A stretch of DNA of 64,000 nt from contig CAZLWE010000006.1 in NCBI GenBank assembly GCA_964562985.1, forward strand, positions 20,991 to 84,990. The letters are read 5' to 3'. The translations under genes and the position numbers were made by a program. Origin of the DNA: an uncultured Acidimicrobiales bacterium (GTDB lineage Bacteria > Actinomycetota > Acidimicrobiia > Acidimicrobiales > SHLQ01). Below the pieces are notes generated by a model. That model did no database searches. It was not told the DNA's origin and worked only from the letters and a program-made list of their open reading frames with translations. Below, one piece after another: positions 1 to 64,000 of the stretch (position 1 is the stretch's first letter; each line of letters begins with the position of its first letter).

Positions 1-247
1 GAGCCTGGTGGGGCCTCGGCCGCTTCCAGTTCATGAGGTCGAAGCAGCGCCCGTGAGCTTCTTAGATCGACACATGGTCAAGCCAGGGCTCACCGGCCGA
101 TGGCAGGTTTCCGGGCGTTCGAACACCGGGTTCAAAGAGCTTGACGAGCTCGACCGGTGGTACGTGGATAACTGGTCGTTGGGCCAGGACTTCGAAATTT
201 TGGCGAGAACTGTTCCGGCGGTACTTATGGCGCGCGGCGCCAGGTAG
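1..247 (+). CDS. Bacterial sugar transferase (polyprenyl glycosylphosphotransferase, WbaP-like), C-terminal fragment; 5' end outside the window
   Basis: The frame is open from the window edge to TAG 245-247. It reads ...SLVGPRPLP...KPGLTGRWQVSGRS...DNWSLGQD...VPAVL and aligns by eye with the C-terminus of the next gene. Confidence 0.8.
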   Translation, partial: SLVGPRPLPVHEVEAAPVSFLDRHMVKPGLTGRWQVSGRSNTGFKELDELDRWYVDNWSLGQDFEILARTVPAVLMARGAR

Positions 248-261
248 GAGAACGGCGATAC

Positions 262-1671
262 ATGAGTGTTTTGATCGAATCGAATCGTAGAGGCGCGTGG
301 CTACACATCGGACTCGACCTCGCGCTTCTCTTTGGCGTCATGATCGCGGTGACATTGTGGCTATGGGGAATCGGCGAGTTCTTCGCGTCAGGTTCGGTCA
401 TGCTCGGGGTCGTCGTAGCTCTGGGGATCGTCGTCTATTTGATCTGGGAAGGTATGTACGAGGCCTCCCATTCACGTCGCTGGCCGACTGCGGTGGCTTT
501 GGTGTTTCGTGGGGTGCTTGTGGGTGCGGCAGCCTTTGCTTTGATCGCTTTCGTGGTCGGGATCGGCGACGGCGCTCGCCGGTGGGTCGGGGTGGTTTCG
601 CTCCTGTGGTTCACCTTGCTTGCGCTACACCACGGAGTTCGTGCCACGCTGCCACGCAACCTCAGCCGGGTGATTGTCGCTGGTAACCCGCAACAGGCGA
701 TCGCTATGCGAGATCTTCTGTTGACCGATCGCCGCCGACGCCATCACGTGTTGGGATTTGTGGTCGACGACCCAGCGAATTGCAAGTGGTCAACATCGGC
801 GACATCTCGCGCACGAAGCATGAACGGACAACGGGGCTCTGAGCTCGGTGTCATCGACGACCTGCCCCGTTTAGTCGAGGTGTATGACGCTGACCAAGTG
901 ATCTTCTGCATGGGTGGGCTCACCGGTGGCCGCTTTGCCCAGGTGGCGCGCTATTTGAGCCGCATGGGAGTCGACGTGGCTATGGCTGGGATCGGTGAGG
1001 TCGCCCCAAGACGTGTCGGGATTAGTCATATTGAGGGCCGCCCGATCGTGTCGATCGCTCCATCGACCGTGTCCCCATGGCAGCTGGGCGTGAAGCGAAT
1101 CGTCGACATCGTCGTTTCGGGAGGACTCCTCCTTGTCCTGGCACCGCTAGGCGCCGTGGTGTCGTTGCTCATCCGCTTTGTTGATGGCAACTCGCCAATC
1201 TTCTCGCAGCGGCGTGTCGGTAAGGGTGGTCAAGTCTTCATGATCTACAAATTCCAGACCATGGTCGCCGATGCGGAGAGGATGAAACTCGACCTCACCA
1301 ACGAGTACGACGGGCCGATCTTCAAAATGGAGGCGGATCCTCGGGTCACTCGAATAGGTGCCTTCTTGCGCAAGACGTCGATCGATGAGCTACCGCAACT
1401 CGTCAATGTGTTGCGAGGCGACATGAGCCTCGTCGGGCCTCGACCCTTCGTCGAGAGTGAGGTGTACGCCGCTCCAGACCGATTCCGTCAACGCGAATCG
1501 GTCACCCCAGGTATGACCGGGGCGTGGCAGGTCTCGGGTCGCTCTGACACCGACTTTGATGAACTTGTCGAGTTGGATAGCTGGTACGTCGAGAACTGGT
1601 CGCTCGGTGAGGATCTTGGAATTCTGGCCAAGACCGTTCCGGCGGTGCTTCGCCAAAAAGGCGCTCGCTAA
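262..1671 (+). CDS. Polyprenyl glycosylphosphotransferase (bacterial sugar transferase family, WbaP-like)
   Basis: 469-aa ORF with AGGAG about 12 nt upstream of the ATG. The N-terminus is hydrophobic. The catalytic block reads IYKFQTM..GPIFKM..DPRVT..LRKTSIDELPQL.NVL.GDMSLVGPRP..PGMTGAWQVSGRS..ENWSL. Confidence 0.85.
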   Translation: MSVLIESNRRGAWLHIGLDLALLFGVMIAVTLWLWGIGEFFASGSVMLGVVVALGIVVYLIWEGMYEASHSRRWPTAVALVFRGVLVGAAAFALIAFVVGIGDGARRWVGVVSLLWFTLLALHHGVRATLPRNLSRVIVAGNPQQAIAMRDLLLTDRRRRHHVLGFVVDDPANCKWSTSATSRARSMNGQRGSELGVIDDLPRLVEVYDADQVIFCMGGLTGGRFAQVARYLSRMGVDVAMAGIGEVAPRRVGISHIEGRPIVSIAPSTVSPWQLGVKRIVDIVVSGGLLLVLAPLGAVVSLLIRFVDGNSPIFSQRRVGKGGQVFMIYKFQTMVADAERMKLDLTNEYDGPIFKMEADPRVTRIGAFLRKTSIDELPQLVNVLRGDMSLVGPRPFVESEVYAAPDRFRQRESVTPGMTGAWQVSGRSDTDFDELVELDSWYVENWSLGEDLGILAKTVPAVLRQKGAR

Positions 1672-2075
1672 CCGTCGGCGCTCGATTCCTCGCTGGCGGG
1701 TTCGAAGTCCTCCGGTTTGGGCGGATCGAATCGAACGTCGAGTGCCATCCAGAGCGTGTGGCTAAGCGGGACGAAGAATGGGAGTGCGACCAGCCCGGCG
1801 ATCAACGGGATCCCCAGCGCGACCAGCACGCTTGCTCCCAGCGAGGCGAGTATGAGCATGGCGGTCAACGCAATGCCGCCGATGAGTGCGTAGGTCACGA
1901 TCAGTGCGCCGAGGAAGTAGCCGTGCTCGCGGTTGAAGCGGTACCGGCAGTGATCGCAGACCTCTTGTTGGGTAAAGCCGTCGTACACTCGGCCGATCCC
2001 GCAGTTGGGACAGGTCCGCCGTAGCGCTCTGTGCAGCAGCGTTGCGGTCCCAGGGGTGCTCACCCGATCCACCAT
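1668..2075 (-). CDS. DUF983-like small membrane protein with an N-terminal zinc-ribbon
   Basis: 135-aa ORF with CPNCG ... CDHC followed by two hydrophobic helices. It is convergent with the sugar transferase and their 3' ends overlap by 4 nt. Confidence 0.55.
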   Translation of the reverse strand: MVDRVSTPGTATLLHRALRRTCPNCGIGRVYDGFTQQEVCDHCRYRFNREHGYFLGALIVTYALIGGIALTAMLILASLGASVLVALGIPLIAGLVALPFFVPLSHTLWMALDVRFDPPKPEDFEPASEESSADG

Positions 2076-2146
2076 AGGACCAAGACGCAGCGGAGTTCTG
2101 GCGCTCCTTCCCTCAAGGCCGGCTCAGGTTGAGCGATGATTGAGGT

Positions 2147-3778
2147 ATGCATGAGCGCGCCGGTCAACCCGCACAACCCGAAGATCTCATCGATGTCGAC
2201 GAGGTCATCTCCGCCTACTACGACAAAAAGCCGGATCCCTCCGACATCTCCCAGCGGGTGGAGTTCGGAACGTCAGGTCACCGCGGCACCTCCCTCAACA
2301 CCTCGTTCAATGAGGCGCACATCGCAGCGACGACCCAGGCGATTGTGGAGTATCGGGCAGCGCAGGGAACGACCGGGCCGCTGTTCTTGGGTAAGGACAC
2401 GCATTGTTTGAGCGACCCGGCTACCGCGACCGCTCTTGAAGTTCTGGCGGGCAATGGCGTGTCGACCATGGTCGACAGCGCGGACCGGTTCACCCCGACA
2501 CCCGCGGTCAGCCACGCGATCCTCGGATACAACCGAGCGAGTGGGCGCGGACAGGCCGACGGCATTGTGGTGACCCCTTCGCACAACCCGCCCCGCGATG
2601 GTGGGTTCAAGTACAACCCACCGCACGGCGGTCCCGCCGATAGCGATGCGACCTCGTGGATTGCCGATCGGGCGAACCAGCTGCTCGAAGCAGATCTCGT
2701 CGGTGTGACGCGGGTATCGATCGACGAGGCCCGCTCCGCCGAGACGACACAGGCCTATGAGTTCATGGCGAACTACGTGTCGGACCTCGCTTCCGTGCTC
2801 AACCTCGACGCGATCCGAGACGCTGGGGTTCGTATCGGTGCCGACCCGATGGGAGGCGCAGCGGTTGACTATTGGGGTGCGATTGGCGAGGAGCACAATC
2901 TCGATCTCACTGTGGTGAATCCCGAGGTCGATCCAGCCTGGCGATTCATGACGTTGGATTGGGACGGAAAGATTCGGATGGATTGCTCGTCGCCGAATGC
3001 CATGGCGTCGCTCGTGGCGGCCAAGGACAGCTACGACATCTCGACCGGCAACGACGCCGATGCCGACCGTCATGGCATCGTGACTTCCGATGGTGGCTTG
3101 ATGAACCCGAACCACTTCTTGGCCGTGGCAATTGACTATCTCTTCGCCAACCGTCCTGGTTGGGGAGTGGACACGGCTATCGGCAAGACCTTGGTTTCGT
3201 CGTCGATGATCGACCGTGTGGCAGAGGCGCTCGGTCGCACTCTGATCGAGGTCCCCGTCGGGTTCAAGTGGTTCGTCCCAGGCCTGATCGCCGGTTCGGT
3301 CGGCTTTGGTGGTGAGGAGTCTGCCGGTGCATCGTTCCTTCGTCATGACGGGTCCGTCTGGAGCACGGATAAGGACGGTCTGATCCTGTGCCTGCTCGCT
3401 TCAGAGATTCAGGCGATCACCGGCAAGAGTCCAAGCGAGCGCTATGCGGAGCTCACCGCCGAGTACGGCGCGCCCGCCTATGCCCGGATCGACGCACCGG
3501 CCACCCGCGAGCAGAAGGCCACCCTCAAGGGCCTCACGCCGAGCGACGTCACCGCAACCGAAGTCGCCGGCGAGGCGATCACCGGGACCTTCACCGAGGC
3601 ACCCGGCAACGGCGCAGCCATCGGCGGTCTCAAGGTTCAGACCGAGAACGCCTGGTTCGCTGCTCGACCATCGGGTACCGAAGACGTCTACAAGATCTAC
3701 GCCGAGAGCTTCAAGGGCGCTGAACATCTCGCCCAGGTGCAAAAAGAAGCCAAAGCCCTCGTTGACGCTGTGCTGTAG
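2147..3778 (+). CDS. pgm: Phosphoglucomutase, alpha-D-glucose phosphate-specific
   Basis: 543 aa. It has N-terminal RAGQPAQPEDLIDV..ISAYY, FGTSGHRG, the phosphoserine loop TPSHNPPRDGGFKYN, GADPMGG, and GEESAG near the C-terminal domain. Confidence 0.9.
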   Translation: MHERAGQPAQPEDLIDVDEVISAYYDKKPDPSDISQRVEFGTSGHRGTSLNTSFNEAHIAATTQAIVEYRAAQGTTGPLFLGKDTHCLSDPATATALEVLAGNGVSTMVDSADRFTPTPAVSHAILGYNRASGRGQADGIVVTPSHNPPRDGGFKYNPPHGGPADSDATSWIADRANQLLEADLVGVTRVSIDEARSAETTQAYEFMANYVSDLASVLNLDAIRDAGVRIGADPMGGAAVDYWGAIGEEHNLDLTVVNPEVDPAWRFMTLDWDGKIRMDCSSPNAMASLVAAKDSYDISTGNDADADRHGIVTSDGGLMNPNHFLAVAIDYLFANRPGWGVDTAIGKTLVSSSMIDRVAEALGRTLIEVPVGFKWFVPGLIAGSVGFGGEESAGASFLRHDGSVWSTDKDGLILCLLASEIQAITGKSPSERYAELTAEYGAPAYARIDAPATREQKATLKGLTPSDVTATEVAGEAITGTFTEAPGNGAAIGGLKVQTENAWFAARPSGTEDVYKIYAESFKGAEHLAQVQKEAKALVDAVL

Positions 3779-3888
3779 AACGGCATGGGTTAGTCGACCC
3801 GGTTTAGGTAACGGAAATGTGAACCGATAGTAGAAACGCGGAGCCCATGGCGTAATTCGTAGCCGGGCTACATCGATTCGGGACCGAG

Positions 3889-4941
3889 ATGCAGTGGATC
3901 TTTGACTTTAGCCAAACGGTACTGGAGCAGATCACCGCGGTATTGCGGGACCCGGTAGATCCACAAAGCCGAGTCTTTTGGCTGTACTTGCTGTCGTCGC
4001 TTGTCGCTGCCTTTCTCGTGTACCTGGCGGCGAGGTCGAACGAAAGCCATTCGATGCACCAGGACGCCGAGGGCAGCTTTCTGCGCTTCCTCTTTCCCCA
4101 GCGGGTGTGGAGCCAAAAATCAGCGTGGCTCGACTTGCGGTATGTCTTTGTTCAGAAAGTTCTCTTTCTGTCGGTCTTTCTGACAGCCACCCTGGCCGGG
4201 ATCCTTCTCGGCTTTCAGTGGGTTTCCGGCGGGCGATCGATTGAGAACGTGGTCTCCCAAGAGGAGCTGACATCGGTCGAAGATTGGGGAACCGGGATCG
4301 TATTCATGTTGATCCTCCTGATCTCGGGGGACTTCATCGCCTGGCTTATCCACTATCTGCAACACAAAGTTCCGGTGCTGTGGCAGTTTCACAAAGTGCA
4401 CCACTCTGCCGAGGTCATGCACCCGATATCGAACTTCCGGGAGCACCCGGTCGACAACCTGTTCTACAACTTCTTCATCGGAATGGGAGGTGGGGCGGCC
4501 ACCGCTCTCGCGGTTCGCATGTTCGGCATTGTTCCAAAGGTGCCATCGATTCTGGGCATTTCCGCCCTGATGTTCTTCTTCAACTTTGTGGCGTACAACC
4601 TGCGCCACAGCCATGTCTGGCTGCGTTGGCCCGGTGTGTGGTCGGCGGTGTTTGGTTCGCCGGCGCACCATCACGTGCATCACTCCCGCCACCCAGATCA
4701 CATCGACAAGAACTTTGCGTTCATCTTCCCGCTGTGGGACGTCATCTTTAGGACCTACCTCATGCCCGAAGACAATCGAGATGTCGAGTTCGGGGTCACC
4801 GAAGGCGATGACGAGGGCCTCGACAGCATCCTCGGCTTGTTCCTGATCCCATTCCGTGACGCATACCGAGTACTCACCGGCAAACGCGGGATCACCCCGA
4901 CGAATACCGAGCCCGAGAGGGCTCTCGAGCCAGTCGACTAA
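3889..4941 (+). CDS. Fatty acid hydroxylase / sterol desaturase superfamily membrane protein
   Basis: 350 aa and polytopic. Histidine boxes are HKVHHS, NLRHSH and HHHVHHS. Confidence 0.75.
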   Translation: MQWIFDFSQTVLEQITAVLRDPVDPQSRVFWLYLLSSLVAAFLVYLAARSNESHSMHQDAEGSFLRFLFPQRVWSQKSAWLDLRYVFVQKVLFLSVFLTATLAGILLGFQWVSGGRSIENVVSQEELTSVEDWGTGIVFMLILLISGDFIAWLIHYLQHKVPVLWQFHKVHHSAEVMHPISNFREHPVDNLFYNFFIGMGGGAATALAVRMFGIVPKVPSILGISALMFFFNFVAYNLRHSHVWLRWPGVWSAVFGSPAHHHVHHSRHPDHIDKNFAFIFPLWDVIFRTYLMPEDNRDVEFGVTEGDDEGLDSILGLFLIPFRDAYRVLTGKRGITPTNTEPERALEPVD

Positions 4942-4974
4942 TTCGGGCCGTCTCAACGGTCTCCGTTGGACGGT

Positions 4975-5970
4975 TTAGACGACCAGGTTCTCGACTCGGT
5001 CTACGAGGTGATCAGCTGCAGCCTTGAGGGCCGCGCCGCCTGCAGTGTCGGAGAATGAGCTGAGCGCGTTGGTTGCTGCTTCGGCGTGTCGCTTGGCATC
5101 GGCGTGGGCGCTCTTGAGGGCGCCGCTCGCTCGAACGATTTCGCGTGCCTCGTCGCGCGCGGTGGTATCGATGGGGCGACCGAGGAGCTGTTGCAGGTCT
5201 TTGCCGACCTCGCCATGGGCCATCGCTCGGATGACCGGCAGGGTGTAGACGCCTTCGATCATGTCGTTGCCGGCAGGCTTGCCGAGCTCTTCGTCGGTGG
5301 CGGTGAGGTCCAAGATGTCGTCGACCACCTGGAACGCCAAGCCGTAGGACCGTCCGAAGATTGTGAGCTGCTCGGTCGTTTCTTCGGGCAGCTCGTTGAC
5401 GATGCCGCCGATGCGACACGCCGCAGCCAAGAGCGATGCGGTCTTGCCGTCGATCGACTTGAGATAGGACTCTTCGGTGCGGTCGACGCGGTAGAGGTAT
5501 TCGAGTTCGCGGACCTGACCGTCGCAGAGTTGGCTGATGGTCTTTGCCAACAGTCCAGCGACTTCAACGCCCAACGATGCGGAGATCTCCGATGCCCGGC
5601 CGAGGAGAAAGTCGCCGGCCAGGATCGCTTGGTGGTTGCCCCACTTGGAGTTGACCGATTCGACCGTGCGTCGAGTTGTGGCCGAATCCATGACGTCATC
5701 GTGGTAGAGCGAGCCCTGGTGAACGAGTTCAACGGCTACCGCTCCCAGGATGACTTCGTGGCTGGCCGGAGCGAAATTCGCTTGCGCTGCAGCTGCAGCG
5801 GTAATACAAAAACCGGGCCGAACCCGCTTGCCGCCCGCACTGATGAGGTGGGACGCGACCTCCTGGAGAAGCCCGTTATCGGTCTCTACGGATCGATACA
5901 GCTCTTCTTCTACCCGGTCCAGGTCGCTGACCAGAGCCGGGACCTCTTCGAGGGGACTCGTTGTAGCCAC
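4975..5970 (-). CDS. Polyprenyl diphosphate synthase (trans-isoprenyl diphosphate synthase family)
   Basis: 331 aa with two Asp-rich motifs, LYHDDVMD and QVVDDILD, plus GKRVRP near the N-terminus. Confidence 0.85.
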   Translation of the reverse strand: MATTSPLEEVPALVSDLDRVEEELYRSVETDNGLLQEVASHLISAGGKRVRPGFCITAAAAAQANFAPASHEVILGAVAVELVHQGSLYHDDVMDSATTRRTVESVNSKWGNHQAILAGDFLLGRASEISASLGVEVAGLLAKTISQLCDGQVRELEYLYRVDRTEESYLKSIDGKTASLLAAACRIGGIVNELPEETTEQLTIFGRSYGLAFQVVDDILDLTATDEELGKPAGNDMIEGVYTLPVIRAMAHGEVGKDLQQLLGRPIDTTARDEAREIVRASGALKSAHADAKRHAEAATNALSSFSDTAGGAALKAAADHLVDRVENLVV

Positions 5971-6043
5971 ACTTCTATGTTAGGAAGTTCCCACTCTGAG
6001 TGCCCTATTCATTGGAGAGCAATTTCGTCTCTTGGGAATGAAT

Positions 6044-6061
6044 TCGTCGCTCAGGGCGCTC
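6044..6061 (+). promoter_or_regulatory. Possible ClgR-type operator (CGC-N5-GCG) in the clpC leader
   Basis: TTCGTCGCTCAGGGCGCTC fits the published corynebacterial/streptomycete ClgR consensus WNNWCGCYNANRGCGWWS at all but one position. It lies about 130 nt upstream of the clpC start. Confidence 0.3.
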
Positions 6062-6186
6062 ACCACTGAAGAGATCCTGCCGACAAGAAATGTAACCAGC
6101 TGATCAACTCTCTTCTCTTTCCGAAGGTGAGCGGGGGTGGCCGGTGGCTAGACTTGGCAGTCACAGTTCGCTTAAGGAGAAAAACC

Positions 6187-8736
6187 TTGTTCGAGAGATT
6201 CACCGATCGGGCTCGTCGAGTCGTGGTGTTGGCGCAAGAAGAAGCGCGCCTTTTGAACCATAACTACATCGGTACTGAGCACATCTTGCTCGGGCTGATC
6301 CACGAGGGTGAAGGCGTCGCTGCAAAGGCGTTGGAATCCCTTGGTATCTCCCTGGAGGCTGTTCGCAGCCAGGTTGAGGAGATCATCGGTCAGGGTGGGT
6401 CGTCCCCATCGGGCCACATCCCCTTCACCCCTCGTGCCAAGAAAGTCCTCGAGCTGTCGCTTCGTGAAGCGCTACAACTCGGCCACAACTACATCGGCAC
6501 CGAGCACATCCTGCTCGGTCTGATTCGCGAGGGCGAAGGGGTTGCTGCACAGGTGCTCGTGAAGCTCGGCGCAGACCTCTCCCGCGTTCGCCAACAAGTC
6601 ATCCAACTTCTTAGCGGCTACTCCGGCCCTGGCGGCGGCTCGGCTGCAACCGGTGGTACCGGAGACAAAGCTGGCGCAACCGCAGGTGGAGCCGGCGGCA
6701 CCGACAATCAGTCGGGTTCGCTCGTTCTCGATCAATTCGGTCGCAACCTCACCCAGGTTGCTCGCGACAAGGGCCTCGACCCGGTCGTTGGTCGTGCGAA
6801 GGAAACCGAGCGCGTCATGCAGGTGCTCTCGCGCCGCTCCAAGAACAACCCCGTACTCATCGGCGAGCCCGGCGTCGGCAAGACCGCCATCGTCGAGGGG
6901 CTCGCACAGGCGATTGCTTCGGACAACGTTCCAGACACGATCCGCAACAAGCAGCTCTACACCCTCGACCTCGGCGCACTGGTCGCCGGATCTCGCTACC
7001 GCGGTGATTTCGAGGAACGCCTCAAGAAGGTCCTCAAAGAGATCAAGACCCGCGGCGACATCATCTTGTTCATCGACGAGATCCACACCCTCGTGGGTGC
7101 CGGTGCCGCAGAAGGCGCGATCGACGCTGCGTCGATCCTCAAGCCAATGCTCGCACGTGGCGAACTCCAGACCATCGGAGCCACCACGCTCGACGAGTAC
7201 CGCAAGCACCTCGAAAAGGACGCCGCTCTTGAGCGCCGCTTCCAGCCGGTCAAGGTCGAAGAGCCGTCGGTTGCCCACACCATCGAGATCCTCAAGGGCC
7301 TCCGGGAGCGCTACGAAGAGCATCACCGAGTCACCATCACCGATCAGGCGCTTGTCGCAGCGGCCAACATGGCCGACCGCTACATCTCCGATCGCTTCCT
7401 CCCAGACAAGGCCATCGACTTGATCGACGAGGCTGGCTCTCGCCTGCGCATCAAGCGCATGGATACTCCGCCGGAGTACAAAGAGATCGAAGCCGAGATC
7501 GCCGAAGTTGTCCGCAACAAGAAGATCGCTGTCGAAGAGCAGCGCTTTGAAGATGCTGGCGAACTGCGCGACCGCGAAAAGGAACTCCTGGAAAAGCGCG
7601 TCGAAGTCGAAGCCGAAATCAAGGCCTCCGGTACCGACCTCTTCGACGAGGTTGACGAAGAAGCCATCGCCGAGGTGCTTTCGCTGTGGACCGGCATCCC
7701 GGTCTACAAGCTCACCGAAGAAGAGACCGAGAAGCTCCTCAACATGGAAGCCGAGCTGCATAAGCGTGTGATCGGCCAGGAGCAGGCAATCGAAGCGCTT
7801 TCACGTGCGATCCGTCGTACTCGCGCTGGCCTGAAGGACCCGAAACGACCATCGGGCTCGTTCATCTTCCTCGGCCCATCGGGTGTCGGTAAGACCGAGC
7901 TCGCCAAGACCCTCGCCGAGTTCCTCTTTGGCGAAGAAGAAGCACTCATCACCCTCGACATGTCCGAGTACATGGAGAAGCACACGGTTAGCCGTCTCGT
8001 CGGCTCGCCTCCCGGTTACGTCGGCTACGACGAGGGTGGCCAGCTCACCGAAGCGGTACGCCGTAAGCCATTCTCCGTTGTTCTCTTCGACGAGATCGAA
8101 AAGGGCCATACCGATGTCTTCAACACCTTGTTGCAGATCCTTGAAGAGGGTCGCCTCACCGACAGCCAAGGCCGTTCGGTTGACTTCCGCAACACCGTGC
8201 TCATCATGACCTCGAACCTCGGTACCCGAGACCTCCGCAAGGCAAACCTCGGCTTCTCCAAGGCTGACCAGGCCATTAGCTATGAGCGGATGAAGGAAAA
8301 GGCGCACGACGCCCTCAAAGAGCACTTCCGCCCAGAGTTCCTGAACCGTGTCGACGACACGATCGTGTTCCACGAGCTCGCCCAGCATGAGGTACGCCAG
8401 ATCGTTGATCTCATGATCAAGCGTGTGGCCACTCAGATGGCGAACCAAGGCATGGGCCTCGAGCTCACGGACGCCGCCAAAGACTTCGTATCGATCAAGG
8501 GCTACGACCCGACCCTCGGTGCCCGTCCGCTTCGCCGTGCGCTCCAGCGCCTCGTTGAAGATCCGCTCTCGGAGAAGCTCCTATATAAGGAGTTCCGTGC
8601 AGGCGAAATCATCATCGTCGACGTCGAAGACGACCTGGAGCATCCAGGCGAACAGCAGATCGTGTTCCGGGCCATCGAAGGCTTCGAACCTCCTCCCGTG
8701 GAAGAACTCGAAGACTCCGACAAGGCACAGGTCTAA
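6187..8736 (+). CDS. clpC: ATP-dependent Clp protease ATP-binding subunit ClpC (ClpC1 type)
   Basis: The start is moved to TTG 6187, giving the canonical [14 protein letters not shown]-terminus, with AAGGAGA 6 nt upstream. There are two Clp_N repeats, Walker A motifs GEPGVGKT and GPSGVGKT, and a UVR-like linker. Confidence 0.95.
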
Positions 8737-8808
8737 GCGAACTCTTCGAGTTCGTACAAGTGTCGGCTGCGCCGAACTTGGCAACCCGTCGGCCCTGTGG
8801 GGTTGCTT

Positions 8809-8833
8809 CGAGTTTTGGCTGCGCCAAAACTCG
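8809..8833 (+). terminator. Strong hairpin downstream of clpC (10-bp perfect stem, 5-nt loop), probable terminator
   Basis: CGAGTTTTGG-CTGCG-CCAAAACTCG. A smaller hairpin, CGAACTC-TTC-GAGTTCG, sits at 8738..8754. There is no U-tract. Confidence 0.35.
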
Positions 8834-8935
8834 GCGACAGTCGAAGTGTGACGTGTTTGTCCCTTTGTTACTGTTCGACTGCGACTTGACGACAAAGTTC
8901 TACTCCCGGTGAGAAACCGCCTAGCGTAAGTCGCC

Positions 8936-10417
8936 GTGAAGGCTAAGGCTCGTTTGCTGCTCCTAGCGATCGCCCTGCTCGTCCTCAGTGCTTGCCAGGT
9001 CGATGCAGCTGTCGACGTTGAAGTGAATGACGACGGCTCGGGCACCGTGACGCTCACCGCCGCCTTCGACGACAACGTCATCGCCGCCGCACCCGAGCTC
9101 GTCGATCGGTTACAGGTAGAGGATCTGGCGAATGCCGGGTGGACGGTGGATGGTCCCCGCGAGGCGGAAACTGGCGGCGCCGTGGTCGTCGAGGCGAGCA
9201 AGGACTTCGCCTCCTCTGGCGATCTATCCGGCGTGCTCGACGAGATCGCCGGCCCAGGCACGCTGTTCTCGGACTTTGAGGTTGTTCGTAGCCGAACGTT
9301 CGCCCGCACGACCTACGAGGTCACGGGGCGAATCGATCCTCAGGTTCCACTGACCACGTTCGGCGACAGCGCCATCGCAGGCCTTGTCGGCAACCCTCTT
9401 GGATTATCGGTAGCTGAGCTCGAAGCGGTCGCTGGCCGGCCACTCGAAGACACCGTCACGCTCGAGTTCGAAGTGATCCTCCCGGATACGGTCCTTGCAA
9501 ACACCCTCGACATCGACGGGCGCAATGCCGTTTGGCGATTGACGCCTCGCGACCCGCTCGCCACCGATATCGAAGTTAGTACCAGCATCGAGGATCAAGC
9601 TCCTCGCCTCTGGGCCGGTGTTGCACTCGTAGCACTGGCTTTGCTGGCCACATTGCTGGTCTTCCGCATTCTGGCCCGTTTCGGAAGCCGACGTACTGAC
9701 GAACGAGGCGAAGAGGTCGTGCAACTCCGCCGACCCGACCGCTCCGGGAGCCAAGTGGCAGCGACAACGGCGCCTCGGGCCCGACCGCCACGCCTGGAAC
9801 TCGTCGTACTCGATGCACGCGGTGTGCTCTATGACGAAGCCAACGACGTCGGTTCACGCCTGCTCCCATTCCTTCGCGAGCGGGGCTCGAAGGCTTCGCT
9901 CGAAGAGATCAACAACACCTTTCGTGCGGCGACTCTCGGACGTTTGTCGACGGGAGAGCTGTGGACCATGCTCGGGCTCACCGAGGACCACAAGGAGCTC
10001 GACCTCGCACATACCGCGGCGTTCGAACTGAGAGACGGAGTCGTGGATTTCGTCGACCGTCTCCACGAACGCGGACTTCGGGTGGCCGTGATAACGAACA
10101 ACTCCATCACCTGGTCGAAAATTCTCCGGCGACGATTCGATCTCGAGTCCCGAATCGACACCTGGGTAGTCAGCGGAGAGATTGGTTCGCGAAAGCCTGA
10201 TGCAGCGTTCTTTGAGGCGATCCGTCGGATGACCGGGGTCGAGTTCTCCGATGCGCTACTCATCGACGACCAGATTGACGACCTCGATATCGCCCGATCC
10301 TTGGGTATGTCCACCGCGATGTTTGTACCGCGGGGATCGCAGCTCCCTTCGTCATCCCCGCATCCGATCGTCCACGGATTCGACTCCTTTTTTGGTCGGT
10401 CGCCAACCGGCGCGTAG
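8936..10417 (+). CDS. LppM/DUF3153-like lipoprotein domain, one TM helix, and a C-terminal HAD-superfamily hydrolase domain (fusion)
   Basis: GTG start. The lipobox is LLVLSAC, followed by VDVEVNDDGSGTVTL. The TM segment is LWAGVALVALALLATLLVF. HAD motifs follow: VVLDARGVLYD, VITNNS, GSRKPD and LLIDDQIDD. Confidence 0.6.
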   Translation: MKAKARLLLLAIALLVLSACQVDAAVDVEVNDDGSGTVTLTAAFDDNVIAAAPELVDRLQVEDLANAGWTVDGPREAETGGAVVVEASKDFASSGDLSGVLDEIAGPGTLFSDFEVVRSRTFARTTYEVTGRIDPQVPLTTFGDSAIAGLVGNPLGLSVAELEAVAGRPLEDTVTLEFEVILPDTVLANTLDIDGRNAVWRLTPRDPLATDIEVSTSIEDQAPRLWAGVALVALALLATLLVFRILARFGSRRTDERGEEVVQLRRPDRSGSQVAATTAPRARPPRLELVVLDARGVLYDEANDVGSRLLPFLRERGSKASLEEINNTFRAATLGRLSTGELWTMLGLTEDHKELDLAHTAAFELRDGVVDFVDRLHERGLRVAVITNNSITWSKILRRRFDLESRIDTWVVSGEIGSRKPDAAFFEAIRRMTGVEFSDALLIDDQIDDLDIARSLGMSTAMFVPRGSQLPSSSPHPIVHGFDSFFGRSPTGA

Positions 10418-10480
10418 CGGTTGCCAGGTCTGCGCTAAAGGTCCACGCCTAACAGGCGGCGAAGCGCCAAGATGTAGACG

Positions 10481-11350
10481 ATGGGTTCTCCGCGCTACGT
10501 CGAGACAATTGAAGCTGTGGATGCGCTCGCGCAGCGCTGTCAGCAGCATCGCCTGACCCCAGACCAGTTCACCAGCGAGATCACCGATGTCTTCTACGAG
10601 TACCTCATCGATGAGGACCCTCGCGACGACATCTCAAGCTTGGTTGACTACTGCGTTCAGGTAGCCACGGAGGTATGTGAGCTAACGCTGTTCGGTGATC
10701 GGGTGCTTCCACAACGGCTCGACCATCAGCTGCGGTGGATTCTCGAGCAACAGGGTGAGGCGATCAGCCTCACCCACCTCGTCCGACGACTTCGCGCTCG
10801 ACTCGTCGAAGGCGACGACCTCGCGAAGGTTGAGCTTGTCGAACTGTGCCAGCACGGATACGAAACACACCAAGACCTCTTCTCGGCTGTGGACTCCGAA
10901 CAGGAACTGCTCGCGCTGGCATATGAGTACAAAGTCGTTCCAGCACTCGATGCGGCCATCCGGCCGACGTCACCTGGCCGACTGGCGTCGGAAGACAAAA
11001 GCCGCGGCCTCGCGCTTCCTCGCACCTTAGATTTGCTCGCGCACCTCGCGAACGACCCGCAACACCCAAGCGGCACGCTCGCTCGCGACTCGCTGACCGA
11101 TCTTTGCGGATACCCCGAGACTGCCGGGGCTGCAACGCTGCGCCTACCCGTGCATCTGCTGTCGGTCGATCAACGCACTCGACTCTTGTCGATCTATGAA
11201 GCCCAAGAGGCGAACCTCGGGCCAGAAGTCGTTCGCATCTTCATTCCAGAGCAGCAGCTGCGAGATCGAGAGATCCTACGAAGCGCGCTGTGGCAGGCCA
11301 ATGATGCGACGCGCATGGCGATGCCTGAGCCGTATTCCGATCCCGCCTAG
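10481..11350 (+). CDS. Hypothetical protein (acidic, helical; no recognisable family)
   Basis: 289-aa ORF in the only long frame here, with coding-like third-position GC. No motif was recognised. Confidence 0.5.
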   Translation: MGSPRYVETIEAVDALAQRCQQHRLTPDQFTSEITDVFYEYLIDEDPRDDISSLVDYCVQVATEVCELTLFGDRVLPQRLDHQLRWILEQQGEAISLTHLVRRLRARLVEGDDLAKVELVELCQHGYETHQDLFSAVDSEQELLALAYEYKVVPALDAAIRPTSPGRLASEDKSRGLALPRTLDLLAHLANDPQHPSGTLARDSLTDLCGYPETAGAATLRLPVHLLSVDQRTRLLSIYEAQEANLGPEVVRIFIPEQQLRDREILRSALWQANDATRMAMPEPYSDPA

Positions 11351-11358
11351 GCGCAGCA

Positions 11359-11688
11359 ATGCTCCAACCCTGGATGATCTTGGCGCTGCTAATCGGCGCA
11401 GGGTTTGTGACCCTTTTGGTCGCGCCGACGATCCACCGCCGGATCAACGCATCCTCTCGACGCCAGGTCGCTCGATCGCGGGCGGATCGCGCTCGGCAAC
11501 GACAAGACGCCGGAGCTGCGAGCCGCACGTTCACCGACGCCTCCGCGTGCGTTCGAGTACGTGACCGCCTGCTGCTGCACGGGGTTCGCGCGGAAACGCT
11601 GAGCGACTCGGGAGAGTGGCTACTGCTCTTTGACGAGGCAGATGCAGATGTTGTCGATGCTGCTATCGACGAGCTTGATATGGAGTAA
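11359..11688 (+). CDS. Hypothetical small membrane protein
   Basis: 109 aa with an N-terminal TM helix (WMILALLIGAGFVTLLVAP), a basic linker and an acidic C-terminus. It starts 8 nt after the previous gene. Confidence 0.4.
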   Translation: MLQPWMILALLIGAGFVTLLVAPTIHRRINASSRRQVARSRADRARQRQDAGAASRTFTDASACVRVRDRLLLHGVRAETLSDSGEWLLLFDEADADVVDAAIDELDME

Positions 11689-12238
11689 GGACCTTACGAA
11701 TCGTCGCGACGGCATCGGTAAACACCGGTCCGGCCTCCGTCTCGTCAATGCGCAACGGCGGAAACTGCGAGTTGGCGGGAGGTCGAAGTGTCGGAACCGG
11801 CCGACGCCGGCCGGGTTCTCCAAAGAAGTCTTCGGCGTGTTGGCTCGGTCGTTCTTGGACAGCGGCTTCTCGGGGAACGTCGGTCCAGCGATCGAGGAGT
11901 CGGGCGTTGACCTCGAAGGCCTCTGCTAACCCCAGCAATCCGGCGAGCACATGGTGACATGGCGCATCGCCTTCCTCGTCGCAATCACACGCCGTCCTGA
12001 GCTGGTCGGAGGTGGGGACCATCCCCGCAGCGACAGCGCCTTCAAGGGCGAGCTCGACGACGAAGACCCCTTCTCCGTCGGAGACCGATACCGAGGCCAA
12101 CCTCCCTTCGATCTCCACACTGGAGGAGCCACCCAATCGGTGGATCCGGCGGGCCTTGGCCATACGGCCGGGGTCGCCGACTTCAATAGCGAGGTTCGCG
12201 ATCGATCGCGCGATTTCGGAACGGAGTGGTCGTGGCAC
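11663..12238 (-). CDS. SWIM zinc-finger protein
   Basis: 191 aa with the CxC...CxH signature CDCDEEGDAPCHH. Its GTG start overlaps the SNF2 stop by 1 nt (TAGTG). Confidence 0.7.
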   Translation of the reverse strand: MPRPLRSEIARSIANLAIEVGDPGRMAKARRIHRLGGSSSVEIEGRLASVSVSDGEGVFVVELALEGAVAAGMVPTSDQLRTACDCDEEGDAPCHHVLAGLLGLAEAFEVNARLLDRWTDVPREAAVQERPSQHAEDFFGEPGRRRPVPTLRPPANSQFPPLRIDETEAGPVFTDAVATIRKVLTPYQARR

Positions 12239-15198
12239 TAGCCGTCCTCCTCGCGTCGGGCGACGGCTGTGGAGCCGAGCCGCAGTGTTTCGCGTAGTTC
12301 CTCGGTGGTGAGTTCGGTGATCCAGCCCTCGTCGCCGCCGACGACCGCATCTGCGAGCGCTCGCTTGTCACGAAGGAGGGCGTCGATGCGCTCTTCGAGG
12401 GTTCCTTGACAGACCAGCTTGTGCACAAAAACGGTCCGATCTTGCCCGATACGCCACGAGCGGTCGGTGGCTTGATCTTCAACGGCCGGATTCCACCAAC
12501 GGTCGTAGTGGATCACCCGACTCGCCGCGGTGAGATTCAGGCCGGTACCGCCGGCGCGGAGACTGATGAGCTGGATGGGTGGACCCTCTGGTGTTTGAAA
12601 GGTATCGACCATGGCGGTGCGCTGCTTGCGAGTGGTGCCGCCATGGAGGAACGGAACGTCGTGCCCTAATCGTGACGCAAGGTGGTTGGTGAGAAGATGA
12701 CCCATCTGTCGGTATTGGGTAAAGACAATCGCTCGTTCTCCGGCCTCGAGAAGGTCGTCGACCAGTTCATCGAAGCGTTCAAGTTTCCCGGAACGGCCAC
12801 TATCGCCAACGCCCTCTTCCCGCAGGAACAGGGCGGGATGGTTACAGATCTGTTTGAGTCGGGTCAGCGTTGCGAGCACGATGCCGCGCCGCTCGATTCC
12901 CGAGAGTGCATCAGCTTTCTCGAAGAAGTCGTCGAGGACCGCTTGGTACAGCCCAGCCTGCTCCGGGGCGAGCGTGGCCCAGGCGATCTGCTCAACCTTG
13001 TCTGGCAGGTCAGGGACCAGTGAGCGGTCGGCCTTGGTGCGTCGAAGTACGAAAGGTCCCGTGATTCGACGCAGTGCGGCCAGCGCCTCGCCATCGCCTT
13101 CTTCGACCGGTGTCGCGAAGGTGCGTTTGAACCAGGTGATCCCACCCAACATCCCCGTGTTCATCGCATCCAAAATCGACCACAGTTCGGTTAGCCGGTT
13201 CTCGACCGGCGTTCCAGTGAGTCCCACGCGTTGAACCGATTGCAGAGCCCGAACCGCGACGGCAGCGTTGGTGCGATGATTCTTGATGGCTTGAGCCTCA
13301 TCGCAGACCACAACGTCAAACTCGATCGGCGCTAGTTCTTCGATGATGCGGCTCACCGTGCCATAGGTGGTGATCAACACATCGTGCGAAGCGGCGGCGT
13401 CTAGGAGGGCGGCGCCGCGGGGGCGGTCGGATCCGTGGACGATCTGTACCTGCAGCTCGGGTGTGAAACGGTTGGCTTCGGCCTCCCAGTTACTGACTAC
13501 CGACAATGGACAAATAACCAGATGCGGGCGATGGGGGACATCGGCGGCGACGCGCATCAGTGTTCGTTCGAGCAGATGCGCAAGTGCGGTAGGGGTCTTG
13601 CCGAGGCCCATATCGTCGGCCAAACAACCGCCCAGGCCGAGACGTCCCAAGAATTGCAGCCAACCGAGCGCTCGGCGTTGGTAGGGGCGCAGTTCGCCGA
13701 CGAAACCAGCTGGTTCAGTGGCTTCGGTGAGTTCATCATCTGGAAGGCCGGCGATGAGCTCACCGATCCACCCCTGGGCGGTGAGATCGTCATCGTTGGT
13801 TGGACTGAGATGACCAATGGACTCTCGTAGAAGTTCCGATGGCGACAGCAGAGCTGCTTCACTGCGCTGGCGTTCGAGCGCCCGCAAGCTCGCTCGCATG
13901 TGATCGCGATCGACCTGAACCCAGTTTCCTCGAAGCGAGATGACGTCCGCACTGGAGCGAGTCAGTTCCTCGATTTCCTCGGGGGTCAAGGTCATGTCAC
14001 CGAGAGCAAGGCCCCAGTCGACCTCGACCAATGCACCGCGAAGGCTCCATCCCTCGTCGCCGCTCCGAGCGTTTGCGGTGGCAGTGAGTCGAGGGTTAAC
14101 GCTGGTTAGGCCCTCGGGAGAAATGACCGTGAGTCCTGCCGTGCGACAGATGGTGGCCCCATCGCGCAGCAATTCGGTGAGCTCTCCGGAGTCGAGCTCC
14201 AGGCGCGAAGGGGTCGGTTCATCGGTGAGTGCCGTAAAGATCGCAAGCTGGGCGCCGAGCCGGTCGAACAGGTCTCGAATTCTCGTCTGCAGCGCCGTGA
14301 GGCCGGTGGCGCCGCCAAGATCGGATGATTCCGCGCTGCCGTCCCAAATCTCGCTGAAGCCGATCGTGGAGTCGTCATCGGCAACCGCGACGAACTCGAC
14401 CGTCCACGTGGTGGATTGTGCGTTCGAGGGCGGTGAAAGGTAGCCGCGCAGGCGAACATCGGGTGCTCCGGCTGTGACGCTGCGATAGTCGCTCAGTTGG
14501 GTTGCCCATTCGGCGAAGGCTGCTTCATGGGCCGACGAGTCGCCGACAAAGACGGAGTCTTGCCGGGAGAGCGCACCGGTAATGCGTCGCAGCGCGACCA
14601 CTGAGCTTGCGCGGGTCCGAGGGAGAGGTGGACGCCAGTCGGCTTCATCAAGGGCGAACCGGCAAAGGCCATCGACCATCGATTCGATGAGTCGCATTGC
14701 TTGGGTGGACCACGGCTTGTCCGTGGCGCTAAAGACCACGGCTGGTGCATCGTGGATGAGCTCTTCGATGGCGGACTCGATCGAGGTGTCGTTCAGTGGG
14801 TCCCATTCGGCGCGCCAGCGTAGCCCTGCGGTATGGATCGTCGGGATAAACCTCCCGCTCGTGATGACCTCAACTGCGGTGAGCGTTGCGTCGTGTAGCC
14901 AGCTGAGCGAGCCTGACCAGTTCGCCGTTGGGCGAGCGCGCACGAGAACTGCGCAAAGTACTCGGGGTTCGACGGCGATCATCGATGCGGTGTCGATTCC
15001 GGCTGAACGAGCGGTCTCTTGCAGTGGGTGCTCTTCGAACCGTTCGGTGGCGCCAGCGCGAATGTCGGGGCCGAAGATTCCGATTGCGAGCTGGCGGACG
15101 TCGCGGGGTTCCGCGTGCGGGTCATCAACCCAAAAGCCGAATCGGTCCCCGAGCCACGTCACATGAAGGGCCTCGGTGGGGTAGAGGGAGCGGACCAC
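12238..15198 (-). CDS. SNF2/RAD54-family DEAD-like helicase (HelZ-like)
   Basis: 986 aa. Motif I is LADDMGLGKT, motif II is DEAQAIKN, and the C-terminal helicase domain reads LISLRAGGTGLNLT..DRWWNPA.EDQA.DR..RIGQ. Confidence 0.9.
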   Translation of the reverse strand: MVRSLYPTEALHVTWLGDRFGFWVDDPHAEPRDVRQLAIGIFGPDIRAGATERFEEHPLQETARSAGIDTASMIAVEPRVLCAVLVRARPTANWSGSLSWLHDATLTAVEVITSGRFIPTIHTAGLRWRAEWDPLNDTSIESAIEELIHDAPAVVFSATDKPWSTQAMRLIESMVDGLCRFALDEADWRPPLPRTRASSVVALRRITGALSRQDSVFVGDSSAHEAAFAEWATQLSDYRSVTAGAPDVRLRGYLSPPSNAQSTTWTVEFVAVADDDSTIGFSEIWDGSAESSDLGGATGLTALQTRIRDLFDRLGAQLAIFTALTDEPTPSRLELDSGELTELLRDGATICRTAGLTVISPEGLTSVNPRLTATANARSGDEGWSLRGALVEVDWGLALGDMTLTPEEIEELTRSSADVISLRGNWVQVDRDHMRASLRALERQRSEAALLSPSELLRESIGHLSPTNDDDLTAQGWIGELIAGLPDDELTEATEPAGFVGELRPYQRRALGWLQFLGRLGLGGCLADDMGLGKTPTALAHLLERTLMRVAADVPHRPHLVICPLSVVSNWEAEANRFTPELQVQIVHGSDRPRGAALLDAAASHDVLITTYGTVSRIIEELAPIEFDVVVCDEAQAIKNHRTNAAVAVRALQSVQRVGLTGTPVENRLTELWSILDAMNTGMLGGITWFKRTFATPVEEGDGEALAALRRITGPFVLRRTKADRSLVPDLPDKVEQIAWATLAPEQAGLYQAVLDDFFEKADALSGIERRGIVLATLTRLKQICNHPALFLREEGVGDSGRSGKLERFDELVDDLLEAGERAIVFTQYRQMGHLLTNHLASRLGHDVPFLHGGTTRKQRTAMVDTFQTPEGPPIQLISLRAGGTGLNLTAASRVIHYDRWWNPAVEDQATDRSWRIGQDRTVFVHKLVCQGTLEERIDALLRDKRALADAVVGGDEGWITELTTEELRETLRLGSTAVARREEDG

Positions 15199-15252
15199 CT
15201 AACCACGCTAGCGGTGTGCATGCTCCGAACGACCCGCGTTGGGGTCTGGCCG

Positions 15253-15712
15253 TCAAATGGCCGAAATGTTGTGGTCGTGTTGGACTCGTAGCGGTCGGAC
15301 TGTCCCGGTGGGTGGCGGTTTGGGTGTGTTGAAGTCGTGTCGGCCATAGCTGATGTGGGTGTGGCTCGCTGGTGACAGCCGGGCAATGTTGCGGTCTTGG
15401 ATTGTTGTGCCGGTTTGGGTAATGTGATCGATTGCGTTGGCGGTGTAGCTGGTGTTCCAGGCTATGACCGCGTTGGTGATGAGGGTGAGGCACTCGGCGA
15501 GTACGTCTTGGTCTTCGTTCTTGGGTCGGCGGATCTCGCCTTGGTTGGCGTGTCTTTGCGTAGGGCGTGAATTGATTCACCTTTGTTGAGTTGTGTGTGG
15601 ATTCGGCGCCGGTGGTTCTGGTCGTGGAGGTAACGAACGATTGACACGGTTTTGGCGAGCTGGAGTTGACCCGCTTTGGTGGACACCCGATCCTGGTATG
15701 AGGCCAGGGGAA
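15253..15712 (-). pseudogene. Tn3-family transposase, C-terminal remnant with a frameshift
   Basis: The minus strand reads ..LAKTVSIVRYLHDQNHRRRIHTQLNKGESIHALRKD.. in one frame. It then reads GEIRRPKNEDQDVLAECLTLITNAVIAWNTSYTANAIDHITQTG..IARLSPASHTHISYGRHDFN...RPLR-stop in another frame. This matches the conserved tail of Tn3 TnpA. No upstream part is present. Confidence 0.6.
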
Positions 15713-15723
15713 GGGAGGCCCGG

Positions 15724-15870
15724 ATGGGTCGTCCATCGAAGTATCCGCTCGAGTTCCGTCGTGAGGCGGTCGAGCTGTATCTGAGCTCTGATCGCCCTCG
15801 CTGCCGTGTGGCTGAATCGTTAGGTGTTTCTGATGGTTCGCTCGCTGCGTGGGTCAGACCCCTGCATAAC
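15724..15870 (+). pseudogene. IS3-family transposase OrfA fragment (HTH part only)
   Basis: MGRPSKYPLEFRREAVELYLSSDRPRCRVAESLGVSDGSLAAWV, preceded by GGGAAGGGAGG. Homology stops after about 48 codons. Confidence 0.55.
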
Positions 15871-15897
15871 AACCTGGACCAGGATCAGGGGCTCAGC

Positions 15898-16213
15898 TCA
15901 ACCTGGACCAATCAACGGGGCCCTCTCATTCTGGCTGAAGGTCCATGACGTGAATTGGCCGAACTCAAGTGGTCCATGATCGGTGTGGATCAGGGCGCCT
16001 TGCCCGCGCTGTTCGACGGCCATACTGAGCGCCCCGTCGAACACCCGACGAACCTCTGGCAGCAACCGTTCATCTTCACGCTGCCTTTTCGATGGCGGCC
16101 GCGTTCGAGATCCCGAAATCCTTCGCAATCTGGACCAGCGTCACCCCCGATGGGCGATTCTGGGCGACCCGGAAAACATCGTCGCGGAACTCTCTCGGAT
16201 AACGCTTAGACAT
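15898..16213 (-). pseudogene. IS3-family element remnant (OrfA N-terminus plus deleted OrfB pieces)
   Basis: MSKRYPREFRDDVFRVAQNRPSGVTLVQIAKDFGIS.. is followed in another frame by ..LLPEVRRVF.. and ..ALIHTDHG..QFTSWTFSQ (a DDE-core-like piece). There are large internal deletions. Confidence 0.5.
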
Positions 16214-16560
16214 GACAGACATCCTTCCAGCCCAGAGCACAAAACCCTGAACATCAGATGTCACCTATTCATGCAGCAGACCCGAACGTAGCCACCAAAC
16301 ATGCAGCTAGTGCCGAGATAAAAAGCGCTTAAAACCGCTCATCGTCATTCCCCCAAGGTTTCCGCTCGAACACCCCGTGGTATCCGCCTGCTCACGCCTC
16401 AACGTGCGCAGATCTACAGTCGACGATGGCCTAAGGAAACCTAGATTCTCGAAACACCCCGCAAACAAATGAGCTAAACGGCCCACATGAAAGCCGCTTG
16501 GCACTGATCGCGGCTCAAACCTCGGGCGCTTCAGGTTCTGGTCGACTACGGCCGAGGCGC

Positions 16561-17484
16561 TTATTGCGTCTCGGCCGTCGATGCTGCACGCCGCAGCGCA
16601 CGCTGCAACAGTCGTTGGTCACCGAGCCGTGATCGAAGCGCCCGTTCGAGTCCGGCGATCGGGTACAGGTTCTGGGGTGCCCGCTGTTCCTTATGGGGCT
16701 CGCTCGCAAACCGGGGCAAGGCTGATGAAACCCGATCGGCCAGGGCAGTCGCGACGTCGGTAACTGGGATCTCGCAGCGAAGGATTCCCGCCCACCCGTG
16801 AGTTCGCGGTCCAGGGAGGCGCAGGTACCAGCTCTGTCGAGCCCAGCGACCCGAACCGATCTGGAACAAGGGAGTCCGTTGACCAGCATCTAGCTCGGCT
16901 ACTACCTGCAGCGGGCGCTCGTCGAGGTATTGCACATGTTGGGTCTTGATGATCCCAACCGAGCCGTCGGTATCTCGGCCGCGAAGTGGCCCGTCGAAGA
17001 CCACCAGGTCGCCAGCATCTCTGTCCGGGATCGTTGCTGTTTCGAGGCGGGTCATCTCCTCGTGAATCCCGAGATACAGATCCTCGGGTGTGCCGGTGTT
17101 GATCTCGACGTGCTCGTAGTTGCCGAACTCGGTGATGATCGGGGCCGCCGTCGGGGTCGGAGGGGTGAGCACCACGCGTCGAAGGGCGACGTCGTGGAGT
17201 GTCGCGGACGCCGGAGTGCAGACGACGGAGCCGGCAGCAACGGTGGCGCAGGAACCCGGCAACACCCGCCCGTCGTGGTCGGTAACCCAGATGCGGGCGT
17301 CGATGCGGCGCACGCCGTCAACGAAGTAGATCGTGTTGGGGTGCTCTGACGTGGGATCGATCGGATGCCACGAGCCCGGGTCGACTTCGATGGACGGATC
17401 GACCACATCTGTCGATGCATCGAGCCCGTCGCTATCGCCACCAGTTCCATAGTCGGGATCCCATGCTTCGACAGCGAATTGCAT
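16561..17484 (-). CDS. NurA-like nuclease candidate (conserved hypothetical immediately downstream of sbcC)
   Basis: 307 aa, starting 5 nt after sbcC. IYFVDGVRR and VGIIKTQHVQYL resemble the NurA D-G and G-x-x-K strands. Its position matches nurA in the archaeal herA-mre11-rad50-nurA order. Confidence 0.45.
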   Translation of the reverse strand: MQFAVEAWDPDYGTGGDSDGLDASTDVVDPSIEVDPGSWHPIDPTSEHPNTIYFVDGVRRIDARIWVTDHDGRVLPGSCATVAAGSVVCTPASATLHDVALRRVVLTPPTPTAAPIITEFGNYEHVEINTGTPEDLYLGIHEEMTRLETATIPDRDAGDLVVFDGPLRGRDTDGSVGIIKTQHVQYLDERPLQVVAELDAGQRTPLFQIGSGRWARQSWYLRLPGPRTHGWAGILRCEIPVTDVATALADRVSSALPRFASEPHKEQRAPQNLYPIAGLERALRSRLGDQRLLQRALRRAASTAETQ

Positions 17485-17489
17485 CGGCT

Positions 17490-19886
17490 CTAGCCTGCCA
17501 CGTCGATACGGACGGCTTGGGATCCCGAAGGCGTGCGTTGGACTTCGAAGCGGCTCGGGATTCGTTCAGCCAATTCGCCGACGTGGGTGATAACCCCGAT
17601 CATCTGCCCTTGCGCGCCGAGTTCTTCGATCGCCGAGGCGACAACGTCGAGGGTCTCGGGGTCGAGTGTGCCGAAGCCCTCGTCGAGGAACATCGACTCA
17701 ATCCGCGGTGCGCCATCCGTCGCGAGGTCGGCGACGTTCTCGCTTAGCGACAGGGCCAACGCCAACGATGCCAAGAAGGTTTCGCCTCCTGACAACGTGC
17801 GAGCGCTTCGGACCTCATCAGCATTTCGGTGATCACGGATCGCAAAGCCAGCGCCATCGGTAACCAACGAGTAGGCGCCGCCAGACAACTCGAGAAGTCG
17901 GTCGGTTGCGCGCTCGGCCAGCGTATGCATGACGTCGGTCATCAACCAGCGTTCGAAACCTGAGGCCCCGAGCAAGCGGCCAAGCTCGCCAGCCACGCTC
18001 GCATCGCGATCGAACTCGGTGATTCGTGCCTCTGCGCCCGCTCGGGCCTCGCGTTCCGATTTGAGCGATGCCAGGCTCGCCGTTGCAGCGCCACGAGCCT
18101 CGGCGAGCCACGTGAGTGGTTCCGCGTTCGCTGCGGCGAGGTCGTTGCCGTCGAGCGACTGCCTCAGAAGGGCCTTGATCGCCTTCTCCGTCTCACCGTG
18201 GTGCCGCTTCGCCTCCTTGAGTTCGGCTTTGGAGTCCGTGGCTTGGCTGGACAGCGTTTTGGCCTTCTCCCGCGCCCATGAAGTAACCGCCTCCCAGTCG
18301 TCGACTATCGAAACCTCACTCGGTGCCGGAGGGTCGAGGCCGATGAGCGCGTCGCGTTGGCTGGTAAACGTGCGCCGGAGCTCGCTCATCTGCTCGTCGA
18401 GTTCTGCGAGTGACTTCTCGATGCCCCGCAGCTTCTCAAGGGCCGCAGTTCCCGTGGATTCGGCCTTCGCCAATGCTTTGCCCCGCGCGATCGCCTCCTT
18501 GAGTTGTGCCTTCGTGTCCGTGGCCTCGGGAGTCCCATCGAGTTCGCGTTCGAGCTCGTCGGCTCGTTCACTGAGGTGTGTTCGCTCAAGCTCAGCCCGA
18601 TCGTGATCACGTTCGGCCTCGCGCTGCTCGTCACGAGCTGAGCCAACAGCTACTTCGGCTTCAACAACAGCTGCTTCTGCGTTGCCCAGGGCGTCGCCAT
18701 GTTCATGGGCAGGAATGCTGTCGACCGTGGCAGTGCACAGCGGACAGGGTTCGCCGGGAACGAGCACATCGACAAATCCCGCTGCACCGACACGTCGGCG
18801 CTGCGTGTCCAGCGTGAGCCGGGCAGCATCGAGCGTGGCCACGGCTGCTTTTGCTAGTGCGGCGGTGGCGTCATGAGCTTTGGCAGTCGCGGCTTCGGTC
18901 TTGACCGCCGCTTTGAGTTCGCGAGCGACTTGCCTCTGCTCGTCGTGGAGGTCCCGGCGCCGTTCGAGTTCGCTGATCGTATCGAGTTCGTCGGCCGCAT
19001 CCCGAGCCTCCTGCAAGGACTGCGCAGCCGTTTCGGCTGCCTCGCGCGCCGAGAGCCTGTCGGCCTCAAGCTTCGCGATTCGCTTTCCGGTCTTCGCCAT
19101 CGCTGACGGTGCCCTGACCGATTTGAGCAGCGACACGTTCTCGGAAGCCTCATCGATCGTGGTCGCTATGGCTTCGACGGCCTCCGCCGCGGTCGTTCGC
19201 AAGTCCACAGCTGCTCGAAGGTCGACGTCGAGTACGTCGAGCTGGGCGAGGAACGCCTGAGCGTTGTCGAGGTGTTCGTCGGTTACGGGTTCGCGCGTCC
19301 CGAGCTGCTCCATCAGGGCGGCGCTCTTCGAGGCAGCGTCCCGGGAACGCTCACGGGCATTGGTGGCCATGGTGCGAAACCGTTCCATCCCGAGCAATCG
19401 GCGCAGCAGCGCTTGGCGAGCCTCGGCATTCTCGGTGAGGAAGCGTGCAAACTCGCCCTGGGGGAGAACCACGGTCTTTGTGAACTGGTCGAAGTTCAGG
19501 CCGAGCAGGCTCTCGACTGCGGCATCGAGTTCGCGGGCGTTGCCGGCCACGACCTCGTCGTTTCGTTCGAGGCGGGCTTCCTTCGTGGATGCCCCCTTCG
19601 CCGTTTTGCGAACCACTCGAGTCGCCGTGTAGTGCTCGGTTCCGATCGTGAAGTCGAGACGAATACGAGCCTCGTTCGCAAGTTGGTGGATGACCGGCGC
19701 AACCAGGTTTGTCGACTTGTAGCGCGCGACCGATCCGTAGAGGGCAAAGGCGATGCCGTCCACGATCGTGGACTTTCCTGCTCCGGTCGGTCCCACGAGC
19801 GCGAAGAGATCGAGACCGTCAAAGTCGATGACGGTCTGTTCACGAAACGCGCCGAAGCCACGCAACTCGAGCTGTGTCGGACGCAC
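17490..19886 (-). CDS. sbcC: SbcC/Rad50-family DNA repair ATPase
   Basis: 798 aa. Walker A is GPTGAGKST. A long coiled coil carries a zinc hook (PGEPCPLC). The signature motif is LSGGETF and Walker B is MFLDEGF. The GTG start overlaps the sbcD stop by 1 nt. Confidence 0.85.
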   Translation of the reverse strand: MRPTQLELRGFGAFREQTVIDFDGLDLFALVGPTGAGKSTIVDGIAFALYGSVARYKSTNLVAPVIHQLANEARIRLDFTIGTEHYTATRVVRKTAKGASTKEARLERNDEVVAGNARELDAAVESLLGLNFDQFTKTVVLPQGEFARFLTENAEARQALLRRLLGMERFRTMATNARERSRDAASKSAALMEQLGTREPVTDEHLDNAQAFLAQLDVLDVDLRAAVDLRTTAAEAVEAIATTIDEASENVSLLKSVRAPSAMAKTGKRIAKLEADRLSAREAAETAAQSLQEARDAADELDTISELERRRDLHDEQRQVARELKAAVKTEAATAKAHDATAALAKAAVATLDAARLTLDTQRRRVGAAGFVDVLVPGEPCPLCTATVDSIPAHEHGDALGNAEAAVVEAEVAVGSARDEQREAERDHDRAELERTHLSERADELERELDGTPEATDTKAQLKEAIARGKALAKAESTGTAALEKLRGIEKSLAELDEQMSELRRTFTSQRDALIGLDPPAPSEVSIVDDWEAVTSWAREKAKTLSSQATDSKAELKEAKRHHGETEKAIKALLRQSLDGNDLAAANAEPLTWLAEARGAATASLASLKSEREARAGAEARITEFDRDASVAGELGRLLGASGFERWLMTDVMHTLAERATDRLLELSGGAYSLVTDGAGFAIRDHRNADEVRSARTLSGGETFLASLALALSLSENVADLATDGAPRIESMFLDEGFGTLDPETLDVVASAIEELGAQGQMIGVITHVGELAERIPSRFEVQRTPSGSQAVRIDVAG

Positions 19887-21034
19887 TAACCCGACACCTC
19901 GGTGTCTTCGAGTAGCCCGATGAACATGTCGGTCAACCGATCGTCGTCGATGCCGAGCTCGTCAAGGTACGCACCGAAGGCATCGACGGGATCTCGACCG
20001 AGGCGGCGCTCTCGCTGCACGGGCGTCGAATCCTCCTCGTGGATGACCTCAATGTCAACGACACCGTCTCCGAGGAGGGCCCGAACATCGTCGGCTAGGT
20101 CCGGCCGACGCGGCTCATCGATCCGAGCGCGAAGCCAGAGACCGTCGATTTCGTCTTTGCTTTCGCGTAGTTGTGTGAGGGTTCCGGAGATGGTCAAGAG
20201 CCCACGACCCGAGCTCAGCGCCACGTTTGTCACCTTGGCCGGCTTGCCGGGTTCAACGTCGACCACATTGACCTGTTTGGTTTGGCGTTGCTCACCAAAA
20301 TCTAATTGCAGAGGTGAACCGCAATAGTGAATCGGTGCGCCGCCAGCGATCTTTTGAGGTCGATGTAGGTGCCCGAGCGCCACATAGGAGGCGGAGGCCG
20401 GAAAGGCCTGGGAGGTGACCGCGTATTCCTCAACGAGGTGAGCGCCTCGTTCGCCGCCACCTGCTGTGGCTCCGTGGACGAAGCCGTGGGCCACGATCAC
20501 GTTTACCGAGTCGCCATTGAAGCCCGCGCTCAGGTGCTCGATGAGTACTCGCATCCGGTCGGCGTACACGTTGGCGTGTTCGAACGCTGCCCCTTCCATG
20601 AGGTCGGCGGCTCGGATGATTCCTCGCTGCGACACGAAGGGGAGTAGTGCCAGGTTGAGGGTCTCGTCTCCGATGGTCAGGCGCTCGAATCCACCCGTGT
20701 CTGGTGAGCGTGCTTCGGTGACGACACGAACATTGCCCAAGGCGAGTAGGGGAGCGACGGCTTTTAGCCGGCGTGGGTTGTCATGGTTCCCGGCGATAAC
20801 GACCACGTGCCCGGCGTGTTCGGCCAGTCCCAGGAGCGTCTCATAGACCAACGCTTCGCTCTCGGGCGTCGGTGCCGCGCTTTCGAACAGATCGCCTGCA
20901 ACGAGTACGACATCGACTTCATCATCCCTTGCGATCTCGGTGATCTCGCCGAGCACAGCCTCATGCTCGTCGTGGCGCGAACGCCCACGAATCGTCTTGC
21001 CGACGTGCCAATCGGAGGTATGCAGCAGGCGCAT
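19886..21034 (-). CDS. sbcD: SbcD/Mre11-family nuclease
   Basis: 382 aa with phosphoesterase motifs LHTSDWHVG, GDLFE, GNHDN and AHG. Confidence 0.9.
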   Translation of the reverse strand: MRLLHTSDWHVGKTIRGRSRHDEHEAVLGEITEIARDDEVDVVLVAGDLFESAAPTPESEALVYETLLGLAEHAGHVVVIAGNHDNPRRLKAVAPLLALGNVRVVTEARSPDTGGFERLTIGDETLNLALLPFVSQRGIIRAADLMEGAAFEHANVYADRMRVLIEHLSAGFNGDSVNVIVAHGFVHGATAGGGERGAHLVEEYAVTSQAFPASASYVALGHLHRPQKIAGGAPIHYCGSPLQLDFGEQRQTKQVNVVDVEPGKPAKVTNVALSSGRGLLTISGTLTQLRESKDEIDGLWLRARIDEPRRPDLADDVRALLGDGVVDIEVIHEEDSTPVQRERRLGRDPVDAFGAYLDELGIDDDRLTDMFIGLLEDTEVSG

Positions 21035-21058
21035 ACCCTGACGCTATCGACTATTGCG

Positions 21059-21667
21059 TCAACGATGAAGGCCCTTGGGGTCTGGGCCGTATTGATTTGA
21101 TCCTCGCTCACCGTCGATCGCCAGCAGGATGAACAAGATCAAGCCCCCGATGTACGGGACGAACGTGATGAAGTACCACTTGCCCGACTTGCCGGTGTCG
21201 TGAAGACGCCGACAGGTGACTGCCAGATTTGGGATCAAGAGTCCCAGAACCGCAATTGCGAGCAAGATTATGGGCAGGACCACGAGCGAAGACTCGCCAT
21301 CGGTTGCTCCTGAGATTGCAAAGATCACTGCAACAGGGACGATTAGCAGGGCCGTGTAGATAAGGGTGAACCACCAAAATTCAGCCCGAGACGCGCGGCC
21401 ATCGAAGGCGGCGTACTTCTCTTTCACCACGTACACGAACCATTCGAGGGGATTCCGATCCACGGGTTCTACCGGGTCCCATTGATGGCCGACCGGTTGG
21501 GGCGGTGGTCCCGGGAACCCGGTCGTTGCTACCGGAGATGGTGGTATCGCCACGATGGGTTGTGGTCCGCTAGCCCAAGCTGCCCCATCCCAGTATCGGT
21601 GGGTGTTTGGAGGGTCGCCTTGTGCTGGATACCAACCCGGGGTTGCTGCTGATCCATCCGGATGCAT
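21059..21667 (-). CDS. DUF2510 N-terminal motif plus a DUF805 membrane domain
   Basis: 202 aa. GWYPAQGDP..HRYWDGAAW is followed by RASRAEFWWF..., RRLHDTGKSGKWYF and multiple TM helices. Confidence 0.7.
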   Translation of the reverse strand: MHPDGSAATPGWYPAQGDPPNTHRYWDGAAWASGPQPIVAIPPSPVATTGFPGPPPQPVGHQWDPVEPVDRNPLEWFVYVVKEKYAAFDGRASRAEFWWFTLIYTALLIVPVAVIFAISGATDGESSLVVLPIILLAIAVLGLLIPNLAVTCRRLHDTGKSGKWYFITFVPYIGGLILFILLAIDGERGSNQYGPDPKGLHR

Positions 21668-21924
21668 ATCTCTCGCCTTTGTTTGCTGCTGACTATATTT
21701 CGGCGCCCGGCCAAGTCGAGTTAAGTGCGACTTGTAGCGATAGCGCCCATTCGCATCTGGTCAACATCGATGTCGGCGCCCACGAGTTCCGCAGGTAGGC
21801 GAGCTTGCGCTGGTCAGTCGGGATCCGTAGGGCCAGCGACCAACCCTGATTCTGCGCGTCTCTGACCGCTCTGTGGGGGTCGTTGCCACGCTAGGCTCCC
21901 CCCATCCGAATCGAGGAGTGTCGA

Positions 21925-22106
21925 TGGGTGAATGGAACGTACTGGCTGGTGCTCGTCAGGACTTTGCGGACATGCTCGACGAATTGTCCGAGGAGCAGCT
22001 TCAAGCGCCCGAGGTACACGGCACCGGGGAGGCCTTGCTAATGGCGCTCCACAACCGCGATGTCAGCGCGGAACTCGATGGCGAAGGCGTCACGCTGCTG
22101 GGCTAG
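21925..22106 (+). pseudogene. Possible internally deleted DinB/mycothiol-dependent-enzyme-family remnant
   Basis: The 59 codons from the ATG read MGEWNVLAGARQDFADMLDELSEEQLQAP (the family's N-terminus). This is joined directly to ..GEALLMALHNRDVSAELDGEGVTLL (the family's C-terminus). Confidence 0.25.
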
Positions 22107-22108
22107 GC

Positions 22109-23791
22109 CTAGAGGCCTTCGAAGGGATCTCCGTCGGCCGATGTGCTCGGCCGCCCTGCTTCGGCTGAGCGGGTAGCCCATGCAGGGAACGGGAACTCGA
22201 CCAGCAAAGGGATTGGTAGACGTGGCTGGCTGAGGTACATGGTGCCCGGCTTGAGGATCGTCGCCCGTTGGCGTTGCACGCCGGGCAAGAACCCGTACTG
22301 GTCGCGTCCTGCTTCGGCGGTGTCGAGTCGGCCGACCACTCGAATCGCGGAGTTTGCGACGACCCGTCGCTCGACTTCGCTTGCGGTCTGTTGGGCTCCG
22401 ATCAAAATGATTCCGAGCGACCGGCCGCGTTCGGCGACATCAAGCAGGATCTCCTTGATGGGGCTGGATGAATCCCGAGGTGCGTACTTGTTGAGTTCGT
22501 CGAGCACGATGAACTGCAACGGTTTGGCGACGCCCGCCGCCTCCTTTGCGTCGAACGCCTGGCGAAGTACCACGCCGACGACAAAGCGCTTCGCCCGGTC
22601 GTGAAGCTGGTGGATGTCGATGACGGTGAGCTGGTTTCGATCGAGGTCGAGCGCGAACTTCGGGGCATCGGCGATGTCGGCGCGGATGAGATGCTCCAGG
22701 TGGTGCACGGAGGAGTTGAGGCGACGCACGAAGGCGTTGATGCTGCCGCCACTCACGGCTCGACCCGTCCATCGCTGGTCGGCAGCGTCGTTTGGGTCAT
22801 CGGGTAGAAGCTTCGACTCGATCACCTCTACAAGCTCTCGGAAGGTACGTACCGTCGTGCCGTCGATTCGAACGGCTCCGTCCGGTGACGGTTCACCGCG
22901 GGTGGCCGCCAGCAACTGCGCGGTGACCGCCTGAACCACAATCGTGTATTGCTGGCGCTCATCTTCGGCATCGGCGAACAGGAAGGGCAGGAGTGCGGAT
23001 CGACAGAAGGTGTCGAGAGTCCAAAAGAATGGGGAGACACCGACGGTGCGTGCTCCGGTGGCCGGTGTGGCGTTCGGGTCGTTACGGCGTGGCGGAGCGA
23101 CGATTCCGACGCTGCTGAACGGGGAGGGCTCCAAACCGAGGTGTGCGTACCGGTCCCGTTGGCCGGGGGTGAGATGCGAGTTTGGTGAGTCGAGGAAGAG
23201 GAGGTCCTCGCCCTTCACGTTGAAGATGACGCCCTTGGTATTTACCGCCTCCGGGCCAAGTACACCCGAATTAAAAAGTGAGTAGAGCAAGAACGTGGCA
23301 TAACTCGTCTTCGTGGCAACTCCGGAGATACCGCTGATGTTGATGTGGGCGCCCTTGGTGCCATCGACGAAGTCGAGGTCGAGGAAGATCGGTTCGTTCT
23401 CTCGACTGAGTCCGGCGGGAAGTCGCCGCTCGACGTTGTCAAAGTCGAGCGCCGCGTCGCGCTCCTCGTCGGTCGCAACCCGTACCGCGGTGCCAGGAAC
23501 CGGAGGGACAAACACCTCGGGGACCACTCGCGTGACCTGAACGAGCGCGGCCTCGGCAACCTCCGCGGGGAGCAGGCCATCTGCGATCAAGAACACGTCG
23601 CTATCGAAGGTCGCCCCTTCATGACGGGCACGGACCTGATTGACGATGCCGTAGATCGAGATCTTCTCGCCTGTCGGCAACACCCGATCCATCGCCACGA
23701 CGTCGTCGAGTTGCAGCACCGAACCCTCGGCAACCGCCACCCAGAACTCGAGCGGCGTCGCGTCGTCGGTTCCCAGTACTCTCCCGATCAC
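22109..23791 (-). CDS. HerA-like (DUF87) hexameric ATPase/helicase
   Basis: 560 aa. The N-terminus is HAS-barrel-like (MIGRVLG...LEFWV...VAMDR...IYGIV). The P-loop region reads AHINISGISGVATKTS and Walker B is LQFIVLDELNKY. Confidence 0.65.
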   Translation of the reverse strand: MIGRVLGTDDATPLEFWVAVAEGSVLQLDDVVAMDRVLPTGEKISIYGIVNQVRARHEGATFDSDVFLIADGLLPAEVAEAALVQVTRVVPEVFVPPVPGTAVRVATDEERDAALDFDNVERRLPAGLSRENEPIFLDLDFVDGTKGAHINISGISGVATKTSYATFLLYSLFNSGVLGPEAVNTKGVIFNVKGEDLLFLDSPNSHLTPGQRDRYAHLGLEPSPFSSVGIVAPPRRNDPNATPATGARTVGVSPFFWTLDTFCRSALLPFLFADAEDERQQYTIVVQAVTAQLLAATRGEPSPDGAVRIDGTTVRTFRELVEVIESKLLPDDPNDAADQRWTGRAVSGGSINAFVRRLNSSVHHLEHLIRADIADAPKFALDLDRNQLTVIDIHQLHDRAKRFVVGVVLRQAFDAKEAAGVAKPLQFIVLDELNKYAPRDSSSPIKEILLDVAERGRSLGIILIGAQQTASEVERRVVANSAIRVVGRLDTAEAGRDQYGFLPGVQRQRATILKPGTMYLSQPRLPIPLLVEFPFPAWATRSAEAGRPSTSADGDPFEGL

Positions 23792-23928
23792 GAGACCGAG
23801 GCTATCGGAGGCTAGCGACCAGCCAGGATTTGGGCCGTTCGGGCGTCGACGCTCTCGGTAAGCGATTAGTGCGCTCTTTCATCTCCGGGTGCCTCGTCCG
23901 AAAGGTTCGGGAAACTACAGTTTCCCAG

Positions 23929-24750
23929 GTGAGCTATGGCACGCTGCCCGACGAGATTGATCTCGATGCGCCCCGACATCGCAAGCCGGTCTACCCACCG
24001 GTGGCCGCCAAGATGGGTGTAGTTGTCGAACATCGTGCGTCTGGTCGCGTCGGCGCGATCCTGTCTTTTAAACCCCAGCAGGTTGTGATCCGGGATCGGC
24101 ATGGTCGGGACCACACGCTGACCCCTCGTCCCGGCGCCTTCATGATCGATGGCAAGCCAGTAACCCTGCGACAACCGACAGTCCATGAGGTGCCCGATAA
24201 AGCGAGCCTTACCGCGTCGGGCTCGGTCGACCTCGGCGCCACGCCGGCCCGGATGGCCCGGGCGAGCCGTATCTGGGTCGAAGGCATCCACGATGCCGAA
24301 CTGATCGAAAAGGTATGGGGCGACGACCTGCGTGTGGAAGGGGTCGTTGTCGAACAACTCGAAGGTGCCGACGACTTGGCCGACCTAGTCGCTCGCTTTC
24401 AAGCTCGCCCAGGTCGCCGACTCGCGATTCTGCTCGACCACCTGGTCGATGGCAGCAAGGAGACTCGGATCGCCGCCACGATCTCGCATCCCGATGTACT
24501 GATAGTGGGGCACCCCTACGTCGACGTGTGGCAGACGATCCGGCCCGAGGTCGCAGGCATCGAGGCGTGGCCGGAAATTCCGAAGGGACAGGATTGGAAG
24601 CTCGGGGTGATGAAACACTTTGGGGCCACCGGCGAACCGGGGCTGTTCTGGAAGCGCCTCTTGGGCCGAGTGTCGGGCTTTAAGGATCTCGAGGTTCCTA
24701 TGGTCGGCGCCGTGGAGCAGATGATCGACTTCGTCACCATCGACTCCTGA
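23929..24750 (+). CDS. DUF3097-like conserved actinobacterial protein
   Basis: The ORF is open from 23830, and GTG 23929 is preferred because it leaves a divergent promoter region. It reads ..AAKMGVVVEHRASGRVGAILSF..VVIRDRHGRDH...GAFMIDGKPVTL. The start is uncertain. Confidence 0.5.
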   Translation: MSYGTLPDEIDLDAPRHRKPVYPPVAAKMGVVVEHRASGRVGAILSFKPQQVVIRDRHGRDHTLTPRPGAFMIDGKPVTLRQPTVHEVPDKASLTASGSVDLGATPARMARASRIWVEGIHDAELIEKVWGDDLRVEGVVVEQLEGADDLADLVARFQARPGRRLAILLDHLVDGSKETRIAATISHPDVLIVGHPYVDVWQTIRPEVAGIEAWPEIPKGQDWKLGVMKHFGATGEPGLFWKRLLGRVSGFKDLEVPMVGAVEQMIDFVTIDS

Positions 24751-24775
24751 GATGCACGGGGGCTAACGTGCGCCC

Positions 24776-25441
24776 ATGACCATGAGCGCAACCGAAGCCA
24801 TCACCAGCCGTCGATCGATTCGTGCGTTCACCGATGACCCGGTCGACGACGAGACGATCCGAACCATCCTGGCCGATGGGTCTCGTGCGGCGTCGGGGAC
24901 CAACATCCAGCCCTGGCATGTGATCGTGCTGCAGGGTCAGGCGCTCACCGATGTGGTCGACGCGGTGCAGGCGTCGTTCGACGCGGGCGAGAGCCAAGCC
25001 GACGAGAGGTACTACCCGAGCGAATTTGTGGAGCCGTATTTGGCTCGCCGCCGCAAGATCGGGTGGGACATGTACGGATTACTCGGGATCGAGCGCGGTC
25101 AGTACGAGAAGATGTCCGCACAGCATCGCAAGAACTACGAGTTCTTTGGCGCACCGGTCGGCATGTTCTTCACCATGCACGAGACGATGAACTACGGCGG
25201 CTGGCTCGATATGGGCTTGTTCATGGGAAACATCATGACGCTCGCCCGAGAGCATGGTTTGCACACGTGTCCCCAGGCTGCATGGCGAGAGTACGAATCG
25301 GTGGTCCACGACGCACTCGCACTACCCGAAGATCAACGGCTGATCTGCGGGCTTGCCCTCGGCTATGAAGACACCACCGACATCGTCAACGAATTGCGCA
25401 CCGAACGTGCGCCCCTCGCTGACTTCGTTGAATTTCGGTAG
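24776..25441 (+). CDS. Nitroreductase family protein
   Basis: 221 aa with AITSRRSIRAFTDDPV, RAASGTNIQPWH and a C-terminal ER.PL..FV. Confidence 0.8.
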   Translation: MTMSATEAITSRRSIRAFTDDPVDDETIRTILADGSRAASGTNIQPWHVIVLQGQALTDVVDAVQASFDAGESQADERYYPSEFVEPYLARRRKIGWDMYGLLGIERGQYEKMSAQHRKNYEFFGAPVGMFFTMHETMNYGGWLDMGLFMGNIMTLAREHGLHTCPQAAWREYESVVHDALALPEDQRLICGLALGYEDTTDIVNELRTERAPLADFVEFR

Positions 25442-25533
25442 CTGCCGAGCGCGAGGCGAAACGCAGCGTAAGAACTCTCAGAGAAAGGTCGACCCGCGCC
25501 TACGTTTTCGCTCTAAGTGGCAGAATGTAACCC

Positions 25534-26151
25534 GTGACTGTGCCCCGCTTTGTCCTCTCACGCCCCCGTGGCCGTTCCTGGCTTGTGGCGGGTGCTCTGG
25601 CTGTCGGACTTGCAGCCTGTGGTGGGGGTGGAGACGTCGCTTCTAACGGAACAGCTACCGCTGAGGCCCCAGCAGATGTGAGCGAGGCCGAGGCTGCGGC
25701 GGCGGAAAACCTTCCGCTACTTCGGCCAGCCGACCAAGTGGTCGACTTTGAAGTACTTCAGGTTGCCGACGGCTCGATTTCGACGCTGCGTCAAGAAGTT
25801 GCCGGGGACCGACCGGTCCTGCTTTGGTTCTTCTCTCCGCATTGACCGACCTGTCGTGCGGAAGCCGACGAAGTTGCGCAGTTTGCGCAAGAACATGACG
25901 AGGTAGTCCAGGTGATCGGACTCGGAACTCAGGACGATTTCCCGTTCGCTCGAGAATTCCGCGAAAGCGGTGGACTCGAACACGTCACCCTTCTTTGGGA
26001 TCCATCGTTCGCGACATGGCAGGCACTCGGGGTGCAGGCCAATTCGCAGATGATGGTGGTGACTCCAGATCTTTCACAGGGTTCGAGCTTGATCTTCGGC
26101 TTCACCGAGGATCAGCAACAGACCGTGCTCGACTTCGTCGCTGACCTCTAA
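25534..26151 (+). CDS. TlpA/ResA-like thioredoxin-fold lipoprotein with an in-frame UGA (candidate selenocysteine) at the first position of CxxC
   Basis: Track ORFs 25534..25845 and 25912..26151 share one frame. Read-through gives the lipobox LAVGLAAC, then ...PVLLWFFSPH-[TGA 25843-25845]-PTCRAEADEV...VIGLG...LLWDP..W..LGV..MMVV. Confidence 0.6.
25852..25870 (+). promoter_or_regulatory. SECIS-like hairpin 6 nt downstream of the in-frame UGA
   Basis: UGUCG(U)GC-GGAA-GCCGACG has 7 pairs including one G-U, a bulged U and a G-first tetraloop. A second perfect 7-bp hairpin lies at 25874..25890. Confidence 0.35.
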
Positions 26152-26174
26152 TAGGAACCCTAAGGAACCTTCTG

Positions 26175-26921
26175 CTACTGCAGTTGGGTGAATCGGCCAC
26201 CATCGATCGGAAGCGAAACGCCCGTGATGTAGTTGGCCTGCTCGGAGCACAAGAACGCCACGGCCTGGCCGAAGTCCGTAGGGTCACCGAGGCGACCCGT
26301 GGGTTGTGACGAGGCGAGTTCGTCCACGCCATCGCCATACAACTCGGCGAGTCGAGGTGTGAGATGCAGCCCAGGTTGTGCGGTGTTGATGGTGACGCCA
26401 TCGCTAACTACCTCGAGCGCCGTCGTCTTGAGAAATGCCGTCAACCCTGATCGGGCGGTGTTCGACAAGATGAGATTTGGGATCGGGGTATGCACCGACG
26501 TTGATGTGATCGCAACAACTCGGCCCCACGATTGCGCCTGCATCTCCGGGACGACCTTCTTCACCATGGTCGCCATGGCGATCAGGTTCATCTCGAGAGC
26601 CATATCGTACGTGTCGATATCGGTCTCCTTGAAGTCCCCAGGTGGCGGACCTCCACCGTTGGTGATGAGGATGTCGACCCCACCTCCGAGCGACTCTGTT
26701 GCTGCGTCGATGAACTCTGCGGCACCCTGACGGGTGGAGATATCGGCGGCGATCGGGATCGCGTTCGGCACCTTTTCGGCTGCCGCAGCGAGCCGTTCTT
26801 TGCTGCGGCCGTTGATGACGACCGAACACCCCGCATCAGCGAGGGCTATCGCTGACGCGAGGCCGAGTCCAGATGTTGAAGCGGCGACTACCGCACGTTT
26901 TCCACTGATTCCGAGATCCAT
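26175..26921 (-). CDS. SDR-family oxidoreductase (3-oxoacyl-ACP reductase-like)
   Basis: 248 aa with VVAASTSGLGLA (a TGxxxGxG variant), NGG, and a PG/ITG C-terminal block. Confidence 0.85.
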   Translation of the reverse strand: MDLGISGKRAVVAASTSGLGLASAIALADAGCSVVINGRSKERLAAAAEKVPNAIPIAADISTRQGAAEFIDAATESLGGGVDILITNGGGPPPGDFKETDIDTYDMALEMNLIAMATMVKKVVPEMQAQSWGRVVAITSTSVHTPIPNLILSNTARSGLTAFLKTTALEVVSDGVTINTAQPGLHLTPRLAELYGDGVDELASSQPTGRLGDPTDFGQAVAFLCSEQANYITGVSLPIDGGRFTQLQ

Positions 26922-27094
26922 TGGCCAAAGCTAGTCGGACTACTACACGCGACGTGAAGAACTTCTACGGATCCACCGATACTTCGGGCAGCGACGGGCG
27001 CGGGACGCCCTGGCGGCGGTGTACGGAAATTTGTGGGAACTCGTTCTCGACTTCATCCGTACAACCAACAGGTGGCGCCCCGAGGAGGCCGAAA

Positions 27095-27448
27095 ATGGCA
27101 GACGCCGAAGCAACACAAGTAGATCCGAACGAGAAGCAGGCGCATCCCAATAGCGGCAGTTGGCTCGAGGTCGCAATGACGGCATTGGCGACGATTGGTT
27201 TGCTCACCATCGTGATCGGCGGAGCTGTGCTGATCAGTGCCGGGCTCGCCGACGACGATGACGAACCACGAATCATTCGCGTGGTGGAACGTCCGCAGGA
27301 TGAACCGGAACAGATTTGCTACGAGGAAGTGGTGCCACGAGGTGGAGGCGGCCTGTTCGGGAACATCGATGACGATGACTTTGACGCGGAATCACAATTT
27401 GCCGACTCACGCGACATTCGCGTCGTGATCGTCTGCGAAGACTGGTAA
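27095..27448 (+). CDS. Hypothetical small membrane protein with an acidic C-terminal region
   Basis: ATG 27095 is preceded by GAGGAGG. There is one TM helix (MTALATIGLLTIVIGGAVLISAG) followed by D/E-rich sequence. The longer track ORF from 26921 would overlap the SDR start. Confidence 0.4.
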   Translation: MADAEATQVDPNEKQAHPNSGSWLEVAMTALATIGLLTIVIGGAVLISAGLADDDDEPRIIRVVERPQDEPEQICYEEVVPRGGGGLFGNIDDDDFDAESQFADSRDIRVVIVCEDW

Positions 27449-27464
27449 TCGCGAGCGAAGAGGA

Positions 27465-28178
27465 TTACTCCTCGATGCTTAAGGCCAGCGCGATGCATGG
27501 CCAGATCAGTTCCATCATGTAGCCATACCCCGTCGAATTAGGGTGCCAGTTATCGACCGCTAGGCCATCCCGGGATGGCCAATCCCACGGCCAGAACAGG
27601 TGGAAGTCTTTTTCTACAGCGGCGCTTTCGATCCGCTCGTTGAAGCGTCGTGCCATTCTCGCGTTGACCGGGTTCGAAACACTCACTCGTGCGACGACTG
27701 AACGGCTTTCGGGGAGACTGTCGAGGATTCGATCGAGGTGACCAACGGACTGCGGCCAACTATTCGGAGCCAGCAGGTTGTTCGCACCGGCGATCAGCGA
27801 CATGAGCTCAGGCTGTTGCCCGGCTTGGCGTAGCCTCCGGACACGCGGGAGTTGCGCGTTGGTGATGTCGTTGTACTGCGCCCCCGTAACAGCGAGGTTG
27901 ATAACGCGCCACGGGTCGCGAGTGCGGTTTCGAAGTCGCTCGACCATTCGCGGGACCCAGCTATCCATCGGGTCGAGAGCACCGACCCCCTGCGAACTCG
28001 AATCTCCGAGCGCGATCCACAACGGTCCCTCTGAATTTGCGGCCTCGATGTTCCATTCATCCCAAAAGCGGGCATGTGGTTCGCGATGAGCTTCGATGCC
28101 CGCAACATCGTCGGAGAAGCGAGAGAGAATTGACGAGAGGAACCCCTGTCGTCGTCGTGGCATGGGAGCGAAATCCAT
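27465..28178 (-). CDS. SGNH/GDSL-family hydrolase
   Basis: 237 aa with block I LWIALGDSSSQG, block III GANN, and a C-terminal D..HPN. Confidence 0.65.
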   Translation of the reverse strand: MDFAPMPRRRQGFLSSILSRFSDDVAGIEAHREPHARFWDEWNIEAANSEGPLWIALGDSSSQGVGALDPMDSWVPRMVERLRNRTRDPWRVINLAVTGAQYNDITNAQLPRVRRLRQAGQQPELMSLIAGANNLLAPNSWPQSVGHLDRILDSLPESRSVVARVSVSNPVNARMARRFNERIESAAVEKDFHLFWPWDWPSRDGLAVDNWHPNSTGYGYMMELIWPCIALALSIEE

Positions 28179-28378
28179 TCACTGCATCTTGGCCCGAGTA
28201 GCCGATCGACTGGCGTATTCGATGAGGAATTGCTCCTGAAGGGGAGAGAAATTTGAGCCTTCCGGCCCGGCTCGGTCCGACCGGTTGTGCCGATGAGAGT
28301 AGAAGATGTTTCTTGTCAACCAGCGATCGACAGCGTCTAGTGTGCGAGCTCACACTCCCGGAGATAGGACGCGCCATC

Positions 28379-29128
28379 ATGCGTGACCTCTCGATCGTCG
28401 TCCCGGCCTACAACGAAGCTGAGCGGATCGGTGAAACGCTCGAAGCGATCGCCGCGTTTCTCAACGGGCGAGATCAAAATGATGAGGTCATCGTCGTGGA
28501 CGATGGTTCCGAGGACCAGACCGCAGAGGTAGTTGACGGCTATCAACACCTGTTCCGCAACTTGCGCGTCGTTCGATCGCCTCGCAACGTTGGCAAGGGG
28601 CATGCGGTGCGTCAAGGAATGCTCGTGGCGACAGGTCGCTACCGGCTCTTCACCGATGCGGACAATTCGACCGACATCGGTGAGTTCGACCGCCTCATGG
28701 CCGCAGCTGACCAGGAACCGATCATGCCCGCGGTGATCATCGGTTCTGTCGCGCTGCACGAGTCAAACGTCACCGTCCGCCAGCCCGGGATTCGTTCGCA
28801 GCTGGGTGTCTTGGCGAACCGGATCATCCAGTGGCTGATCCTCCCGGGTATCCAAGACACTCAACGAGGGTTCAAAATATTTACTGGAGAAGCGAGTGAC
28901 GCGGTCTTTCGTCGCTGCACCAGTGACGGATGGGCCTTTGACGTCGAGGCACTCGCGATCGCGCAGGCGCTGGGCTACCACATTCTTGAGGTTCCCATCA
29001 CGTGGGAGCACCGGGAAGACTCGCGAGTGCAACCGAGCGCCTACGTGAGTTCGATGATCGATGTGTTCAGGATCAAGCGGCGTATCGACCGCGATGAGGA
29101 GATGGCGCTACCCTCCGAGCATGGCTGA
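28379..29128 (+). CDS. Family 2 glycosyltransferase (dolichyl/polyprenyl-phosphate hexosyltransferase-like)
   Basis: The start is moved to ATG 28379 (MRDLSIVVPAYNEAERI). Other motifs are VIVVDDGSEDQT, FTDADNS and QRGFK. Confidence 0.8.
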   Translation: MRDLSIVVPAYNEAERIGETLEAIAAFLNGRDQNDEVIVVDDGSEDQTAEVVDGYQHLFRNLRVVRSPRNVGKGHAVRQGMLVATGRYRLFTDADNSTDIGEFDRLMAAADQEPIMPAVIIGSVALHESNVTVRQPGIRSQLGVLANRIIQWLILPGIQDTQRGFKIFTGEASDAVFRRCTSDGWAFDVEALAIAQALGYHILEVPITWEHREDSRVQPSAYVSSMIDVFRIKRRIDRDEEMALPSEHG

Positions 29129-30332
29129 GGGACCGCGCGTTTCACTTTCCGATATCACCGCGGCAGCCGGTCGCCTCGAAGGCTTCATCACCCGAACTCC
29201 GCTGAACAAATCGTTGACGTTGTCGGAGATCTGTGGGGCAGAAGTCTTTCTGAAGTTCGAGAATCTGCAGTACACAGGCTCCTTCAAAGGTCGTGGTGCC
29301 CGAAACCGACTCCTCGAGGTGTCCGGTGGTCGGGGAGTCATTGCGATGTCGGCCGGGAATCACGCACAAGGGGTTGCCCACCACGGAGCCTTGCTCGGTA
29401 TCGAGACGACCATCGTGATGCCCGAGAACACACCGTTCGTCAAAGTGGCCCGTACTCGAGACCTCGGAGCAACAGTGGAGCTCGCTGGTGCTGACGTGAT
29501 CGAGTCGGCAAAGCGCGCTCGGGAGCTTGCGGCGGAGCGCGGTCTGGAGTTCATTCACCCATTCGACGATGCTGCAGTGATCGCGGGCCAGGGGACTATC
29601 GCTTTGGAAATGCTCGATCAACAACCGGATCTCGACATCATCCTCGCCGCTGTGGGCGGGGGAGGCCTTGCATCTGGTTTGGCGATCGCCGCTGCATCAC
29701 ACGATCAGACGGTCGAGGTCATCGGGGTGCAGTCCGAGCGATTCCCGTCCATGGCTGACCATCTTGAGTCCCGTCCGTCCACGGCGCTAGACGGATCGAC
29801 TATCGCCGATGGCATCGCCGTCTCCGAACCTGGCGAACTCACCTCGGCGATACTCGGCGAGCACGACGTAGAAATCCTTGTGGTCACCGAGGCCGCGATC
29901 GAGCAGGCGATCGCTATGTTGCTCGAAATCGAAAAGACCGTGGTCGAGGGTGCTGGTGCTACCGGCCTCGCAGCGATGATGGAGTACCCCGACGTCTTCG
30001 CTGGCAAGCGGGTGGGCATCGTACTGTGCGGCGGAAACATTGATCCTCGGACGCTGGCGCAGGTGAGTCTGCGGGGTCTCGCGATTCAGGGACGGCTCAA
30101 CCGGATACGGGTTGAGCTCGATGACACGCCCGGTCGGCTCTCGCTGGTGTCCGAGCTGATCGCGGCGAGTAAGGCCAACGTGGTCCAGGTCGATCACGAC
30201 GGCTTGGGTTCGACCGGAGCGCGCAGCACCATCCTCGAACTGCGCATCGACACCATCGATTCCGAACACGGACAAGTTGTTCTACAACGTCTCCTCGACA
30301 ACGGCCTCCGCGCCGAGTTGCTGCCCTGGTAG
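29121..30332 (+). CDS. ilvA: Threonine ammonia-lyase (threonine dehydratase) with a C-terminal ACT-like domain
   Basis: The start is moved to ATG 29121 and overlaps the GT2 stop by 8 nt. The PLP lysine block is FENLQYTGSFKGRGA. GGGGL and a regulatory tail are also present. Confidence 0.85.
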   Translation: MAEGPRVSLSDITAAAGRLEGFITRTPLNKSLTLSEICGAEVFLKFENLQYTGSFKGRGARNRLLEVSGGRGVIAMSAGNHAQGVAHHGALLGIETTIVMPENTPFVKVARTRDLGATVELAGADVIESAKRARELAAERGLEFIHPFDDAAVIAGQGTIALEMLDQQPDLDIILAAVGGGGLASGLAIAAASHDQTVEVIGVQSERFPSMADHLESRPSTALDGSTIADGIAVSEPGELTSAILGEHDVEILVVTEAAIEQAIAMLLEIEKTVVEGAGATGLAAMMEYPDVFAGKRVGIVLCGGNIDPRTLAQVSLRGLAIQGRLNRIRVELDDTPGRLSLVSELIAASKANVVQVDHDGLGSTGARSTILELRIDTIDSEHGQVVLQRLLDNGLRAELLPW

Positions 30333-30342
30333 GTGCCCCGTG

Positions 30343-30879
30343 TTAAGGCAGGCGGCCGACGTGGGCTAGTGCGAGGCGGACGAGTTTTTCGTGGCCGGCG
30401 CTTAGTTCGGCGGCGACGGTTGGTGATGTCACTTCGTCCGGTCGTAGCCAGACCAAGTCGAGTGAGTCTTGCGAAGGTTCGCAATCGCCGCTGACCGGGA
30501 CAACGTAGGCGAGCGATACCGCGTGTTGTCGCGGATCATGGAAGCCGGTGATGTCGGGATTGGGGAAGTACTCGGCGATCGTGAAGGGCTGCGGGGAGGG
30601 TGGAACTCTCGGTAGCGCGAGTGGTCCGAGGTCCTTTTCGAGATGGCGGAGCAGCGCGTCGCGGACTCGCTCGCCGTAAAGGATTCGGCCCGCGACGATC
30701 TCGCGATTGACCTCGCCATCGGCGCCAAGACGCAAGAGCAAGCCAACGTGGGTAACGATGCCGAGGTCGTCGGTGAGGACCGGAATCGCGTTGATATAGA
30801 TCACCGGCATTTTGCCGCGCAAGGTTGACAGATCGTCGTCAGACAACCAGTTCCCTTGTGTTTCGGTGATGTCACTCAT
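30343..30879 (-). CDS. NUDIX-fold-like protein with a degenerate Nudix box (possibly DUF4916 family)
   Basis: The start is moved to ATG 30879 (GGGAGA upstream). GRILYGERVRDALLRHLEKDLG fits GX5EX7R-U--..G but lacks the REUXEE glutamates. Confidence 0.45.
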   Translation of the reverse strand: MSDITETQGNWLSDDDLSTLRGKMPVIYINAIPVLTDDLGIVTHVGLLLRLGADGEVNREIVAGRILYGERVRDALLRHLEKDLGPLALPRVPPSPQPFTIAEYFPNPDITGFHDPRQHAVSLAYVVPVSGDCEPSQDSLDLVWLRPDEVTSPTVAAELSAGHEKLVRLALAHVGRLP

Positions 30880-30970
30880 GGGCTCTCCCGACGGTGAGAT
30901 CGAATGATCTCTACGACAAGAATGTAGACCTCGCAACGGGGAGCGATGCGACTTTCGCCCGGTGAGCGTG

Positions 30971-31447
30971 TTAGCGCGACTTCTCGAAGAGGACTTTTCG
31001 AATGATGTCGCTTGCGGTGAACCTGCCGATCGGACCCGTCGAGTAGAGCGACTGGACGATCTCACCATCGGGGTTAAGTAGCCAACCGGTGCCGTGGAGG
31101 AACTCCCTGTCACCAGCCTGGTAGGGAGCGCCGGTGTCTGCCGAGACTGTCGGAGCGTCGAGCTCTCCCCACATGGGGAACCCGACGTGCAGCCCCTCCC
31201 GGAGTTTGGCGACCGATTCGACGGAGTCGACGGAGCCTCCTGCGACTTTGATCCCGATGTCCATCAGTGGCAAAGCGTGCGTTGCGAAGTCAACCAACTG
31301 TTGACGACAGTATGGTCACCAATCGCCTCGGTAGAGCAGGACCGCTGCCCAATGTCCGGCGACGGAGGCGACCATGTCGTCCGCTTCGCCATCATGACGT
31401 ACGCCAACGATTGACGGCAGTTTCGAACCGTTCTCCAAAATGTGCAT
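30971..31447 (-). CDS. Peroxiredoxin-like / redoxin (AhpC-TSA family) protein with an in-frame UGA (candidate selenocysteine) at the first position of CxxC
   Basis: Track ORFs 31316..31534 and 30971..31297 share one frame. Read-through gives MHILENGSKLPSIVGV..DG...WAAVLLYRGDW-[TGA 31318-31316]-PYCRQQLVDF...GWLLNPDGEIV. ATG 31447 is the preferred start. Confidence 0.6.
31289..31305 (-). promoter_or_regulatory. SECIS-like hairpin 10 nt downstream of the in-frame UGA
   Basis: On the mRNA: GUCAAC-AGUUG-GUUGAC, a perfect 6-bp stem with G and U in the 5-nt loop. Confidence 0.35.
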
Positions 31448-31545
31448 GGAGCGAAGGTAGCAAGCAGTCCCGAAGTACGCCACGTGGCAACGGCAGTTGG
31501 AGAAGTCGCCGATCACTCGGCCGCGCTCAGCCATACACTTGCGCC

Positions 31546-33024
31546 ATGGATCACGACCCTTCGGTGAGCATTGATGTTGAGGAAACGGTCGACGGCGATT
31601 CTGCCGGTGGATCTTCTCGACTAGCGGTCATCGGAGGAGTGGCGGTGTTGATCATCGCCGTCGTGGTTGCGTTCTTCGCTCTCCGGCCAAGCGATGGAGA
31701 AACCGCTGCGGGGACAGCCCGCGAAGAGGGCGAAGAAACCGCTGACGTGACGGACTCCGATCCGGCTGCAGACGAGACCGCGACCACCGCGCCAGCGGGT
31801 CCTCCGCAGTTTGAGTCTCTTCCCATTGTCGAAGCGGTCCGAGCCGGTTCGGGCTTCTTGGGACTCATCACTTCATCGGGCAATCCGGTGCTCTTCGTTA
31901 CTGAAGATGGCGTTTCCTGGAGCGAGCTCGAGACCTCGGTCGTCGATCCACAGGGGATCGGAAGTTGGTCAAACCTGATCGCCTTCGACGGGGGGTTTGC
32001 GATGCTGCGCACCAGCGGCGATCTCTCCACATCAGCGGGACTCACCGAGAGGTTCATCTCGGTCGACGGCGTCGAATGGGAGCTCGATTCGAACTTCCAA
32101 CCCCTAGACAATCCCGGCGACTCCTTCTTCCCGGAGTTCCATTTGCCCGATGTGTTCGGGTTCGTTGCGTTCTCCACCGAGATACCGGCTGCCCCCCTCG
32201 GCCCACTCTTCGAGCAGGTGCTCGCCGAGGGTGCCCCGATCGACCCGTCGACGATCTGCTTCTTCGAAGAGTTCAATGCCGACCAATTTGAGGTCTTCCC
32301 CTGCGATACCGACGGCGAGACGTCAACCGGAGTCGCGACGGTGATCGCCACCGAGGACTTGGTTGACCCGGAGTCATTCGGTGCTGTCCAACAATGTGCA
32401 GCGTTCATCCGATCGCTGGGATCGACTCGAAGTGCGGCGATGGTCCTCCAGCGCTCGGGTGAGAGCGAAACGGTCGAAATCGACGGGTCATTCTCGACGT
32501 TCCAGAAATCGCTGCCGTCGGGCGTCATCGCCTCGGTCTTCGTCGGCGACCGCCTGTTTGCCGGATCGGCGGCCTGCGATGACTTCGCGGGTTCGGTCCC
32601 CGAGTTCCAGGCTGCAGAGATCGAACTCGTCGACCTCGACGGTACGGTTCGCCGCATCCCACTGCCGCCAGAGGTGCCACAGCCTCCAGCAACTCCTGCG
32701 GCTCCGTTCGCAACCGACACTGAACTCTTCGTCGTGCTCGAACAGTCGATCTGGCGACTCGACCTCGCAACCGAAGAGTGGACGATGGTCGTCGAACTGC
32801 CACCCGAGGCACTACGGCCCGGACGGTTCGGGTTTGCCGACGGCACTCGAGCGGTCAGCTTGGGCAGTGACGTCTTGTTCAGTGTCGACCTGGGGAGTGG
32901 GGAAGTCACGGAGACCCCAATCGAGATCGGCCGGTTCCCACAGATCCTCGAAGTCGACAGCGAGTTCATACTTGCACGGGACGAGGTCGAGGACGGCAGG
33001 CTCGACGTCGTTCCGCTTCGGTAG
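31546..33024 (+). CDS. Paralogue 1 of a four-gene family: N-terminally anchored protein with a PS(D/E)GETAAGT juxtamembrane motif and an Asp-box-like ectodomain
   Basis: The start is moved to ATG 31546 (MDHDPSVSIDVEE). The TM helix is LAVIGGVAVLIIAVVVAFFA, followed by LRPSDGETAAGT. Other motifs are TEDGVSWSEL, SVDGVEWELD and, near the C-terminus, SIWRLDLATEEWT. Confidence 0.7.
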   Translation: MDHDPSVSIDVEETVDGDSAGGSSRLAVIGGVAVLIIAVVVAFFALRPSDGETAAGTAREEGEETADVTDSDPAADETATTAPAGPPQFESLPIVEAVRAGSGFLGLITSSGNPVLFVTEDGVSWSELETSVVDPQGIGSWSNLIAFDGGFAMLRTSGDLSTSAGLTERFISVDGVEWELDSNFQPLDNPGDSFFPEFHLPDVFGFVAFSTEIPAAPLGPLFEQVLAEGAPIDPSTICFFEEFNADQFEVFPCDTDGETSTGVATVIATEDLVDPESFGAVQQCAAFIRSLGSTRSAAMVLQRSGESETVEIDGSFSTFQKSLPSGVIASVFVGDRLFAGSAACDDFAGSVPEFQAAEIELVDLDGTVRRIPLPPEVPQPPATPAAPFATDTELFVVLEQSIWRLDLATEEWTMVVELPPEALRPGRFGFADGTRAVSLGSDVLFSVDLGSGEVTETPIEIGRFPQILEVDSEFILARDEVEDGRLDVVPLR

Positions 33025-33072
33025 CCGCAGCGCCGCCATCGACGAATCCACGAGCGCCCCTACTATGGCGCC

Positions 33073-34620
33073 ATGGAGAAGGTGAGCGCGGTTCGAGTGG
33101 AGGTCGACGGCCATGTCGACGCACCGACACTCGCCGAACCCGTAGCGCCGCAGCCGTCCGGGTCTCGTCGCTGGATGTTCGTCCTCGGTGGCATCGCCAT
33201 CGTTGTGCTCGTCGTTGCGTTGGTTGCGTTGCAACCAACCGAGGGAGAGACGGCCGCGGGGACCGAACGCGGCACGACAACAACCGTTGCCCCTACGACC
33301 ACCACCGCAACCACGGTCACCACTCCGATCGTTCCAACGGTTCGCCGAGCAGTCGACCGGTCGGCGTCGAACGTCGGCGTTTTCTCCATGGTCCGCGACG
33401 ACAGCGGATTCTTCGCGCTCGGGCTGTCGGAAGGATTGACGCTCTTCCGGTCCTTGCGCGGTCTTGAGTGGCAGGAGGTCGCGATCGAAGTTTCCGAAGC
33501 GGCGGGTCCCGAGGAGGGTACGTGGACGGATTACCTACAGCTGATCGCGGTCGAGGATGGATTCGCCGTTCTGCGCGTTCGAGAGGACTTCACCCAGATC
33601 CCTCGGACGGTGGAGGTCGACCGGTTGTTTTCGGCCGATGGAGTGGTCTGGGACGTTGACACCTCGTTCGAGTCGATAGCCGCAGAACGAGGCGACGGCT
33701 GGGGGTTTGTGCACTTCGCCGATGCAGTCGGAGTCACCCAGGTCGACCGCGCCGTAGATCTTGAGGCGCTGCTCACGGGTGTGTTTACCGAGAGCGCTGG
33801 TGTTGATCCGGCAAACGTTTGCTGGATAGAACCTGTTGGGCTCAACCAGATCCGGACACTCCCGTGCGAGGACGCGACTGTCAGCTTCGGCACGGACATC
33901 ACCGCAACGGACCTTCGAGAACCGGAACGCTTCGACGCTCTCATCGAGTGCGCTGTAGCCATAAATATCGCGGACCCGCTCGTCAGCTCAACGGTGATTC
34001 GAGGTCGCGCCGGCACGCGTGTGCTCATGTCTGAGGATGGCCCTTTCGACCACATCGAGATAGGCGATGGCGCGATCGCGGCGCTTTCGTTGGGGAACAT
34101 CTACACAACAGACCAAGTCGACAGCACCGCGTGTGATTCCTTCGACGGCGGCTTTCCGGATTTGGTGACTCCAGCGGTTGAGCTCACGCTCGCCAATGGT
34201 GAGCAACGACGAGTGCCGCTACCCGATGACGCGTTGCCACAAGACAGAGATGCCGACCCCGAGTTGGATCGATGGGCTTCACCACGACTTCATGGCTCGG
34301 GTGACCGGCTCTTTCTCCTCGCTGGCACAGGAGTATGGAGCCTCGATCAGGCAACCGATTCCTGGATCGAGCTGGTAGATCTCCCCGTACCGCTCACCGG
34401 GTTTGTCGATTATGAGTTCTCCAGTGCCGAACAAGTCGTCGGGTTGAGCAATGACAGCATCGTCGTGGCTGACCTGGTCGAAGGAACCGTCGACAGGTTT
34501 GAGCATGGTGAAGACCTTGATGGTTGGGCGCGCTTGGTTTACGCCGACGATGACCTCTTCTTGATGGAGGTTGAGGACGGCGCGACAACCACCGTCGTGG
34601 CTGTCGATCTGCCGCAATAG
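33073..34620 (+). CDS. Paralogue 2 of the family
   Basis: MEKVSAVRVEV; SRRWMFVLGGIAIVVLVVALVA; LQPTEGETAAGT; a T-rich linker; LRGLEWQEV; SADGVVWDVD; GVWSLDQATDSWI. Confidence 0.7.
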   Translation: MEKVSAVRVEVDGHVDAPTLAEPVAPQPSGSRRWMFVLGGIAIVVLVVALVALQPTEGETAAGTERGTTTTVAPTTTTATTVTTPIVPTVRRAVDRSASNVGVFSMVRDDSGFFALGLSEGLTLFRSLRGLEWQEVAIEVSEAAGPEEGTWTDYLQLIAVEDGFAVLRVREDFTQIPRTVEVDRLFSADGVVWDVDTSFESIAAERGDGWGFVHFADAVGVTQVDRAVDLEALLTGVFTESAGVDPANVCWIEPVGLNQIRTLPCEDATVSFGTDITATDLREPERFDALIECAVAINIADPLVSSTVIRGRAGTRVLMSEDGPFDHIEIGDGAIAALSLGNIYTTDQVDSTACDSFDGGFPDLVTPAVELTLANGEQRRVPLPDDALPQDRDADPELDRWASPRLHGSGDRLFLLAGTGVWSLDQATDSWIELVDLPVPLTGFVDYEFSSAEQVVGLSNDSIVVADLVEGTVDRFEHGEDLDGWARLVYADDDLFLMEVEDGATTTVVAVDLPQ

Positions 34621-34702
34621 GTCGATCCGTCACCTTGTGAGCTGGTGAACCTTTCGGGGCTGAACCCTGGTGGATAGATCACGAGCTCTAAAATCTCCGC
34701 CC

Positions 34703-36130
34703 ATGGCTCCCGGCAGCTCAGTTCGCGTGGAATTTGAGGATTCGACGCTCAACGCGGGCACGGAGCCGGAGGTTGGCGCCCCAAATCCGAGCCCACCCAA
34801 CCGGCGCCGGGCAGTCGCAGGAGCGGTCGTCGCTGCTCTAGTGCTCGTGGTCGGGCTTCTGTCTTTCCGCCCGTCCGAGGGGGAGACCGCAGCGGGAACC
34901 GAGCGGGCGGCGCCAACGACCACCATTGAGCCGTCGACAACGACTTCGGTAACCCCATCAACCACGACAACCACGCGGGTGGAGGCTGCGCCCGTGGCGC
35001 CGGTGAACGCGTTTTTCGAAAGTGATGTCGTTCGTGGCGAGGTTGGCTTCCTTGCCCTGCTCGACTCGACGAGCGACAACGATTTCGCACCATCGCTCTA
35101 CCACTCGAATGACGGGTTGGAGTGGGAGCTAGTCGATACCGAACTCGCTCCGTTCGTCGCGAAAGGCGATGACATCACGATCGAGTACTCCCACCTGATC
35201 GCGTCGGGGGAAGGGTTCGGGTTATTGCGAACCCGGACCGTGGTGGATCGGTTGAATCCGACGTTTCCTGCTGCGAGCGTGACGGAGCGTCTGGTGTCGA
35301 TCGACGGCCAACGTTGGGCATTAGACGAAGGCTTCACTTCTCTGTTGCACAACGAGCTTGCACGACCTGCGTTTCACGTAGCGGACTCCTTTGGCTTCAT
35401 CACCGACGAAGTGATCGCGCGGGCAAGTGCTGGCGACTGTGAGGGGCAAGCCGAAGAAGCCGCCGATCGCTTTGGCGAACGATCATTACTCATTCACCGG
35501 CTCGGGCAGAGCGAACCCGAAGAGATTCAAGTGTCGCTGTCGGCTGGGCACACCCGACTATCCAACGCCTCCGTTGCGTCCTTTGTGCCGAACGGTCTGG
35601 AATTCGAGGCTCCGTTCGTGTGCCAACGCTTTCCGGGGATCAATCCTGAATTCCCGGCTCCCACCGTGCAACTGATCGCCGCCGACAACGCTGTGCGCCA
35701 GATCGGGCTACCCGCAGAGGTAACGGAGGGCGGCTTGGCGAATTCACCGGATGTCTCGCTTGTAGAAACCGAAGCTGGCCTCGTTTTGGTGCTCGATCGA
35801 TCGATTTGGCTTCTCGATACGGAAAGCGAGGAGTGGACAAGGCTGCTCGAAATACCTGTCGGCCCACTGAACATCCTCGACTATCAGGTCACAGATTCCG
35901 GCGACGTTGTCGCGTTGCTTAGCGCCGATGCGGCGGTGATCATCGATCCCGCGACAGCAGAATCACGATCGGTCAACCTGGCAGGCACAACTGGTTTGCC
36001 GATAATCCTCTACGCCGACGATGAGTTGGTGGTGACGCCAGGAGCGCTTCGTGAGGACGTAACCCGGACGGTTCCGCTGACCAATCCGCAACCAATCCGA
36101 GGCACGTTCCCAGGCGAAGCGGCAGAGTAG
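34703..36130 (+). CDS. Paralogue 3 of the family
   Basis: ATG 34703 (MAPGSSVRVEF); NRRRAVAGAVVAALVLVVGLLS; FRPSEGETAAGT; a T/P/S linker; SNDGLEWELV; SIDGQRWALD; SIWLLDTESEEWT. Confidence 0.7.
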   Translation: MAPGSSVRVEFEDSTLNAGTEPEVGAPNPSPPNRRRAVAGAVVAALVLVVGLLSFRPSEGETAAGTERAAPTTTIEPSTTTSVTPSTTTTTRVEAAPVAPVNAFFESDVVRGEVGFLALLDSTSDNDFAPSLYHSNDGLEWELVDTELAPFVAKGDDITIEYSHLIASGEGFGLLRTRTVVDRLNPTFPAASVTERLVSIDGQRWALDEGFTSLLHNELARPAFHVADSFGFITDEVIARASAGDCEGQAEEAADRFGERSLLIHRLGQSEPEEIQVSLSAGHTRLSNASVASFVPNGLEFEAPFVCQRFPGINPEFPAPTVQLIAADNAVRQIGLPAEVTEGGLANSPDVSLVETEAGLVLVLDRSIWLLDTESEEWTRLLEIPVGPLNILDYQVTDSGDVVALLSADAAVIIDPATAESRSVNLAGTTGLPIILYADDELVVTPGALREDVTRTVPLTNPQPIRGTFPGEAAE

Positions 36131-36133
36131 TCC

Positions 36134-37519
36134 ATGGCTTCCGGACGCTCGGTGCGCGTGGAGATTGGAGAAGGTGGTTCCGACTCGTCGGACGCGCCTG
36201 AACCCGTTGCACTCGAGTCCAGGCGAGACAAGCGGGCGGTTCTGATTGGGGCGGTGCTGACACTTGGGCTCGTTGCAGCGGCGCTCTTGGTCTTTCGCCC
36301 CTCCGAAGGCGAAACCGCCGCCGGTACCCAACGACAGACGACAACGTCTACAACGGTCTCTCCCGCCACGTCCTTGGCATCAACGCCCACGGAGACGGTG
36401 GCCCCTGCCATCCCAGCCGCCTTCGCCGGTAGCGATGTCGTTTGGGGCCCATCAGGCTTTTTGGCGCTGCTACCCACCGGAAGCATTGGTTCGCTTCCCG
36501 CTCTCTACCGGTCCGACGATGGCATCGACTGGGAACACGTAGAGCTAGAGATTCCACCGATCGATGAAACCGGAATCGACTTTGTCGATTACTCAAATCT
36601 GATTGCTGCAGGGGGAGAGAATTTCGCGATTTTGCGGACCGGGTTTAGCAACGAAGGTCAAGGGCCTCGTCGGGCTCCTCGTATAACCGAGCGCCTGGTT
36701 TCGGCAGACGGGCAGCGTTGGGTCCTCGATGGCGCAGTCACCACGGTGCAACATCAGACCCTTGCGTCGCCCTCGTTCCATGTTTCCAACGCGTTCGGTT
36801 TCTCGATCGGCGCCGTCGTCTTGCAAGGGACCTCCGGCGTGGGCTGCGAGGCATTGCTAGGTAGCGAAGTGAACCCGTTCGCGAACCCGCAACTTATTCA
36901 CCGCTTTGGACGTCTGGAGCCGACCGAAGTGCGTGCATCGTCTGGCGTCGCGCACACCCAGCTCAGTGGAGCACGAATCGCGTCATTCACGTCGAATGAG
37001 ATACGTGTGGAGACATTGGCAGCGTGTGGTGTCTCTCCGGGCGATCTCGATTCAGTTCGTCTTGCGTCCATAGAAATCATCACGCCTGACGATGCTGTCA
37101 GACAAATTCCACTTCCCGAGACGGTCATCGATGCCGGAGACTTGGGAGATTGGCCCCAGCCTTCGCTATTTGGAATCGACGATGGACTGCTCGCAGTCCT
37201 CGGACGCTCGGTGTGGCGCCTCGAGGTGGATTCCGAGGAGTGGACCTGGCTACTGGATCTGCCTGCGGAGGCCGACTCGATTCGCGACTATCAGATCGTC
37301 GATGGGCGCTATGTGGTCGGGTTGGCCGAGGCGGTCGTCCTTCGCGCCGACCTCGAACTGGGTGAGGTAGCAACCAACACCATCTCCACGGGCCTCAACC
37401 CTGGATCCGAGATCTTGTACGCCGATAGCGAGATCATCATCACCGAAAGCCTCGACCAAAACGAAGCCACAACCCGCCTGCCTTTACCGACCCCGTTCTT
37501 CCCAGAAGACGAGGAGTAG
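36134..37519 (+). CDS. Paralogue 4 of the family
   Basis: It starts 3 nt after paralogue 3. MASGRSVRVEI; RRDKRAVLIGAVLTLGLVAAALLV; FRPSEGETAAGT; SDDGIDWEHV; SADGQRWVLD; SVWRLEVDSEEWT. Confidence 0.7.
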   Translation: MASGRSVRVEIGEGGSDSSDAPEPVALESRRDKRAVLIGAVLTLGLVAAALLVFRPSEGETAAGTQRQTTTSTTVSPATSLASTPTETVAPAIPAAFAGSDVVWGPSGFLALLPTGSIGSLPALYRSDDGIDWEHVELEIPPIDETGIDFVDYSNLIAAGGENFAILRTGFSNEGQGPRRAPRITERLVSADGQRWVLDGAVTTVQHQTLASPSFHVSNAFGFSIGAVVLQGTSGVGCEALLGSEVNPFANPQLIHRFGRLEPTEVRASSGVAHTQLSGARIASFTSNEIRVETLAACGVSPGDLDSVRLASIEIITPDDAVRQIPLPETVIDAGDLGDWPQPSLFGIDDGLLAVLGRSVWRLEVDSEEWTWLLDLPAEADSIRDYQIVDGRYVVGLAEAVVLRADLELGEVATNTISTGLNPGSEILYADSEIIITESLDQNEATTRLPLPTPFFPEDEE

Positions 37520-37530
37520 GTCCCCTACCC

Positions 37531-38307
37531 CTACCCCTGCCCAGCGAGGCGGCGGTTTTTGATCTTGGCTTGGACGTAGTCGCGGTTCATGAACGCGATG
37601 AAGTCCAGGCTGATTTCCTTCGGGCACGCTTCTTGGCATTCGCCGTGGTTTGTGCAGGTGCCGAAGAAGTCTTCCATGGTGTCGACCATGGCTTCGGTGC
37701 GCTTCCAGCGCTCGGATTGGCCTTGTGGCAACAGGTTGAGGTGCTGAATCTTGGCTGCGGTGAACAACTGCGCGGCGGAGTTCGGGCATGCGGCGACGCA
37801 CGCTCCACAACCGATGCAGGCCGCTGCGTCCATTGCAACGTCTGCGGCTTCCTTGGGAACCGGGATGAGGTTCGCGTCGGGAGCCGAACCAGTCGACACG
37901 GTGATGTAACCGCCGGCGTGTTGGATGTTGTCCATGGCCGCACGGCTAACCGCAAGATCCTTGATTACCGGGAAGCTGCGAGCGCGGAATGGTTCGATCG
38001 TGATGTGATCGCCGTTCTTGAACGAGCGCATGTGCAGCTGACAGGTTGCCTGGCCCTTGTTCGGGCCGTGTGCCTGACCGTCGATCATCAACGAACAGGT
38101 GCCGCAGATACCTTCGCGGCAGTCGCTTTCGAAGGTGATCGGTTCCTTGTCGTCGTTTACCAGCCGCTCGTTCACGATGTCGAGCATCTCGAGGAAGCTC
38201 GAGTCGGTGCTTATCTCACGAGCCTCGTAGGTCTCGAAGCGGCCCTTGTCGGCCGGACCGTTCTGACGCCATACATCGAGGGTGATGTTGATTAGTTCTT
38301 CGCTCAC
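37531..38307 (-). CDS. sdhB: Succinate dehydrogenase / fumarate reductase iron-sulfur subunit
   Basis: 258 aa with Cys clusters CREGICGTCS, CIGCGACVAACP and CTNHGECQEACP. Confidence 0.9.
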   Translation of the reverse strand: MSEELINITLDVWRQNGPADKGRFETYEAREISTDSSFLEMLDIVNERLVNDDKEPITFESDCREGICGTCSLMIDGQAHGPNKGQATCQLHMRSFKNGDHITIEPFRARSFPVIKDLAVSRAAMDNIQHAGGYITVSTGSAPDANLIPVPKEAADVAMDAAACIGCGACVAACPNSAAQLFTAAKIQHLNLLPQGQSERWKRTEAMVDTMEDFFGTCTNHGECQEACPKEISLDFIAFMNRDYVQAKIKNRRLAGQG

Positions 38308-38331
38308 TGCTTGTTCTTTCTCAATCTCGAG

Positions 38332-40281
38332 TTACTTGTAGCTGCGCTGGCTGAGCTGAACGTATTCAAACTCAAGCTGTTCTTCGTGCTTATTCTGCAT
38401 GGTCGCTTCATCGACCCATTCCCATGCGGCGACGTGGCTGAAGTTCTCGTCGTCGCGAAGTGCCTCACCCTCTTCGGTCTGGCTCTCCTCACGGAAGTGG
38501 CCGCCACAGGACTCCTCGCGCACGAGTGCGTCGTGGGCCTTGATCTTGGCGAGTTCGAAGAAGTCCGAGATTCGCTGAACCTTCTCGAGTTCGATGTTCA
38601 TCGAGGTGGCGTCGCCCTTCACACGGACATCCGCGCGGAAATCTTCTTCGAGTGCGGAGATTTCGCCTTGGGCTTTTTCGAGACCGTTCTTGTCTCGGGC
38701 CATACCGATGCGCTCCCACACGATCTTGCCGAGCTCACGGTGGAAGTACTCAGGGGAGCGGGTTCCGTTGACGGACAACCACTTGGCGGTTTGATCCTTG
38801 ACTTCGTTCTCGGCCTCGACGAAGACGGGGTCGGTGGTCGGGACGACCGAGTCGCCCAACTTGTCGGCCAGGTAATCGCCAATGGTGTACGGCAAGACGA
38901 AGTATCCGTCTGCCAGGCCTTGCATGAGTGCCGAAGCGCCGAGGCGGTTCGCGCCGTGGTCCGAGAAGTTCGCTTCGCCGATGGCGTAGGTGCCGGGCAC
39001 CGTGGTCATCAGGTGGTAGTCGACCCACAGGCCGCCCATCGTGTAGTGGGTTGCGGGGTAGATGCGCATCGGCCTCGAGTACGGATCTTCGCCGGTGATG
39101 TTGGCGTAGATGTCGAACAGGTTGCCGTACTTGGCTTCGATCGTTTCCTTGCCGTCGCGAGCGATGGCATCGGCAAAGTCAAGGAACACACCGTTCTTGA
39201 GCGGACCGACGCCGCGGCCTTCGTCGACCACGGTCTTTGCGTTACGTGACGCAACGTCGCGAGGTACGAGGTTGCCGAAGGCTGGGTACTTGCGCTCGAG
39301 GTAGTAGTCGCGGGCGTCTTCTGGGATATCGCCTGCGGCTCGGTTGTCGTCGAACTCTCTTGGGACCCAAATACGGCCGTCGTTACGTAATGACTCCGAC
39401 ATCAGGGTGAGCTTCGACTGGTGATCTGCCGACGCCGGGATGCAGGTCGGGTGGATCTGCGTGTAACACGGGTTGGCAAAGAACGCTCCACGGCGATGGG
39501 CACGCCACGCTGCGGTGGCGTTCGACATCATCGCGTTTGTCGAGAGGTAGTACACGTTGCCGTAGCCGCCGGTTGCGAGCACAACGGCGTGAGCAGAGTG
39601 CGACTCGACCTCACCGGTCAGTAGGTCGCGGGTGATGATGCCTGCGGTCTGGCCGTCCTTGACGACGAGATCGAGCATCTCTTTGCGGTTGTGCATCTCG
39701 ACGGTGCCAGCCTCGATCTGACGGTTCAGCGCGGAGTACGCGCCGAGCAGAAGCTGCTGGCCGGTCTGGCCTCGGGCGTAGAACGTGCGCGATACCTGGG
39801 CACCACCGAACGAACGGTTGTCGAGGAGACCGCCGTAGTCACGTGCGAAGGGCACGCCCTGCGCGGTGGCCTGGTCGATGATGTTGACCGAGACCTCGGC
39901 GAGACGATGCACGTTGGCTTCGCGAGAGCGGTAGTCGCCGCCCTTCACCGTGTCGTAGAACAAGCGGTAGACCGAGTCGCCGTCGTTCTGGTAGTTCTTT
40001 GCGGCGTTGATGCCGCCTTGGGCGGCGATCGAGTGCGCCCGGCGGGGGCTGTCGTGGAAGGTGAAGGCCTTTACCTTGTAGCCAAGCTCGGCCATGGTTG
40101 CCGCGGCGGATGCTCCGGCGAGGCCGGTACCGACAACGATTACGGTGAACTTGCGCTTGTTGTTCGGGTTCACCAGCTTCATCGAGAACTTGTGGTTCTC
40201 CCACATGGTGGTGATGTCGCCTTCAGGGACCTTCGAATCGAGGGCTGGGCTTGTGGCCTTCGGCTGAATGGTTGCGGTCAT
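38332..40281 (-). CDS. sdhA: Succinate dehydrogenase / fumarate reductase flavoprotein subunit (long, Sdh1/FrdA-like)
   Basis: 649 aa with [12 protein letters not shown] and [14 protein letters not shown] (the covalent-FAD His), plus HYTMGG. Confidence 0.9.
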
Positions 40282-40284
40282 TGG

Positions 40285-41181
40285 TTACTCGCCTGCCTCT
40301 TCTAGTTCTGCTTCGAACTCTTCTAGTGTTCCTGCTTCTTCTGCTTCGAGGTACTCCTCGAAGCAGGCCACGGCGCCTTCTTCGGTTGTCTCCAAAGCGC
40401 ATGGGTTGTCGTCGTTGTCGATGACGCCGGCCTGAACCAGGATCGGGAAGCTCAGGTTGCCTATAAGAATGACAGCCGCCAGGCCAGCAGCCAGGCCTCT
40501 ACGGGCTTGGTTGTACTTCGGGTTGTTGATACCAAGGCTCTGAAACATCGACCAGGCACCGTGGAAGATGTGCAGCGCGAGAGCCACGTTGGCGATGATG
40601 TAGATGATCGCGACTGGCAAGTTGCCCAATGAGTTTGCGACGTTGCCGAAGGGGTCGCCACGCACGTAGTCGGTGCTTGGGATAAAGCCCCAGGTGAGAT
40701 CAGCGAGGTGGAAGATCAGGTAGAACAAGATGATCGGACCCGTCCAGCGCATGGTGCGGCTGGCGTAGTTGGCAGCGATGTAGTCGCGGCCGCCCGGGTA
40801 GCTCTTCGCGCCGTCGATGAAGCCGGCGTTCTCGCTCGCCTTACGGCTGACTTCCTTTGTGGTGTAGGCCGCAGCGATGTGCAGGCCGAACATGGCGATC
40901 AGGCCGAAGCGCAGCACCCACAGGAGCCAGGTACGCGGGATGATGTCGCCGCCCAGTTCACGGAGTGCCTCGGCGTACTCGTGGAGCTCGGCCGGGCCCT
41001 CGTATAGGTGCAGGTTGCCGATCATGTGGGCGAGCACGAATCCGAGCAGGCCCGCACCGGTAATTGCCATAACCCACTTGCGTCCGATCGCGGACTGCCA
41101 GATGTTGAGCGGGAACGGTAGAGGCTTCGGCCGCGTACGAATCGGTTGCGGATTTCGCAGGTCTACGGTGGACTGCGCCAT
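40285..41181 (-). CDS. sdhC: Succinate dehydrogenase cytochrome b membrane anchor (single-subunit, 5-TM type) with an acidic C-terminal tail
   Basis: The start is moved to ATG 41181 (GGGAGAA upstream). It is polytopic with conserved His residues in its helices. The last ~48 aa are D/E-rich with two Cys. Confidence 0.75.
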   Translation of the reverse strand: MAQSTVDLRNPQPIRTRPKPLPFPLNIWQSAIGRKWVMAITGAGLLGFVLAHMIGNLHLYEGPAELHEYAEALRELGGDIIPRTWLLWVLRFGLIAMFGLHIAAAYTTKEVSRKASENAGFIDGAKSYPGGRDYIAANYASRTMRWTGPIILFYLIFHLADLTWGFIPSTDYVRGDPFGNVANSLGNLPVAIIYIIANVALALHIFHGAWSMFQSLGINNPKYNQARRGLAAGLAAVILIGNLSFPILVQAGVIDNDDNPCALETTEEGAVACFEEYLEAEEAGTLEEFEAELEEAGE

Positions 41182-41400
41182 CGAGTTCTCCCTAGTTGTC
41201 GAGCATTGGCGGGCGTTCACGTCACGAGACGCGTTAGGGCACACCGTGCATATCGGGTCAATTCTGCCTCACGGAGCGACCGATGCGCGCAAATTGATCA
41301 ATCTGTCACACAGATGTTTCCCAACCAGAGGCCTGGGTCGCTTGTATGTGGCCGTATATGAGGCTCCGAGTGATCCTTTTGGCGTCACCTGCGAGTCGAT

Positions 41401-43542
41401 TTAGGACGCAGTGAATTCGTACTTGTTCGATGACGGAGCCCCGCCGTCGACCGAGACTGCAATATCCACTGTCGCCTCGGCCCCGATTCGACCGCCCCGG
41501 ATCGGCAGATCCGCGATGAACTGGGTCTCATCCGCGCTCAAGTTCCCCTGCCAGGACCTGGTCTTGGAACCTCGATGATCAGCGACGGTCGCAGTGATAC
41601 GCGCGTCGTGGTAGTCCGTGGTTGAGTCATTGCAGACAAAGAGTGCCAACGACGTTGAACTCCGTGCCGGGATGTGCGGCGTCGTCGGGTACAGGACGGG
41701 GAGCACCGACCTTTGGGCGCTCTTCACGGTTTCGAGTGCGAGTCGGGGCGTGCCGTCAGCATTGACGAGCGCGCGGCTTAGGCCGGTCTGCGCCGTGCGC
41801 CAGATGCCAGCGCAGTAGCCGCCGACGGGTCGATACTTGAGCACTCGCAGGGTCTCGATCATGGCTTTGAGTACATCGGCTTGATGCTGTTGTGACGCTG
41901 CGGCCCAGGTGCCGAGGTCTTCGTAGGTTGCGGGTGGGATCACCCGTCGTAGAACTTCGGCTTCGGCGCCGGTGATGTCGAGGAGTGCGTCGAGGTCCGT
42001 GTGGTCGAGCGGCAAAGCTTGCGATCCCATATCGGAAACAAAGCGGACGAGCCGGGGGAGTGTGGCGGCGTACTCGGCGATGCCTTCGGCGAGGCTGTCG
42101 AACCAGCCGAAGTACAAGCTGAGATCGCTGCCCGATAGCTGCGGAACGTGTGGCCCGACGTCGGAGTGGGCCACGATTGGCCGACTCGGGTCGGTTCGCT
42201 CGAAGGCTCGACGGATTGCTCGATCGAGGATCGTGCGATTCCAACTCGGGAGCTGCTGTCGGCGTAGGTCGGGGGCTGCGGTCGTGCGAGCTTCGGCGGT
42301 GTGGGGCCTCGAGTGCCCTCCCCAGATCACGATCGACGGGTGGTGTCCGAGGAGGTCGACGAGGTCTCGAGTCTGTAGTTCGGCAGCGTCGGTCACGCTG
42401 CGGTCGTAGGGGCCCACCAGTGGGAGGTCTTGCCAGACCAGCACGCCGAGCTCATCGGCAGCATCGATGAATTCGCGTCGGGTGACGTGGCCGCGCACTC
42501 GGATGAGATTGAATCCAGCGTCGCGTATGGCAGCCACCTCGGCGTAGATCTCGTCGATTGGCATCGTCGCCAAGTCGTGGCGCATCACCGGCAGGTTGAT
42601 TCCACGAAGGAAGGTCCTGCGATTGTTGACCCGCAAGATGAAGTCGTGCAGGTCGGCGGTTCGGAAACCGATGCGACGGTGCTTGCGGTCGGTGACGTTG
42701 CCGCCGCTATCGCGGGCGGTCACGTTGACGTCGAAGAGCGGCTGCTCACCCTGCCCGGTCGGCCACCACAGTTCCGGATTTGGAACGTCGATTGTCCACT
42801 CGACCTGATTCTCACCGGCGGCGACGGCGTGAGAATCGGTGTGGGTGATGCCCGCAACCTCCGTGGTTAGCTTCGTGTGGCCTGGTTCGCTTGCGAGGAG
42901 CACGGCTCGCAACGTGATCTGCGCGCTGGCCGTGTCTGCATTGGTGCACACGACTCGGAAGTGGCGGACCGCGACCGGTCCGGTGTCGACGATGTTCACG
43001 GGCCGCCAGATGCCTGCCGGATTCCAGTGCGGGGCGAGGCCAGGCCCGTTCGTCAGCCAGCCGGTGAGGTCGCGTTTGTCTTCGCCTCCAGCGGTGGACG
43101 GGGCTCGTACCTCGATGGCCAGCACGGAGCTGCCGGACTTCGACACGAGGTCAGTGACCTCGAACCGGTGATGGGTGAAGTAGCCCTCGGTCTGCCCGAT
43201 GTAGGCGCCATCGATGAAGATGTCGCCGGCGTAGCAGATGCCGTTGAACCGCAGCCAGCGACGTTGCCCGGTTCGCAGTTCTGGCACGGTGAGATCGGCC
43301 CGATAGAGGAGGGTGCCGTCGAAGTCGGCGAACTCCGGATGGGTTTGCCAGTGACTCGGCACATCGATCGGATGCCATGCCGAGTCGTCGTAGTCCGGAT
43401 CGGAAAAGTCTCGGAGCAGCCGTTCGGTTGCTGGCATGGCTCGCCAGTTGGTTATGCCAGAACCGCCTGCTTCGCGCCCGGACCCATCGTTCACCCGTCC
43501 AAGACTAAACCCTCTTCGTCGTCGGGCTTGCCACGGAACCAT
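41401..43542 (-). CDS. Glycoside hydrolase family 2 (beta-mannosidase/beta-galactosidase-like)
   Basis: Motifs are ..DDSAWHPIDVPSHWQ.., LRFNGICYAGDIFIDG, RGINL and VWQDLP. The ORF is open to 43575, but a palindromic repeat unit occupies codons 4-9 of that version, so ATG 43542 is preferred. The start is uncertain. Confidence 0.75.
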   Translation of the reverse strand: MVPWQARRRRGFSLGRVNDGSGREAGGSGITNWRAMPATERLLRDFSDPDYDDSAWHPIDVPSHWQTHPEFADFDGTLLYRADLTVPELRTGQRRWLRFNGICYAGDIFIDGAYIGQTEGYFTHHRFEVTDLVSKSGSSVLAIEVRAPSTAGGEDKRDLTGWLTNGPGLAPHWNPAGIWRPVNIVDTGPVAVRHFRVVCTNADTASAQITLRAVLLASEPGHTKLTTEVAGITHTDSHAVAAGENQVEWTIDVPNPELWWPTGQGEQPLFDVNVTARDSGGNVTDRKHRRIGFRTADLHDFILRVNNRRTFLRGINLPVMRHDLATMPIDEIYAEVAAIRDAGFNLIRVRGHVTRREFIDAADELGVLVWQDLPLVGPYDRSVTDAAELQTRDLVDLLGHHPSIVIWGGHSRPHTAEARTTAAPDLRRQQLPSWNRTILDRAIRRAFERTDPSRPIVAHSDVGPHVPQLSGSDLSLYFGWFDSLAEGIAEYAATLPRLVRFVSDMGSQALPLDHTDLDALLDITGAEAEVLRRVIPPATYEDLGTWAAASQQHQADVLKAMIETLRVLKYRPVGGYCAGIWRTAQTGLSRALVNADGTPRLALETVKSAQRSVLPVLYPTTPHIPARSSTSLALFVCNDSTTDYHDARITATVADHRGSKTRSWQGNLSADETQFIADLPIRGGRIGAEATVDIAVSVDGGAPSSNKYEFTAS

Positions 43543-43551
43543 CTCGGACTT

Positions 43552-43645
43552 AGGGGCCTGACCCCTAATTCGCATTAGGGGTCAGGGCAGGGCAAAGTTC
43601 TGTTGATTTTGCAACGAACGTGCTGTCGATAGGGGTCAGGCCCCT
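43552..43645. repeat. Three copies of a 15-nt palindromic unit AGGGG-N5-CCCCT (REP-like)
   Basis: AGGGGCCTGACCCCT lies at 43552..43566. A degenerate AGGGGTCAGGGC lies at 43577..43588. AGGGGTCAGGCCCCT at 43631..43645 is the exact reverse complement of copy 1. Confidence 0.6.
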
Positions 43646-43650
43646 TTCGG

Positions 43651-44763
43651 CTAGATAAACGGAAGCTCTTGCATCGTTGCCGTTGCGGTACCGTCCGGCG
43701 TCTGCACCTCAACGGTGGCTGCTGCCTCAAACAGCGCGCGGTCGACCTGGCCCAACCCGATCGTGCGGTCGAGGCGATGGCTGTGCACCACCGCAGACAG
43801 GATGCCGACCTGTTTGCCATCGTGGGTCACGGGCGTGCGTTCGATGAGTGGCCACGCTTCTTTGAGATCGATATTGATGTTGTAGCCAACGAACAAACGC
43901 TCCGGTCCACCTGCCGCAACCATCGCCTGCAGCGCGGCCTTGCCGATGTAGTCGACATCGGTGTCGACATCGACGTAGCGGGCCATGCCAACCTCGAGCG
44001 GGTTCGACTTCGGCGTGTGATCGCCGCCCCACGACAGCAGCCCGCTCTCCACACGCTCCACATGGTTCGGTGCGCCTGGGCCGATGTCGTACTTCTCTCC
44101 AGCGGCCATCACCTTGTCCCACAGTTCGTCGCCGCGGGAGCCGTCGGTCAACCACAGTTCGAAGCCGCCCTGCTTCGACCATCCCGCTCGCACCAAGTGC
44201 AAAGGGATGCCGTCGAGGTCGGTCTCGACCGACCAGAAGTACTTCATTCCTCGAACGTGCTCACCGAACAGATCGGCGATCAGGTCTTCGGCCTTGGGTC
44301 CCTGCACGGCCAGCGGTGATACGTCGGGCTCGCTGAGCTCAACATCCCAGCCCTTCTCGGCGGCGATGCCCTTGCACCACAGCAACATGTCGTGATCGGC
44401 GAGCGAGAACCAGAACCGGTCCTCAGCGACCTTCAACAGCACCGGGTCGTTCAAGATGTGGCCGTCGTGGTCGCACATCGCCACGTACTTGCCCTGCCCG
44501 ACGGCTTGCTTGGAGATATCTCGACTCGTGAAGTACTGCGCGCACACCCCTGCGTCGGGTCCGTAGATCTCTAGTTGACGCTGCACGGCCACATCCCAAA
44601 TGGCGACCCCGTTGATCAAGCGGTCGTACTCGGCTTTGAGGTCTCCGTACGACGTCGGCATCGCCATCTTGTTGTAGACGCTGATGTCGGTCAGGCCCGC
44701 TGCCACCGTTGACTCGTAGTACGCCGAATGTCGAATACGTGGAGAGAGAGTAAGGCGATGCAT
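43651..44763 (-). CDS. Aminomethyltransferase (GcvT) family protein, DmdA-like
   Basis: 370 aa with ..VYNKMAMPTSY..EY..L..GVAIWDVAVQRQLEIYGPDA.., NDPVLLK, FWFSLADHDMLLW, EPDVSPLAVQGPKA, SKQGGFELW and ERVESGLLSWG. Confidence 0.7.
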   Translation of the reverse strand: MHRLTLSPRIRHSAYYESTVAAGLTDISVYNKMAMPTSYGDLKAEYDRLINGVAIWDVAVQRQLEIYGPDAGVCAQYFTSRDISKQAVGQGKYVAMCDHDGHILNDPVLLKVAEDRFWFSLADHDMLLWCKGIAAEKGWDVELSEPDVSPLAVQGPKAEDLIADLFGEHVRGMKYFWSVETDLDGIPLHLVRAGWSKQGGFELWLTDGSRGDELWDKVMAAGEKYDIGPGAPNHVERVESGLLSWGGDHTPKSNPLEVGMARYVDVDTDVDYIGKAALQAMVAAGGPERLFVGYNINIDLKEAWPLIERTPVTHDGKQVGILSAVVHSHRLDRTIGLGQVDRALFEAAATVEVQTPDGTATATMQELPFI

Positions 44764-44866
44764 GGCCGTCAGTATTCACGCTAAATGAAACCACCGTCCA
44801 GCCAGAACCGTGTTCATGCCCCAACCCGTCAACCGCGATTATTAAGCCTGTGATAAGCACAAGGCC

Positions 44867-46282
44867 ATGACCAAACCGAGCACCCTGGGTGAACTGCGAG
44901 CGTCCGGCTGGGAATCGATCCCGGTCGCCGAGGAATTGCGGAAGAACGCGATCGAGCGGATCCGAAACGGTGAGCCACTCGTCGAACAAGTACTCGGCTA
45001 CGAAGACACCGTCCTGCCCCAACTAGAAAACGCGCTGGTCGCCGGCCACGACGTGATCTTCCTCGGTGAGCGCGGCCAGGCGAAGACGCGCATGATCCGC
45101 TCGCTCACCATGTTGCTCGACGAATGGATGCCAATCATCGCTGGTTCCGAGATCAACGATGATCCGTACAACCCGGTCTCAGCACACGCGAAGGAACTCG
45201 TCGACGAATGCGGCGACCAGACGCCGATCGACTGGGTTCACCGCGACGCCCGCTACGGGGAGAAGCTTGCCACTCCCGACACCTCCATCGCCGACCTGAT
45301 CGGCGAGGTCGATCCCATCAAGGTCGCAGAAGGCCGCTACCTCAGCGACGAACTCACCCTTCACTACGGACTCGTACCGCGTACCAACCGCGGCATCTTC
45401 GCGATGAACGAGCTTCCCGACCTCTCCGAGCGGATCCAGGTGGGCCTGCTCAACGTGCTCGAAGAGCGAGACGTCCAGATCCGCGGGTACAAGGTGCGCC
45501 TGCCACTCGACGTTGTCCTCTTCGCATCGGCAAATCCGGAGGACTACACCAACCGCGGGCGCATCATCACCCCGCTCAAAGACCGCTTTGGTTCCCAGAT
45601 CCGCACCCACTATCCACTCGACGTCGAAACCGAGATGACGATCGTCAGCCAGGAAGCCGTGCTGCCCCCAGCCAGCATCGTCGACCTCCGTATCCCCGAG
45701 TTTGTGCTCGAAATCATCGCCGAGTTCTCCCAGCAAGCGCGCCAGTCGAACCAGATCAGCCAGCGCTCTGGAGTGTCGGTCCGCCTCAGCGTGTCGAACT
45801 ACGAAGCGGTTGCCGCCAACGCCGTGCGCCGCTCGCTCGCGGCAGGCGAGGACATCGCCGTCCCCCGCGTCAGCGACCTCACCGCGATGGCCGCCACCAC
45901 GTCGGGCAAGATCGAGGTCGAGGCCTTCGAAGACGGCAGTGAGGGCCGGATCATCGATGCGCTCGTCCGGTCATCGGTCCATACGGTGTTCGTCGACTCG
46001 ATCGACCCGGCACTGCACGGCCCGATCGTGGATGCCTTCGAGGAAGGCGTCTCGGTCGAGGTGGGCCCTGGAGTCGCGCCGAGCGCCTACGTCGAACTCC
46101 TCGACGAAGTGAAATCCCTGCGCCCCGCTGTCGACGCACTGCTGGACGGTGACGATATTGACGCCTCTGAACCAGCGGTGGTTGCCTCAGCTGTAGAACT
46201 CATCCTCGAAGGACTGCACCTGGGTCGGCGCCTGAACAAGAACGAGCTCGGCGGTTCCGCGCAGTATCGGGGCCGTACCTAA
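44867..46282 (+). CDS. ChlI/MoxR-like AAA+ ATPase (magnesium-chelatase-subunit-I family)
   Basis: 471 aa with FLGERGQAKTR (a P-loop variant), IFAMNELPDL (Walker B), ASANPEDY and TPLKDRF. Confidence 0.7.
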   Translation: MTKPSTLGELRASGWESIPVAEELRKNAIERIRNGEPLVEQVLGYEDTVLPQLENALVAGHDVIFLGERGQAKTRMIRSLTMLLDEWMPIIAGSEINDDPYNPVSAHAKELVDECGDQTPIDWVHRDARYGEKLATPDTSIADLIGEVDPIKVAEGRYLSDELTLHYGLVPRTNRGIFAMNELPDLSERIQVGLLNVLEERDVQIRGYKVRLPLDVVLFASANPEDYTNRGRIITPLKDRFGSQIRTHYPLDVETEMTIVSQEAVLPPASIVDLRIPEFVLEIIAEFSQQARQSNQISQRSGVSVRLSVSNYEAVAANAVRRSLAAGEDIAVPRVSDLTAMAATTSGKIEVEAFEDGSEGRIIDALVRSSVHTVFVDSIDPALHGPIVDAFEEGVSVEVGPGVAPSAYVELLDEVKSLRPAVDALLDGDDIDASEPAVVASAVELILEGLHLGRRLNKNELGGSAQYRGRT

Positions 46283-46392
46283 CTACGGTCCGTCATCGGA
46301 TCGTCACCGCTTCTTTACGGGATCTTTTACCCCCACTTCGTTACGTTTCGTAGTGGGGTGCCAAGACGAGTGCCCGCGAGGGGGAGGGCCCC

Positions 46393-47970
46393 ATGACGAT
46401 CGACAGTCCAGAGAACCCGGCGTTTGAGACGCCGCCATCTCCTCCACCACCGACGGCACCACCACCGCCGACACCGAACATCCAGGTTCGCCCGGACTCT
46501 CCGCTGGCGACGGGGATCGAGCTCATTGCCATCGCGATAGTCGGCTTGCTTGCGAACTTCGCGCTTCGTGCTTTGGCAGTCGACTCGGTCCTCGCGATCG
46601 GCGTGTTCGGAATCCTGATGGTGCTGATGCTGCGCCGGTCACCACATCGCGGCAGTCACCTCGCCCTGTTCGGAGCCGCTGCGCTCCTACTCCCGTGGTA
46701 CGTCCTTCGAAGCGACCCCGCATTGCTGTTCGTGAACACGGTGATGGTGTTCGTGCTGCTCGCGGTCGGCGCCGGCTACTCACTCAAGGACAACGCCTTC
46801 GACACGTCCGTGCGTCGCAACATCGCCCACACCTTCGCTATGGGTCTCGAATGGGCCTTCGGGTTGAACATGGGATTCGGCTGGCTCAAGAAGGTGGGCG
46901 AATCCAAAACCGCTGGGCCGGTTGTTCGCGGCGCCCTCATCGCCGCACCGATTCTGATCGTGTTCGCCGTGCTCCTGGCCTCGGCCGACGAGGTCTTTGC
47001 CGGCCTCCTGTTGTTCACCGACATCGGCTCTGGGATCTCCCATCTCCTCTTGTCGGGGTTCCTCGCCGTCCTGGCCTTCGGATACGTCAGTCGCGCTGCA
47101 CACGAGACCGCCGCGCCCAACAGTACCTTCAACCTCCGAATGCTCGGCCCAATCGAGGTGGCCATCATCCTCGGGAGTCTGATGGTCCTTTTTGCCGCCT
47201 TCAGCATCACCCAGTTCGTTGTCGCACTCGGAGGAGCTACCACCGTTCTCGAGACGGAAGGCCTGACCCAAGCCGAGCACGCCCGCCAGGGGTTCTTCGA
47301 ATTGTTGTTCGCATCGGCGTTAGCCGGCCTTGTGGTCGGCGCAGTCCGGGCGTTTCGCACCACCGGAGATGAGCCCGAGGAGGGTGCCGAGCAGGAGACC
47401 GTGCCCACGAAGCGCGACGCGTTCGTCCCGCTCGCCGTAGCTACCTTGGGCTTGACTATCGCGCTTGCCGCGTTCAGTCTCCAACGATTCGTCCTGTACA
47501 TCGGGTCATTCGGGCTCACCCTGGATCGAGTGTGGGCGATCGCGACGGTCATCACGATCATCGGCCTCCTGGCGCTGTACATCGCCGACATCGTCGGTTT
47601 CGGACCGGGCACGAGCTGGTACCCGACAACATCACTACTCGGCGTCGCGGCACTCGTAATCGTGTTGAACGTCATCAACCCGGGTGCCCGGGTGGCCGAC
47701 TACAACATCGATCGGGCGGACACCATCGACTTCGATGCCTGGACCGTCGCGCAGTTGCCCGACGATGCCATGTCCGAAGTCGTTTCGAGCCTTGATCAGC
47801 TAGGGGCGGCCGATCGATCTACCCTCGTCAACCACCTCTGTGGCCGATCCGACCGAACCACCACCTACGGCGCCATCGAATACAACCGTGCGTCGGTCCA
47901 AGCCGACAATGTGCTCGACGAACTCTGCGGCACTCGCCGTCAGGTCCGAACATCGAACTTCTCCGACTAG
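46393..47970 (+). CDS. Polytopic membrane protein, DUF4153/DUF4173-like (paralogue A)
   Basis: 525 aa with a Pro-rich N-terminus, more than 10 TM helices and a C-terminal soluble part (..ADYNIDRADTIDFDAW..LPDDAM..). Confidence 0.55.
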   Translation: MTIDSPENPAFETPPSPPPPTAPPPPTPNIQVRPDSPLATGIELIAIAIVGLLANFALRALAVDSVLAIGVFGILMVLMLRRSPHRGSHLALFGAAALLLPWYVLRSDPALLFVNTVMVFVLLAVGAGYSLKDNAFDTSVRRNIAHTFAMGLEWAFGLNMGFGWLKKVGESKTAGPVVRGALIAAPILIVFAVLLASADEVFAGLLLFTDIGSGISHLLLSGFLAVLAFGYVSRAAHETAAPNSTFNLRMLGPIEVAIILGSLMVLFAAFSITQFVVALGGATTVLETEGLTQAEHARQGFFELLFASALAGLVVGAVRAFRTTGDEPEEGAEQETVPTKRDAFVPLAVATLGLTIALAAFSLQRFVLYIGSFGLTLDRVWAIATVITIIGLLALYIADIVGFGPGTSWYPTTSLLGVAALVIVLNVINPGARVADYNIDRADTIDFDAWTVAQLPDDAMSEVVSSLDQLGAADRSTLVNHLCGRSDRTTTYGAIEYNRASVQADNVLDELCGTRRQVRTSNFSD

Positions 47971-47974
47971 ATCG

Positions 47975-49420
47975 ATGACCGAGATTCTCACCCCAGAAGC
48001 GGACGCTGCGGCACCCCAAGGGGGCTCCGATGCGCGCACCCAGGCGACGCGTTTGGGCCTGCTCGTGGCTGCGTCTTCCGCCGTGGCAGGAACCTTCCTT
48101 CCAGGCCTTGGTCTTGCGATCGGGCTCCTCGCGCTAATCGCCGCAGCTGTGTGCATCGTCGGGGCGCGGACTCGGGCCGGCCTTTGGTGTGCGCTGTGGA
48201 TGGTCTCGCTTCCGTTGCTCCTCATCCGAGACAACCGTTGGCTCGCCATCTGTGTCGTGGCGACGACGCTAGCTATTGCCATCTTCGCGTTCATGGCCCG
48301 AGCAAGTGGTCAGCCGATCAGCGACTTCGCCATCGCTCGAGTCTTCCGTCGGTCGCCAATTCCGACACACCTACGTGAGCCGCGGCCTATGCCGGAGCTC
48401 TCCATCGCTGGAGAGGTTTGGGCTGTACTGCGCGGGCTTCTGCTCGCCGTCCCGATCCTTTGGGTGTTCGGATCACTCCTCAGTTCGGCCGATTCGGTCT
48501 TCGCTTCCTTGTTCTCGTTCGACATTGGCTCGTCGGTGTCGTTCTCCTCAGAGATTCTCATCCGTCCCGCGTGGTTTATCGGCCTCGCAGCGCTCGCTGT
48601 GCCCGTGTTCCGCTTCGGCGCCGATCGACGTACGAGCACTCCGCTGGCGATCGAACAACGCGTTGGCGTCACCGAGTTGTCGATCGTGTTCGGCTCGGTA
48701 TGCGCATTGTTCGCCCTGTTCATTGGCTCGCGGGTGTCGTCGTTTGGGCGCGAGTTCAGCGATGAACTTCTTCGCGACGAGGTGCGCGGCGGCTTCTTCC
48801 AGTTGCTCTGGGTAGCGGCGCTCACCGTTGCGCTTGTCCTCGCAGCGCGCGTCATTGGCAAGGGCGCGCTGGATTCTCGACGAGTTCGGGCCCTCGCTCT
48901 CCTGACCATCGCGCTCGCCGCAGTCATCGATGGTCTCGCCCTGGTTCGCATCGCTGGATACGTCCGTGGAAGCTTCTCCACGCCGCTTCGGGTGTGGTCG
49001 TTCGGATTTGGGTTGTGGCTCCTCATCGTGCTTGCCATCGCCGCCGTTCGAGTCCTCGGACTGCGAGGGAAGACTCAGTGGTTCACCGTGGCGCTCCTCA
49101 CCAGTTGGATGGGGTTCGTCCTCGCGATGGGGCTCTTCAACCCAGACGCGTGGATCGCCACCTACAACTTCGAAAACGCGCCCACCGAACCGGATCAGTT
49201 CATTGCGGTGAATCCCTTGATCTGGCTCTCCGACGACGGCACTGAGGTCATCGTCGAGAACATCGAGGTGCTCCGCCCTATGCCCAACGACCGATTCGTT
49301 CGAGTTGTCGAGCATCTATGCGCAACGCCGTCCGACGATTCGTGGCGAGACTTCAACCTGTCTCGCGTAGACGCACGAGACCATATCGAAGAGCTATGTA
49401 GGCGCGAACAACGGCGCTAA
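47975..49420 (+). CDS. Polytopic membrane protein, DUF4153/DUF4173-like (paralogue B)
   Basis: The start is moved to ATG 47975, 4 nt after paralogue A's stop. It has the same architecture (..IATYNFENAP....LSDDG..). Confidence 0.55.
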   Translation: MTEILTPEADAAAPQGGSDARTQATRLGLLVAASSAVAGTFLPGLGLAIGLLALIAAAVCIVGARTRAGLWCALWMVSLPLLLIRDNRWLAICVVATTLAIAIFAFMARASGQPISDFAIARVFRRSPIPTHLREPRPMPELSIAGEVWAVLRGLLLAVPILWVFGSLLSSADSVFASLFSFDIGSSVSFSSEILIRPAWFIGLAALAVPVFRFGADRRTSTPLAIEQRVGVTELSIVFGSVCALFALFIGSRVSSFGREFSDELLRDEVRGGFFQLLWVAALTVALVLAARVIGKGALDSRRVRALALLTIALAAVIDGLALVRIAGYVRGSFSTPLRVWSFGFGLWLLIVLAIAAVRVLGLRGKTQWFTVALLTSWMGFVLAMGLFNPDAWIATYNFENAPTEPDQFIAVNPLIWLSDDGTEVIVENIEVLRPMPNDRFVRVVEHLCATPSDDSWRDFNLSRVDARDHIEELCRREQRR

Positions 49421-49516
49421 GGCCGGAAGGACGGATATCGCTGGACCGGAATCGCATCATCGACACCGGCTACTAGTCGACAGCGAGTCAACCTTTCGCC
49501 GCTAGCCTCAGGTGCC

Positions 49517-50500
49517 ATGACACGGGTATTTAGCGGCATTCAACCATCGGGCGACCTGCATCTCGGCAACCTTCTCGGGGCGTTGGTGAATTGGTCGAAG
49601 ATGCAAGACGACTTCGACGCTGTGTACTGCGTGGTCGATCTTCACGCACTAACTCTGCGCCACGAGCCCGAGGTACTTCGTGCCAAATCCATCGAGCTGG
49701 TCCAGCTACTGATGGCTGTCGGCCTTGATCCCGAGCGTTCGACGCTGTTTGTGCAGAGCCAGGTCCCTCAGCACCCGCAGCTCGCGTGGCTTATGGAGTG
49801 CACGGTGAGTTACGGCGAACTCAGTCGGATGACGGCCTTCAAGGACAAATCCAATCGCGACTCCACGAAGTTCATCTCCGCCGGCCTATTTACGTACCCT
49901 GCGCTGCAAGCAGCCGACATCTTGCTCTACGACACCGATGTCGTGCCCGTGGGCGACGATCAGCGACAACACATCGAGATCACACGCGACATCGCCGAGC
50001 GTTTCAACTCCCGCTACGGAGAAACCTTCGTTGTGCCCGAGCACCGCATTCCTCCCGCCGGAGCCCGCGTCATGGACCTCCAGCACCCCGATCGGAAGAT
50101 GTCGAAGTCCGAAGGGGAAAGCCCGGGAACCATTTGGGTGCTTGAAGACTTCAAGAAGGTCGAGAAGAAGTTCAAGCGGGCCGTGACCGATAGCGACAGC
50201 GAAGTTCGCTACGACGTCGAAGCCAAGCCCGGTGTGTCAAACCTCCTCGATATTCTTTCCTCCTGCACAGGCACCGCACCCGATGAGCTCGCGGCTAGCT
50301 ACACCCAATACGGACCGCTCAAGGGCGACACTGCCGAAGCGGTGATTGAACTCTTGAAACCGATCCAAGAACGCTTCGCTGAGTTGCAAGCCGATCCTGG
50401 CGAAACCGAGCGTCTGCTGCGGATCGGTGCCGATAAGGCGGAGGCCGTCGCCGCGGAGGTTCTTGCACGGGCGAAGGAAAATATCGGCCTTATGTCGTAG
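49517..50500 (+). CDS. trpS: Tryptophan--tRNA ligase
   Basis: 327 aa with GIQPSGDLHLGN (HIGH-type), GDDQRQH and the KMSKS motif. Confidence 0.92.
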   Translation: MTRVFSGIQPSGDLHLGNLLGALVNWSKMQDDFDAVYCVVDLHALTLRHEPEVLRAKSIELVQLLMAVGLDPERSTLFVQSQVPQHPQLAWLMECTVSYGELSRMTAFKDKSNRDSTKFISAGLFTYPALQAADILLYDTDVVPVGDDQRQHIEITRDIAERFNSRYGETFVVPEHRIPPAGARVMDLQHPDRKMSKSEGESPGTIWVLEDFKKVEKKFKRAVTDSDSEVRYDVEAKPGVSNLLDILSSCTGTAPDELAASYTQYGPLKGDTAEAVIELLKPIQERFAELQADPGETERLLRIGADKAEAVAAEVLARAKENIGLMS

Positions 50501-51302
50501 TTGGCGGTGCCAGCCGGTGGAAGGCGATCGCCGCAGCGTTCGCGACGTTCAGCGAGTCCACGCCATTCGCCATGGAGATCCGTACGCGATGGGTCGCCGC
50601 GTCGATCGTGTCATCGGGCAGACCAGGCCCCTCGGCGCCAAGCAAGACCGCGGTGCGCGCCGGAGTATCGAACACTGCGATCTCGGTATCACCCCGCGGT
50701 GTGAGCGCGACCGTCTCGAATCCGTGCTCATGCAGCAGGTCGAGAGCTTCAGGCATGGCCCCGATGCGGGTGTGTGGTATCGCAAACACCTGACCCATCG
50801 AGGCTCGGATCGCCCTGCGGTACAGCGGGTCACCGCAGGTTGGGTCGAGCAGTACGGCGTCGACTCCGAGTCCCGCGGCGTTGCGCATGATCACACCGAG
50901 ATTGTTCGGGTTGTTCAGTCCTACGAGCACCGCCACCCGATCAGCGTCGCGGATGATGCTGTCGAGACTCGGCAACTCCGGTCGGGCGAAACAGGCCAAG
51001 GGATCACGAAGTCCTGGCCGACCGGTGATCTCGGTTAGCACGGGATCCGACGCGGCGAAGACTTCCACATGTTCGGGCAGGGACGGCAGGGGCTTCGTGC
51101 GCTTGGCGTCAACGAGCAGCGAGCGAAGTTCGAAGCCCCGCTGTAGGCCTCGCTCGATGACCAGATCGCCTTCGGCGATGAAGATGTCGTCGAAGGGTTC
51201 ACCGGCACGCTCGAGTTCTTGACGTCGTTTGTGGTCGCGAAGTCCGAGGAACACACGAATTCGGGGGTCGGTGACCTCGGTGACGCTGATGGAAGTACCC
51301 AC
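50490..51302 (-). CDS. TrmH/SpoU-family RNA 2'-O-methyltransferase
   Basis: Motifs are NPNNLGVIMRNAAGLG, LLGAEGPGL and ISMANGVDSLNVANAAAIA. A GTG start at 51302 is proposed, although the ORF is open to 51428. The gene is convergent with trpS and their 3' ends overlap by 11 nt. Confidence 0.75.
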   Translation of the reverse strand: MGTSISVTEVTDPRIRVFLGLRDHKRRQELERAGEPFDDIFIAEGDLVIERGLQRGFELRSLLVDAKRTKPLPSLPEHVEVFAASDPVLTEITGRPGLRDPLACFARPELPSLDSIIRDADRVAVLVGLNNPNNLGVIMRNAAGLGVDAVLLDPTCGDPLYRRAIRASMGQVFAIPHTRIGAMPEALDLLHEHGFETVALTPRGDTEIAVFDTPARTAVLLGAEGPGLPDDTIDAATHRVRISMANGVDSLNVANAAAIAFHRLAPPTTT

Positions 51303-51551
51303 AGCCGCACGATACCGAGCCTTCGAAGAGTGCCTCGGCAAAAGCCAACCAAAACACGCCACGGAACGTAGAGATTTTGCGCCGAGAATCTGCGGAACGG
51401 TGGCAAGGCGCAGGCAGAGTCGTTCCACCTAGACGTGATCCAGTCGCTAAGGCTAGGCAGTTTCCTAACTTCTCTCGCGACAAATTGGCGTCAACATGCG
51501 TCAAGAACGAGAATCACCTGTCTGTCAAACCTTAAGTGGGCGAAAAAACAC

Positions 51552-53642
51552 ATGGACGAAAAAGATAAGATCGGCGAGGGCCTAGACAAAGCTAAGGGCC
51601 TCAAAGACAAAGCCGCCGAAGCAAAAGAGGCTCTCTTGGGTAAGGCCGATGAGGCCTCTGACGACTCTGGGGGCATGGCAGACAAGGCCAAGGATCTTCT
51701 TGGTGGCGCAAAGGACAAGCTGCCCGGTGGTGACGACGCTGCTGTGGCTGGTGGTGCTGCGGCTGCTGCTGGTGGTTTGGCTGGTAAGGCCAAGGGCATG
51801 GTGAGCGGCGCGGCTGATAAGGCCAAGGATGCGGCTGGTTCTGCCAAGGACGCCGCCTCTGGTGCTGCCGACAAGGTGAAGGGTGCCGCGCCGGATATGC
51901 CGGACGCTCCTGATATGCCAGACGCCCCGGATATGCCAGACGCCCCGGATATGCCAGACGCTGGCGGCATCACTGGTAAGGGTGCTGCTGTGGCTGGTGG
52001 TGCTGCGGCTGCTGCTGGTGGTTTGGCTGGTAAGGCCAAGGGCATGGTGAGCGGCGCGGCTGATAAGGCCAAGGATGCGGCTGGTTCTGCCAAGGACGCT
52101 GCCTCTGGTGCTGCTGACAAAGCCAAGGACGCCGCCTCTGGTGCGACAGACAAGGCCAAGGGCGCCTCGAAGAAAGCCACGGGTGCATCATCTGACGCCG
52201 CCGACAAGGTGAAAGGTGCCGCTGCTGCTGGCGCTGGAGCCACGGTGAGCTCAACCAGCTCCTCCTCCACGAGTTCGACCGTCGTTCGCGATGGTGGCTC
52301 CGGGGGTAGCTCTGGTGGCTCTGGTGGCGGAGACGACGATGACGACGACAAGCTGTTCGGCTGGCTTCCGATTTCGGGCGAATGGCAGATCATCGGCGCG
52401 GGCCTTATCGCCTTCATCGCCCTATTCTTCGGCTCGCAGATCCTCGGATTCTTCGGCGCTGACGATCCGACTGGCGCGGTCGAAGCGGTGGCCCTCGACG
52501 AGGTAACCGATGCACGATGCGCTGCCGCAATCGAGAATCTTGAAGATTCCGATATCGACCCAGACGTAATCGCCAACGTCACTTGCGGTATTGATGTCAA
52601 TGGCGAGATCGATCTCGCTGGCGAAATCCCTGATGAGTCAGACCGAGCCGCGATCGCCATCGCTGCTGCGGGTGTTGGTGCGGCGTCGCTCGATATCGAT
52701 GGATCAGGTCTGTTCACCGTCGAAGAAGAGGTAGAGGAGGTCGCGGCTGAAGTCACGACCACCACGGCCGCTCCGACCACGACCACCGCAGCTCCGACCA
52801 CGACCACCGAAGCTCCGACCACGACTACCGAGGCACCTACGACGACGACGGAGGCTCCTGCGCCTGAACCGTTCACGATGTGGGATGCGCTCACGGGTGA
52901 GAGCGAAGCAAGCCAGTTCGCCGCTATCGGCGGCGCTCTTGGTCTCCAAGCAGACCTCGAAGCTCTCGAAGACGAGGACGGAAACCCGGTCAATCGCACG
53001 CTCTTCGCACCGTCGAACGCAGCACTCGAGGCCTTTGGCCCCGAGAGGCTCGGAGCGCTGACCACCGATCTGGAAGCCGCCAACGCTCTCGTCGGCTATC
53101 ACTTCCTCGATGAACCGATGACTGCTGCTGAGCTTCTTGAGCTCGACGGGCAGACCGTGACGACCCGTACCGGGTTGCCGCTGGGGATCAGCGTCGACGA
53201 CGGGGGTGTCATCTTGAACAACACCTCGTTGGTCACCGTGACCGACCTGGAAGCTGACAACGGCATCGTCCACGTCATCGACGTGATCCTCGAGCCGCCT
53301 TCGATCAACCAGGTGCTCGACCTTGAGAACATCGAGTTCGAAGTATCTTCGGCAACGATCACGGCTGCTGGCCAGGAAACGCTGCAAGCCGCAGTCACCT
53401 TCTTTACCGAGATGCCTAACGTGAACGCAGTTGTTGAAGGTCACACCGACACCGATGGCACCGACGAAGTGAACCAAGAGCTTTCACAAGCTCGAGCACA
53501 GTCCGTCGTGAACTTCCTGGTTGCGAACGGCCTGGACGAGTCCCGCTTCACTCCACGAGGCTTCGGCGAGACCATGCCGATCATCGTCGACGGAGTCGAG
53601 GACAAAGAGGCGAGCCGCCGAATCGAGTTCGTCGTCCGCTAA
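51552..53642 (+). CDS. Mosaic membrane protein: Lys/Ala-rich repeat N-terminus, one TM helix, a Thr/Pro linker, a fasciclin (FAS1) domain and an OmpA C-terminal peptidoglycan-binding domain
   Basis: ATG 51552. KAKDAAGSAKDAASGAADK-type repeats are followed by PDMPDA x4 and the TM helix WQIIGAGLIAFIALFFG. TTTT(A/E)AP x5 follows. FAS1 reads TLFAPSNAALEAF...NGIVHVIDVILEPP. OmpA_C reads VEGHTDTDG..NQELSQARAQSV...GFGETMP. Confidence 0.75.
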   Translation: MDEKDKIGEGLDKAKGLKDKAAEAKEALLGKADEASDDSGGMADKAKDLLGGAKDKLPGGDDAAVAGGAAAAAGGLAGKAKGMVSGAADKAKDAAGSAKDAASGAADKVKGAAPDMPDAPDMPDAPDMPDAPDMPDAGGITGKGAAVAGGAAAAAGGLAGKAKGMVSGAADKAKDAAGSAKDAASGAADKAKDAASGATDKAKGASKKATGASSDAADKVKGAAAAGAGATVSSTSSSSTSSTVVRDGGSGGSSGGSGGGDDDDDDKLFGWLPISGEWQIIGAGLIAFIALFFGSQILGFFGADDPTGAVEAVALDEVTDARCAAAIENLEDSDIDPDVIANVTCGIDVNGEIDLAGEIPDESDRAAIAIAAAGVGAASLDIDGSGLFTVEEEVEEVAAEVTTTTAAPTTTTAAPTTTTEAPTTTTEAPTTTTEAPAPEPFTMWDALTGESEASQFAAIGGALGLQADLEALEDEDGNPVNRTLFAPSNAALEAFGPERLGALTTDLEAANALVGYHFLDEPMTAAELLELDGQTVTTRTGLPLGISVDDGGVILNNTSLVTVTDLEADNGIVHVIDVILEPPSINQVLDLENIEFEVSSATITAAGQETLQAAVTFFTEMPNVNAVVEGHTDTDGTDEVNQELSQARAQSVVNFLVANGLDESRFTPRGFGETMPIIVDGVEDKEASRRIEFVVR
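51738..52126 (+). repeat. Internal near-identical duplication (246-bp period) inside the mosaic gene
   Basis: The ~140 nt starting at 51738 (GCTGCTGTGGCTGGTGGTGCTGCGGCTGCTGCTGGTGGTTTGGCTGGTAAGGCC...) recur starting at 51984. Only a few substitutions appear, near the end. Confidence 0.8.
51891..51962 (+). repeat. 18-bp tandem repeat x4 encoding PDMPDA
   Basis: CCGGATATGCC(A/G)GACGC(T/C) is repeated four times in frame. Confidence 0.85.
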
Positions 53643-53662
53643 TTCCCGCACGACGCAGCTTT

Positions 53663-53778
53663 GGGCTGCTTTGCTGACAGCAACTCCCGCAATCGCAGCT
53701 TCGCTTCGCTCGGGCTGCTCTGCTGGCAGCAACTCCCGCCATCGCAGCTTGGCTTCGCTCGGGCTGCTCTGCTGACAG
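53663..53778. repeat. 49-bp tandem repeat, about 2.4 copies, intergenic
   Basis: Unit 1 is GGGCTGCTTTGCTGACAGCAACTCCCGCAATCGCAGCTTCGCTTCGCTC (53663..53711). Unit 2 is 53712..53760 with 4 substitutions. Partial unit 3 is 53761..53778. Confidence 0.8.
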
Positions 53779-53795
53779 AAGAAAGCTTTGAAGAC

Positions 53796-53820
53796 GACCC
53801 CGGCCGACTTGGCCGGGGTC
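53796..53820 (+). terminator. Strong GC hairpin (10-bp stem, 5-nt loop), probable terminator of the OmpA/FAS1 gene
   Basis: GACCCCGGCC-GACTT-GGCCGGGGTC lies 20 nt upstream of the vWA start. There is no U-tract. Confidence 0.45.
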
Positions 53821-53840
53821 GCTTCGCTACGCTGCGGTTT

Positions 53841-55868
53841 ATGATCTTCCGTAGGCGTCGCCGCAGCCGCCAACAGCGCTTCACGTACTCCGCTTGGGAC
53901 GGAACCCAGGCCGACTATGCGATGACCGCGGAAGACCTGTTCTCACAGATGACCGACGATCTGGCGTACCACGGCGATCCGAATGCGGCGCTCCGCAAGC
54001 TTCTCCAAGACGGCTACGACCTCGACGGTGAGCGGATGCAAGGCCTACGCGACATGCTCCAACGCCTTCAGGAACGTCGAGAAGAGATGCTGGCTCAGGG
54101 AGACCTCGGCGATATGTTCGGCGACATCACCGAGCGGCTGAACGACATCATCACGTCAGAACGGGAGAATCTCGCCGCACAAGCCGAGTACTCCGCCGGT
54201 GGTGATGACCCGAACAAAGCCGCCCAAGACGCGCAAAGCGCGGCAGAGCGCAATATGCGACTCGATATGTTGCCGCCTGATCTGCCAGGCCAAATACAAG
54301 CGTTGGACAACTATGACTTCACTTCGAAGAAGGCCCAGGAGGACTATGACGAGCTAGTCGGCGACTTGCGAAATCAGCTCATGCAACAAGCCGTTGATGG
54401 CATGTCCGATGCAATGTCGAACATGTCCCCCGAGGATCTCGCTGCCATGAAGGACATGATGGCGGACCTCAACGAGATGCTCGATCAGCGTGCGAACGGC
54501 ATCGAACCTGATTTCGATGCCTTCATGGACAAGCATGGCGACTTCTTTCCCGAGAATCCCGAGAACCTCGACGAGTTACTCGAGGCCATGGCCGCTCGGA
54601 TGGCCGCCGCGCAGGCGATGTTCAATTCGATGAGCCCTGAACAACGTGCCCAGTTGCAGGAGCTCTCGAACCAACTGCTCGGCGATGTCGACCTGCAGTT
54701 CCAGATGAGTCAGCTATCGAGCAATCTGCAAGGGCTCTTCCCCGACATGAATTGGGGAGATAGCTATCAGACCCAGGGTGTTGATCCCCTCGGTTTCGGC
54801 CAAGCCATCGATCTGATGTCCGACCTCGGCGATCTCGACCAGATCGAACAGCTCCTGCGAAACACCTCTAACCCGGGGGCCCTAGCTGAGCTGGATTTCG
54901 ATCGAGCTGCAGAGCTCCTCGGGGAAGACACCGCGAACTCGATGGAACAGCTCGCTGAGTTCGCGAAAATGCTCGAAGAAGCTGGCTTGATCAACACCAA
55001 AGAAGGGGCAATGGAGCTCACGCCTCGGGGGCTGCGACAGGTCGGTCAGAACGTTCTTGCGGATCTCTACAGCAAGTTGAGCGCGGATCGAATTGGGCGC
55101 CACAACGTGTCGGTTTCGGGCATCGGGCACGAACGAAATTTCGAGACCAAACAGTATGAATTCGGCGACCCGTTCACACTCAACATCGAACGAACGGTTC
55201 GCAACGCCATCCGACGCACTGGAGGGGGCACGCCCGTCCAGCTCACACCTGACGACTTCGAGATCGAACGAACCGAACGGACGACCCGCACCTCCACCGT
55301 TCTCATGCTCGACCTGAGCTTGTCGATGCCGATGAAGAACAACTTCGTCCCGGCAAAAAAGGTTGCGTTGGCGTTGGAGTCGTTGATCTCTGGGCAATAC
55401 CCACAGGACTACCTGGGCGTGGTCACCTTTAGCGAGGTCGCCCGTGAAATCCCAGCGAATGAGCTCGCGGAACTTTCGTGGGATTACGTCTACGGAACCA
55501 ATATGCAGCATGGCTTCAAGCTCGCCCGGCAGATGCTGGCGCGAGAGTCCGGTACGAAGCAGATCCTCATGATCACCGATGGGGAACCGACAGCCCATAT
55601 CAATTCCTTTGGCAAACCCGAGTTCAACTACCCGCCGACGGCCGAGACGGTGTCGCTCACTCTGCAGGAAGTCAAAAAGTGCACTCGCGACAACATTCGG
55701 ATCAATGTCTTCATGCTCGACGCCACGCCGCACCTGACGACGTTCATCGAGCGGATCACCAAGATGAACGGCGGACGAGCCTTCTTCGCCGACAATCAAA
55801 ACATCGGCGACTTCGTCCTAATGGACTTCGTTGAACACAAACAGAAGCTCATCCGCCGTGCAGGGTAA
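53841..55868 (+). CDS. von Willebrand factor type A (vWA) domain protein
   Basis: The start is moved to ATG 53841 because the track ORF from 53661 runs through the tandem repeat. It has a long helical N-terminal region and the MIDAS motif VLMLDLSLSM, plus ILMITDGEPT. Confidence 0.75.
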   Translation: MIFRRRRRSRQQRFTYSAWDGTQADYAMTAEDLFSQMTDDLAYHGDPNAALRKLLQDGYDLDGERMQGLRDMLQRLQERREEMLAQGDLGDMFGDITERLNDIITSERENLAAQAEYSAGGDDPNKAAQDAQSAAERNMRLDMLPPDLPGQIQALDNYDFTSKKAQEDYDELVGDLRNQLMQQAVDGMSDAMSNMSPEDLAAMKDMMADLNEMLDQRANGIEPDFDAFMDKHGDFFPENPENLDELLEAMAARMAAAQAMFNSMSPEQRAQLQELSNQLLGDVDLQFQMSQLSSNLQGLFPDMNWGDSYQTQGVDPLGFGQAIDLMSDLGDLDQIEQLLRNTSNPGALAELDFDRAAELLGEDTANSMEQLAEFAKMLEEAGLINTKEGAMELTPRGLRQVGQNVLADLYSKLSADRIGRHNVSVSGIGHERNFETKQYEFGDPFTLNIERTVRNAIRRTGGGTPVQLTPDDFEIERTERTTRTSTVLMLDLSLSMPMKNNFVPAKKVALALESLISGQYPQDYLGVVTFSEVAREIPANELAELSWDYVYGTNMQHGFKLARQMLARESGTKQILMITDGEPTAHINSFGKPEFNYPPTAETVSLTLQEVKKCTRDNIRINVFMLDATPHLTTFIERITKMNGGRAFFADNQNIGDFVLMDFVEHKQKLIRRAG

Positions 55869-55954
55869 ACAGGGGGCGATGTTTCGAGGCCTCAGCCGAG
55901 AAACTCGGTTAGAGAGCGAAGCGAACGGCGAACACAAACAGAAGCTCATCCGTC

Positions 55955-56890
55955 GTGTCGGGTGACGCTCTGGACCCGACCTTCTACGACGAGTTCGCCT
56001 ACTTCGCGGACAACGCTGCTGAGTACGACCTGTCCTACGCTCGTCCGCCCGTTGTTCGTCGGGAGGAGATCTCCACCGACGATGGGCGCATGATCAGTGC
56101 TCTGGTGTGGGGAGAGACGCCCCCGGAGCTAGTGCTCATTCATGGCGGCGCCCAAAACGCCCACACCTGGGACACGGTTTGTCTCGCCCTCGGGCGGCCA
56201 CTCCTGGCAATCGATATGCCAGGTCATGGCCACTCGGGTCCACCAGCCGACGGTGCGGCGAACGTCGATCGAAACGCGTTCGACCTAGCGGCGGCCATCG
56301 ACACGCTCGCCCCTGCTGCCAGGACGGTTGTTGGAATGAGCTTGGGCGGTCTGACGACCCTGGCGATGTCGCAGGCGTTTCCCGAGTTGTTCTCTCACAT
56401 GGTCCTTGTCGATATCACTCCGGGAGTCAACCAAGAAAAGGCCGATCACATTCGCCGCTTCGTGAATGGGCCGAGCACCTTTGCCAGCTTTGATGAGCTC
56501 CTCGCACGCACGATGGAGTTCAATCCCACCCGCAGCGAACGTTCACTACGGCGTGGCATCTTGCACAACGCGCAACAACTAGACGACGGCAGCTGGGTCT
56601 GGCGCCACGCTCGTCATCGCGTGTTTGCTGACCCGTCGACTACGAATGAAACCGCACACGGAGAGCGTGACTATCTGCGCTTGTGGGACGCACTGGAGAA
56701 CCACGACGGACCGGTGGCTCTCGCTCGAGGCATGCGAGACCAGTCGGTGGTCGCCGATGACGATGTCGCCGAGTTCCTTCGCCGCCGCCCCGACGCTCGT
56801 ATCGAGAACTTCGCTGAAGCCGGCCACAGCATCCAAGGCGATATGCCCGTCGAGCTCGCGGCATTCATCGACGATGTTCTGAAGTCCTAA
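55955..56890 (+). CDS. Alpha/beta-fold hydrolase
   Basis: 311 aa with LIHGGAQNAHTW, the nucleophile elbow VGMSLGG, and a C-terminal GH. Confidence 0.75.
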   Translation: MSGDALDPTFYDEFAYFADNAAEYDLSYARPPVVRREEISTDDGRMISALVWGETPPELVLIHGGAQNAHTWDTVCLALGRPLLAIDMPGHGHSGPPADGAANVDRNAFDLAAAIDTLAPAARTVVGMSLGGLTTLAMSQAFPELFSHMVLVDITPGVNQEKADHIRRFVNGPSTFASFDELLARTMEFNPTRSERSLRRGILHNAQQLDDGSWVWRHARHRVFADPSTTNETAHGERDYLRLWDALENHDGPVALARGMRDQSVVADDDVAEFLRRRPDARIENFAEAGHSIQGDMPVELAAFIDDVLKS

Positions 56891-56905
56891 TGTGTGGCTG
56901 TGGTG

Positions 56906-57454
56906 ATGGGTAGCCCGATTGACGAAGTAGCCACGCTGTTTGAAACCTATGGGTCGAGTACCTACGACGAGGGCGTGACCCTGGGTGAGCACTGCCTCCA
57001 GGCAGCCGCGATTGCATCCGTTGCTGGTTCGCCGGATCACTTGGTTGCGGCAGCGCTGCTCCACGACATTGGACATCTCCTTCAGGCCCGCGCGCGAGGC
57101 GAGGAGGACTACCTCGCCAATGACTGGAACCACGATGTGGTCGCACGGGATTGGCTCGAGCCTCGGTTTGGTGAAGCGGTCGCCGCGCCGGTCGGTGAGC
57201 ACGTCGCTGCAAAGCGCTGGCTCTGCTTTGCCGAACCTGACTACTTCGCCCGATTATCAGAGGCCTCCAAGGCGAGCTTGCGTGCTCAAGGCGGCCAGTT
57301 CGACGAGGTGGAGGCGGCGCAGTGGCGCAGCAGCGCCATTGGAGCGGCAGAGGCCATTCAATTGCGTCGTTGGGACGATGAGGCCAAGGTGGCGGACGTG
57401 TCCGTCGCTCCGTTTCGGGCGTACAACGCGCTGCTCGAACGTCTCGTCCGATAA
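56906..57454 (+). CDS. HD-domain protein of the PhnZ (phosphonate-degradation HD oxygenase) family
   Basis: Motifs are ..YDEGVTLGEHCLQAA..A, AALLHDIGHLL, EHVAAKRWLC, LSEASKASLRAQGG and LRRWDDEAK. An alternative GTG start lies at 56894. Confidence 0.55.
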   Translation: MGSPIDEVATLFETYGSSTYDEGVTLGEHCLQAAAIASVAGSPDHLVAAALLHDIGHLLQARARGEEDYLANDWNHDVVARDWLEPRFGEAVAAPVGEHVAAKRWLCFAEPDYFARLSEASKASLRAQGGQFDEVEAAQWRSSAIGAAEAIQLRRWDDEAKVADVSVAPFRAYNALLERLVR

Positions 57455-57494
57455 CCCGAATCTGCATCGCTTCGTCACGACTAGGGTTCGGTTC

Positions 57495-58565
57495 GTGCGA
57501 GTTGTATTTGTGATCGAGGACTCACTGCCGAACGGCCGGGTGAGCGCTGAGCTCACTCCGACGCTGTGGTCGCTCATCGCCAAAGGTGGTTGGCACCCAG
57601 ACGGTGGGGCGTCTGTGCTCGCAAGCTCCACGTACCCCAATCACGCAACGTTCGCTACCGGCGCAGATGTCAGCGGCCACCGGATCTTCACCAATGACAT
57701 CTGGGACGGTGAGCGGTTCGTGTGTTCGTCGAGTGTCGGCCCGGTCGGAGACACGGTCTTTGCGGCGGCGAAGCGAGCGGGCAGGAGTACTGCAGCGATC
57801 ACCGGGGACACCACCATGATCGGCTGCATGGGTGCGGGCGTCGCAGACGTTTCATGGCCCTCCCCGGAGGCGGTCGGCGATGCGGCGAAAGATTGCCTCG
57901 GGTATCCAGCGAACGCTGCGGTGCTGGAGGCCCTGTCGACATCGGGTGCGGTCGACGCGGACCTGCTTTTCATTCACATGAATGATCCGGACTCGACACT
58001 CCATCGCTTCGGCCCAAACGCGGATGAAACGACCGATGCGATTCGGCGCGTTGATGATGACCTTGGCGCAGTGGTCGAGATGTTGCGTCCTCGTTGGGAT
58101 GAAACGGTCCTGTTCGTCGTGAGTGATCACGAACAAGAACAGGTGGACCCCGAGCAGGCTCCGCTCGACTTGGCCGACCTGGTCAGCGCGGCAGGATTAC
58201 GGGGCCAGGCGCACAACGAGGGGAGCGTCGGCATCGTATACGGATCCGACGGTGCTCACCACATAGAGAAGCTGCAAGGGGTCACTGGTGCGGTGGATCT
58301 TGACGTTGACGCAGACGGCACATCGATCGTCTTGGCATGGTCGAGTCCAGGTAGAGTCTTTGGCACCTCACCGAAGACGATGTCGGGCCAACATGGATCG
58401 CCACGAACGCAGACGCAGGTAGCGACCGTCTCCGGTGGGCATCAGGTCGTTCCTGAATTGGCGCGACGGCTCGGCGGCGGTTTTGGATCCGCAGATGGGC
58501 GACCCCACGCCACGCACTACGCACACGTCATGGCGGAGTTGTTGGAGATCCGGCTCGGACTGTGA
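57495..58565 (+). CDS. Alkaline-phosphatase-superfamily protein (nucleotide pyrophosphatase/phosphodiesterase type)
   Basis: GTG 57495 is preferred; the track ORF from 56985 would overlap the whole HD gene. Motifs are VFVIEDSL, STYPNHATFATG...SGHRI, HMNDPDSTLHRFGP and VVSDHEQ. Confidence 0.7.
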   Translation: MRVVFVIEDSLPNGRVSAELTPTLWSLIAKGGWHPDGGASVLASSTYPNHATFATGADVSGHRIFTNDIWDGERFVCSSSVGPVGDTVFAAAKRAGRSTAAITGDTTMIGCMGAGVADVSWPSPEAVGDAAKDCLGYPANAAVLEALSTSGAVDADLLFIHMNDPDSTLHRFGPNADETTDAIRRVDDDLGAVVEMLRPRWDETVLFVVSDHEQEQVDPEQAPLDLADLVSAAGLRGQAHNEGSVGIVYGSDGAHHIEKLQGVTGAVDLDVDADGTSIVLAWSSPGRVFGTSPKTMSGQHGSPRTQTQVATVSGGHQVVPELARRLGGGFGSADGRPHATHYAHVMAELLEIRLGL

Positions 58566-58640
58566 GCTAATCCTATCCCGTCCCTAGCATTCAGAAAACT
58601 TCTGTGCGATCGTTGTGGCTAAGCGGCTTTGGGGGAATTG

Positions 58641-60089
58641 ATGAACGGTGAGAGCGGGGTCCCAGCGGAGGACGCCACCGGTGGATACGTGCCGACGGAG
58701 CAGGACGTGAAGCGGCTGCTGGCAACCTTTGATGTCCTCCTGCATGGTGTAGCGCTACCTGATCAAGAAAACGAGCTGCTCGCCCGAGTAACGGTACACC
58801 TCGGGGTTGCGCCGGGCGACTTACCGAGCAGTTCCGAGAAGTTAAACCCGCCCGATCACATCAATTTCCAACTCGCGATGGAAGCCCATGATGGCGACGC
58901 GGAACTCATTGGTTTGAACTCCGAGCTAAGCCACTACCACGGCGCCAACCTGGCCAGCATCGTGAGCGGGCGACTCCGCGGTCCCGAAGTGACCGCCCCG
59001 GTGAATTGGGTTGCGCTACCCATCAACGTCAACGAAACACACCGCGTTCCATACTCCGCTATCTGGCTGACCCACCTCGACGATGTACCCGTCGTGGCAT
59101 CGTTGCTCCACGTCGAACGAGGGCCAGGCCAAGTCTTGATGTTTGAGGCACTCGCCCAAGATGAGCTGACCGCCCAGCGATTCATCGAACGCATTGGCCA
59201 GCTTCGCCACGACCTCAACGTTTTCCGAGGCAATACCCTGGCCTTTACCTACGGCGAACACGGGAGCTTCGGACTCGACTTCATTGAGCTACCGACAGTT
59301 CAGCGCCACGAGGTCATACTTCCCCAGGAGGACCTCGCCGCGATCGAGCGTCACACGATCGGGATCTCACATCGCGCCCAAGACCTACTCGACGCAGGCC
59401 AGCACCTAAAACGAGGGCTACTGCTCTATGGCCCACCCGGGACCGGCAAGACGCACACGATTGCGTATTTGGGGCACGCGATGCCTGAGCGCACCACGAT
59501 CGTGCTTCAGGGTTCGGCAAGTTATGCGATCGGCCAAGCGGCGGCCATCGCACGATCGTTCCCACCTGCGACGATCGTGATCGAAGACGTCGACCTGGTT
59601 GCTCAGGACCGAGGAATGCGCGGGATGGGCGACAACCCGATCTTGTTTCAGCTGCTGAACGAAATGGATGGCCTCTCGGACGATACCGACCTGCTGTTTA
59701 TCCTTACCTCGAACCGACCGGAAGTCCTCGAACCTGCGTTGGCGGCGCGGCCGGGACGGATTGACCAGGCCGTCGAGGTAGGGAAACCAAGCCGGGCCGC
59801 CCTCATCGAACTACTCGGCTTGTACTTAGAGGGTCTCGATCACTCGGTGACGGACCTCGGGCCTATCGCGGAACGCCTCGACGGAGTGACCGCTTCTTTT
59901 GTGAAGGAACTCTGTCGGCGTGGACTGTTGCGCAGCATCGAGAACGAATGCCCGCTCGATCAAGCCTGCTTAGACGCGGCGGTCACCGACCTGCTGGAAC
60001 ACTCCGCGCCAGTCACGCGTACCTCGCTTGGCGCCGGAAATGGTGGGGGCGACGGGATGTATCCGGAGTCGGAGCGCTACGGCTTCTAG
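58641..60089 (+). CDS. AAA+ ATPase (classic-clade AAA domain) with an uncharacterised ~230-aa N-terminal region
   Basis: ATG 58641 has GGGGGA upstream. Walker A is GPPGTGKTH, Walker B is IVIEDVD, and the arginine finger region is TSNRPEVLEPALAARPGRID. Confidence 0.75.
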   Translation: MNGESGVPAEDATGGYVPTEQDVKRLLATFDVLLHGVALPDQENELLARVTVHLGVAPGDLPSSSEKLNPPDHINFQLAMEAHDGDAELIGLNSELSHYHGANLASIVSGRLRGPEVTAPVNWVALPINVNETHRVPYSAIWLTHLDDVPVVASLLHVERGPGQVLMFEALAQDELTAQRFIERIGQLRHDLNVFRGNTLAFTYGEHGSFGLDFIELPTVQRHEVILPQEDLAAIERHTIGISHRAQDLLDAGQHLKRGLLLYGPPGTGKTHTIAYLGHAMPERTTIVLQGSASYAIGQAAAIARSFPPATIVIEDVDLVAQDRGMRGMGDNPILFQLLNEMDGLSDDTDLLFILTSNRPEVLEPALAARPGRIDQAVEVGKPSRAALIELLGLYLEGLDHSVTDLGPIAERLDGVTASFVKELCRRGLLRSIENECPLDQACLDAAVTDLLEHSAPVTRTSLGAGNGGGDGMYPESERYGF

Positions 60090-60109
60090 TAATCGCTTCG
60101 TACCGAAAA

Positions 60110-61237
60110 TCAGTCGATGATCGGCGGGTGGCTTTCGATGAAGTCGACTACGTCGTTGGGGTCGTCGAATACACCGATGAGGTCGGCGTACGGGCGCTCG
60201 CCCGCGAGTTGTTTCAGTAGTTTCGGCGCGCCCAGTCGATCGTCGGCCCAGTAGGCCGAATCGACGAAGACCATCGGCGAGATGACCCCGAAAACGTCGT
60301 AGTGGTTTTGGGTGGCATCCATGAACACTTCTTGGATCGTCCCCGCAGCGCCCGGGGTGTAGATGACTCCGTGGGTTGCGATGGCGAGGAGGCCATCTTC
60401 ACGGATCGAGTTGGAGAAGTACTTGGCGACTGCGGTTGCGAAGTCGTTCGTGGGCTCGTGGCCATAGAACCAGGTGGGGATAGCGAGGCTTTCGGCACCG
60501 TCCGGGTACCGCTCGACCACCGCGATACTCGCGTCGAGGTACTCGTGGGTGGAGTAGTCGGTCGCGACCGCAAGAGTCTCAATGGCATCGTCTAGGGCGC
60601 TGTCGTCGGCTGGGGCTAGCCAGGCGCCGAGGTTGCCCGCTTCCATGGCGCCAGGACCGCCGCCGGTGACCACCAAGTGTCCAGCGCGGGTGAGTGATCG
60701 AGCGATAACGGCTACGACTCGGTAGGTATCAGCGTCTCTGGTGAGGCTATGGCCACCCATAATCGCCACGACCTTGGGGTAATTGGCGAGATAGCCGGTC
60801 AATGCGTTGTCGATCGCGTGGTCGTGGATTCGCTGGGCGAGCGCTTCGAGAATTGGGGCTGGCGGCTCGTTGCGCCAGGTGACTTGGTGTTTGTAGATCG
60901 ACTCGTCGAGACCATTCGCCCGTAGTTCAGCGGCTGTGTACAACGAACCGCGATACGGGTTGTAGGGGATCTGACCAAAAGGCGGGAAGACGGTCGCGCC
61001 GCTTTGGCGAGCATGAGCGGCTGCTCGCTCGGTCATCTGACATCCGAGAAAGACGGCTTGTGGCCAATCGTGGTCGATGATGGTCTCGGAGTGGCCGCAA
61101 AGGTCGAGTCCTTGTACAGCGAGTGGTTGTGTGGTGTCGCCGTTATCGAGCAGGTTTTGAAACTCCGGTGCAGTCACAATTTCTTTGCAGATCGGGACTA
61201 TGGGGAGTGCGAGGGGTTCGTCGGTTGGCTGTGGCAC
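60110..61237 (-). CDS. LOG/TIGR00730-family Rossmann-fold protein with a ~140-aa N-terminal extension
   Basis: 375 aa with VAIMGG, TGGGPGAMEAGN and TPGAAGTIQE (the PGGxGTxxE motif). Confidence 0.65.
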   Translation of the reverse strand: MPQPTDEPLALPIVPICKEIVTAPEFQNLLDNGDTTQPLAVQGLDLCGHSETIIDHDWPQAVFLGCQMTERAAAHARQSGATVFPPFGQIPYNPYRGSLYTAAELRANGLDESIYKHQVTWRNEPPAPILEALAQRIHDHAIDNALTGYLANYPKVVAIMGGHSLTRDADTYRVVAVIARSLTRAGHLVVTGGGPGAMEAGNLGAWLAPADDSALDDAIETLAVATDYSTHEYLDASIAVVERYPDGAESLAIPTWFYGHEPTNDFATAVAKYFSNSIREDGLLAIATHGVIYTPGAAGTIQEVFMDATQNHYDVFGVISPMVFVDSAYWADDRLGAPKLLKQLAGERPYADLIGVFDDPNDVVDFIESHPPIID

Positions 61238-61472
61238 GAATGGAGCTCCTAGGTGGGCGTGGTGTGATTCACGCGTCTTATGTGGCCAATGTGGCCAATG
61301 TTGTAGAAAAAGTCACCAATTTCAATGATTCGGACTTTACATTCTGCTAGTTACAGTGTTGTAATTACATTAAGGAAATACGGCGAAGTCGTCGTGGACA
61401 TGTGTGGGCACGACGACTAGTCGTGGCCGCGCGCGTTTCGCATAGCGGCAACCTAGGAGCAGTAACGAACCA

Positions 61473-61757
61473 ATGGCATTTCTCAGCGCGTCGGAAAAAG
61501 ATGAACCGACCTGGCATGACTTCGCGAACTGCCTTGGAGTCGACCCCGATCTGTTCTTCCCGGAACGTGGAGCCTCCACGAAGGAGGCCAAAGAGGTGTG
61601 TCGCGGCTGTGTCGTGCGTGATGACTGCCTTGAATACGCCCTGCAAAACGGCGAGAAGTTCGGTATCTGGGGCGGAATGAGCGAGCGCGAACGACGGCGT
61701 ATTCGTCGCCAACGTGCACTCGCACGGGCTGCAGCCGCTGCTGAAGCCAGCGGTTAG
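61473..61757 (+). CDS. whiB: WhiB-family transcriptional regulator
   Basis: 94 aa with four Cys in C..(DPDLFFPE)..C..C....C and the FGIWGGMSERERRRIRR turn. Confidence 0.9.
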   Translation: MAFLSASEKDEPTWHDFANCLGVDPDLFFPERGASTKEAKEVCRGCVVRDDCLEYALQNGEKFGIWGGMSERERRRIRRQRALARAAAAAEASG

Positions 61758-61838
61758 CCAAAAACTCTCACCTTGACTTCACGCTGACTTCATCGTCGAC
61801 GATGCGAAGAGTAAGTCGAGAACTGGTACCCTAATTAC

Positions 61839-62012
61839 ATGGGATCAATAGGTGCACCAGAACTTCTCATCATCCTCGTAGTCATTCTTGTACTCTTCGG
61901 CGGCGCGAAGCTACCAAAGCTCGCCCGTTCGCTCGGACAGGCCCAAAAAGAGTTCAAAGATGGACTTGATTCGGGAATCGACGAAGAGAAGACCGAAGAC
62001 AAGACTGTCTAG
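61839..62012 (+). CDS. tatA: Twin-arginine translocase subunit TatA/E (57 aa; below the ORF-track cutoff)
   Basis: Translated by hand: MGSIGAPELLIILVVILVLFGGAKLPKLARSLGQAQKEFKDGL.... This is the canonical TatA TM helix, hinge and amphipathic helix. Confidence 0.85.
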   Translation: MGSIGAPELLIILVVILVLFGGAKLPKLARSLGQAQKEFKDGLDSGIDEEKTEDKTV

Positions 62013-62116
62013 CTCACGCTTCGACTTCCTATCTCGCTAGGGAGTCTGTTCGCAGGAGTGCTTGGCTGTTGGCGCGCCCTTCCTCGGCCGCGTCGCCATT
62101 TCGAATTAAAAACGTA

Positions 62117-62157
62117 GAACCGCTCCCGCCGCGTGGCTGGGAGCGGTTCGAGTTTTC
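62117..62157. terminator. Bidirectional intrinsic terminator between tatA and the convergent whiB
   Basis: GAACCGCTCCC-(11 nt)-GGGAGCGGTTC is followed by GAGTTTTCG and preceded by an A-rich run (TTAAAAACG). Confidence 0.6.
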
Positions 62158-62188
62158 GACGTTCGTGTTTTGTGTCGCCTATTGGCGG

Positions 62189-62455
62189 CTACAGGCGTAG
62201 CTTGCGCTCTCGGCGTTCGGCTTTCTCTGCTTCCTTGCGACGTGCCTTGAGGATTCGGCGACGTTGACGTTCAGAGGTTCCACCCCAGACGCCGTGGTCA
62301 ATCCGATTTGAGAGGGCGTACTCCAAGCAGCCGTCCTGGACTGGGCACTTCTGGCAAATCCGCTTAGCGATCTCCACGCCCACGCCGTCGCTTGGGAAGA
62401 AGGTCTCTGGTGGTTGGTTTGCGCAAAGGCCTTTGGCCATCCAGGTCAATTCCAT
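62189..62455 (-). CDS. whiB: WhiB-family transcriptional regulator
   Basis: ATG 62455 has GGAGG 8 nt upstream. It reads MELTWMAKGLC..ETFFP..C.KC....C and GVWGGTSERQRRRI, with a basic tail. Confidence 0.88.
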   Translation of the reverse strand: MELTWMAKGLCANQPPETFFPSDGVGVEIAKRICQKCPVQDGCLEYALSNRIDHGVWGGTSERQRRRILKARRKEAEKAERRERKLRL

Positions 62456-62641
62456 GAGAAGCACCTCCAAGTGTTCACAACAGTACTACGCACAGAGTGG
62501 GCCGAAAGTTCCCGTAAAGAAGGACTTTTGACCTACTCTTCGAAAATCGTTAGATCGCGAGATGGCGCAGTTCCACCGATAGTCTGATGACTCACGATGC
62601 TCTAGTCAGCATCGAAGAGTGCGATTTTCGAGGATTTTTCA

Positions 62642-62923
62642 ATGTCAGACACCACCGAAGAGCAGCTTCCGGCACAGGGCCACGCAAAAATCGTCTACAA
62701 CGGACCGATTGCCCCCCATTGGGATATTCGCACGATCTCGGGAGATTCGGGCCTAATGGAGGGATTTCGCGATCGGGTATCGGCTCGCCTGCTTCTCTTG
62801 CCGCCCCATGACCCGCAGTTTCGTCGCAACCGTGAACGAGTGAACCGTGATGGTGAGCGTGAGCGAATTTATGTCGAATGGGACCTTGGCTACGAAGAAG
62901 AGGAAGAGTCAAAGGGCGACTGA
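62642..62923 (+). CDS. Hypothetical protein
   Basis: 93-aa ORF ending 18 nt before ppk1. No recognisable motif. Confidence 0.4.
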   Translation: MSDTTEEQLPAQGHAKIVYNGPIAPHWDIRTISGDSGLMEGFRDRVSARLLLLPPHDPQFRRNRERVNRDGERERIYVEWDLGYEEEEESKGD

Positions 62924-62941
62924 TCGTCGCTGCGCGAGGCG

Positions 62942-64000
62942 ATGAGCGAACTCCCCGTCGAGCCAACTCAAGGTCGGAGCACAACTTCCGATTGGCATGC
63001 CATGCTGGCCGATACGCCGAGTTCAGACAGCGCGATCACGATCGCGTCGAATCGCTTCGAAATCGCGCCTCTCGATATCAACGAGACGAACTACTTCAAT
63101 CGTGAGCTGAGCTGGCTTGCGTTCAACGCACGGGTGCTGTCGTTGGCGGCCGATCCAGACACACCTCTGCTTGAGCGGGTCAAGTATCTGGCCATCTACG
63201 CGAGCAACCTCGATGAGTTCTTTCAGGTGCGCGTTGCCGGACTCCGTGACCTAGTGGCAGCTGAAGTTCGGGTTCGTGCCCCCGATGGTCGGGTAGCGGT
63301 CGAACAGCTCCGCGATATTCGCGCGGCGGTAGAAAAGCTCGAGCGGTTCCGCCAAGAAGTCTTCTCCGCGTCATTGATCCCTGCGATGGGAAGTGTGGGC
63401 ATCTCGATCCCGAACTACGGCGATCTCGGGATGGCCGATCGCAAGATCGCCGACAACTATTTCGATGAGCAGGTCTTTCCGGTGTTGACCCCGTTGGCGG
63501 TCGACACCGGGCATCCATTCCCTTACATCAGCGACCTGTCGCTCAACCTGGGTGTGCGGGTCCGGCGCCCCGGAGACGAACGAGCGCGCTTTGCTCGCGT
63601 CAAAGTTCCCGACACCTTGCATCGTCTGGTTCCGCTCTCTCAGGAAGGTCGTTTCATTCGGATAGAAGACCTCATCGTTGCGCACCTCGACCAGCTGTTT
63701 CCTGGCCTCGAGATCGTCGAGCATCTCTCCTTCCGAGTGACCCGCAATGCTGACTTGAACTACGCCGACGAGGAAGCCGATGACTTGCTCGAACTCGTCG
63801 AGATGGAACTGCGGCGTCGCAGGTTTGGAAACGCCGTGCGTCTCGAGATCGGAACGAGTTCCGGGGATTCGATCCGTACGTTGCTCCGAGACGAGTTGCA
63901 GATCGAGGACGCTGACATCTACGTCGAAAAGGCGTTCTTGGCGATGCGTGATCTGTGGGCGCTGATGAAGCTTGAGCGCCCGGAGCTACGTTTCGACGGG
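62942..64000 (+). CDS. ppk: Polyphosphate kinase 1, N-terminal part (3' end outside the window)
   Basis: Hand translation from ATG 62942 is open to the window end. It shows the hallmark YFNRELSWLAFNARVL, LLERVKYLAIYASNLDEFFQVRVAGL and FPVLTPLAVD.GHPFPYIS. Confidence 0.88.
   Translation, partial: MSELPVEPTQGRSTTSDWHAMLADTPSSDSAITIASNRFEIAPLDINETNYFNRELSWLAFNARVLSLAADPDTPLLERVKYLAIYASNLDEFFQVRVAGLRDLVAAEVRVRAPDGRVAVEQLRDIRAAVEKLERFRQEVFSASLIPAMGSVGISIPNYGDLGMADRKIADNYFDEQVFPVLTPLAVDTGHPFPYISDLSLNLGVRVRRPGDERARFARVKVPDTLHRLVPLSQEGRFIRIEDLIVAHLDQLFPGLEIVEHLSFRVTRNADLNYADEEADDLLELVEMELRRRRFGNAVRLEIGTSSGDSIRTLLRDELQIEDADIYVEKAFLAMRDLWALMKLERPELRFDG

What the first reader, a model, noticed from the sequence alone, without database searches (positions are those of the whole stretch)
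25534..26151. In-frame UGA at the first Cys of CxxC in a TlpA/ResA-like lipoprotein: candidate UxxC selenoprotein
ORFs 25534..25845 and 25912..26151 lie in the same frame. They are separated only by TGA 25843-25845 and sense codons. Read through, they give one ~205-aa protein with a lipobox (LAVGLAAC) and then ...DRPVLLWFFSPH-U-PTCRAEADEVAQFAQEH..VIGLG..LLWDPSF..W..LGV..MMVV. This is the W-x-x-x-x-C-x-x-C redox motif of TlpA/ResA/redoxin proteins, with the TGA exactly at the nucleophilic Cys position. Six nt after the TGA there is a hairpin, UGUCG(U)GC-GGAA-GCCGACG (25852..25870), with a bulged U and G in the first loop positions. This is the geometry described for bacterial SECIS elements. 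A second thioredoxin-fold gene 5 kb away (30971..31447) shows the same recoding signature. Both have U-P-x-C and the context UGA-CC. A simple stop-codon reading would annotate two fragments or a pseudogene.
Basis: partly seen in the sequence, partly recalled or inferred. Interest (0 to 1): 0.8.

Follow-up and report, generated by a model that had tools for sequence, protein, structure and literature searches.

The report
Two selenocysteine thioredoxin-fold redox genes
Two neighbouring genes for small redox proteins in an uncultured Acidimicrobiales bacterium each carry a 'stop' codon that is almost certainly read as selenocysteine; this is a familiar kind of bacterial selenoprotein, but public annotation cuts every copy in half.

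Summary
TGA 25843-25845 sits at the first Cys of the CxxC motif in a 205-aa lipoprotein related to M. tuberculosis DsbE/DsbF. A second gene (31447-30971, minus strand) has TGA at W-U-P-Y-C in a peroxiredoxin-like fold.

Evidence that both are selenoprotein genes:
- The codon is TGA in all 22 gene-1 loci (16 distinct RNAs, 12 species genomes) and all 49 gene-2 loci. None has Cys at that codon.
- More distant homologues of both genes have Cys at the aligned position.
- Both sides of each TGA are under purifying selection.

The likely SECIS is the next hairpin, 25874-25890 (UUGCGC-AGUUU-GCGCAA). It shows compensatory changes, is absent from Cys forms, and shares its 6-bp stem and AGUUN loop with gene 2's hairpin (31305-31289).

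No Sec machinery lies in the window. However, selA-selB(-tRNA-Sec) clusters occur in Acidimicrobiales genome bins (MAGs), including one MAG that also carries a gene-2 orthologue.

Both proteins belong to already catalogued UxxC selenoprotein kinds, so these are new members of a known kind, of modest interest.

The parts
25534..26151 (+). Gene 1: 205-aa selenoprotein, a DsbE/DsbF(Mpt53)/TlpA-like thioredoxin-fold lipoprotein with Sec at residue 104
   Evidence: The downstream 101 codons are kept open in all orthologues, with pN/pS 0.29 against 1.4 and 2.0 in the off-frame controls.
25534..25620 (+). Signal peptide with lipobox L-A-A-C (lipidated Cys29 at 25618-25620)
   Evidence: Read directly from the sequence. 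The LAAC-GGG motif is kept in all orthologues despite very diverged N-termini. No signal-peptide predictor was available.
25843..25845 (+). Sec codon (UGA) of gene 1, first position of U-P-T-C
   Evidence: TGA in 22 of 22 loci when the pattern allowed TGN. It aligns to the first Cys of CPTC in homologues P0009-P0016 and in M. tuberculosis DsbF 3IOS and DsbE 1LU4.
25852..25870 (+).
   Evidence: It folds in the window. Its register is not conserved, it is marginal against synonymous resampling, and it also forms in Cys homologues.
25874..25890 (+). Hairpin B: likely SECIS core of gene 1, UUGCGC-AGUUU-GCGCAA (or 7 bp plus a GUU loop), with the loop 34-35 nt after UGA
   Evidence: 94.6% of cells paired and 0 of 500 shuffles as good. 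Two pairs covary: CG 10 / UA 6 and CG 9 / AU 7. It beats synonymous resampling in 16 of 16 sequences, is absent from Cys homologues, and is present at the same offset in the diverged Sec paralogues of L001.
30971..31447 (-). Gene 2: 158-aa cytoplasmic Prx-like (AhpC/TSA-fold) UxxC selenoprotein with Sec at residue 44
   Evidence: The region upstream of the TGA has pN/pS 0.57 against 1.3 and 1.2 off-frame. Cys homologues P0124, P0147 and P0169 carry WCPYC or WCRYC.
31316..31318 (-). Sec codon (UGA) of gene 2, first position of U-P-Y-C
   Evidence: TGA in 49 of 49 orthologous loci found through the independent C-terminal motif TGPIGRFTA.
31289..31305 (-). SECIS hairpin of gene 2: GUCAAC-AGUUG-GUUGAC, stem base 10 nt and loop 16 nt after UGA
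   Evidence: Synonymous sites are frozen exactly over the hairpin: CGT 47/47, CAA 40/41, CAG 47/47, TTG 45/47, GTT 43/46, GAC 47/47. 96% of cells are paired, with two compensatory variants in L048 and L080.

Best explanation
Both genes are genuine selenoprotein genes of an Acidimicrobiales bacterium. During translation the in-frame UGA is decoded as selenocysteine by Sec-tRNA(Sec) delivered by SelB. SelB is recruited by a short mRNA hairpin inside the coding sequence: a 6-bp stem closed by C-G with an AGUUN loop. In gene 2 this hairpin starts 10 nt after the UGA. In gene 1 it is the second hairpin (25874-25890), 28 nt after the UGA, not the first one. Gene 1 then yields a membrane-anchored, exported lipoprotein whose U-P-T-C centre performs thiol/selenol-disulfide exchange outside the cytoplasm, like M. 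tuberculosis DsbE/DsbF or TlpA/ResA. Gene 2 yields a cytoplasmic peroxiredoxin-fold protein with a U-P-Y-C redox centre. Shown here: conservation of the TGA, translation across it, Cys at the aligned position in homologues, and a conserved, covarying, Sec-specific hairpin. Inferred: SelB binding, actual selenium insertion, export, and the direction of the redox reaction.
For: (1) The codon is TGA in 22 of 22 gene-1 loci (16 distinct RNAs, 12 species genomes) although the search pattern allowed TGN. It is TGA in 49 of 49 gene-2 loci found through a motif unrelated to the site. (2) Database proteins are truncated exactly there: more than 20 gene-1 relatives all end at ...WFFSPH, and all 88 gene-2 relatives are C-terminal fragments. 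(3) Cys occupies the aligned position in more distant homologues...WAWAPHCPTC and YRGHWCPYC. It also does in solved structures: DsbF 3IOS at E = 4e-11 and Mpt53 1LU4. (4) Purifying selection acts in frame on the far side of each TGA: pN/pS 0.29 and 0.57, against 1.2-2.0 in off-frame controls. (5) Hairpin B has 0 broken core pairs in 16 sequences and two covarying pairs. One of these couples an Ala/Glu change to a synonymous GCG/GCU change. Gene 2's hairpin has frozen synonymous sites and two compensatory variants. (6) Among hairpins with an AGUUN loop and a stem of at least 5 bp, 62 of 104 found in 1.36 Mb lie after these TGAs. The descriptor also found two further Sec paralogues in L001 at the identical offset. 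Cys homologues lack hairpin B: -1.0 and -3.1 kcal/mol against about -9. (7) Both hairpins satisfy the published bSECIS constraints of PMC13188914. (8) Sec machinery exists in the lineage. selA-selB-tRNA-Sec is in an Ilumatobacteraceae MAG (L098). selA-selB is in L191 and L194, and L194 belongs to the same MAG (CAZSOF01) as gene-2 orthologue L044. Thousands of SelB relatives were found, some named as Ilumatobacteraceae. Actinomarinales, also class Acidimicrobiia, are reported to have complete machinery.
Against: No selA, selB, selD or tRNA-Sec lies in the 64-kb window or in about 750 kb of orthologous loci, so the machinery is not shown for this exact genome or for any MAG carrying gene 1. No Rfam SECIS model matches, although those models are known to miss bacterial SECIS elements. 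Whole-region folding energies are not exceptional (z = -1.0 and +0.5). For gene 2 in the window, the 40-nt minimum-energy fold is an alternative structure that includes the UGA. The 34-nt spacing in gene 1 is near the upper limit of the consensus and differs by 18 nt from gene 2 in the same genome. There is no selenium or proteomic evidence.
Confidence: 0.9

Rival explanations
1. The first reader's hairpin A (25852-25870), 6 nt after the UGA, is the SECIS of gene 1, either alone or as a required partner or compacting spacer for hairpin B.
For: It folds in the window. Every orthologue can form some GC-rich hairpin in +10..+30, with -6.3 to -13.4 kcal/mol. If it is folded, the remaining single-stranded spacing to hairpin B is about 9-10 nt, close to the 10 nt seen in gene 2.
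Against: The pairing register is not conserved: 47.9% of cells are paired, equal to the shuffled and slid controls. It is only marginally more stable than synonymous resamples (fraction at least as stable 0.01-0.27). Equivalent hairpins form in the Cys homologues L204 and L205, so it is not Sec-specific. Its loop is 14 nt from the UGA, below the consensus minimum of 16. Its loop sequence varies (GGAA, UGAA, GUGA, GAGA, CGAAGC), whereas AGUU in hairpin B is invariant.
Confidence: 0.1
2. The UGA is decoded by something other than the Sec system, for example near-cognate read-through inserting Cys or Trp or a suppressor tRNA, with the conserved hairpin acting as a read-through stimulator.
For: Sec machinery is not shown in this genome. 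TGA stops are unusually rare in this clade (6 of 41), which could hint at leaky UGA termination.
Against: The UGA sits exactly at the catalytic Cys of CxxC in two unrelated thioredoxin-fold genes, which is the signature of Sec/Cys pairs. The hairpins fit the bSECIS model, including the G-U in the loop. selA, selB and tRNA-Sec occur in the order, and in one MAG that carries gene 2. No other convincing in-frame TGA genes are in the window. TGA still ends genes whose Pfam models finish there.
Confidence: 0.05
3. The genes are pseudogenes, sequencing or assembly errors, or split genes producing two separate polypeptides.
For: Every public gene call treats them as fragments.
Against: The same TGA occurs in 16 and 47 distinct RNA sequences from independent assemblies, with no other stops or frameshifts. 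Purifying selection acts on both sides. A split would cut the thioredoxin fold inside its CxxC active site.
Confidence: 0.02

Closest known systems
[quoted passage not shown]
   Same: Gene 1 has a thioredoxin fold, a Pfam Redoxin hit above cut-off, and a UxxC motif with Sec at the N-terminal nucleophilic position. Cys homologues exist.
   Different: Identity with the listed representative sequences could not be checked. This clade is an exported lipoprotein with the invariant motif WFFSPH-U-PTCR, and its SECIS lies far (34 nt) from the UGA. All public copies seen are annotated as truncated ORFs.
Mycobacterium tuberculosis DsbF (PDB 3IOS) and DsbE/Mpt53 (PDB 1LU4), secreted actinobacterial thiol-disulfide oxidoreductases
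   Same: These are the best solved-structure matches (E = 4e-11 and 9e-7). The block LWFWAPWCPTCQGEAP aligns with LWFFSPHUPTCRAEAD. Both are extracytoplasmic and actinobacterial.
   Different: They use Cys, not Sec. Similarity is at domain level only. The NCBIfam DsbE model scores far below its cut-off (23.8 against 123 bits). Whether gene 1 acts as an oxidase or a reductase is unknown.
'Prx-like thiol:disulfide oxidoreductase' selenoproteins (PF00578, UxxC/UxxU; PMC13188914 Table 1)
   Same: Gene 2 has an AhpC/TSA fold above the Pfam cut-off and a UxxC motif. The second Cys aligns with the peroxidatic Cys of BCP/PrxQ, and Sec replaces the conserved Thr of T-x-x-C.
   Different: It is not a canonical peroxiredoxin: PrxQ, AhpC and PrxU models score 18-27 bits against cut-offs of 260-272 bits. 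This clade has a distinctive C-terminal STGPIGRFTA motif and is Sec-only in all 49 genomes sampled. Cys forms appear only at 35-40% identity.
Bacterial SECIS consensus (bSECISearch model) and the E. coli fdhF minimal SECIS
   Same: The element is a stem-loop inside the coding sequence just downstream of the UGA, with a small apical loop carrying G followed by U. Gene 2's 17-nt hairpin, 10 nt after the UGA, closely mirrors the E. coli 17-nt minimal element at 11 nt (the E. coli figures are from my own knowledge).
   Different: The loop here is AGUUN on a perfect 6-bp stem without the bulged U. Gene 1 places the same hairpin 18 nt further downstream, behind another hairpin. No Rfam model detects either.
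Sec machinery of Actinomarinales (bioRxiv 10.64898/2026.04.03.716425)
   Same: The lineage is in the same class (Acidimicrobiia). The preprint reports selA, selB, selC and selD, several selenoproteins per genome missed by gene callers, and failure of the Rfam SECIS models.
   Different: It is a different order with low-GC, 1.1-Mb genomes. The preprint does not describe these two families or their SECIS.

Membership tests
Bacterial selenoprotein gene (Sec-UGA plus bSECIS) | In-frame UGA conserved in orthologues, with an intact open frame beyond it | tested here: met
   TGA in 22 of 22 gene-1 loci and 49 of 49 gene-2 loci, with no extra stops or frameshifts.
Bacterial selenoprotein gene (Sec-UGA plus bSECIS) | Cys-containing homologues with Cys aligned to the UGA (Sec/Cys pair) | tested here: met
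   Gene 1: P0009-P0016 with WAWAPHCPTC, plus DsbF and Mpt53. Gene 2: P0124, P0126, P0147 and P0169 with WC(P/R)YC.
Bacterial selenoprotein gene (Sec-UGA plus bSECIS) | Both sides of the UGA are translated (purifying selection in frame) | tested here: met
   pN/pS is 0.29 downstream of the gene-1 TGA and 0.57 upstream of the gene-2 TGA. Off-frame controls give 1.2-2.0.
Bacterial selenoprotein gene (Sec-UGA plus bSECIS) | Downstream stem-loop fitting the bSECIS model: 3-9 nt loop, 4-16 bp stem, G in the first two loop positions, loop 16-37 nt after UGA (PMC13188914) | tested here: met
Gene 2: 6 bp, loop AGUUG, 16 nt. Gene 1 hairpin B: 6-7 bp, loop AGUUU or GUU, 34-35 nt. Both have covariation or frozen synonymous sites.
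Bacterial selenoprotein gene (Sec-UGA plus bSECIS) | selA, selB, selC and selD present in the same genome | tested here: inconclusive
   They are absent from the window and the orthologous loci. They are present in Acidimicrobiales MAGs: L098 has selA-selB-tRNA-Sec, and L191 and L194 have selA-selB. L194 shares its MAG (CAZSOF01) with gene-2 orthologue L044. selD was not looked for in these MAGs.
Bacterial selenoprotein gene (Sec-UGA plus bSECIS) | Selenium actually incorporated at the UGA | not testable with these tools
   This needs 75Se labelling or mass spectrometry.
TlpA/ResA/DsbE-like extracytoplasmic thioredoxin-fold oxidoreductases (Redoxin PF08534 / cd02966) | Domain model matched above the curated threshold | tested here: met
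   Redoxin 43.8 bits (cut-off 26.6) and AhpC-TSA 35.3 bits (cut-off 26).
TlpA/ResA/DsbE-like extracytoplasmic thioredoxin-fold oxidoreductases (Redoxin PF08534 / cd02966) | CxxC active site at the position of the family's redox motif | tested here: met
   U-P-T-C aligns column for column with C-P-T-C of DsbF 3IOS and C-P-F-C of Mpt53 1LU4.
TlpA/ResA/DsbE-like extracytoplasmic thioredoxin-fold oxidoreductases (Redoxin PF08534 / cd02966) | Export signal or membrane anchor | tested here: met
   The N-terminus is Arg-rich, followed by 13 hydrophobic residues and the lipobox L-A-A-C. The lipobox is conserved in all orthologues. This is by sequence rule only; no predictor was run.
DsbE/CcmG cytochrome-c maturation equivalog (TIGR00385, PRK15412) | Score above the NCBIfam curated cut-off | tested here: not met
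   23.8 bits against 123.15, and 20.3 against 359. No ccm, ccdA or dsbD gene is nearby in the window, though Cys homologue L205 sits next to DsbD_TM.
Prx-like thiol:disulfide oxidoreductase selenoproteins (PF00578, UxxC) | AhpC/TSA domain above threshold with UxxC in place of the Prx T-x-x-C | tested here: met
   AhpC-TSA 43.7 bits (cut-off 26). In the alignment to BCP 5IPH, U falls on the Thr and the second Cys on the peroxidatic Cys.
Canonical peroxiredoxins (PrxQ/BCP, AhpC, selenoprotein PrxU) | Equivalog model above cut-off, and the conserved Thr of PxxxTxxC | tested here: not met
   PrxQ 27 against 260 bits, AhpC 23.9 against 272, PrxU 17.8 against 270. The Thr is replaced by Sec.

The most novel reading that the evidence does not exclude
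These genes may expose a lineage-specific SelB recognition element in Acidimicrobiales: a perfect 6-bp stem closed by C-G with an AGUUN loop. In one genome it works at two very different distances from the UGA, 16 nt and 34 nt to the loop. In gene 1 the extra 18 nt are taken up by a GC-rich hairpin that may act as a compacting spacer. In addition, the clade's marked avoidance of TGA stop codons (about 15% of stops at 61% GC) may be a genome-wide consequence of how UGA is decoded there.
Probability: 0.25. Interest if true: 0.5.

Novelty: new member of a known kind. Interest (0 to 1): 0.35.

Why it matters
Practical value:
- More than 100 public protein entries for these two families are truncated at or just after the Sec codon. 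An exported Dsb-like oxidoreductase and a widespread Acidimicrobiia redox protein are therefore invisible to functional annotation.
- The simple descriptor found here (UGA, then 10-28 nt, then a 6-bp stem with an AGUUN loop) picked out true cases with high specificity in 1.36 Mb. It could help annotate selenoproteins in Acidimicrobiia, where Rfam models fail.

Biological value:
- It adds evidence that Sec use is common in Acidimicrobiales, including sponge symbionts (Candidatus Poriferisodalis).
- It gives an example of an exported, lipid-anchored selenoprotein.

None of this overturns current understanding. UxxC thioredoxin-fold proteins are the commonest class of predicted bacterial selenoproteins.

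Tried and rejected
- Rfam at gathering threshold on the whole window, and at E up to 10 on both recoding sites, gave no SECIS or tRNA-Sec hits, only noise (RsmY, a snoRNA).
- ARAGORN found no tRNA in the window and no tRNA-Sec in 22 orthologous loci.
- tblastn with E. coli SelA, SelB and SelD against the window plus about 750 kb of loci gave nothing.
- The gene-1 motif pattern in metagenome contigs gave 0 hits.
- The search for related loci with the gene-1 protein gave only two distant loci.
- Hairpin A as the SECIS was rejected.
- An RNAalifold helix pairing UGAC with GUCG (columns 1-4 with 11-14) was ignored: it is invariant, trivial, and includes the UGA.
- A scan for other in-frame TGAs with coding signal on both sides returned only gene 2 plus antisense-frame artefacts. 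Gene 1 narrowly missed my GC-pattern filter.
- The AGUUN-hairpin scan of the window gave four other hairpins, none with an in-frame TGA in a real gene.
- General reassignment of UGA was rejected: TGA still ends genes whose Pfam models finish there, and in-frame TGAs are otherwise absent.
- I could not tie SelB-bearing contigs to the MAGs that carry gene 1.
- No structure prediction was run, because the sequence alignments to DsbF and BCP already place the Sec residue.

Full report
**1. Observation**

The sequence is as described. Gene 1 runs from GTG 25534 (an in-frame TAA lies just upstream at 25528-25530) to TAA 26149-26151. Its single internal stop is TGA 25843-25845. The 205-aa read-through product starts with an Arg-rich, hydrophobic signal peptide ending in the lipobox L-A-A-C (Cys29). 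It then reads ...DRPVLLWFFSPH-U-PTCRAEADEV.... Pfam Redoxin (43.8 bits) and AhpC-TSA (35.3 bits) both pass their cut-offs.

The second gene lies on the minus strand, 31447..30971, with TGA at 31318-31316 in ...YRGDW-U-PYCRQQLVDF... (AhpC-TSA 43.7 bits). The window is 61% GC and encodes ordinary chromosomal functions: a ClpC-like ATPase, an SNF2 helicase, SbcCD, succinate dehydrogenase, GcvT and a tRNA synthetase.

**2. The TGA is conserved and translated**

A protein search with the read-through product returned more than 20 relatives at 49-89% identity. Their N-termini are very different, yet all end at exactly ...DRPVLLWFFSPH. More distant full-length homologues read ...LLWAWAPHCPTC....

I fetched DNA for six of them. 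I also scanned one representative genome per species with a degenerate pattern across the motif, leaving the critical codon as TGN. All 22 loci are Acidimicrobiales MAGs or metagenome contigs, representing 16 distinct downstream RNA sequences. All have TGA, followed by an open frame of 101 codons (103 and 108 in two) that is conserved at the protein level. Downstream of the TGA, pN/pS is 0.29 in frame against 1.4 and 2.0 in the other two frames.

For gene 2, all 88 database relatives are C-terminal fragments beginning just after the CxxC region. A genome scan with the unrelated C-terminal motif TGPIGRFTA found 49 true orthologues. They are Acidimicrobiia, including complete Candidatus Poriferisodalis chromosomes, plus one Burkholderiales MAG. 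Every one has TGA at W-U-(P/R)-Y-C. The 30 codons upstream of the TGA, which no gene caller includes, have pN/pS 0.57 against 1.3 and 1.2 off-frame.

An exhaustive HMMER search found full-length Cys homologues at 35-40% identity with YRGHWCPYCR or YRGDWCRYCR. Pseudogene, sequencing error and split gene are therefore excluded, and both sites are classic Sec/Cys pairs.

**3. Which RNA element?**

Two hairpins follow the gene-1 UGA. Only 47.9% of cells pair, which equals the shuffled and slid controls. It is only slightly more stable than the same peptide re-encoded with synonymous codons (fraction of resamples at least as stable 0.01-0.27). Equivalent GC-rich hairpins form in the Cys-containing homologues L204 and L205.

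Hairpin B (nt +32..+48, window 25874-25890, UUGCGCA-GUU-UGCGCAA) behaves very differently:
- It has no broken core pair in 16 sequences.
- Two pairs covary fully: C-G 10 / U-A 6, and C-G 9 / A-U 7.
- The second covariation couples an Ala/Glu replacement to a synonymous GCG/GCU choice, which only RNA pairing explains.
- It beats synonymous resampling in 16 of 16 sequences.
- It is absent from the Cys homologues: -1.0 and -3.1 kcal/mol against about -9.

In gene 2 the six codons CGU CAA CAG UUG GUU GAC are almost invariant at synonymous sites in 47 distinct RNAs, while flanking codons vary freely. They form GUCAAC-AGUUG-GUUGAC, starting 10 nt after the UGA. The two rare stem variants (L048, L080) are compensatory.

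The two elements share an architecture: a 6-bp stem, a closing C-G pair and an AGUUN loop. A plain descriptor for that architecture found 104 hairpins in 1.36 Mb of Acidimicrobiia DNA (both strands). Of these, 62 lie behind the TGA of gene-1 or gene-2 orthologues. Two more revealed tandem, about 40%-identical Sec paralogues of gene 1 in L001 (WFWAPH-U-PTC), with compensated stems at the identical 37-nt offset.

Both hairpins satisfy the published bSECIS constraints: loop 3-9 nt, stem 4-16 bp, G in the first two loop positions and often followed by U, loop 16-37 nt after the UGA (PMC13188914). Hairpin A's loop lies at 14 nt. Rfam detects nothing, as also reported for Actinomarina.

**4. Sec machinery**

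None is in the window or in about 750 kb of orthologous loci. I spent the last genome scan on the SelA PLP-lysine motif GDKLLGGPQ. Three hits are Acidimicrobiia:
- L098 (Ilumatobacteraceae MAG) has selA, selB and a tRNA-Sec(UCA) side by side.
- L191 has selA-selB.
- L194 has selA-selB and belongs to MAG CAZSOF01, whose contig L044 carries a gene-2 orthologue with the TGA.

SelB relatives of the L098 protein number in the thousands, and some are named as Ilumatobacteraceae. A 2026 preprint reports selA, selB, selC and selD in all 84 complete Actinomarinales genomes. The machinery is therefore established for the order and for one genome with gene 2. It is not established for the window's own genome, which remains the main gap.

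**5. What the proteins are**

Gene 1's best solved relatives are M. tuberculosis DsbF (3IOS, E = 4e-11) and DsbE/Mpt53 (1LU4). U-P-T-C aligns on their C-P-x-C. It is not a CcmG/DsbE equivalog, and no ccdA or dsbD gene is nearby, although one Cys homologue sits beside DsbD_TM. I infer an exported, lipid-anchored thiol/selenol-disulfide oxidoreductase. The direction of its reaction is unknown.

Gene 2 aligns to BCP/PrxQ. Its second Cys falls on the peroxidatic Cys, and Sec falls on the conserved Thr of T-x-x-C. It fails every peroxiredoxin equivalog model. It is a Prx-fold CxxC-type redox protein.

**6. Comparison and novelty**

[quoted passage not shown] These genes are therefore new, unannotated members of known kinds. 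The points beyond the catalogue are:
- the corrected SECIS assignment
- the shared AGUUN hairpin used at two spacings in one genome
- the lipoprotein nature of gene 1
- the Sec-only status of gene 2's clade

**7. Verdict**

The SECIS is reassigned to 25874-25890 (about 0.8). Interest is modest, at 0.35.

Noticed in passing
window, whole (for example TGA-ending genes 21059-21760(-), 23644-24750(+), 28226-29128(+), 56979-58565(+)): TGA is a rare stop codon here despite 61% GC. It ends 6 of 41 called genes (4 of 31 Pfam-supported), against TAA 16 and TAG 19. The closest relatives share this (L003 1 of 15; L018, L070 and L074 0 of 12). Other Acidimicrobiia loci of the same GC have 49-58% TGA (p about 2e-5). 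TGA still works as a stop. No explanation was tested.
   Followed up: partly
window 31252-37519 (+): Four consecutive large ORFs (about 460-590 aa) have no Pfam hit and are paralogues of one another (C against D 40% identity; A against B 29%). Each has a short N-terminal region, one transmembrane helix, a 'FRPSEGETAAGTER' motif, a Thr-rich linker and a roughly 350-aa outer domain. The array is also present in L003.
   Followed up: partly
L001 (VYCW01000102.1, Acidimicrobiaceae sponge MAG) TGA at 10115 and 11249: Two tandem, diverged paralogues of gene 1 (WFWAPH-U-PTC) each carry an in-frame TGA and a compensated hairpin B at the same 37-nt offset.
   Followed up: partly
L048 (Burkholderiales MAG JBDSSV010000281.1); L027, L033, L076 (MAGs labelled Verrucomicrobiales, Chthoniobacterales, Acidobacteriota): L048 has a gene-2 orthologue with W-U-R-Y-C, context UGA-AG and a compensated stem (GUCAGC...GCUGAC). 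The other three carry near-identical Acidimicrobiia-type copies, which suggests binning contamination or recent transfer.
   Followed up: no
window 25534-25620 and orthologues P0004, P0006, P0017, P0024: Many orthologues have a twin-arginine-like motif before the hydrophobic core of the lipoprotein signal peptide (FRRPWV, RRRVGL, KRRIAFL). The window has RPRGRSW. Export by Tat rather than Sec is possible.
   Followed up: no
L205 551-2151 (ena:ERZ25039600:contig_31787): A Cys-containing homologue of gene 1 overlaps the end of a DsbD_TM (CcdA-like) gene. This fits a reductive TlpA/ResA-type pathway. No such partner is near gene 1 in the window.
   Followed up: no
window 31318-31279 (-): For the window's gene-2 RNA, the 40-nt minimum-energy fold is an alternative hairpin that pairs the UGA-CCA with UGGUU (loop CGUCA) rather than the conserved 17-nt hairpin. 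Most orthologues have C at +12, which weakens this alternative.
   Followed up: partly
window 25534-31447; L003/L004; CAYUKM010000021.1 (L013 and L068): Genes 1 and 2 stay 5-6 kb apart, with DUF4916/NUDIX, PALP and SDR genes between them, in several relatives. The two selenoprotein genes are syntenic but not co-transcribed, since they lie on opposite strands.
   Followed up: partly
window 46354-49420 (+): Two adjacent DUF4153 paralogues (about 538 aa each as stop-to-stop frames) overlap by about 170 nt in those frames.
   Followed up: no

What the first reader, a model, noticed from the sequence alone, without database searches (positions are those of the whole stretch)
30971..31447. Second in-frame UGA at a CxxC motif: Prx-like/redoxin gene reading ...LLYRGDW-U-PYC...
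Minus-strand ORFs 31316..31534 and 30971..31297 are in one frame, interrupted only by TGA (31318..31316). The joined product reads MHILENGSKLPSIVGV.HDG....WAAVLLYRGDW-U-PYCRQQLVDF....GWLLNPDGEIV. This is the classic AhpC-TSA/redoxin FYRGxWCPxC motif with the stop at the first Cys. Ten nt downstream the mRNA forms GUCAAC-AGUUG-GUUGAC (31305..31289), a perfect 6-bp stem with G/U in the apical loop, which fits a bacterial SECIS-like element. Cys-to-stop at the catalytic residue in two independent thioredoxin-fold genes, each with a correctly spaced hairpin, is hard to explain by chance decay. Prx-like and thiol-disulfide oxidoreductase selenoproteins are known families in other bacteria, but Sec use is patchy in Actinomycetota.
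Basis: partly seen in the sequence, partly recalled or inferred. Interest (0 to 1): 0.8.

Follow-up and report, generated by a model that had tools for sequence, protein, structure and literature searches.

The report
Peroxiredoxin-like selenoprotein gene with SECIS
A small redox-enzyme gene of an uncultured Acidimicrobiales bacterium carries an in-frame UGA that almost certainly encodes selenocysteine; this is a real and well-conserved example of a known kind of recoding, and automatic gene callers cut it in two every time.

Summary
On the minus strand, 31447..30971 is one 158-codon reading frame broken only by TGA 31318..31316, inside YRGDW-U-PYC. The hairpin GUCAAC-AGUUG-GUUGAC (31305..31289) starts 10 nt after the TGA.

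- The TGA sits at the same codon in all 18 related Acidimicrobiales loci and in 79 of 79 metagenome loci that cover the site.
- All 88 database homologue clusters are truncated after it.
- The 43 codons before the TGA are under the same purifying selection as the part after it (dN/dS 0.08 versus 0.10).
- More distant full-length homologues carry Cys at this position.
- The seven codons that form the hairpin show almost no synonymous change, against a gene-wide median of 0.51.
- Across the family, four of the six stem pairs show compensatory changes, and the loop AGUU(G/A) is invariant.

The product belongs to the known Prx-like UxxC selenoprotein class. U replaces the Thr of the peroxiredoxin TxxC motif, and the Prx Arg is absent.

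The second TGA gene in the window (25534..26151) is also conserved and has the same 6-bp stem with an AGUU(G/U) loop.

Not verified: selABCD and tRNA-Sec are not in the window and could not be searched genome-wide.

Verdict: a genuine selenoprotein gene and a new member of a known kind, of modest interest.

The parts
30971..31447 (-). Complete coding sequence of the Prx-like selenoprotein. It has 158 codons including Sec44, starts at ATG 31447..31445 and stops at TAA 30973..30971.
   Evidence: There is one frame with a single internal TGA. The MHILENG start is conserved and relatives have stops upstream of it. The joined product matches Pfam AhpC-TSA at 43.7 bits against a cutoff of 26. dN/dS is 0.083 upstream and 0.098 downstream of the TGA.
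31316..31318 (-). UGA codon 44, read as selenocysteine. It is the first position of the U-P-Y-C redox motif.
   Evidence: TGA is at this codon in all 18 related loci and in 79 of 79 metagenome loci that cover the site. Full-length distant homologues have Cys here.
31307..31309 (-). Cys47 codon (TGT), the second residue of the UxxC motif. It aligns with the peroxidatic Cys of BCP/PrxQ.
   Evidence: The alignment to BCP chains in the PDB pairs DWCPYC with DSTPGC. The Cys is invariant in the family.
31289..31305 (-). SECIS core hairpin: 6-bp stem (31305..31300 with 31294..31289) and 5-nt loop AGUUG (31299..31295). The loop begins 16 nt after the UGA.
   Evidence: There are no nucleotide differences in codons 48-54 among 13 close species, although dS elsewhere is about 1.5. 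This is the lowest 7-codon synonymous window in the gene, reached by 0 of 20000 permutations. Across 73 distinct family sequences 92% of cells are paired, 4 of 6 pairs show compensatory changes, and AGUU plus the closing C-G pair are invariant.
31283..31309 (-). Possible lower stem (UGU/UGC at 31309..31307 with GCA at 31285..31283) flanking the core hairpin. It is seen only in the Acidimicrobiales clade.
   Evidence: RNAfold predicts it in most close relatives, and TGT versus TGC keeps a G-U or G-C pair. Across the whole family it is not supported, with only 55% of cells paired. This part is weak.
31454..31459 (-). TACCTT, a -10-like TAnnnT box 6 nt upstream of the ATG. This suggests a leaderless transcript.
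   Evidence: A TAnnnT at the same spacing, 6-8 nt before the start codon, is conserved in most of the 19 loci. No sigma-70 consensus promoter was found by the simple scan. This part is an inference.
25534..26151 (+). Second selenoprotein gene of the window, a secreted or lipoprotein-type thioredoxin/redoxin with the motif FFSPH-U-PTC. Its TGA is at 25843..25845 and its hairpin TTGCGC-AGTTT-GCGCAA at 25874..25890. It is listed as supporting context, not as part of this gene.
   Evidence: Close homologues are all N-terminal fragments that end at ...FFSPH, and full-length homologues at 31-40% identity have APHCPTC. The TGA and the hairpin are conserved in L027 and L028. The 6-bp stem and AGUU(G/U) loop match the Prx-like gene's hairpin. 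Only three such hairpins with a stem of 6 bp or more exist in the 64 kb.

Best explanation
Window 31447..30971 (minus strand) encodes a 157-residue cytoplasmic thioredoxin-fold protein of the Prx-like UxxC selenoprotein class, in an uncultured Acidimicrobiales (Actinomycetota) genome.

Codon 44 (UGA) is decoded as selenocysteine. The proposed route is the standard bacterial one. [quoted passage not shown] The hairpin has a 6-bp stem and the loop AGUUG, with G and U at nucleotides 21 and 22 counted from the U of UGA. The hairpin lies inside the coding sequence (R48-Q-Q-L-V-D-F54), so those codons are frozen.

The product carries a U44-P-Y-C47 redox centre. The selenolate would be the attacking nucleophile towards a disulfide, a sulfenate or a peroxide. 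It would then form a selenenylsulfide with C47, which a thiol reductant resolves.

Shown here: one conserved reading frame through the UGA, Cys at the site in distant homologues, and an RNA-level constraint and helix at the right place. Inferred: that the inserted residue is Sec, that SelB binds this hairpin, and the chemistry and substrate.
For: 1. Conserved UGA. TGA sits at the identical codon in 11 species-representative Acidimicrobiales genomes at 76-94% amino-acid identity. It is also there in 7 further loci at 50-80% identity and in 79 of 79 metagenome loci at 33-82% identity. All 88 database homologue clusters begin at query residue 51 or later, so gene callers truncated every one.

2. 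One translated ORF. dN/dS is 0.083 for the 43 codons before the TGA and 0.098 after it. Third-position differences are about 4-6 times those at first and second positions on both sides.

3. Sec/Cys pairing. Full-length relatives at 29-40% identity read YRGxWC(P/R)xC at the site.

4. RNA constraint. Codons 48-54 have a mean synonymous difference of 0.016 against a gene-wide median of 0.51, reached by 0 of 20000 permutations. An equally conserved peptide, YSTGPIGRFTA, varies freely at synonymous sites.

5. Helix covariation across 73 distinct sequences. 92% of cells are paired. Pair 18-26 is G-C in 38 sequences and A-U in 29. Pair 17-27 is A-U in 61 and G-C in 5. Two more pairs show double changes. 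No shuffle out of 500 reaches the observed covariation score, and slid registers pair in only 19-45% of cells. Some compensations change the protein, for example Val to Ala together with CAA to CAG.

6. UGA is still a stop in these genomes. Two window genes with complete Pfam matches end in TGA, and relative L026, which carries the in-frame TGA, ends 10 of 15 genes in TGA.

7. A second conserved TGA gene in the window has the same stem-loop design.

8. Geometry. The 10-nt spacer, 17-nt hairpin and G-U in the loop resemble the minimal E. coli fdhF SECIS, which has an 11-nt spacer, a 17-nt hairpin and G23/U24 (my own knowledge, not tested here).

9. Sec machinery has been reported in the same class, in Actinomarinales (bioRxiv 10.64898/2026.04.03.716425).
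Against: - No selA, selB, selD or tRNA-Sec was found in the 64-kb window, and the rest of the genome could not be searched.
- The hairpin alone is weak: -6.9 kcal/mol, z = -1.8.
- In the window and in L002, which have TGT rather than TGC at Cys47, a competing fold is the minimum-energy structure.
- Seven sequences with CAA changed to CAC (L021, L024, L031, L034, L036) break one or two pairs unless the register shifts.
- The outermost pair is unpaired in 18 of 73 sequences.
- There is no Rfam SECIS match even at E <= 10. Rfam has no general bacterial SECIS model, so this carries little weight.
- Much of the covariation separates two large clades, so the number of independent events is smaller than the cell counts suggest.
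- There is no experimental evidence for Se incorporation.
Confidence: 0.9

Rival explanations
1. Pseudogene or sequencing error. On this view the TGA is a recent nonsense mutation or an assembly mistake in a former Cys codon, and the gene is dead or mis-sequenced.
For: A single-base change from TGT or TGC gives TGA. Gene callers treat it as a stop. One relative, L025, does carry a frameshift in the N-terminal part.
Against: The same TGA is present in about 97 independent loci from many assemblies and samples. Both halves are under strong purifying selection in one frame, with dN/dS 0.08 and 0.10 at dS of about 1.5. No close homologue has a Cys codon at the site.
Confidence: 0.01
2. Genome-wide reassignment of UGA to a standard amino acid, as in code 4 (Trp) or code 25 (Gly). 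The TGA would then be an ordinary sense codon and no SECIS would be needed.
For: TGA is unusually rare as a stop in the window, ending 4 of 34 Pfam-supported genes. It ends none of 16 genes in the close relative L027. UGA-to-Trp reassignment was recently described in another Actinomycetota family (PMC13462651).
Against: Long ORFs in the window are intact under code 11. Only two genes show an in-frame TGA followed within 40 nt by the AGUU(G/U) hairpin, both at the first Cys of a CxxC motif. DUF805 and DUF3097 end at TGA exactly where their Pfam models end. Relatives that keep the in-frame TGA use TGA as their main stop: 10 of 15 genes in L026 and 5 of 5 in L021. Homologues have Cys, not Trp or Gly, at the site. 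The hairpin constraint would be left unexplained.
Confidence: 0.02
3. Recoding without selenium. The UGA would be bypassed by SECIS-independent near-cognate read-through that inserts Cys or Trp. Alternatively the locus would make two products, a 43-residue peptide and a C-terminal domain started at the internal TTG or GTG. The conserved hairpin would then act as a read-through stimulator or a re-initiation element.
For: The Sec machinery has not been seen for this genome. Downstream stem-loops can stimulate stop-codon read-through in other systems (my own knowledge). An in-frame TTG at 31297 lies inside the hairpin.
Against: The redox motif straddles the UGA, so a split product would lack its active site. 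The Sec/Cys pattern, the spacing and the G-U loop fit SelB-dependent decoding. Two unrelated genes share the same loop. Sec machinery exists in the same class. This protein class is an established selenoprotein family (PMC1088965 and PMC2398784).
Confidence: 0.05
4. The invariant nucleotides after the TGA would reflect protein and codon-usage constraints on RQQLVDF, not an RNA structure.
For: The peptide RQQL(V/A)DF is itself highly conserved in the Sec-containing forms.
Against: Other invariant peptides in the same gene vary at 21-73% of synonymous comparisons. Cys-containing homologues tolerate NEQL, RNHL, RKQL, GVQL and NAQL at the same place. Changes come in compensating pairs across the stem, some at the cost of an amino-acid change. 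The core persists in genomes of 38-68% GC.
Confidence: 0.02

Closest known systems
Prx-like (UxxC) thiol:disulfide oxidoreductase selenoproteins. These are 'Prx-like protein' in the Sargasso Sea set and 'Prx-like 1' (pfam00578, UxxC) in the GOS set (PMC1088965, PMC2398784). A 2026 review lists them as 'predicted with high confidence' (PMC13188914).
   Same: It matches PF00578. It has a thioredoxin-like UxxC where Sec-containing Prx has TxxU. Cys homologues exist. A small hairpin with a G-containing loop follows the UGA. It occurs in marine and aquatic metagenomes.
   Different: I could not compare it directly with the published member sequences, so it is not shown to be the same subfamily. This clade has its own signature: YRGxW-U-P(Y/F)C...QQL(V/A)DF...YSTGPIGR. 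The host is Acidimicrobiales. The full-text search found Sec use described for that class only in a 2026 preprint on Actinomarina.
Canonical peroxiredoxins of the BCP/PrxQ and AhpC type. The nearest solved structures are Xanthomonas BCP 5iph and 3gkk.
   Same: It has the same fold family, with E = 8e-6 to BCP. The second Cys of the motif aligns with the peroxidatic Cys.
   Different: The conserved Thr of TxxC is replaced by Sec. The catalytic Arg (IERSTF) is replaced by LHGTGW. NCBIfam equivalog scores fall far below their cutoffs: PrxQ 27 against 260, AhpC 24 against 272, PrxU 18 against 270.
The E. coli fdhF minimal SECIS, a SelB-binding 17-nt hairpin placed 11 nt after the UGA with G23/U24 in the loop (my own knowledge; Liu et al. 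1998).
   Same: It is a 17-nt hairpin 10 nt after the UGA, with G21/U22 in a small loop, lying inside the coding sequence.
   Different: It has no bulged U. The loop is AGUU(G/A) rather than GGUC. The sequences are unrelated. SelB binding was not tested.
The second TGA gene of the same window (25534..26151), a Trx-like or redoxin UxxC protein with an N-terminal lipoprotein-like signal.
   Same: Its UGA is at the first Cys of a CxxC motif. It is conserved in relatives. It has the same 6-bp stem, AGUU(G/U) loop and closing C-G pair.
   Different: The loop starts 34 nt after the UGA rather than 16 nt, with a smaller hairpin in between. It belongs to a different protein family branch, and full-length Cys forms lie closer to it at 31-40% identity.
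SelL and the 'Prx-like 2' UxxU proteins of aquatic organisms (mentioned in PMC2398784).
   Same: They are Prx-like folds with Sec in a CxxC-type motif.
   Different: They have two Sec residues (UxxU) or resemble pfam04592. This gene has one Sec and matches pfam00578.

Membership tests
Bacterial selenoprotein gene (SelB/SECIS-dependent UGA decoding) | An in-frame UGA conserved among orthologues, with coding constraint on both sides | tested here: met
   TGA is at the same codon in 18 related loci and 79 of 79 metagenome loci. dN/dS is 0.083 upstream and 0.098 downstream.
Bacterial selenoprotein gene (SelB/SECIS-dependent UGA decoding) | Homologues with Cys at the position aligned to the UGA | tested here: met
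   Full-length representatives P0125, P0127, P0135, P0148 and others read YRGxWC(P/R)xC.
Bacterial selenoprotein gene (SelB/SECIS-dependent UGA decoding) | A SECIS stem-loop just 3' of the UGA, with a small apical loop containing G and a UGA-to-loop distance of about 16-37 nt (consensus recalled from Zhang & Gladyshev 2005) | tested here: met
   There is a 6-bp stem with the loop AGUUG, and the loop starts 16 nt after the UGA. Synonymous change is suppressed. Four of six pairs covary, and 92% of cells are paired. Thermodynamic stability alone is not significant.
Bacterial selenoprotein gene (SelB/SECIS-dependent UGA decoding) | selA, selB, selC (tRNA-Sec) and selD present in the same genome | not testable with these tools
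   None is in the 64-kb window: there is no tRNA and no SelA, SelB or SelD domain among 40 ORFs scanned. Class-level support comes only from an Actinomarina preprint.
Bacterial selenoprotein gene (SelB/SECIS-dependent UGA decoding) | Selenium shown in the protein by 75Se labelling or mass spectrometry | not testable with these tools
   This needs an experiment.
Prx-like UxxC selenoprotein family (GOS 'Prx-like 1', pfam00578) | Match to Pfam PF00578 (AhpC/TSA) | tested here: met
   E = 3.1e-11, 43.7 bits against a gathering score of 26, using the U-to-C substituted sequence.
Prx-like UxxC selenoprotein family (GOS 'Prx-like 1', pfam00578) | A thioredoxin-like UxxC motif in place of the Prx TxxC or TxxU | tested here: met
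   U-P-Y-C aligns with T-P-G-C of BCP, so U falls on the Thr and C47 on the peroxidatic Cys. The family is described this way in PMC1088965.
Prx-like UxxC selenoprotein family (GOS 'Prx-like 1', pfam00578) | Direct sequence relationship to published members such as WP_010940744.1 | not tested
Canonical peroxiredoxin (AhpC / BCP-PrxQ) | The PxxxTxxC active-site motif with the conserved Thr | tested here: not met
   The Thr position is occupied by Sec, and by Cys in homologues.
Canonical peroxiredoxin (AhpC / BCP-PrxQ) | The conserved catalytic Arg, and scores above the NCBIfam equivalog cutoffs | tested here: not met
   BCP's IERSTF aligns with LHGTGW, which has no Arg. The best NCBIfam score is 27 bits against a cutoff of 260.
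Rfam SECIS families | A covariance-model match | tested here: not met
   There was no match at gathering score over the whole window and none at E <= 10 in 31230..31360. Rfam has no general bacterial SECIS model, so this does not count against a SECIS.

The most novel reading that the evidence does not exclude
The window's immediate clade (the window, L001-L003 and L027) uses Sec and has largely abandoned UGA as a stop. About 5 of 61 genes end in TGA, and none of 16 do in L027, with TAG and TAA used instead despite 61% GC. Sister lineages that carry the same selenoprotein end about 40-67% of genes in TGA.

One reading the data do not exclude is that competition between SelB and RF2 is driving UGA towards a codon used almost only for Sec. 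This would be an early codon-capture stage, like the one recently proposed as the primer for UGA reassignment in Eggerthellaceae. It would be a second, independent, high-GC case in Actinomycetota. The strongly frozen SECIS of this gene would be part of an unusually efficient Sec-decoding system.
Probability: 0.12. Interest if true: 0.7.

Novelty: new member of a known kind. Interest (0 to 1): 0.3.

Why it matters
- **Annotation.** All 88 homologue clusters in a 5.8-billion-protein database are truncated C-terminal fragments that lack the active site. The whole subfamily is therefore mis-annotated, and its redox centre is invisible to function prediction.
- **Biology.** Together with the second gene, this shows that an abundant group of uncultured aquatic Acidimicrobiales uses selenocysteine. 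The literature search found almost no mention of this for the class.
- **Method.** The family gives a compact bacterial SECIS supported by covariation: a stem of 5-6 bp, the loop AGUUR, and 16 nt from the UGA to the loop. It could seed a search model for further selenoprotein genes in these genomes.
- **Limits.** None of this changes what is known about how Sec decoding works.

Tried and rejected
- **Third TGA-joined pair.** A possible pair on the minus strand (28763..29032 plus 28337..28759) was rejected. The plus-strand ORF 28253..29128 is a GT2 glycosyltransferase.
- **General in-frame TGA scan.** I scanned the window for in-frame TGAs with coding-like GC3 on both sides. It gave many antisense false positives and was abandoned. 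The hairpin-anchored scan was specific.
- **Rfam.** No match at gathering score or at E <= 10.
- **Representative search with the U-to-C protein.** The C-terminal 114 residues were used instead.
- **Structure prediction of the full-length protein.** Not attempted, for the same reason.
- **Metagenome scan with a 21-sequence family alignment.** It failed because no stretch was conserved enough. A 6-sequence alignment worked.
- **P0087.** No DNA was retrievable.
- **Lower SECIS stem (positions 10-12 with 34-36).** Not supported family-wide, with 55% of cells paired.
- **Sec machinery.** Pfam scans of 40 window ORFs found no SelA, SelB or SelD. Literature searches for Acidimicrobiales or Ilumatobacter with selenocysteine found nothing specific. 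I ran no further search on E. coli SelA or SelB. The top of that hit list would be enterobacterial, and the result would at best give order-level evidence.
- **Conserved operon context.** None was found beyond close relatives, where a DUF4916/NUDIX gene lies downstream.
Full report
**Observation**

On the minus strand the frame 31534..30971 has a single internal stop. It is TGA at 31318..31316, within ...HWAAVLLYRGDW*PYCRQQLVDFATH..., and the frame ends at TAA 30973..30971. The inverted repeat GTCAAC-AGTTG-GTTGAC occupies 31305..31289, 10 nt after the TGA. The description is therefore accurate.

Two refinements apply. The real start is the ATG at 31447 (MHILENG...). In eleven related genomes that Met is conserved and stop codons lie just upstream. 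A TAnnnT box sits 6-8 nt before the start codon in most loci, which is the arrangement of a leaderless actinobacterial transcript (inference). The hairpin on its own is unremarkable: -6.9 kcal/mol, z = -1.8, and 15 of 200 shuffles fold as well. In the window's sequence a competing fold is the minimum-energy structure of the 49-nt segment. The sequence of one genome alone would not have settled the matter.

**Whether the UGA is read through**

The joined protein, with U written as C, matches Pfam AhpC-TSA at 43.7 bits against a threshold of 26. A search of 5.8 billion proteins returned 88 homologue clusters. Every one is 89-133 residues long and begins at query residue 51 or later, so each was cut by the gene caller after the TGA. 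None contains the CxxC region.

Fetching the DNA shows why. TGA sits at the identical codon in eleven species-representative 'Acidimicrobiales bacterium' genomes at 76-94% identity. It is also there in seven further loci at 50-80% identity. Of the 80 best metagenome loci at 33-82% identity, 79 cover the site and all 79 have it.

Among 13 close species, the 43 codons upstream of the TGA have dN/dS 0.083 at dS of about 1.4. The downstream part has dN/dS 0.098. Differences concentrate at third codon positions on both sides. A pseudogene, a sequencing error, or an untranslated leader in front of a shorter gene cannot produce this pattern.

An exhaustive HMMER search with the C-terminal part found a small family of 198 representatives. 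It contains two kinds of entries. Fragments of about 110 residues start just after the site. Full-length proteins of 150-180 residues, at 29-40% identity, read YRG(H/D/Y)WC(P/R)(Y/F)C there. This is the Sec/Cys pairing used to recognise selenoproteins.

**The hairpin**

In a codon alignment of 18 loci, the pairwise synonymous difference has a median of 0.51 per codon. For codons 48-54 (CGT CAA CAG TTG GTT GAC TTC) it is 0, 0, 0, 0, 0.11, 0 and 0. This is the lowest 7-codon window in the gene, and none of 20000 permutations reaches it. Among the 13 close species there is not one nucleotide difference in these 21 nt. The flanking codons CCN, TAY, TGY and ACN vary freely. The equally conserved peptide YSTGPIGRFTA also varies at synonymous sites.

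The metagenome set adds variation. On 73 distinct sequences the six pairs 14-30 to 19-25, counted from the U of UGA, are formed in 92% of cells:
- Pair 18-26 is G-C in 38 sequences and A-U in 29.
- Pair 17-27 is A-U in 61 and G-C in 5, in more than one clade.
- Pairs 14-30 and 15-29 also show double changes.
- C16-G28, the closing pair C19-G25 and the loop A20-G-U-U23 never vary.
- The fifth loop base is G or A.

No shuffle out of 500 reaches the observed covariation score, and slid registers pair in only 19-45% of cells. Some compensations are paid for with an amino-acid change, for example GTT Val to GCT Ala together with CAA to CAG, or CAA Gln to CGA Arg together with GTT to GTC. Cys-containing homologues are free to read NEQL, RNHL, RKQL or NAQL at the same place. 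The core persists in contigs of 38-68% GC.

A proposed lower stem (positions 10-12 with 34-36) is confined to the Acidimicrobiales clade and is not supported family-wide.

Caveats:
- Much of the 18-26 signal separates two large clades.
- Seven sequences with CAA changed to CAC break a pair unless the register shifts.
- The outermost pair is open in a quarter of the sequences.

The geometry is a 10-nt spacer, a 17-nt hairpin, and G and U at nucleotides 21 and 22. This is close to the minimal E. coli fdhF SECIS as I recall it, which has an 11-nt spacer, a 17-nt hairpin and G23/U24. SelB binding itself is inferred. Rfam has no match, but it also has no general bacterial SECIS model.

**Rivals**

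Genome-wide reassignment of UGA is excluded. In the window, DUF805 and DUF3097 end at TGA where their Pfam models end. Long ORFs are intact under code 11. Relatives that keep the in-frame TGA use TGA as their commonest stop: 10 of 15 genes in L026 and 5 of 5 in L021. Homologues have Cys at the site, not Trp or Gly.

SECIS-independent read-through, or a two-product locus, cannot be excluded without experiments. Neither explains the Sec/Cys pattern or the shared loop described below, and a split product would lack its redox motif.

**The second gene**

Close homologues are all N-terminal fragments ending ...FFSPH. Full-length homologues at 31-40% identity read APHCPTC. The TGA is conserved in L027 and L028, and L027 also carries the Prx-like gene.

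Its conserved hairpin TTGCGC-AGTTT-GCGCAA has the same design as the one studied here: a 6-bp stem, a closing C-G pair and the loop AGUU(G/U). I scanned both strands of the window for stems of at least 5 bp with an AGUU(G/U) loop, an in-frame TGA 12-40 nt upstream, and open frames on both sides. The scan returned exactly these two genes. Only three hairpins of this type with stems of 6 bp or more exist in the 64 kb, against about 0.4 expected. This is a post-hoc comparison of two elements. It is still what one SelB recognising both would predict.

**What the protein is**

The best solved relatives are BCP/PrxQ peroxiredoxins, at E = 8e-6. In that alignment D-W-U-P-Y-C pairs with D-S-T-P-G-C. 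Sec therefore replaces the conserved Thr of the Prx TxxC motif, and Cys47 sits at the peroxidatic-Cys position. The catalytic Arg (IERSTF) is replaced by LHGTGW. NCBIfam peroxiredoxin equivalogs score an order of magnitude below their cutoffs.

It is therefore not a canonical peroxiredoxin. It is a Prx-fold protein with a thioredoxin-like UxxC centre. The Sargasso Sea study describes the 'Prx-like protein' selenoprotein family in these terms (PMC1088965). The GOS study lists 'Prx-like 1, pfam00578, UxxC' with 225 Sec sequences and 2,740 Cys homologues (PMC2398784). A 2026 review lists 'Prx-like thiol:disulfide oxidoreductase, PF00578, UxxC/UxxU' as predicted with high confidence (PMC13188914).

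The protein has no signal peptide. The likely chemistry is nucleophilic attack by the selenolate, formation of a Se-S bond with Cys47, and reduction by a thiol system. This is inferred from the family, and the substrate is unknown.

Gene context gives no functional clue. A DUF4916/NUDIX gene follows in close relatives only, and neighbours differ in the more divergent loci.

**What could not be tested**

The window contains no tRNA. None of 40 scanned ORFs has a SelA, SelB or SelD domain.

The only literature support found is a 2026 preprint. It reports selC, selA, selD and a divergent selB in all 84 complete Actinomarina genomes, which belong to the same class but a different order. Searches for Acidimicrobiales or Ilumatobacter with selenocysteine found nothing specific.

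**Verdict**

This is a bona fide selenoprotein gene of the known Prx-like UxxC class, with a SECIS backed by synonymous-site suppression and covariation. It sits in an Acidimicrobiales genome where such genes are systematically mis-called. It is a new member of a known kind. Its interest is modest and lies mainly in annotation and in documenting Sec use in this group.

**By-product**

The window's immediate clade makes very little use of TGA as a stop. This is described under things noticed in passing.

Noticed in passing
Whole window (TGA stops at 21059..21061, 24748..24750, 29126..29128 and 58563..58565); loci L001-L003 and L027 compared with L004-L011, L025, L026 and L028: TGA is strikingly rare as a stop codon in this 61%-GC genome. 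Of 34 Pfam-supported genes, 4 end in TGA, 17 in TAA and 13 in TAG. In the closest relatives 1 of 27 genes ends in TGA, and L027 has 0 of 16 with 13 TAG. More distant Acidimicrobiales that carry the same selenoprotein end about 40-67% of genes in TGA. Orthologues of the window's GH2, SdhA, PALP, GDSL and membrane-protein genes end in TGA in L026. No other in-frame TGAs were seen, so this looks like clade-specific avoidance of UGA stops in a Sec-using lineage. A 2026 paper on Eggerthellaceae proposes that Sec/RF2 competition leads to loss of UGA as a stop (PMC13462651). prfB is not in the window.
   Followed up: partly
window 25534..26151 (+), TGA 25843..25845, hairpin 25874..25890: This is a second conserved selenoprotein gene, a Trx/redoxin with a lipoprotein-like N-terminus and the motif FFSPH-U-PTCRAE. 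All close database homologues are N-terminal fragments that end at the TGA, and Cys forms exist at 31-40% identity. Its hairpin shares the 6-bp stem and AGUU(G/U) loop with the Prx-like gene, but the loop starts 34 nt after the UGA, behind a smaller and variable hairpin.
   Followed up: partly
window 31454..31459 (-) and the corresponding positions in L001-L026: A conserved TAnnnT box lies 6-8 nt upstream of the start codon of the Prx-like gene in most loci, and there is no Shine-Dalgarno sequence. This suggests a leaderless mRNA. The divergent membrane-protein gene starts about 100 bp away at 31546.
   Followed up: partly
L051, L055, L057-L102 and L104-L108 (metagenome loci): A large, more distant branch of the same Sec family reads GY(G/A)V.L.YRG(Y/H)W-U-PFC.QQLADFQ. 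It occurs in contigs of 38-68% GC (mean 48%) and is presumably not from Acidimicrobiales. It keeps the same SECIS core (UCAGC-AGUUR-GCUGA) and spacing. The QQL peptide and the SECIS travel together across very different genomes, which may reflect horizontal spread of the gene.
   Followed up: no
L025 about 9800..10000 (contig c_000000139493): In this relative the conserved start (ATG CGC ATG CTT GAA AAC GGC, MRMLENG) is out of frame with the rest of the N-terminal region. This is either an assembly indel or a real frameshift. The SECIS loop there reads AGUUA.
   Followed up: no
window 31546..37519 (+): Four consecutive ORFs of about 460-515 residues (31546, 33073, 34670 and 36134) have no Pfam match. 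The first begins with a membrane anchor. The first two are paralogous, at 25-35% identity to each other and to copies in relatives. They form a lineage-specific expanded family of unknown function next to the selenoprotein gene.
   Followed up: no
window 46393..49420 (+): Two adjacent DUF4153 membrane-protein genes (46393..47970 and 47840..49420) appear to overlap by about 130 bp as listed. The second probably starts further downstream.
   Followed up: no
window 50493..50509 (+): The only other hairpin in the window with a stem of 6 bp or more and an AGUUG loop (TGTCGT-AGTTG-GCGGTG, with G-U pairs) overlaps the TAG stop of the TrpRS gene. It has no in-frame TGA upstream and is taken as a chance match.
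   Followed up: yes

What the first reader, a model, noticed from the sequence alone, without database searches (positions are those of the whole stretch)
31546..37519. Head-to-tail array of four divergent paralogues with an invariant juxtamembrane motif P(S/T)(E/D)GETAAGT and Asp-box-like repeats
Four consecutive plus-strand genes (492, 515, 475 and 461 aa; spacers of 48, 82 and 3 nt) share one architecture:
- A short N-terminus with S-V-R-V-E (SVSIDVEE / SAVRVEV / SSVRVEF / RSVRVEI).
- A basic patch that is twin-arginine-like in three of the four (SRRW, NRRR, SRRDKR).
- One hydrophobic helix.
- Immediately after it, LRPSDGETAAGT / LQPTEGETAAGT / FRPSEGETAAGT / FRPSEGETAAGT.
- A Thr/Pro/Ser-rich linker.
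- A ~380-aa domain with recurring (S/D)xDGxxW(E/D) motifs (TEDGVSWSEL, SNDGLEWELV, SDDGIDWEHV, S(A/I/V)DG(Q/V)xW) and a C-terminal (S/G)(I/V)W(R/L/S)L(D/E)...(E/S)W(T/I) block.

The ectodomains are strongly diverged. The 10-residue juxtamembrane motif is nevertheless kept with different synonymous codons in each copy (for example GAGGGAGAGACGGCCGCGGGGACC versus GAAGGCGAAACCGCCGCCGGTACC). This points to purifying selection on the peptide rather than recent gene conversion. The pattern suggests a processing, modification or recognition site, such as a protease or glycosylation site, on a family of surface-exposed beta-propeller-like proteins. I recognise no named family.
Basis: seen in the sequence. 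Interest (0 to 1): 0.72.

Follow-up and report, generated by a model that had tools for sequence, protein, structure and literature searches.

The report
Tandem stalked beta-propeller surface protein family
Four neighbouring genes encode old, diverged copies of an unnamed membrane-anchored beta-propeller surface protein, found only in uncultured marine Acidimicrobiales, that keeps short peptide motifs on both sides of its membrane helix; the role of those motifs is unknown.

Summary
Four plus-strand genes (492, 515, 475 and 461 aa) are 26-41% identical in the ectodomain. All four keep P-[ST]-[DE]-GETAAGT directly after a ~20-residue membrane helix, with 4-5 synonymous differences per 21 nt.

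The motif is the local form of a wider family signature: M-x4-10-SVR[VI]E, then (D)AP.P, a basic residue, the helix, then LRP-x2-G-x2-A-[AD]-G-[TS]-x-R-x-(A)(P/T)TTT. An exhaustive profile search finds 251 cluster representatives. None carries a Pfam or NCBIfam name. Every relative in a named genome belongs to one of four uncultured Acidimicrobiales MAGs.

Tandem arrays are the rule, with 3, 4 or 9 copies. The duplications predate speciation. AlphaFold gives a helix, a small hairpin at the motif, a Thr/Pro stalk and a 6-7-bladed propeller with no close solved relative.

Tat targeting is not supported. The helix looks like an anchor, although A-x-G|T would also fit a signal-peptidase site.

Best reading: stalked, N-in/C-out surface binding proteins that share an N-terminal handle recognised by common, unidentified machinery. 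The motifs' function remains inferred. This is an uncharacterised family of a familiar kind, of moderate interest.

The parts
31546..33024 (+). Paralogue 1 (492 aa), orthology group A. It has SVSID in place of SVRVE, an acidic linker and four Cys.
   Evidence: family HMM E=1.8e-118
33073..34620 (+). Paralogue 2 (515 aa), orthology group B. It has a Thr-rich stalk and four Cys.
   Evidence: family HMM E=3.5e-123
34703..36130 (+). Paralogue 3 (475 aa), orthology group C. The ATG at 34703 is preferred over the GTG at 34670 because it places SVRVE at residues 6-10, as in the orthologues.
36134..37519 (+). Paralogue 4 (461 aa), orthology group D. It starts 3 nt after the stop of paralogue 3.
31561..31575 (+). 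Cytoplasmic N-terminal motif of P1 (SVSID, residues 6-10)
   Evidence: family-wide S 90%, V 99%, R 99%, E 88%
33088..33102 (+). Cytoplasmic N-terminal motif of P2 (AVRVE)
34718..34732 (+). Cytoplasmic N-terminal motif of P3 (SVRVE)
36149..36163 (+). Cytoplasmic N-terminal motif of P4 (SVRVE)
31621..31683 (+). Membrane helix of P1 (residues 26-46, 21 apolar residues)
   Evidence: family median apolar span 21 residues
33172..33231 (+). Membrane helix of P2 (residues 34-53)
34811..34867 (+). Membrane helix of P3 (residues 37-55)
36236..36295 (+). Membrane helix of P4 (residues 35-54). AlphaFold places a helix at residues 30-53.
31684..31722 (+). Juxtamembrane motif of P1 (RPSDGETAAGTAR)
33232..33270 (+). 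Juxtamembrane motif of P2 (QPTEGETAAGTER)
34868..34906 (+). Juxtamembrane motif of P3 (RPSEGETAAGTER)
36296..36334 (+). Juxtamembrane motif of P4 (RPSEGETAAGTQR). The model predicts a small hairpin here (bridge E60/Q66, pLDDT 70-80).
36335..36430 (+). Thr/Ser/Pro/Ala-rich stalk of P4 (about residues 68-99), predicted disordered. The equivalent stretches in P2 and P3 are 63-74% T+S+P+A; the one in P1 is acidic.
36431..37489 (+). Beta-propeller ectodomain of P4 (about residues 100-452), with some 28 strands, which suggests 6-7 blades. It includes the S-x-D-G-x-x-W boxes at 36512-36532 and 36701-36721, the Cys238/Cys298 pair and the W361...W370 block at 37211-37243.

Best explanation
The four genes are old paralogues of an uncharacterised family restricted to one lineage (uncultured marine Acidimicrobiales). 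They encode single-pass membrane proteins with the N-terminus inside the cell and the C-terminus outside.

Each protein has:
- an acidic cytoplasmic tail of about 35 residues that opens with SVR[VI]E, followed by (D)AP.P;
- a hydrophobic anchor helix of about 20 residues whose sequence is free to vary;
- a membrane-proximal external motif, LRP-x2-G-x2-A-[AD]-G-[TS]-x-R, probably a short hairpin;
- a Thr/Pro-rich stalk, probably O-glycosylated;
- a 6-7-bladed, disulfide-containing beta-propeller.

Shown by tool results: the architecture, the membrane orientation, the fold, the age of the duplications, purifying selection and the narrow taxonomic range.

Inferred:
- The helix is an uncleaved anchor that holds the propeller above the cell wall on its stalk.
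- The propellers are diversified ligand-binding modules.
- The two motifs flanking the membrane form a common 'handle'. One shared, still unidentified partner (an insertion, modification or scaffolding factor) would recognise it on every paralogue, which would explain why the motifs stay fixed while everything around them drifts.
For: Architecture and fold:
- AlphaFold2 with a 73-sequence alignment gives mean pLDDT 84.7: helix 30-53, a bridge at residues 60/66, low confidence for 68-99, and about 28 strands for 100-450 (first model).
- Foldseek returns only propellers such as sortilin, TolB, Sec12 and kelch domains.

Orientation and anchor:
- The 10 residues before the helix are net positive and the 10 after it net negative.
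- The median apolar span is 21 residues.
- Two Cys are about 97-99% conserved in the ectodomain.

Motif conservation across the family:
- 96 of 120 tails carry the SVRVE-type motif, and several of the remainder start at 'MRVEV', which points to miscalled starts.
- 113 of 129 carry the loose juxtamembrane motif.
- Both motifs rank among the four most conserved 12-residue windows.

Family specificity:
- In 200 kb of related loci, 29 of 31 [SA]VR[VI]E hits sit at the N-terminus of family genes.
- Across 185,579 species genomes, P-x-[DE]-G-[DE]-TAAGT preceded by a hydrophobic helix occurs only in this family.

Helix sequence is unconstrained:
- Between the window and sister contig L086, the P4 tail spacer plus helix is replaced (42-58% nt identity against about 96% elsewhere; dS 0.90 against 0.13).
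- The codons of both motifs at the borders of that segment are unchanged.

Paralogues behave as independent units:
- Copy number is 3, 4 or 9, a decayed copy survives in L001, and some proteins carry two propellers behind a single N-module.
- Ectodomain dN/dS is 0.15-0.26, so the ectodomains are under purifying selection.
Against: - No partner has been identified. Neighbouring genes differ between clades: sdh next to the near clade; SodN/SodX and PIG-L in L076; nitroreductase, PIG-L, KatG and Fur in L083.
- No ligand or activity can be read from the propeller.
- A62-x-G64|T65 satisfies the (-3,-1) rule for signal peptidase I, so cleavage cannot be excluded by sequence.
- Glycosylation of the stalk is inferred from composition alone.
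- Some paralogues in the nine-gene array have a degenerate juxtamembrane motif, so it is not indispensable in every copy.
Confidence: 0.5

Rival explanations
1. The whole N-terminal module is an unusually long, cleavable Sec signal peptide. SVRVE would be a conserved n-region motif, comparable to YSIRK-G/S or ESPR signal-peptide motifs. P56 and G59 would be helix breakers, and A62-x-G64|T65 the signal peptidase I site. The mature protein would then begin T-x-R-Q-A-P-T-T-T and be released or held in the wall.
For: - A62 (95%) and G64 (90%) are the two most conserved residues of the motif, and they sit at -3 and -1 relative to the conserved T/S65.
- P56 (96%) and G59 (55%) lie at -9 and -6.
- From my own knowledge: secreted actinobacterial glycoproteins often start with a Thr/Pro-rich segment.
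Against: - The apolar span has a median of 21 residues, with an interquartile range of 20-22. From my own knowledge, that is the length of an anchor rather than of an h-region.
- The signal would be about 64 residues long with a net acidic n-region.
- Position -2 is most often Asp.
- Conservation extends to T65 and R67 on the mature side and to R55, which signal peptidase I does not require.
- A stalk placed directly after the site makes more sense for a tethered protein.
- No YSIRK or ESPR Pfam model matches.
Confidence: 0.2
2. The juxtamembrane motif and the TTT run that follows are a determinant for O-glycosylation at the membrane surface. This could be Pmt-type O-mannosylation during export, or a dedicated glycosyltransferase. 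The motif would be conserved because it positions the first glycosylated Thr/Ser.
For: - T/S65 and T71-T73 are conserved at fixed spacing.
- Thr flanked by Ala, Gly or Pro matches the propensities reported for actinobacterial O-glycosites (PMC6593405, read).
- GT2, or GT87 plus GT2, lies a few genes upstream in the near clade.
Against: - Actinobacterial Pmt has no strict consensus sequence (PMC6593405), so it does not explain a near-invariant 10-residue motif.
- The GT2 gene is missing at that position in sister contig L086, and GT87 is missing from the window.
- These glycosyltransferases are absent from the distant arrays.
- This idea does not explain the cytoplasmic SVRVE motif.
Confidence: 0.1
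3. The paralogues assemble through their conserved N-modules into one hetero-oligomeric surface complex of fixed composition, in the way the six Mce proteins of a mycobacterial mce operon do.
For: - The genes sit in tight, probably translationally coupled arrays, with a 3-nt spacer here and 4-nt overlaps in L083.
- Orthology groups keep their order across genomes.
Against: - Copy number varies (3, 4, 9), and orthology groups are gained and lost.
- The helix sequence can be replaced wholesale, which argues against specific helix-helix packing.
- Variants with two propellers on one N-module exist.
Confidence: 0.08
4. The proteins are sensors processed by regulated proteolysis. A site-1 cut at the juxtamembrane motif would be followed by intramembrane cleavage that releases the SVRVE tail into the cytoplasm, as happens with N-in/C-out anti-sigma factors such as RsgI or RseA.
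For: - The orientation, the conserved external juxtamembrane element and the conserved cytoplasmic N-terminal element match the layout of such factors (my own knowledge of the RsgI and RseA systems).
Against: - No sigma factor or regulator gene lies next to any array.
- The tail is a disordered peptide of about 35 residues, not an anti-sigma domain, and has no Pfam hit.
- Nine sensors in one operon would be unusual.
Confidence: 0.07
5. The shared motif is only a leftover of recent duplication or gene conversion and has no function of its own.
For: The genes are adjacent paralogues, which is the setting where gene conversion is common.
Against: - There are 4-5 synonymous differences per 21 nt between copies.
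- Each paralogue has its own orthologues in other MAGs.
- The motif persists in relatives about 20-25% identical.
- It is the longest invariant run, with a shuffle probability of 0.0003.
Confidence: 0.01

Closest known systems
BNR/Asp-box and kelch-type beta-propeller ectodomains (sortilin Vps10 domain, Ycf48, sialidases, TolB, Keap1)
   Same: - The fold is a beta-propeller.
- S-x-D-G-x-x-W hairpins recur in the first two blades.
- The C-terminal blades show weak kelch-like sequence signal. Foldseek E-values are 1e-6 to 1e-7. The family profile matches designed kelch proteins at 1.8e-9 and sialidases at 0.2-0.55.
   Different: - TM-scores reach only 0.2-0.5, and sequence identity is 8-15%.
- The box is one residue shorter than the canonical S-x-D-x-G-x-T-W.
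- No BNR, kelch or PQQ Pfam model reaches threshold on the window proteins.
- No catalytic residues can be assigned.
Conserved signal-peptide motifs of surface-protein families (YSIRK-G/S in Gram-positive cocci, ESPR in autotransporters)
   Same: A short motif is conserved in the N-terminal export or anchor region across many paralogous surface proteins, while the passenger domains diverge (comparison from my own knowledge).
   Different: - Those motifs sit on many unrelated passenger domains and belong to cleaved signals.
- Here the module is found on a single ectodomain family.
- The hydrophobic segment has the length of an anchor.
- A second motif lies on the outer side of the membrane.
- No Pfam match to those signals was found.
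N-in/C-out anti-sigma factors with Thr/Pro linkers and external sensor domains (RsgI family)
   Same: The layout is shared: a short conserved cytoplasmic N-terminus, one membrane helix, a conserved external juxtamembrane element, a Thr/Pro linker, a variable external binding domain and multiple paralogues per genome (my own knowledge).
   Different: There is no anti-sigma domain and no adjacent sigma factor gene. The paralogues lie in one tandem operon rather than being scattered in sigma/anti-sigma pairs.
Mycobacterial mce operons (six tandem paralogues, each with an N-terminal membrane helix)
   Same: Both are tandem, tightly packed arrays of diverged paralogues that share an N-terminal anchor (my own knowledge).
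   Different: Copy number is variable, the fold is different (propeller, not an MCE domain), and there are no YrbE-type permease or ATPase genes alongside.
O-mannosylated Thr/Pro-rich regions of actinobacterial exported proteins
   Same: A Thr/Pro/Ala-rich disordered stretch lies directly outside the membrane. The residue propensities resemble reported glycosites (PMC6593405).
   Different: No glycosylation data exist for this family. Known Pmt substrates share no fixed motif such as A-[AD]-G-T-x-R.

Membership tests
BNR/Asp-box repeat proteins (Pfam BNR PF02012, BNR_2 PF13088) | Repeated 8-residue Asp-box S-x-D-x-G-x-T-W that BNR profile models detect | tested here: not met
   The boxes are 7 residues long, S-x-D-G-x-x-W, and occur twice per protein. 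No BNR model matches at E<=1 on the four proteins or at E<=0.01 on 73 relatives. The PDB profile search gives only E=0.2-0.55 to sialidases.
BNR/Asp-box repeat proteins | Beta-propeller fold | tested here: met
   The AlphaFold2 model has pLDDT of about 90 or more across most of residues 100-450 (dips at about 171-180, 221-250 and 291-310). All Foldseek matches are propellers, with sortilin ranked first.
Kelch-repeat propellers (Pfam Kelch_1-6) | Kelch motif that Pfam models detect above threshold | tested here: inconclusive
   There are no hits on the window proteins. One double-length relative, P0156, hits Kelch_1 at 8e-6. The family profile matches designed kelch proteins (SAKe6) at 1.8e-9, summed over blades.
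Tat (twin-arginine) signal peptides | [ST]-R-R-x-F-L-K consensus directly before the hydrophobic region, conserved among homologues | tested here: not met
   RR lies near the helix in 26 of 124 family members and none matches [ST]RRx[FLIVM][LIVM]. Only a single basic residue is conserved, often as R-W or K-W.
Sec signal peptide cleaved by signal peptidase I | Small residues at -3 and -1 after a helix-breaking residue | tested here: met
   A62 is 95% conserved and G64 90%, and they precede T/S65. P56 and G59 lie upstream.
Sec signal peptide cleaved by signal peptidase I | Short h-region (about 7-15 residues) and a short, positively charged n-region | tested here: not met
   The apolar span has a median of 21 residues (10th-90th percentile 19-25). 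The tail is about 35 residues long and net acidic, with positive charge only next to the helix.
Sec signal peptide cleaved by signal peptidase I | Actual cleavage of the precursor | not testable with these tools
   This needs N-terminal sequencing or proteomics.
Bacterial lipoproteins | Lipobox ending in Cys at the end of the hydrophobic region | tested here: not met
   No Cys occurs in the first 230 residues of any of the four proteins.
Sortase substrates (LPXTG/LAXTG) | C-terminal motif followed by a hydrophobic helix and a basic tail | tested here: not met
   The C-termini are polar or acidic (for example ...PLPTPFFPEDEE) with no hydrophobic segment. The conserved motif lies after an N-terminal helix instead.
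Membrane-bound anti-sigma factors (RsgI, RskA, RseA types) | N-terminal anti-sigma domain and an adjacent sigma factor gene | tested here: not met
   No Pfam or NCBIfam domain is found in the tail. The tail is predicted disordered. No sigma factor gene lies within 10 kb in five different contexts.
Anti-phage defence systems (PADLOC) | Match to a defence-system protein model | tested here: not met
   The only hit is a low-complexity match of P2 residues 21-92 to PD-T4-6, at E=5.8e-4.

The most novel reading that the evidence does not exclude
The module SVR[VI]E - anchor helix - LRPxxGxxA[AD]G[TS]xR is a new, lineage-specific N-terminal sorting or processing signal with its own dedicated, unidentified enzyme or receptor. 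It would be an N-terminal counterpart of pairs such as LPXTG/sortase or GlyGly-CTERM/rhombosortase. That enzyme or receptor would process, modify or position a whole multigene family of propeller proteins on the surface of marine Acidimicrobiales.
Probability: 0.18. Interest if true: 0.7.

Novelty: new variant of a known kind. Interest (0 to 1): 0.42.

Why it matters
Marine Acidimicrobiales are abundant and uncultured, and almost nothing is known about their cell surface.

This family occupies 6-16 kb per locus. It is under purifying selection and has no annotation. It is therefore a candidate major surface component: a possible ligand or substrate receptor, cell-wall scaffold or phage target.

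The paired motifs on the two faces of the membrane, kept across more than 200 diverged clusters while the helix between them can be swapped, give a sharp and testable handle for finding the machinery that inserts, modifies or organises surface proteins in this lineage. If a dedicated partner exists, it would be a new protein-sorting system.

If not, the result is still a usable family definition for annotating what are now 'hypothetical proteins'.

Tried and rejected
- Pfam, NCBIfam and PADLOC scans of the four proteins, and Pfam scans of 73 + 8 relatives, gave only sub-threshold or low-complexity hits such as New_glue, PDGLE, TraP and PD-T4-6.
- The word-indexed homologue search is nearly blind to this family. 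It returned 10, 18 and 2 hits, none with a source name.
- I looked for the motif on other ectodomains. Two of the three DNA-pattern scans of 185,579 species genomes returned 67 and 3 stretches. Every match that follows a hydrophobic helix, or that belongs to the family, lies in the same Acidimicrobiales family; the rest are chance matches in other frames or contexts.
- The third scan returned 4 stretches: three in Acidimicrobiales MAGs, and one in a Chloroflexia MAG (L088) that the family HMM rejects.
- The search for related loci failed with the broad alignment because no stretch was conserved enough. With a distant-clade alignment it found nothing in JGI metagenome contigs.
- The search for conserved neighbours found none shared between clades. 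The sdhCAB adjacency holds only in the near clade. GT87 and GT2 are variable even between sister contigs.
- Promoter and terminator scans did not exceed the shuffle expectation.
- Literature searches for the motif strings, and for Acidimicrobiia with propeller paralogues, returned nothing.
- Diversifying selection on the ectodomains is rejected at whole-domain level, with dN/dS of 0.15-0.26.
- I considered G|T autoproteolysis of the kind seen in Ntn-hydrolases and set it aside, because the motif lies in a short hairpin next to a disordered stalk, not inside a folded domain.


Full report

Yes. The ORF list gives four consecutive plus-strand ORFs: 31546-33024 (492 aa), 33073-34620 (515 aa), 34703-36130 (475 aa) and 36134-37519 (461 aa). 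P1 runs from the ATG inside a longer GTG frame. P3 runs from its ATG, and a GTG 33 nt upstream is possible. The spacers are 48, 82 and 3 nt. Independent gene callers on public contigs that carry the same locus report the same four lengths.

In the four-way alignment 55 of 556 columns are invariant. The longest invariant run is GETAAGT (7 columns), and the next longest is 3. Shuffling the ungapped columns gives a run of 7 or more in 0.03% of trials.

| Region | Pairwise identity between the four paralogues |
|---|---|
| Juxtamembrane motif | 69-92% |
| Ectodomain | 26-41% |
| Membrane helix | 16-42% |
| Linker | 13-42% |

The 21 nt encoding GETAAGT differ at 4-5 positions between any two copies, always synonymously. 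The two S/T-x-[DR]-G-x-x-W boxes, the [IV]W.L[DE]...W block and the Thr/Pro/Ser linkers are all present. The linker of copy 1 is acidic instead.

**2. How far does it extend beyond this window?**

The word-indexed protein search finds only 10 relatives. None has a name and all come from metagenomes or MAGs. An exhaustive profile search of 1.84 billion cluster representatives finds 251 at E<=1e-3 and 52 at E<=1e-30.

Reading their N-termini shows that the window's motif is the local form of a family signature: M-x4-10-S-V-R-[VI]-E-[VLFI]-[ED] ... (D)-A-P-x-P ... [RK]-(W) - about 20 apolar residues - L-R-P-x-x-G-x-[AT]-A-[DA]-G-[TS]-x-R-x-(A)-(P/T)-T-T-T.

- Among representatives with a hydrophobic helix, 96 of 120 with a cytoplasmic tail carry the SVRVE-type motif. 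Several others begin 'MRVEV' or 'MRIEI', which looks like a start called inside the motif.
- 113 of 129 carry the loose juxtamembrane motif, and 74 of 129 carry the strict P-x5-A-[AD]-G-[TS]-x-R.
- In a 73-sequence alignment the most conserved 12-residue windows are, in order, the N-terminal motif, the two S.DG..W boxes and the juxtamembrane motif. Two Cys, at 238 and 298, are nearly invariant.
- One caveat: those 73 sequences were chosen for having the N-terminal motif, so that motif's rank is partly by construction. The juxtamembrane motif's rank is not.

**3. Taxonomy and genomic organisation**

Four scans of one genome per species (185,579 species) recover true family members from only four genomes, all labelled uncultured Acidimicrobiales MAGs. 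Every other pattern match is a chance hit without a preceding helix or without an HMM match. Two of these MAGs come from study SRP114822, a marine pelagic monitoring programme (PMC6049030).

Tandem arrays are a family trait:

| Locus | Family genes in tandem | Source |
|---|---|---|
| Window | 4 (no further copy elsewhere in the 64 kb) | |
| L001, L005, L007 | 4 each | |
| L075 | 3 | |
| L076, L077 | at least 4 each | |
| L083-L085 | 9, over 16 kb | |

In L083-L085 several genes overlap by 4 nt. One 1010-residue protein there carries a single N-module followed by two propellers.

A neighbour-joining tree places each window paralogue with its own orthologues from other MAGs and shows that gene order is kept. 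The duplications therefore predate the divergence of these genomes. Groups are also gained and lost. L001 lacks the paralogue-2 orthologue but retains a decayed 'MWTRSVRVEVDV...' remnant in the gap.

Neighbouring genes are not conserved between clades:
- The near clade sits beside sdhCAB and a PALP/DUF4916 block.
- L076 sits near Ni-SOD, its protease and PIG-L.
- L083 lies between a nitroreductase and PIG-L, an SDR, KatG and Fur.

No sigma factor, protease, sortase or transporter travels with the arrays.

**4. Anatomy of one protein**

AlphaFold2 with the 73-sequence alignment gives mean pLDDT 84.7 and pTM 0.76 for paralogue 4. An earlier 11-sequence model agrees with it. The deeper model shows:
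- residues 1-29 at low confidence;
- a helix at residues 30-53;
- a small beta-bridge between E60 and Q66, at pLDDT 70-80. This is a hairpin formed by the motif itself, with P56 ending the helix and G59 and G64 at the turns;
- a lower-confidence stalk at residues 68-99;
- about 28 strands between residues 100 and 450, mostly at pLDDT 90 or more, which suggests 6-7 blades.

Foldseek against the PDB returns only propellers (sortilin, TolB, Sec12, kelch domains, Ycf48), with TM-scores of 0.2-0.5 and 8-15% identity. A profile search of PDB sequences gives weak kelch-blade matches (designed SAKe6 proteins, 1.8e-9), one carbohydrate-binding protein (0.0023) and sialidase Asp-box regions (0.2-0.55). 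No Pfam or NCBIfam model reaches threshold. The S-x-D-G-x-x-W box is one residue shorter than the canonical Asp-box.

**5. Orientation and export route**

The 10 residues before the helix are net positive and the 10 after it net negative. The apolar span has a median of 21 residues. The conserved Cys lie in the ectodomain. This points to an N-in/C-out protein exported by Sec.

The twin-arginine idea does not survive family comparison. RR occurs in 26 of 124 members and none fits the Tat consensus.

**6. Selection**

Against the sister contig L086 (95.8% nt identity over the array), ectodomain dN/dS is 0.15-0.26. That is purifying selection, somewhat more relaxed than in most of the neighbouring genes compared (0.02-0.13; the GDSL lipase gave 0.31), and it is not diversifying selection.

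One segment stands out. Positions 36166-36293, which encode the tail spacer and membrane helix of paralogue 4, are only 42-58% identical, with dS of 0.90 against 0.13 in the rest of the gene. The boundaries fall just after the SVRVE codons and just before the RPSEGETAAGT codons, which are identical in the two contigs.

This is a natural swap experiment. The helix and spacer are replaceable, and the two flanking motifs are not.

**7. What it most likely is and does**

Shown by tool results:
- This is a lineage-restricted, unnamed family of single-pass, N-in/C-out proteins.
- Each has a disordered acidic tail, an anchor-length helix, a conserved membrane-proximal hairpin motif, a Thr/Pro stalk and a disulfide-containing propeller.
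- The genes sit in old tandem arrays under purifying selection.

Inferred (confidence about 0.5):
- The helix is an uncleaved anchor.
- The stalk lifts the propeller through the wall and is probably O-glycosylated. Its composition matches reported actinobacterial glycosite propensities (PMC6593405).
- The propellers are diversified binding modules.
- The two motifs are a shared handle recognised by one common partner on each face of the membrane.

Variable copy number, a replaceable helix and double-propeller variants argue for independent units rather than one fixed hetero-oligomer.

**8. Rivals**

- **(a) Cleavable extended signal peptide (0.2).** A62-x-G64|T65 fits the (-3,-1) rule, with P56 and G59 upstream. 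Against it: the 21-residue apolar span, a 64-residue length, frequent Asp at -2, and conservation reaching T65 and R67.
- **(b) Glycosylation determinant (0.1).** The conserved T/S65 and the TTT run fit. Against it: Pmt has no strict consensus, the nearby glycosyltransferase genes are variable, and the cytoplasmic motif stays unexplained.
- **(c) Fixed hetero-oligomer (0.08).** See section 7.
- **(d) Regulated proteolysis or signalling (0.07).** The layout resembles RsgI-type factors, but there is no anti-sigma domain and no sigma factor gene.
- **(e) Duplication leftover (0.01).** Refuted by sections 1-3.

**9. Comparison with known families and novelty**

The ectodomain works like a BNR- or kelch-type propeller, but it fails the profile tests for membership in either. 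The N-terminal module resembles conserved signal-peptide motifs such as YSIRK or ESPR in concept only. It is tied to a single ectodomain family, has an anchor-length helix and has motifs on both membrane faces.

I found no description of it in Pfam, NCBIfam, PADLOC or the searched literature. I rate it a new variant of a known kind: a stalked, membrane-anchored propeller surface protein family.

Its interest lies in three things: the paired trans-membrane-flanking motifs, the size of the arrays, and the uncultured marine host. The most novel reading not excluded is a new N-terminal sorting or processing signal with a dedicated partner. I put that at about 0.18.

Noticed in passing
window 36166-36293 (compared with L086 10033-10160): The tail spacer and membrane helix of paralogue 4 are replaced like a cassette. 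This segment is 42-58% identical at nt level inside an array that is otherwise about 96% identical. The boundaries fall at the conserved SVRVE and RPSEGETAAGT codons. The source of the replacement sequence is unknown.
   Followed up: partly
L001 9567-10000 (remnant starts near 9645): The 434-nt gap where the paralogue-2 orthologue is missing still encodes 'MWTRSVRVEVDV...' followed by stop codons. This is a decayed family member and shows birth-and-death turnover in the array.
   Followed up: partly
L083 306-16470 (also L084, L085): Nine consecutive family genes span 16 kb, several with 4-nt overlaps. One is a 1010-aa protein with a single N-module and two propellers. All nine keep SVR[VI]E, but three have a degenerate juxtamembrane motif.
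   Followed up: yes
window 31316-31447 (-) and 30971-31264 (-): Two small ORFs (43 and 97 aa) run divergently from paralogue 1 and are conserved in L001, L075, L080 and L086. The 97-aa ORF has no Pfam or NCBIfam match; the 43-aa ORF was not scanned. The 97-aa protein has dN/dS of 0.02 against L086, so it is a real gene of unknown function.
   Followed up: partly
window 28253-29128 (+): A GT2 glycosyltransferase gene is present here but absent from the same position in sister contig L086. More distant relatives (L001, L075) have GT87 plus GT2 at this position. This makes a small variable glycosylation island next to the array.
   Followed up: partly
window 17490-23791 (-): A 560-aa ORF (22109-23791) has no Pfam or NCBIfam hit but contains a Walker-B-like FIVLDELNKY. 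It lies upstream of a DUF805/DUF2510 protein, a metallophosphoesterase (19886-21034) and an SbcC/Rad50-like ATPase (17490-19886). This may be a DNA-repair or defence-like cluster.
   Followed up: no
L089 3-1478: A second contig of the same MAG that carries L007 (binchicken_co258_108) holds another family member, so one genome can contain more than one locus.
   Followed up: no
P0160, P0161 (metagenome proteins): These weakly related propellers are longer. P0160 has five Asp-box-like motifs and a lipoprotein-type N-terminus (LVAC|QGDDGSAADTT...) whose post-Cys segment resembles the juxtamembrane motif (DDGSAAD). The resemblance may be coincidental.
   Followed up: no
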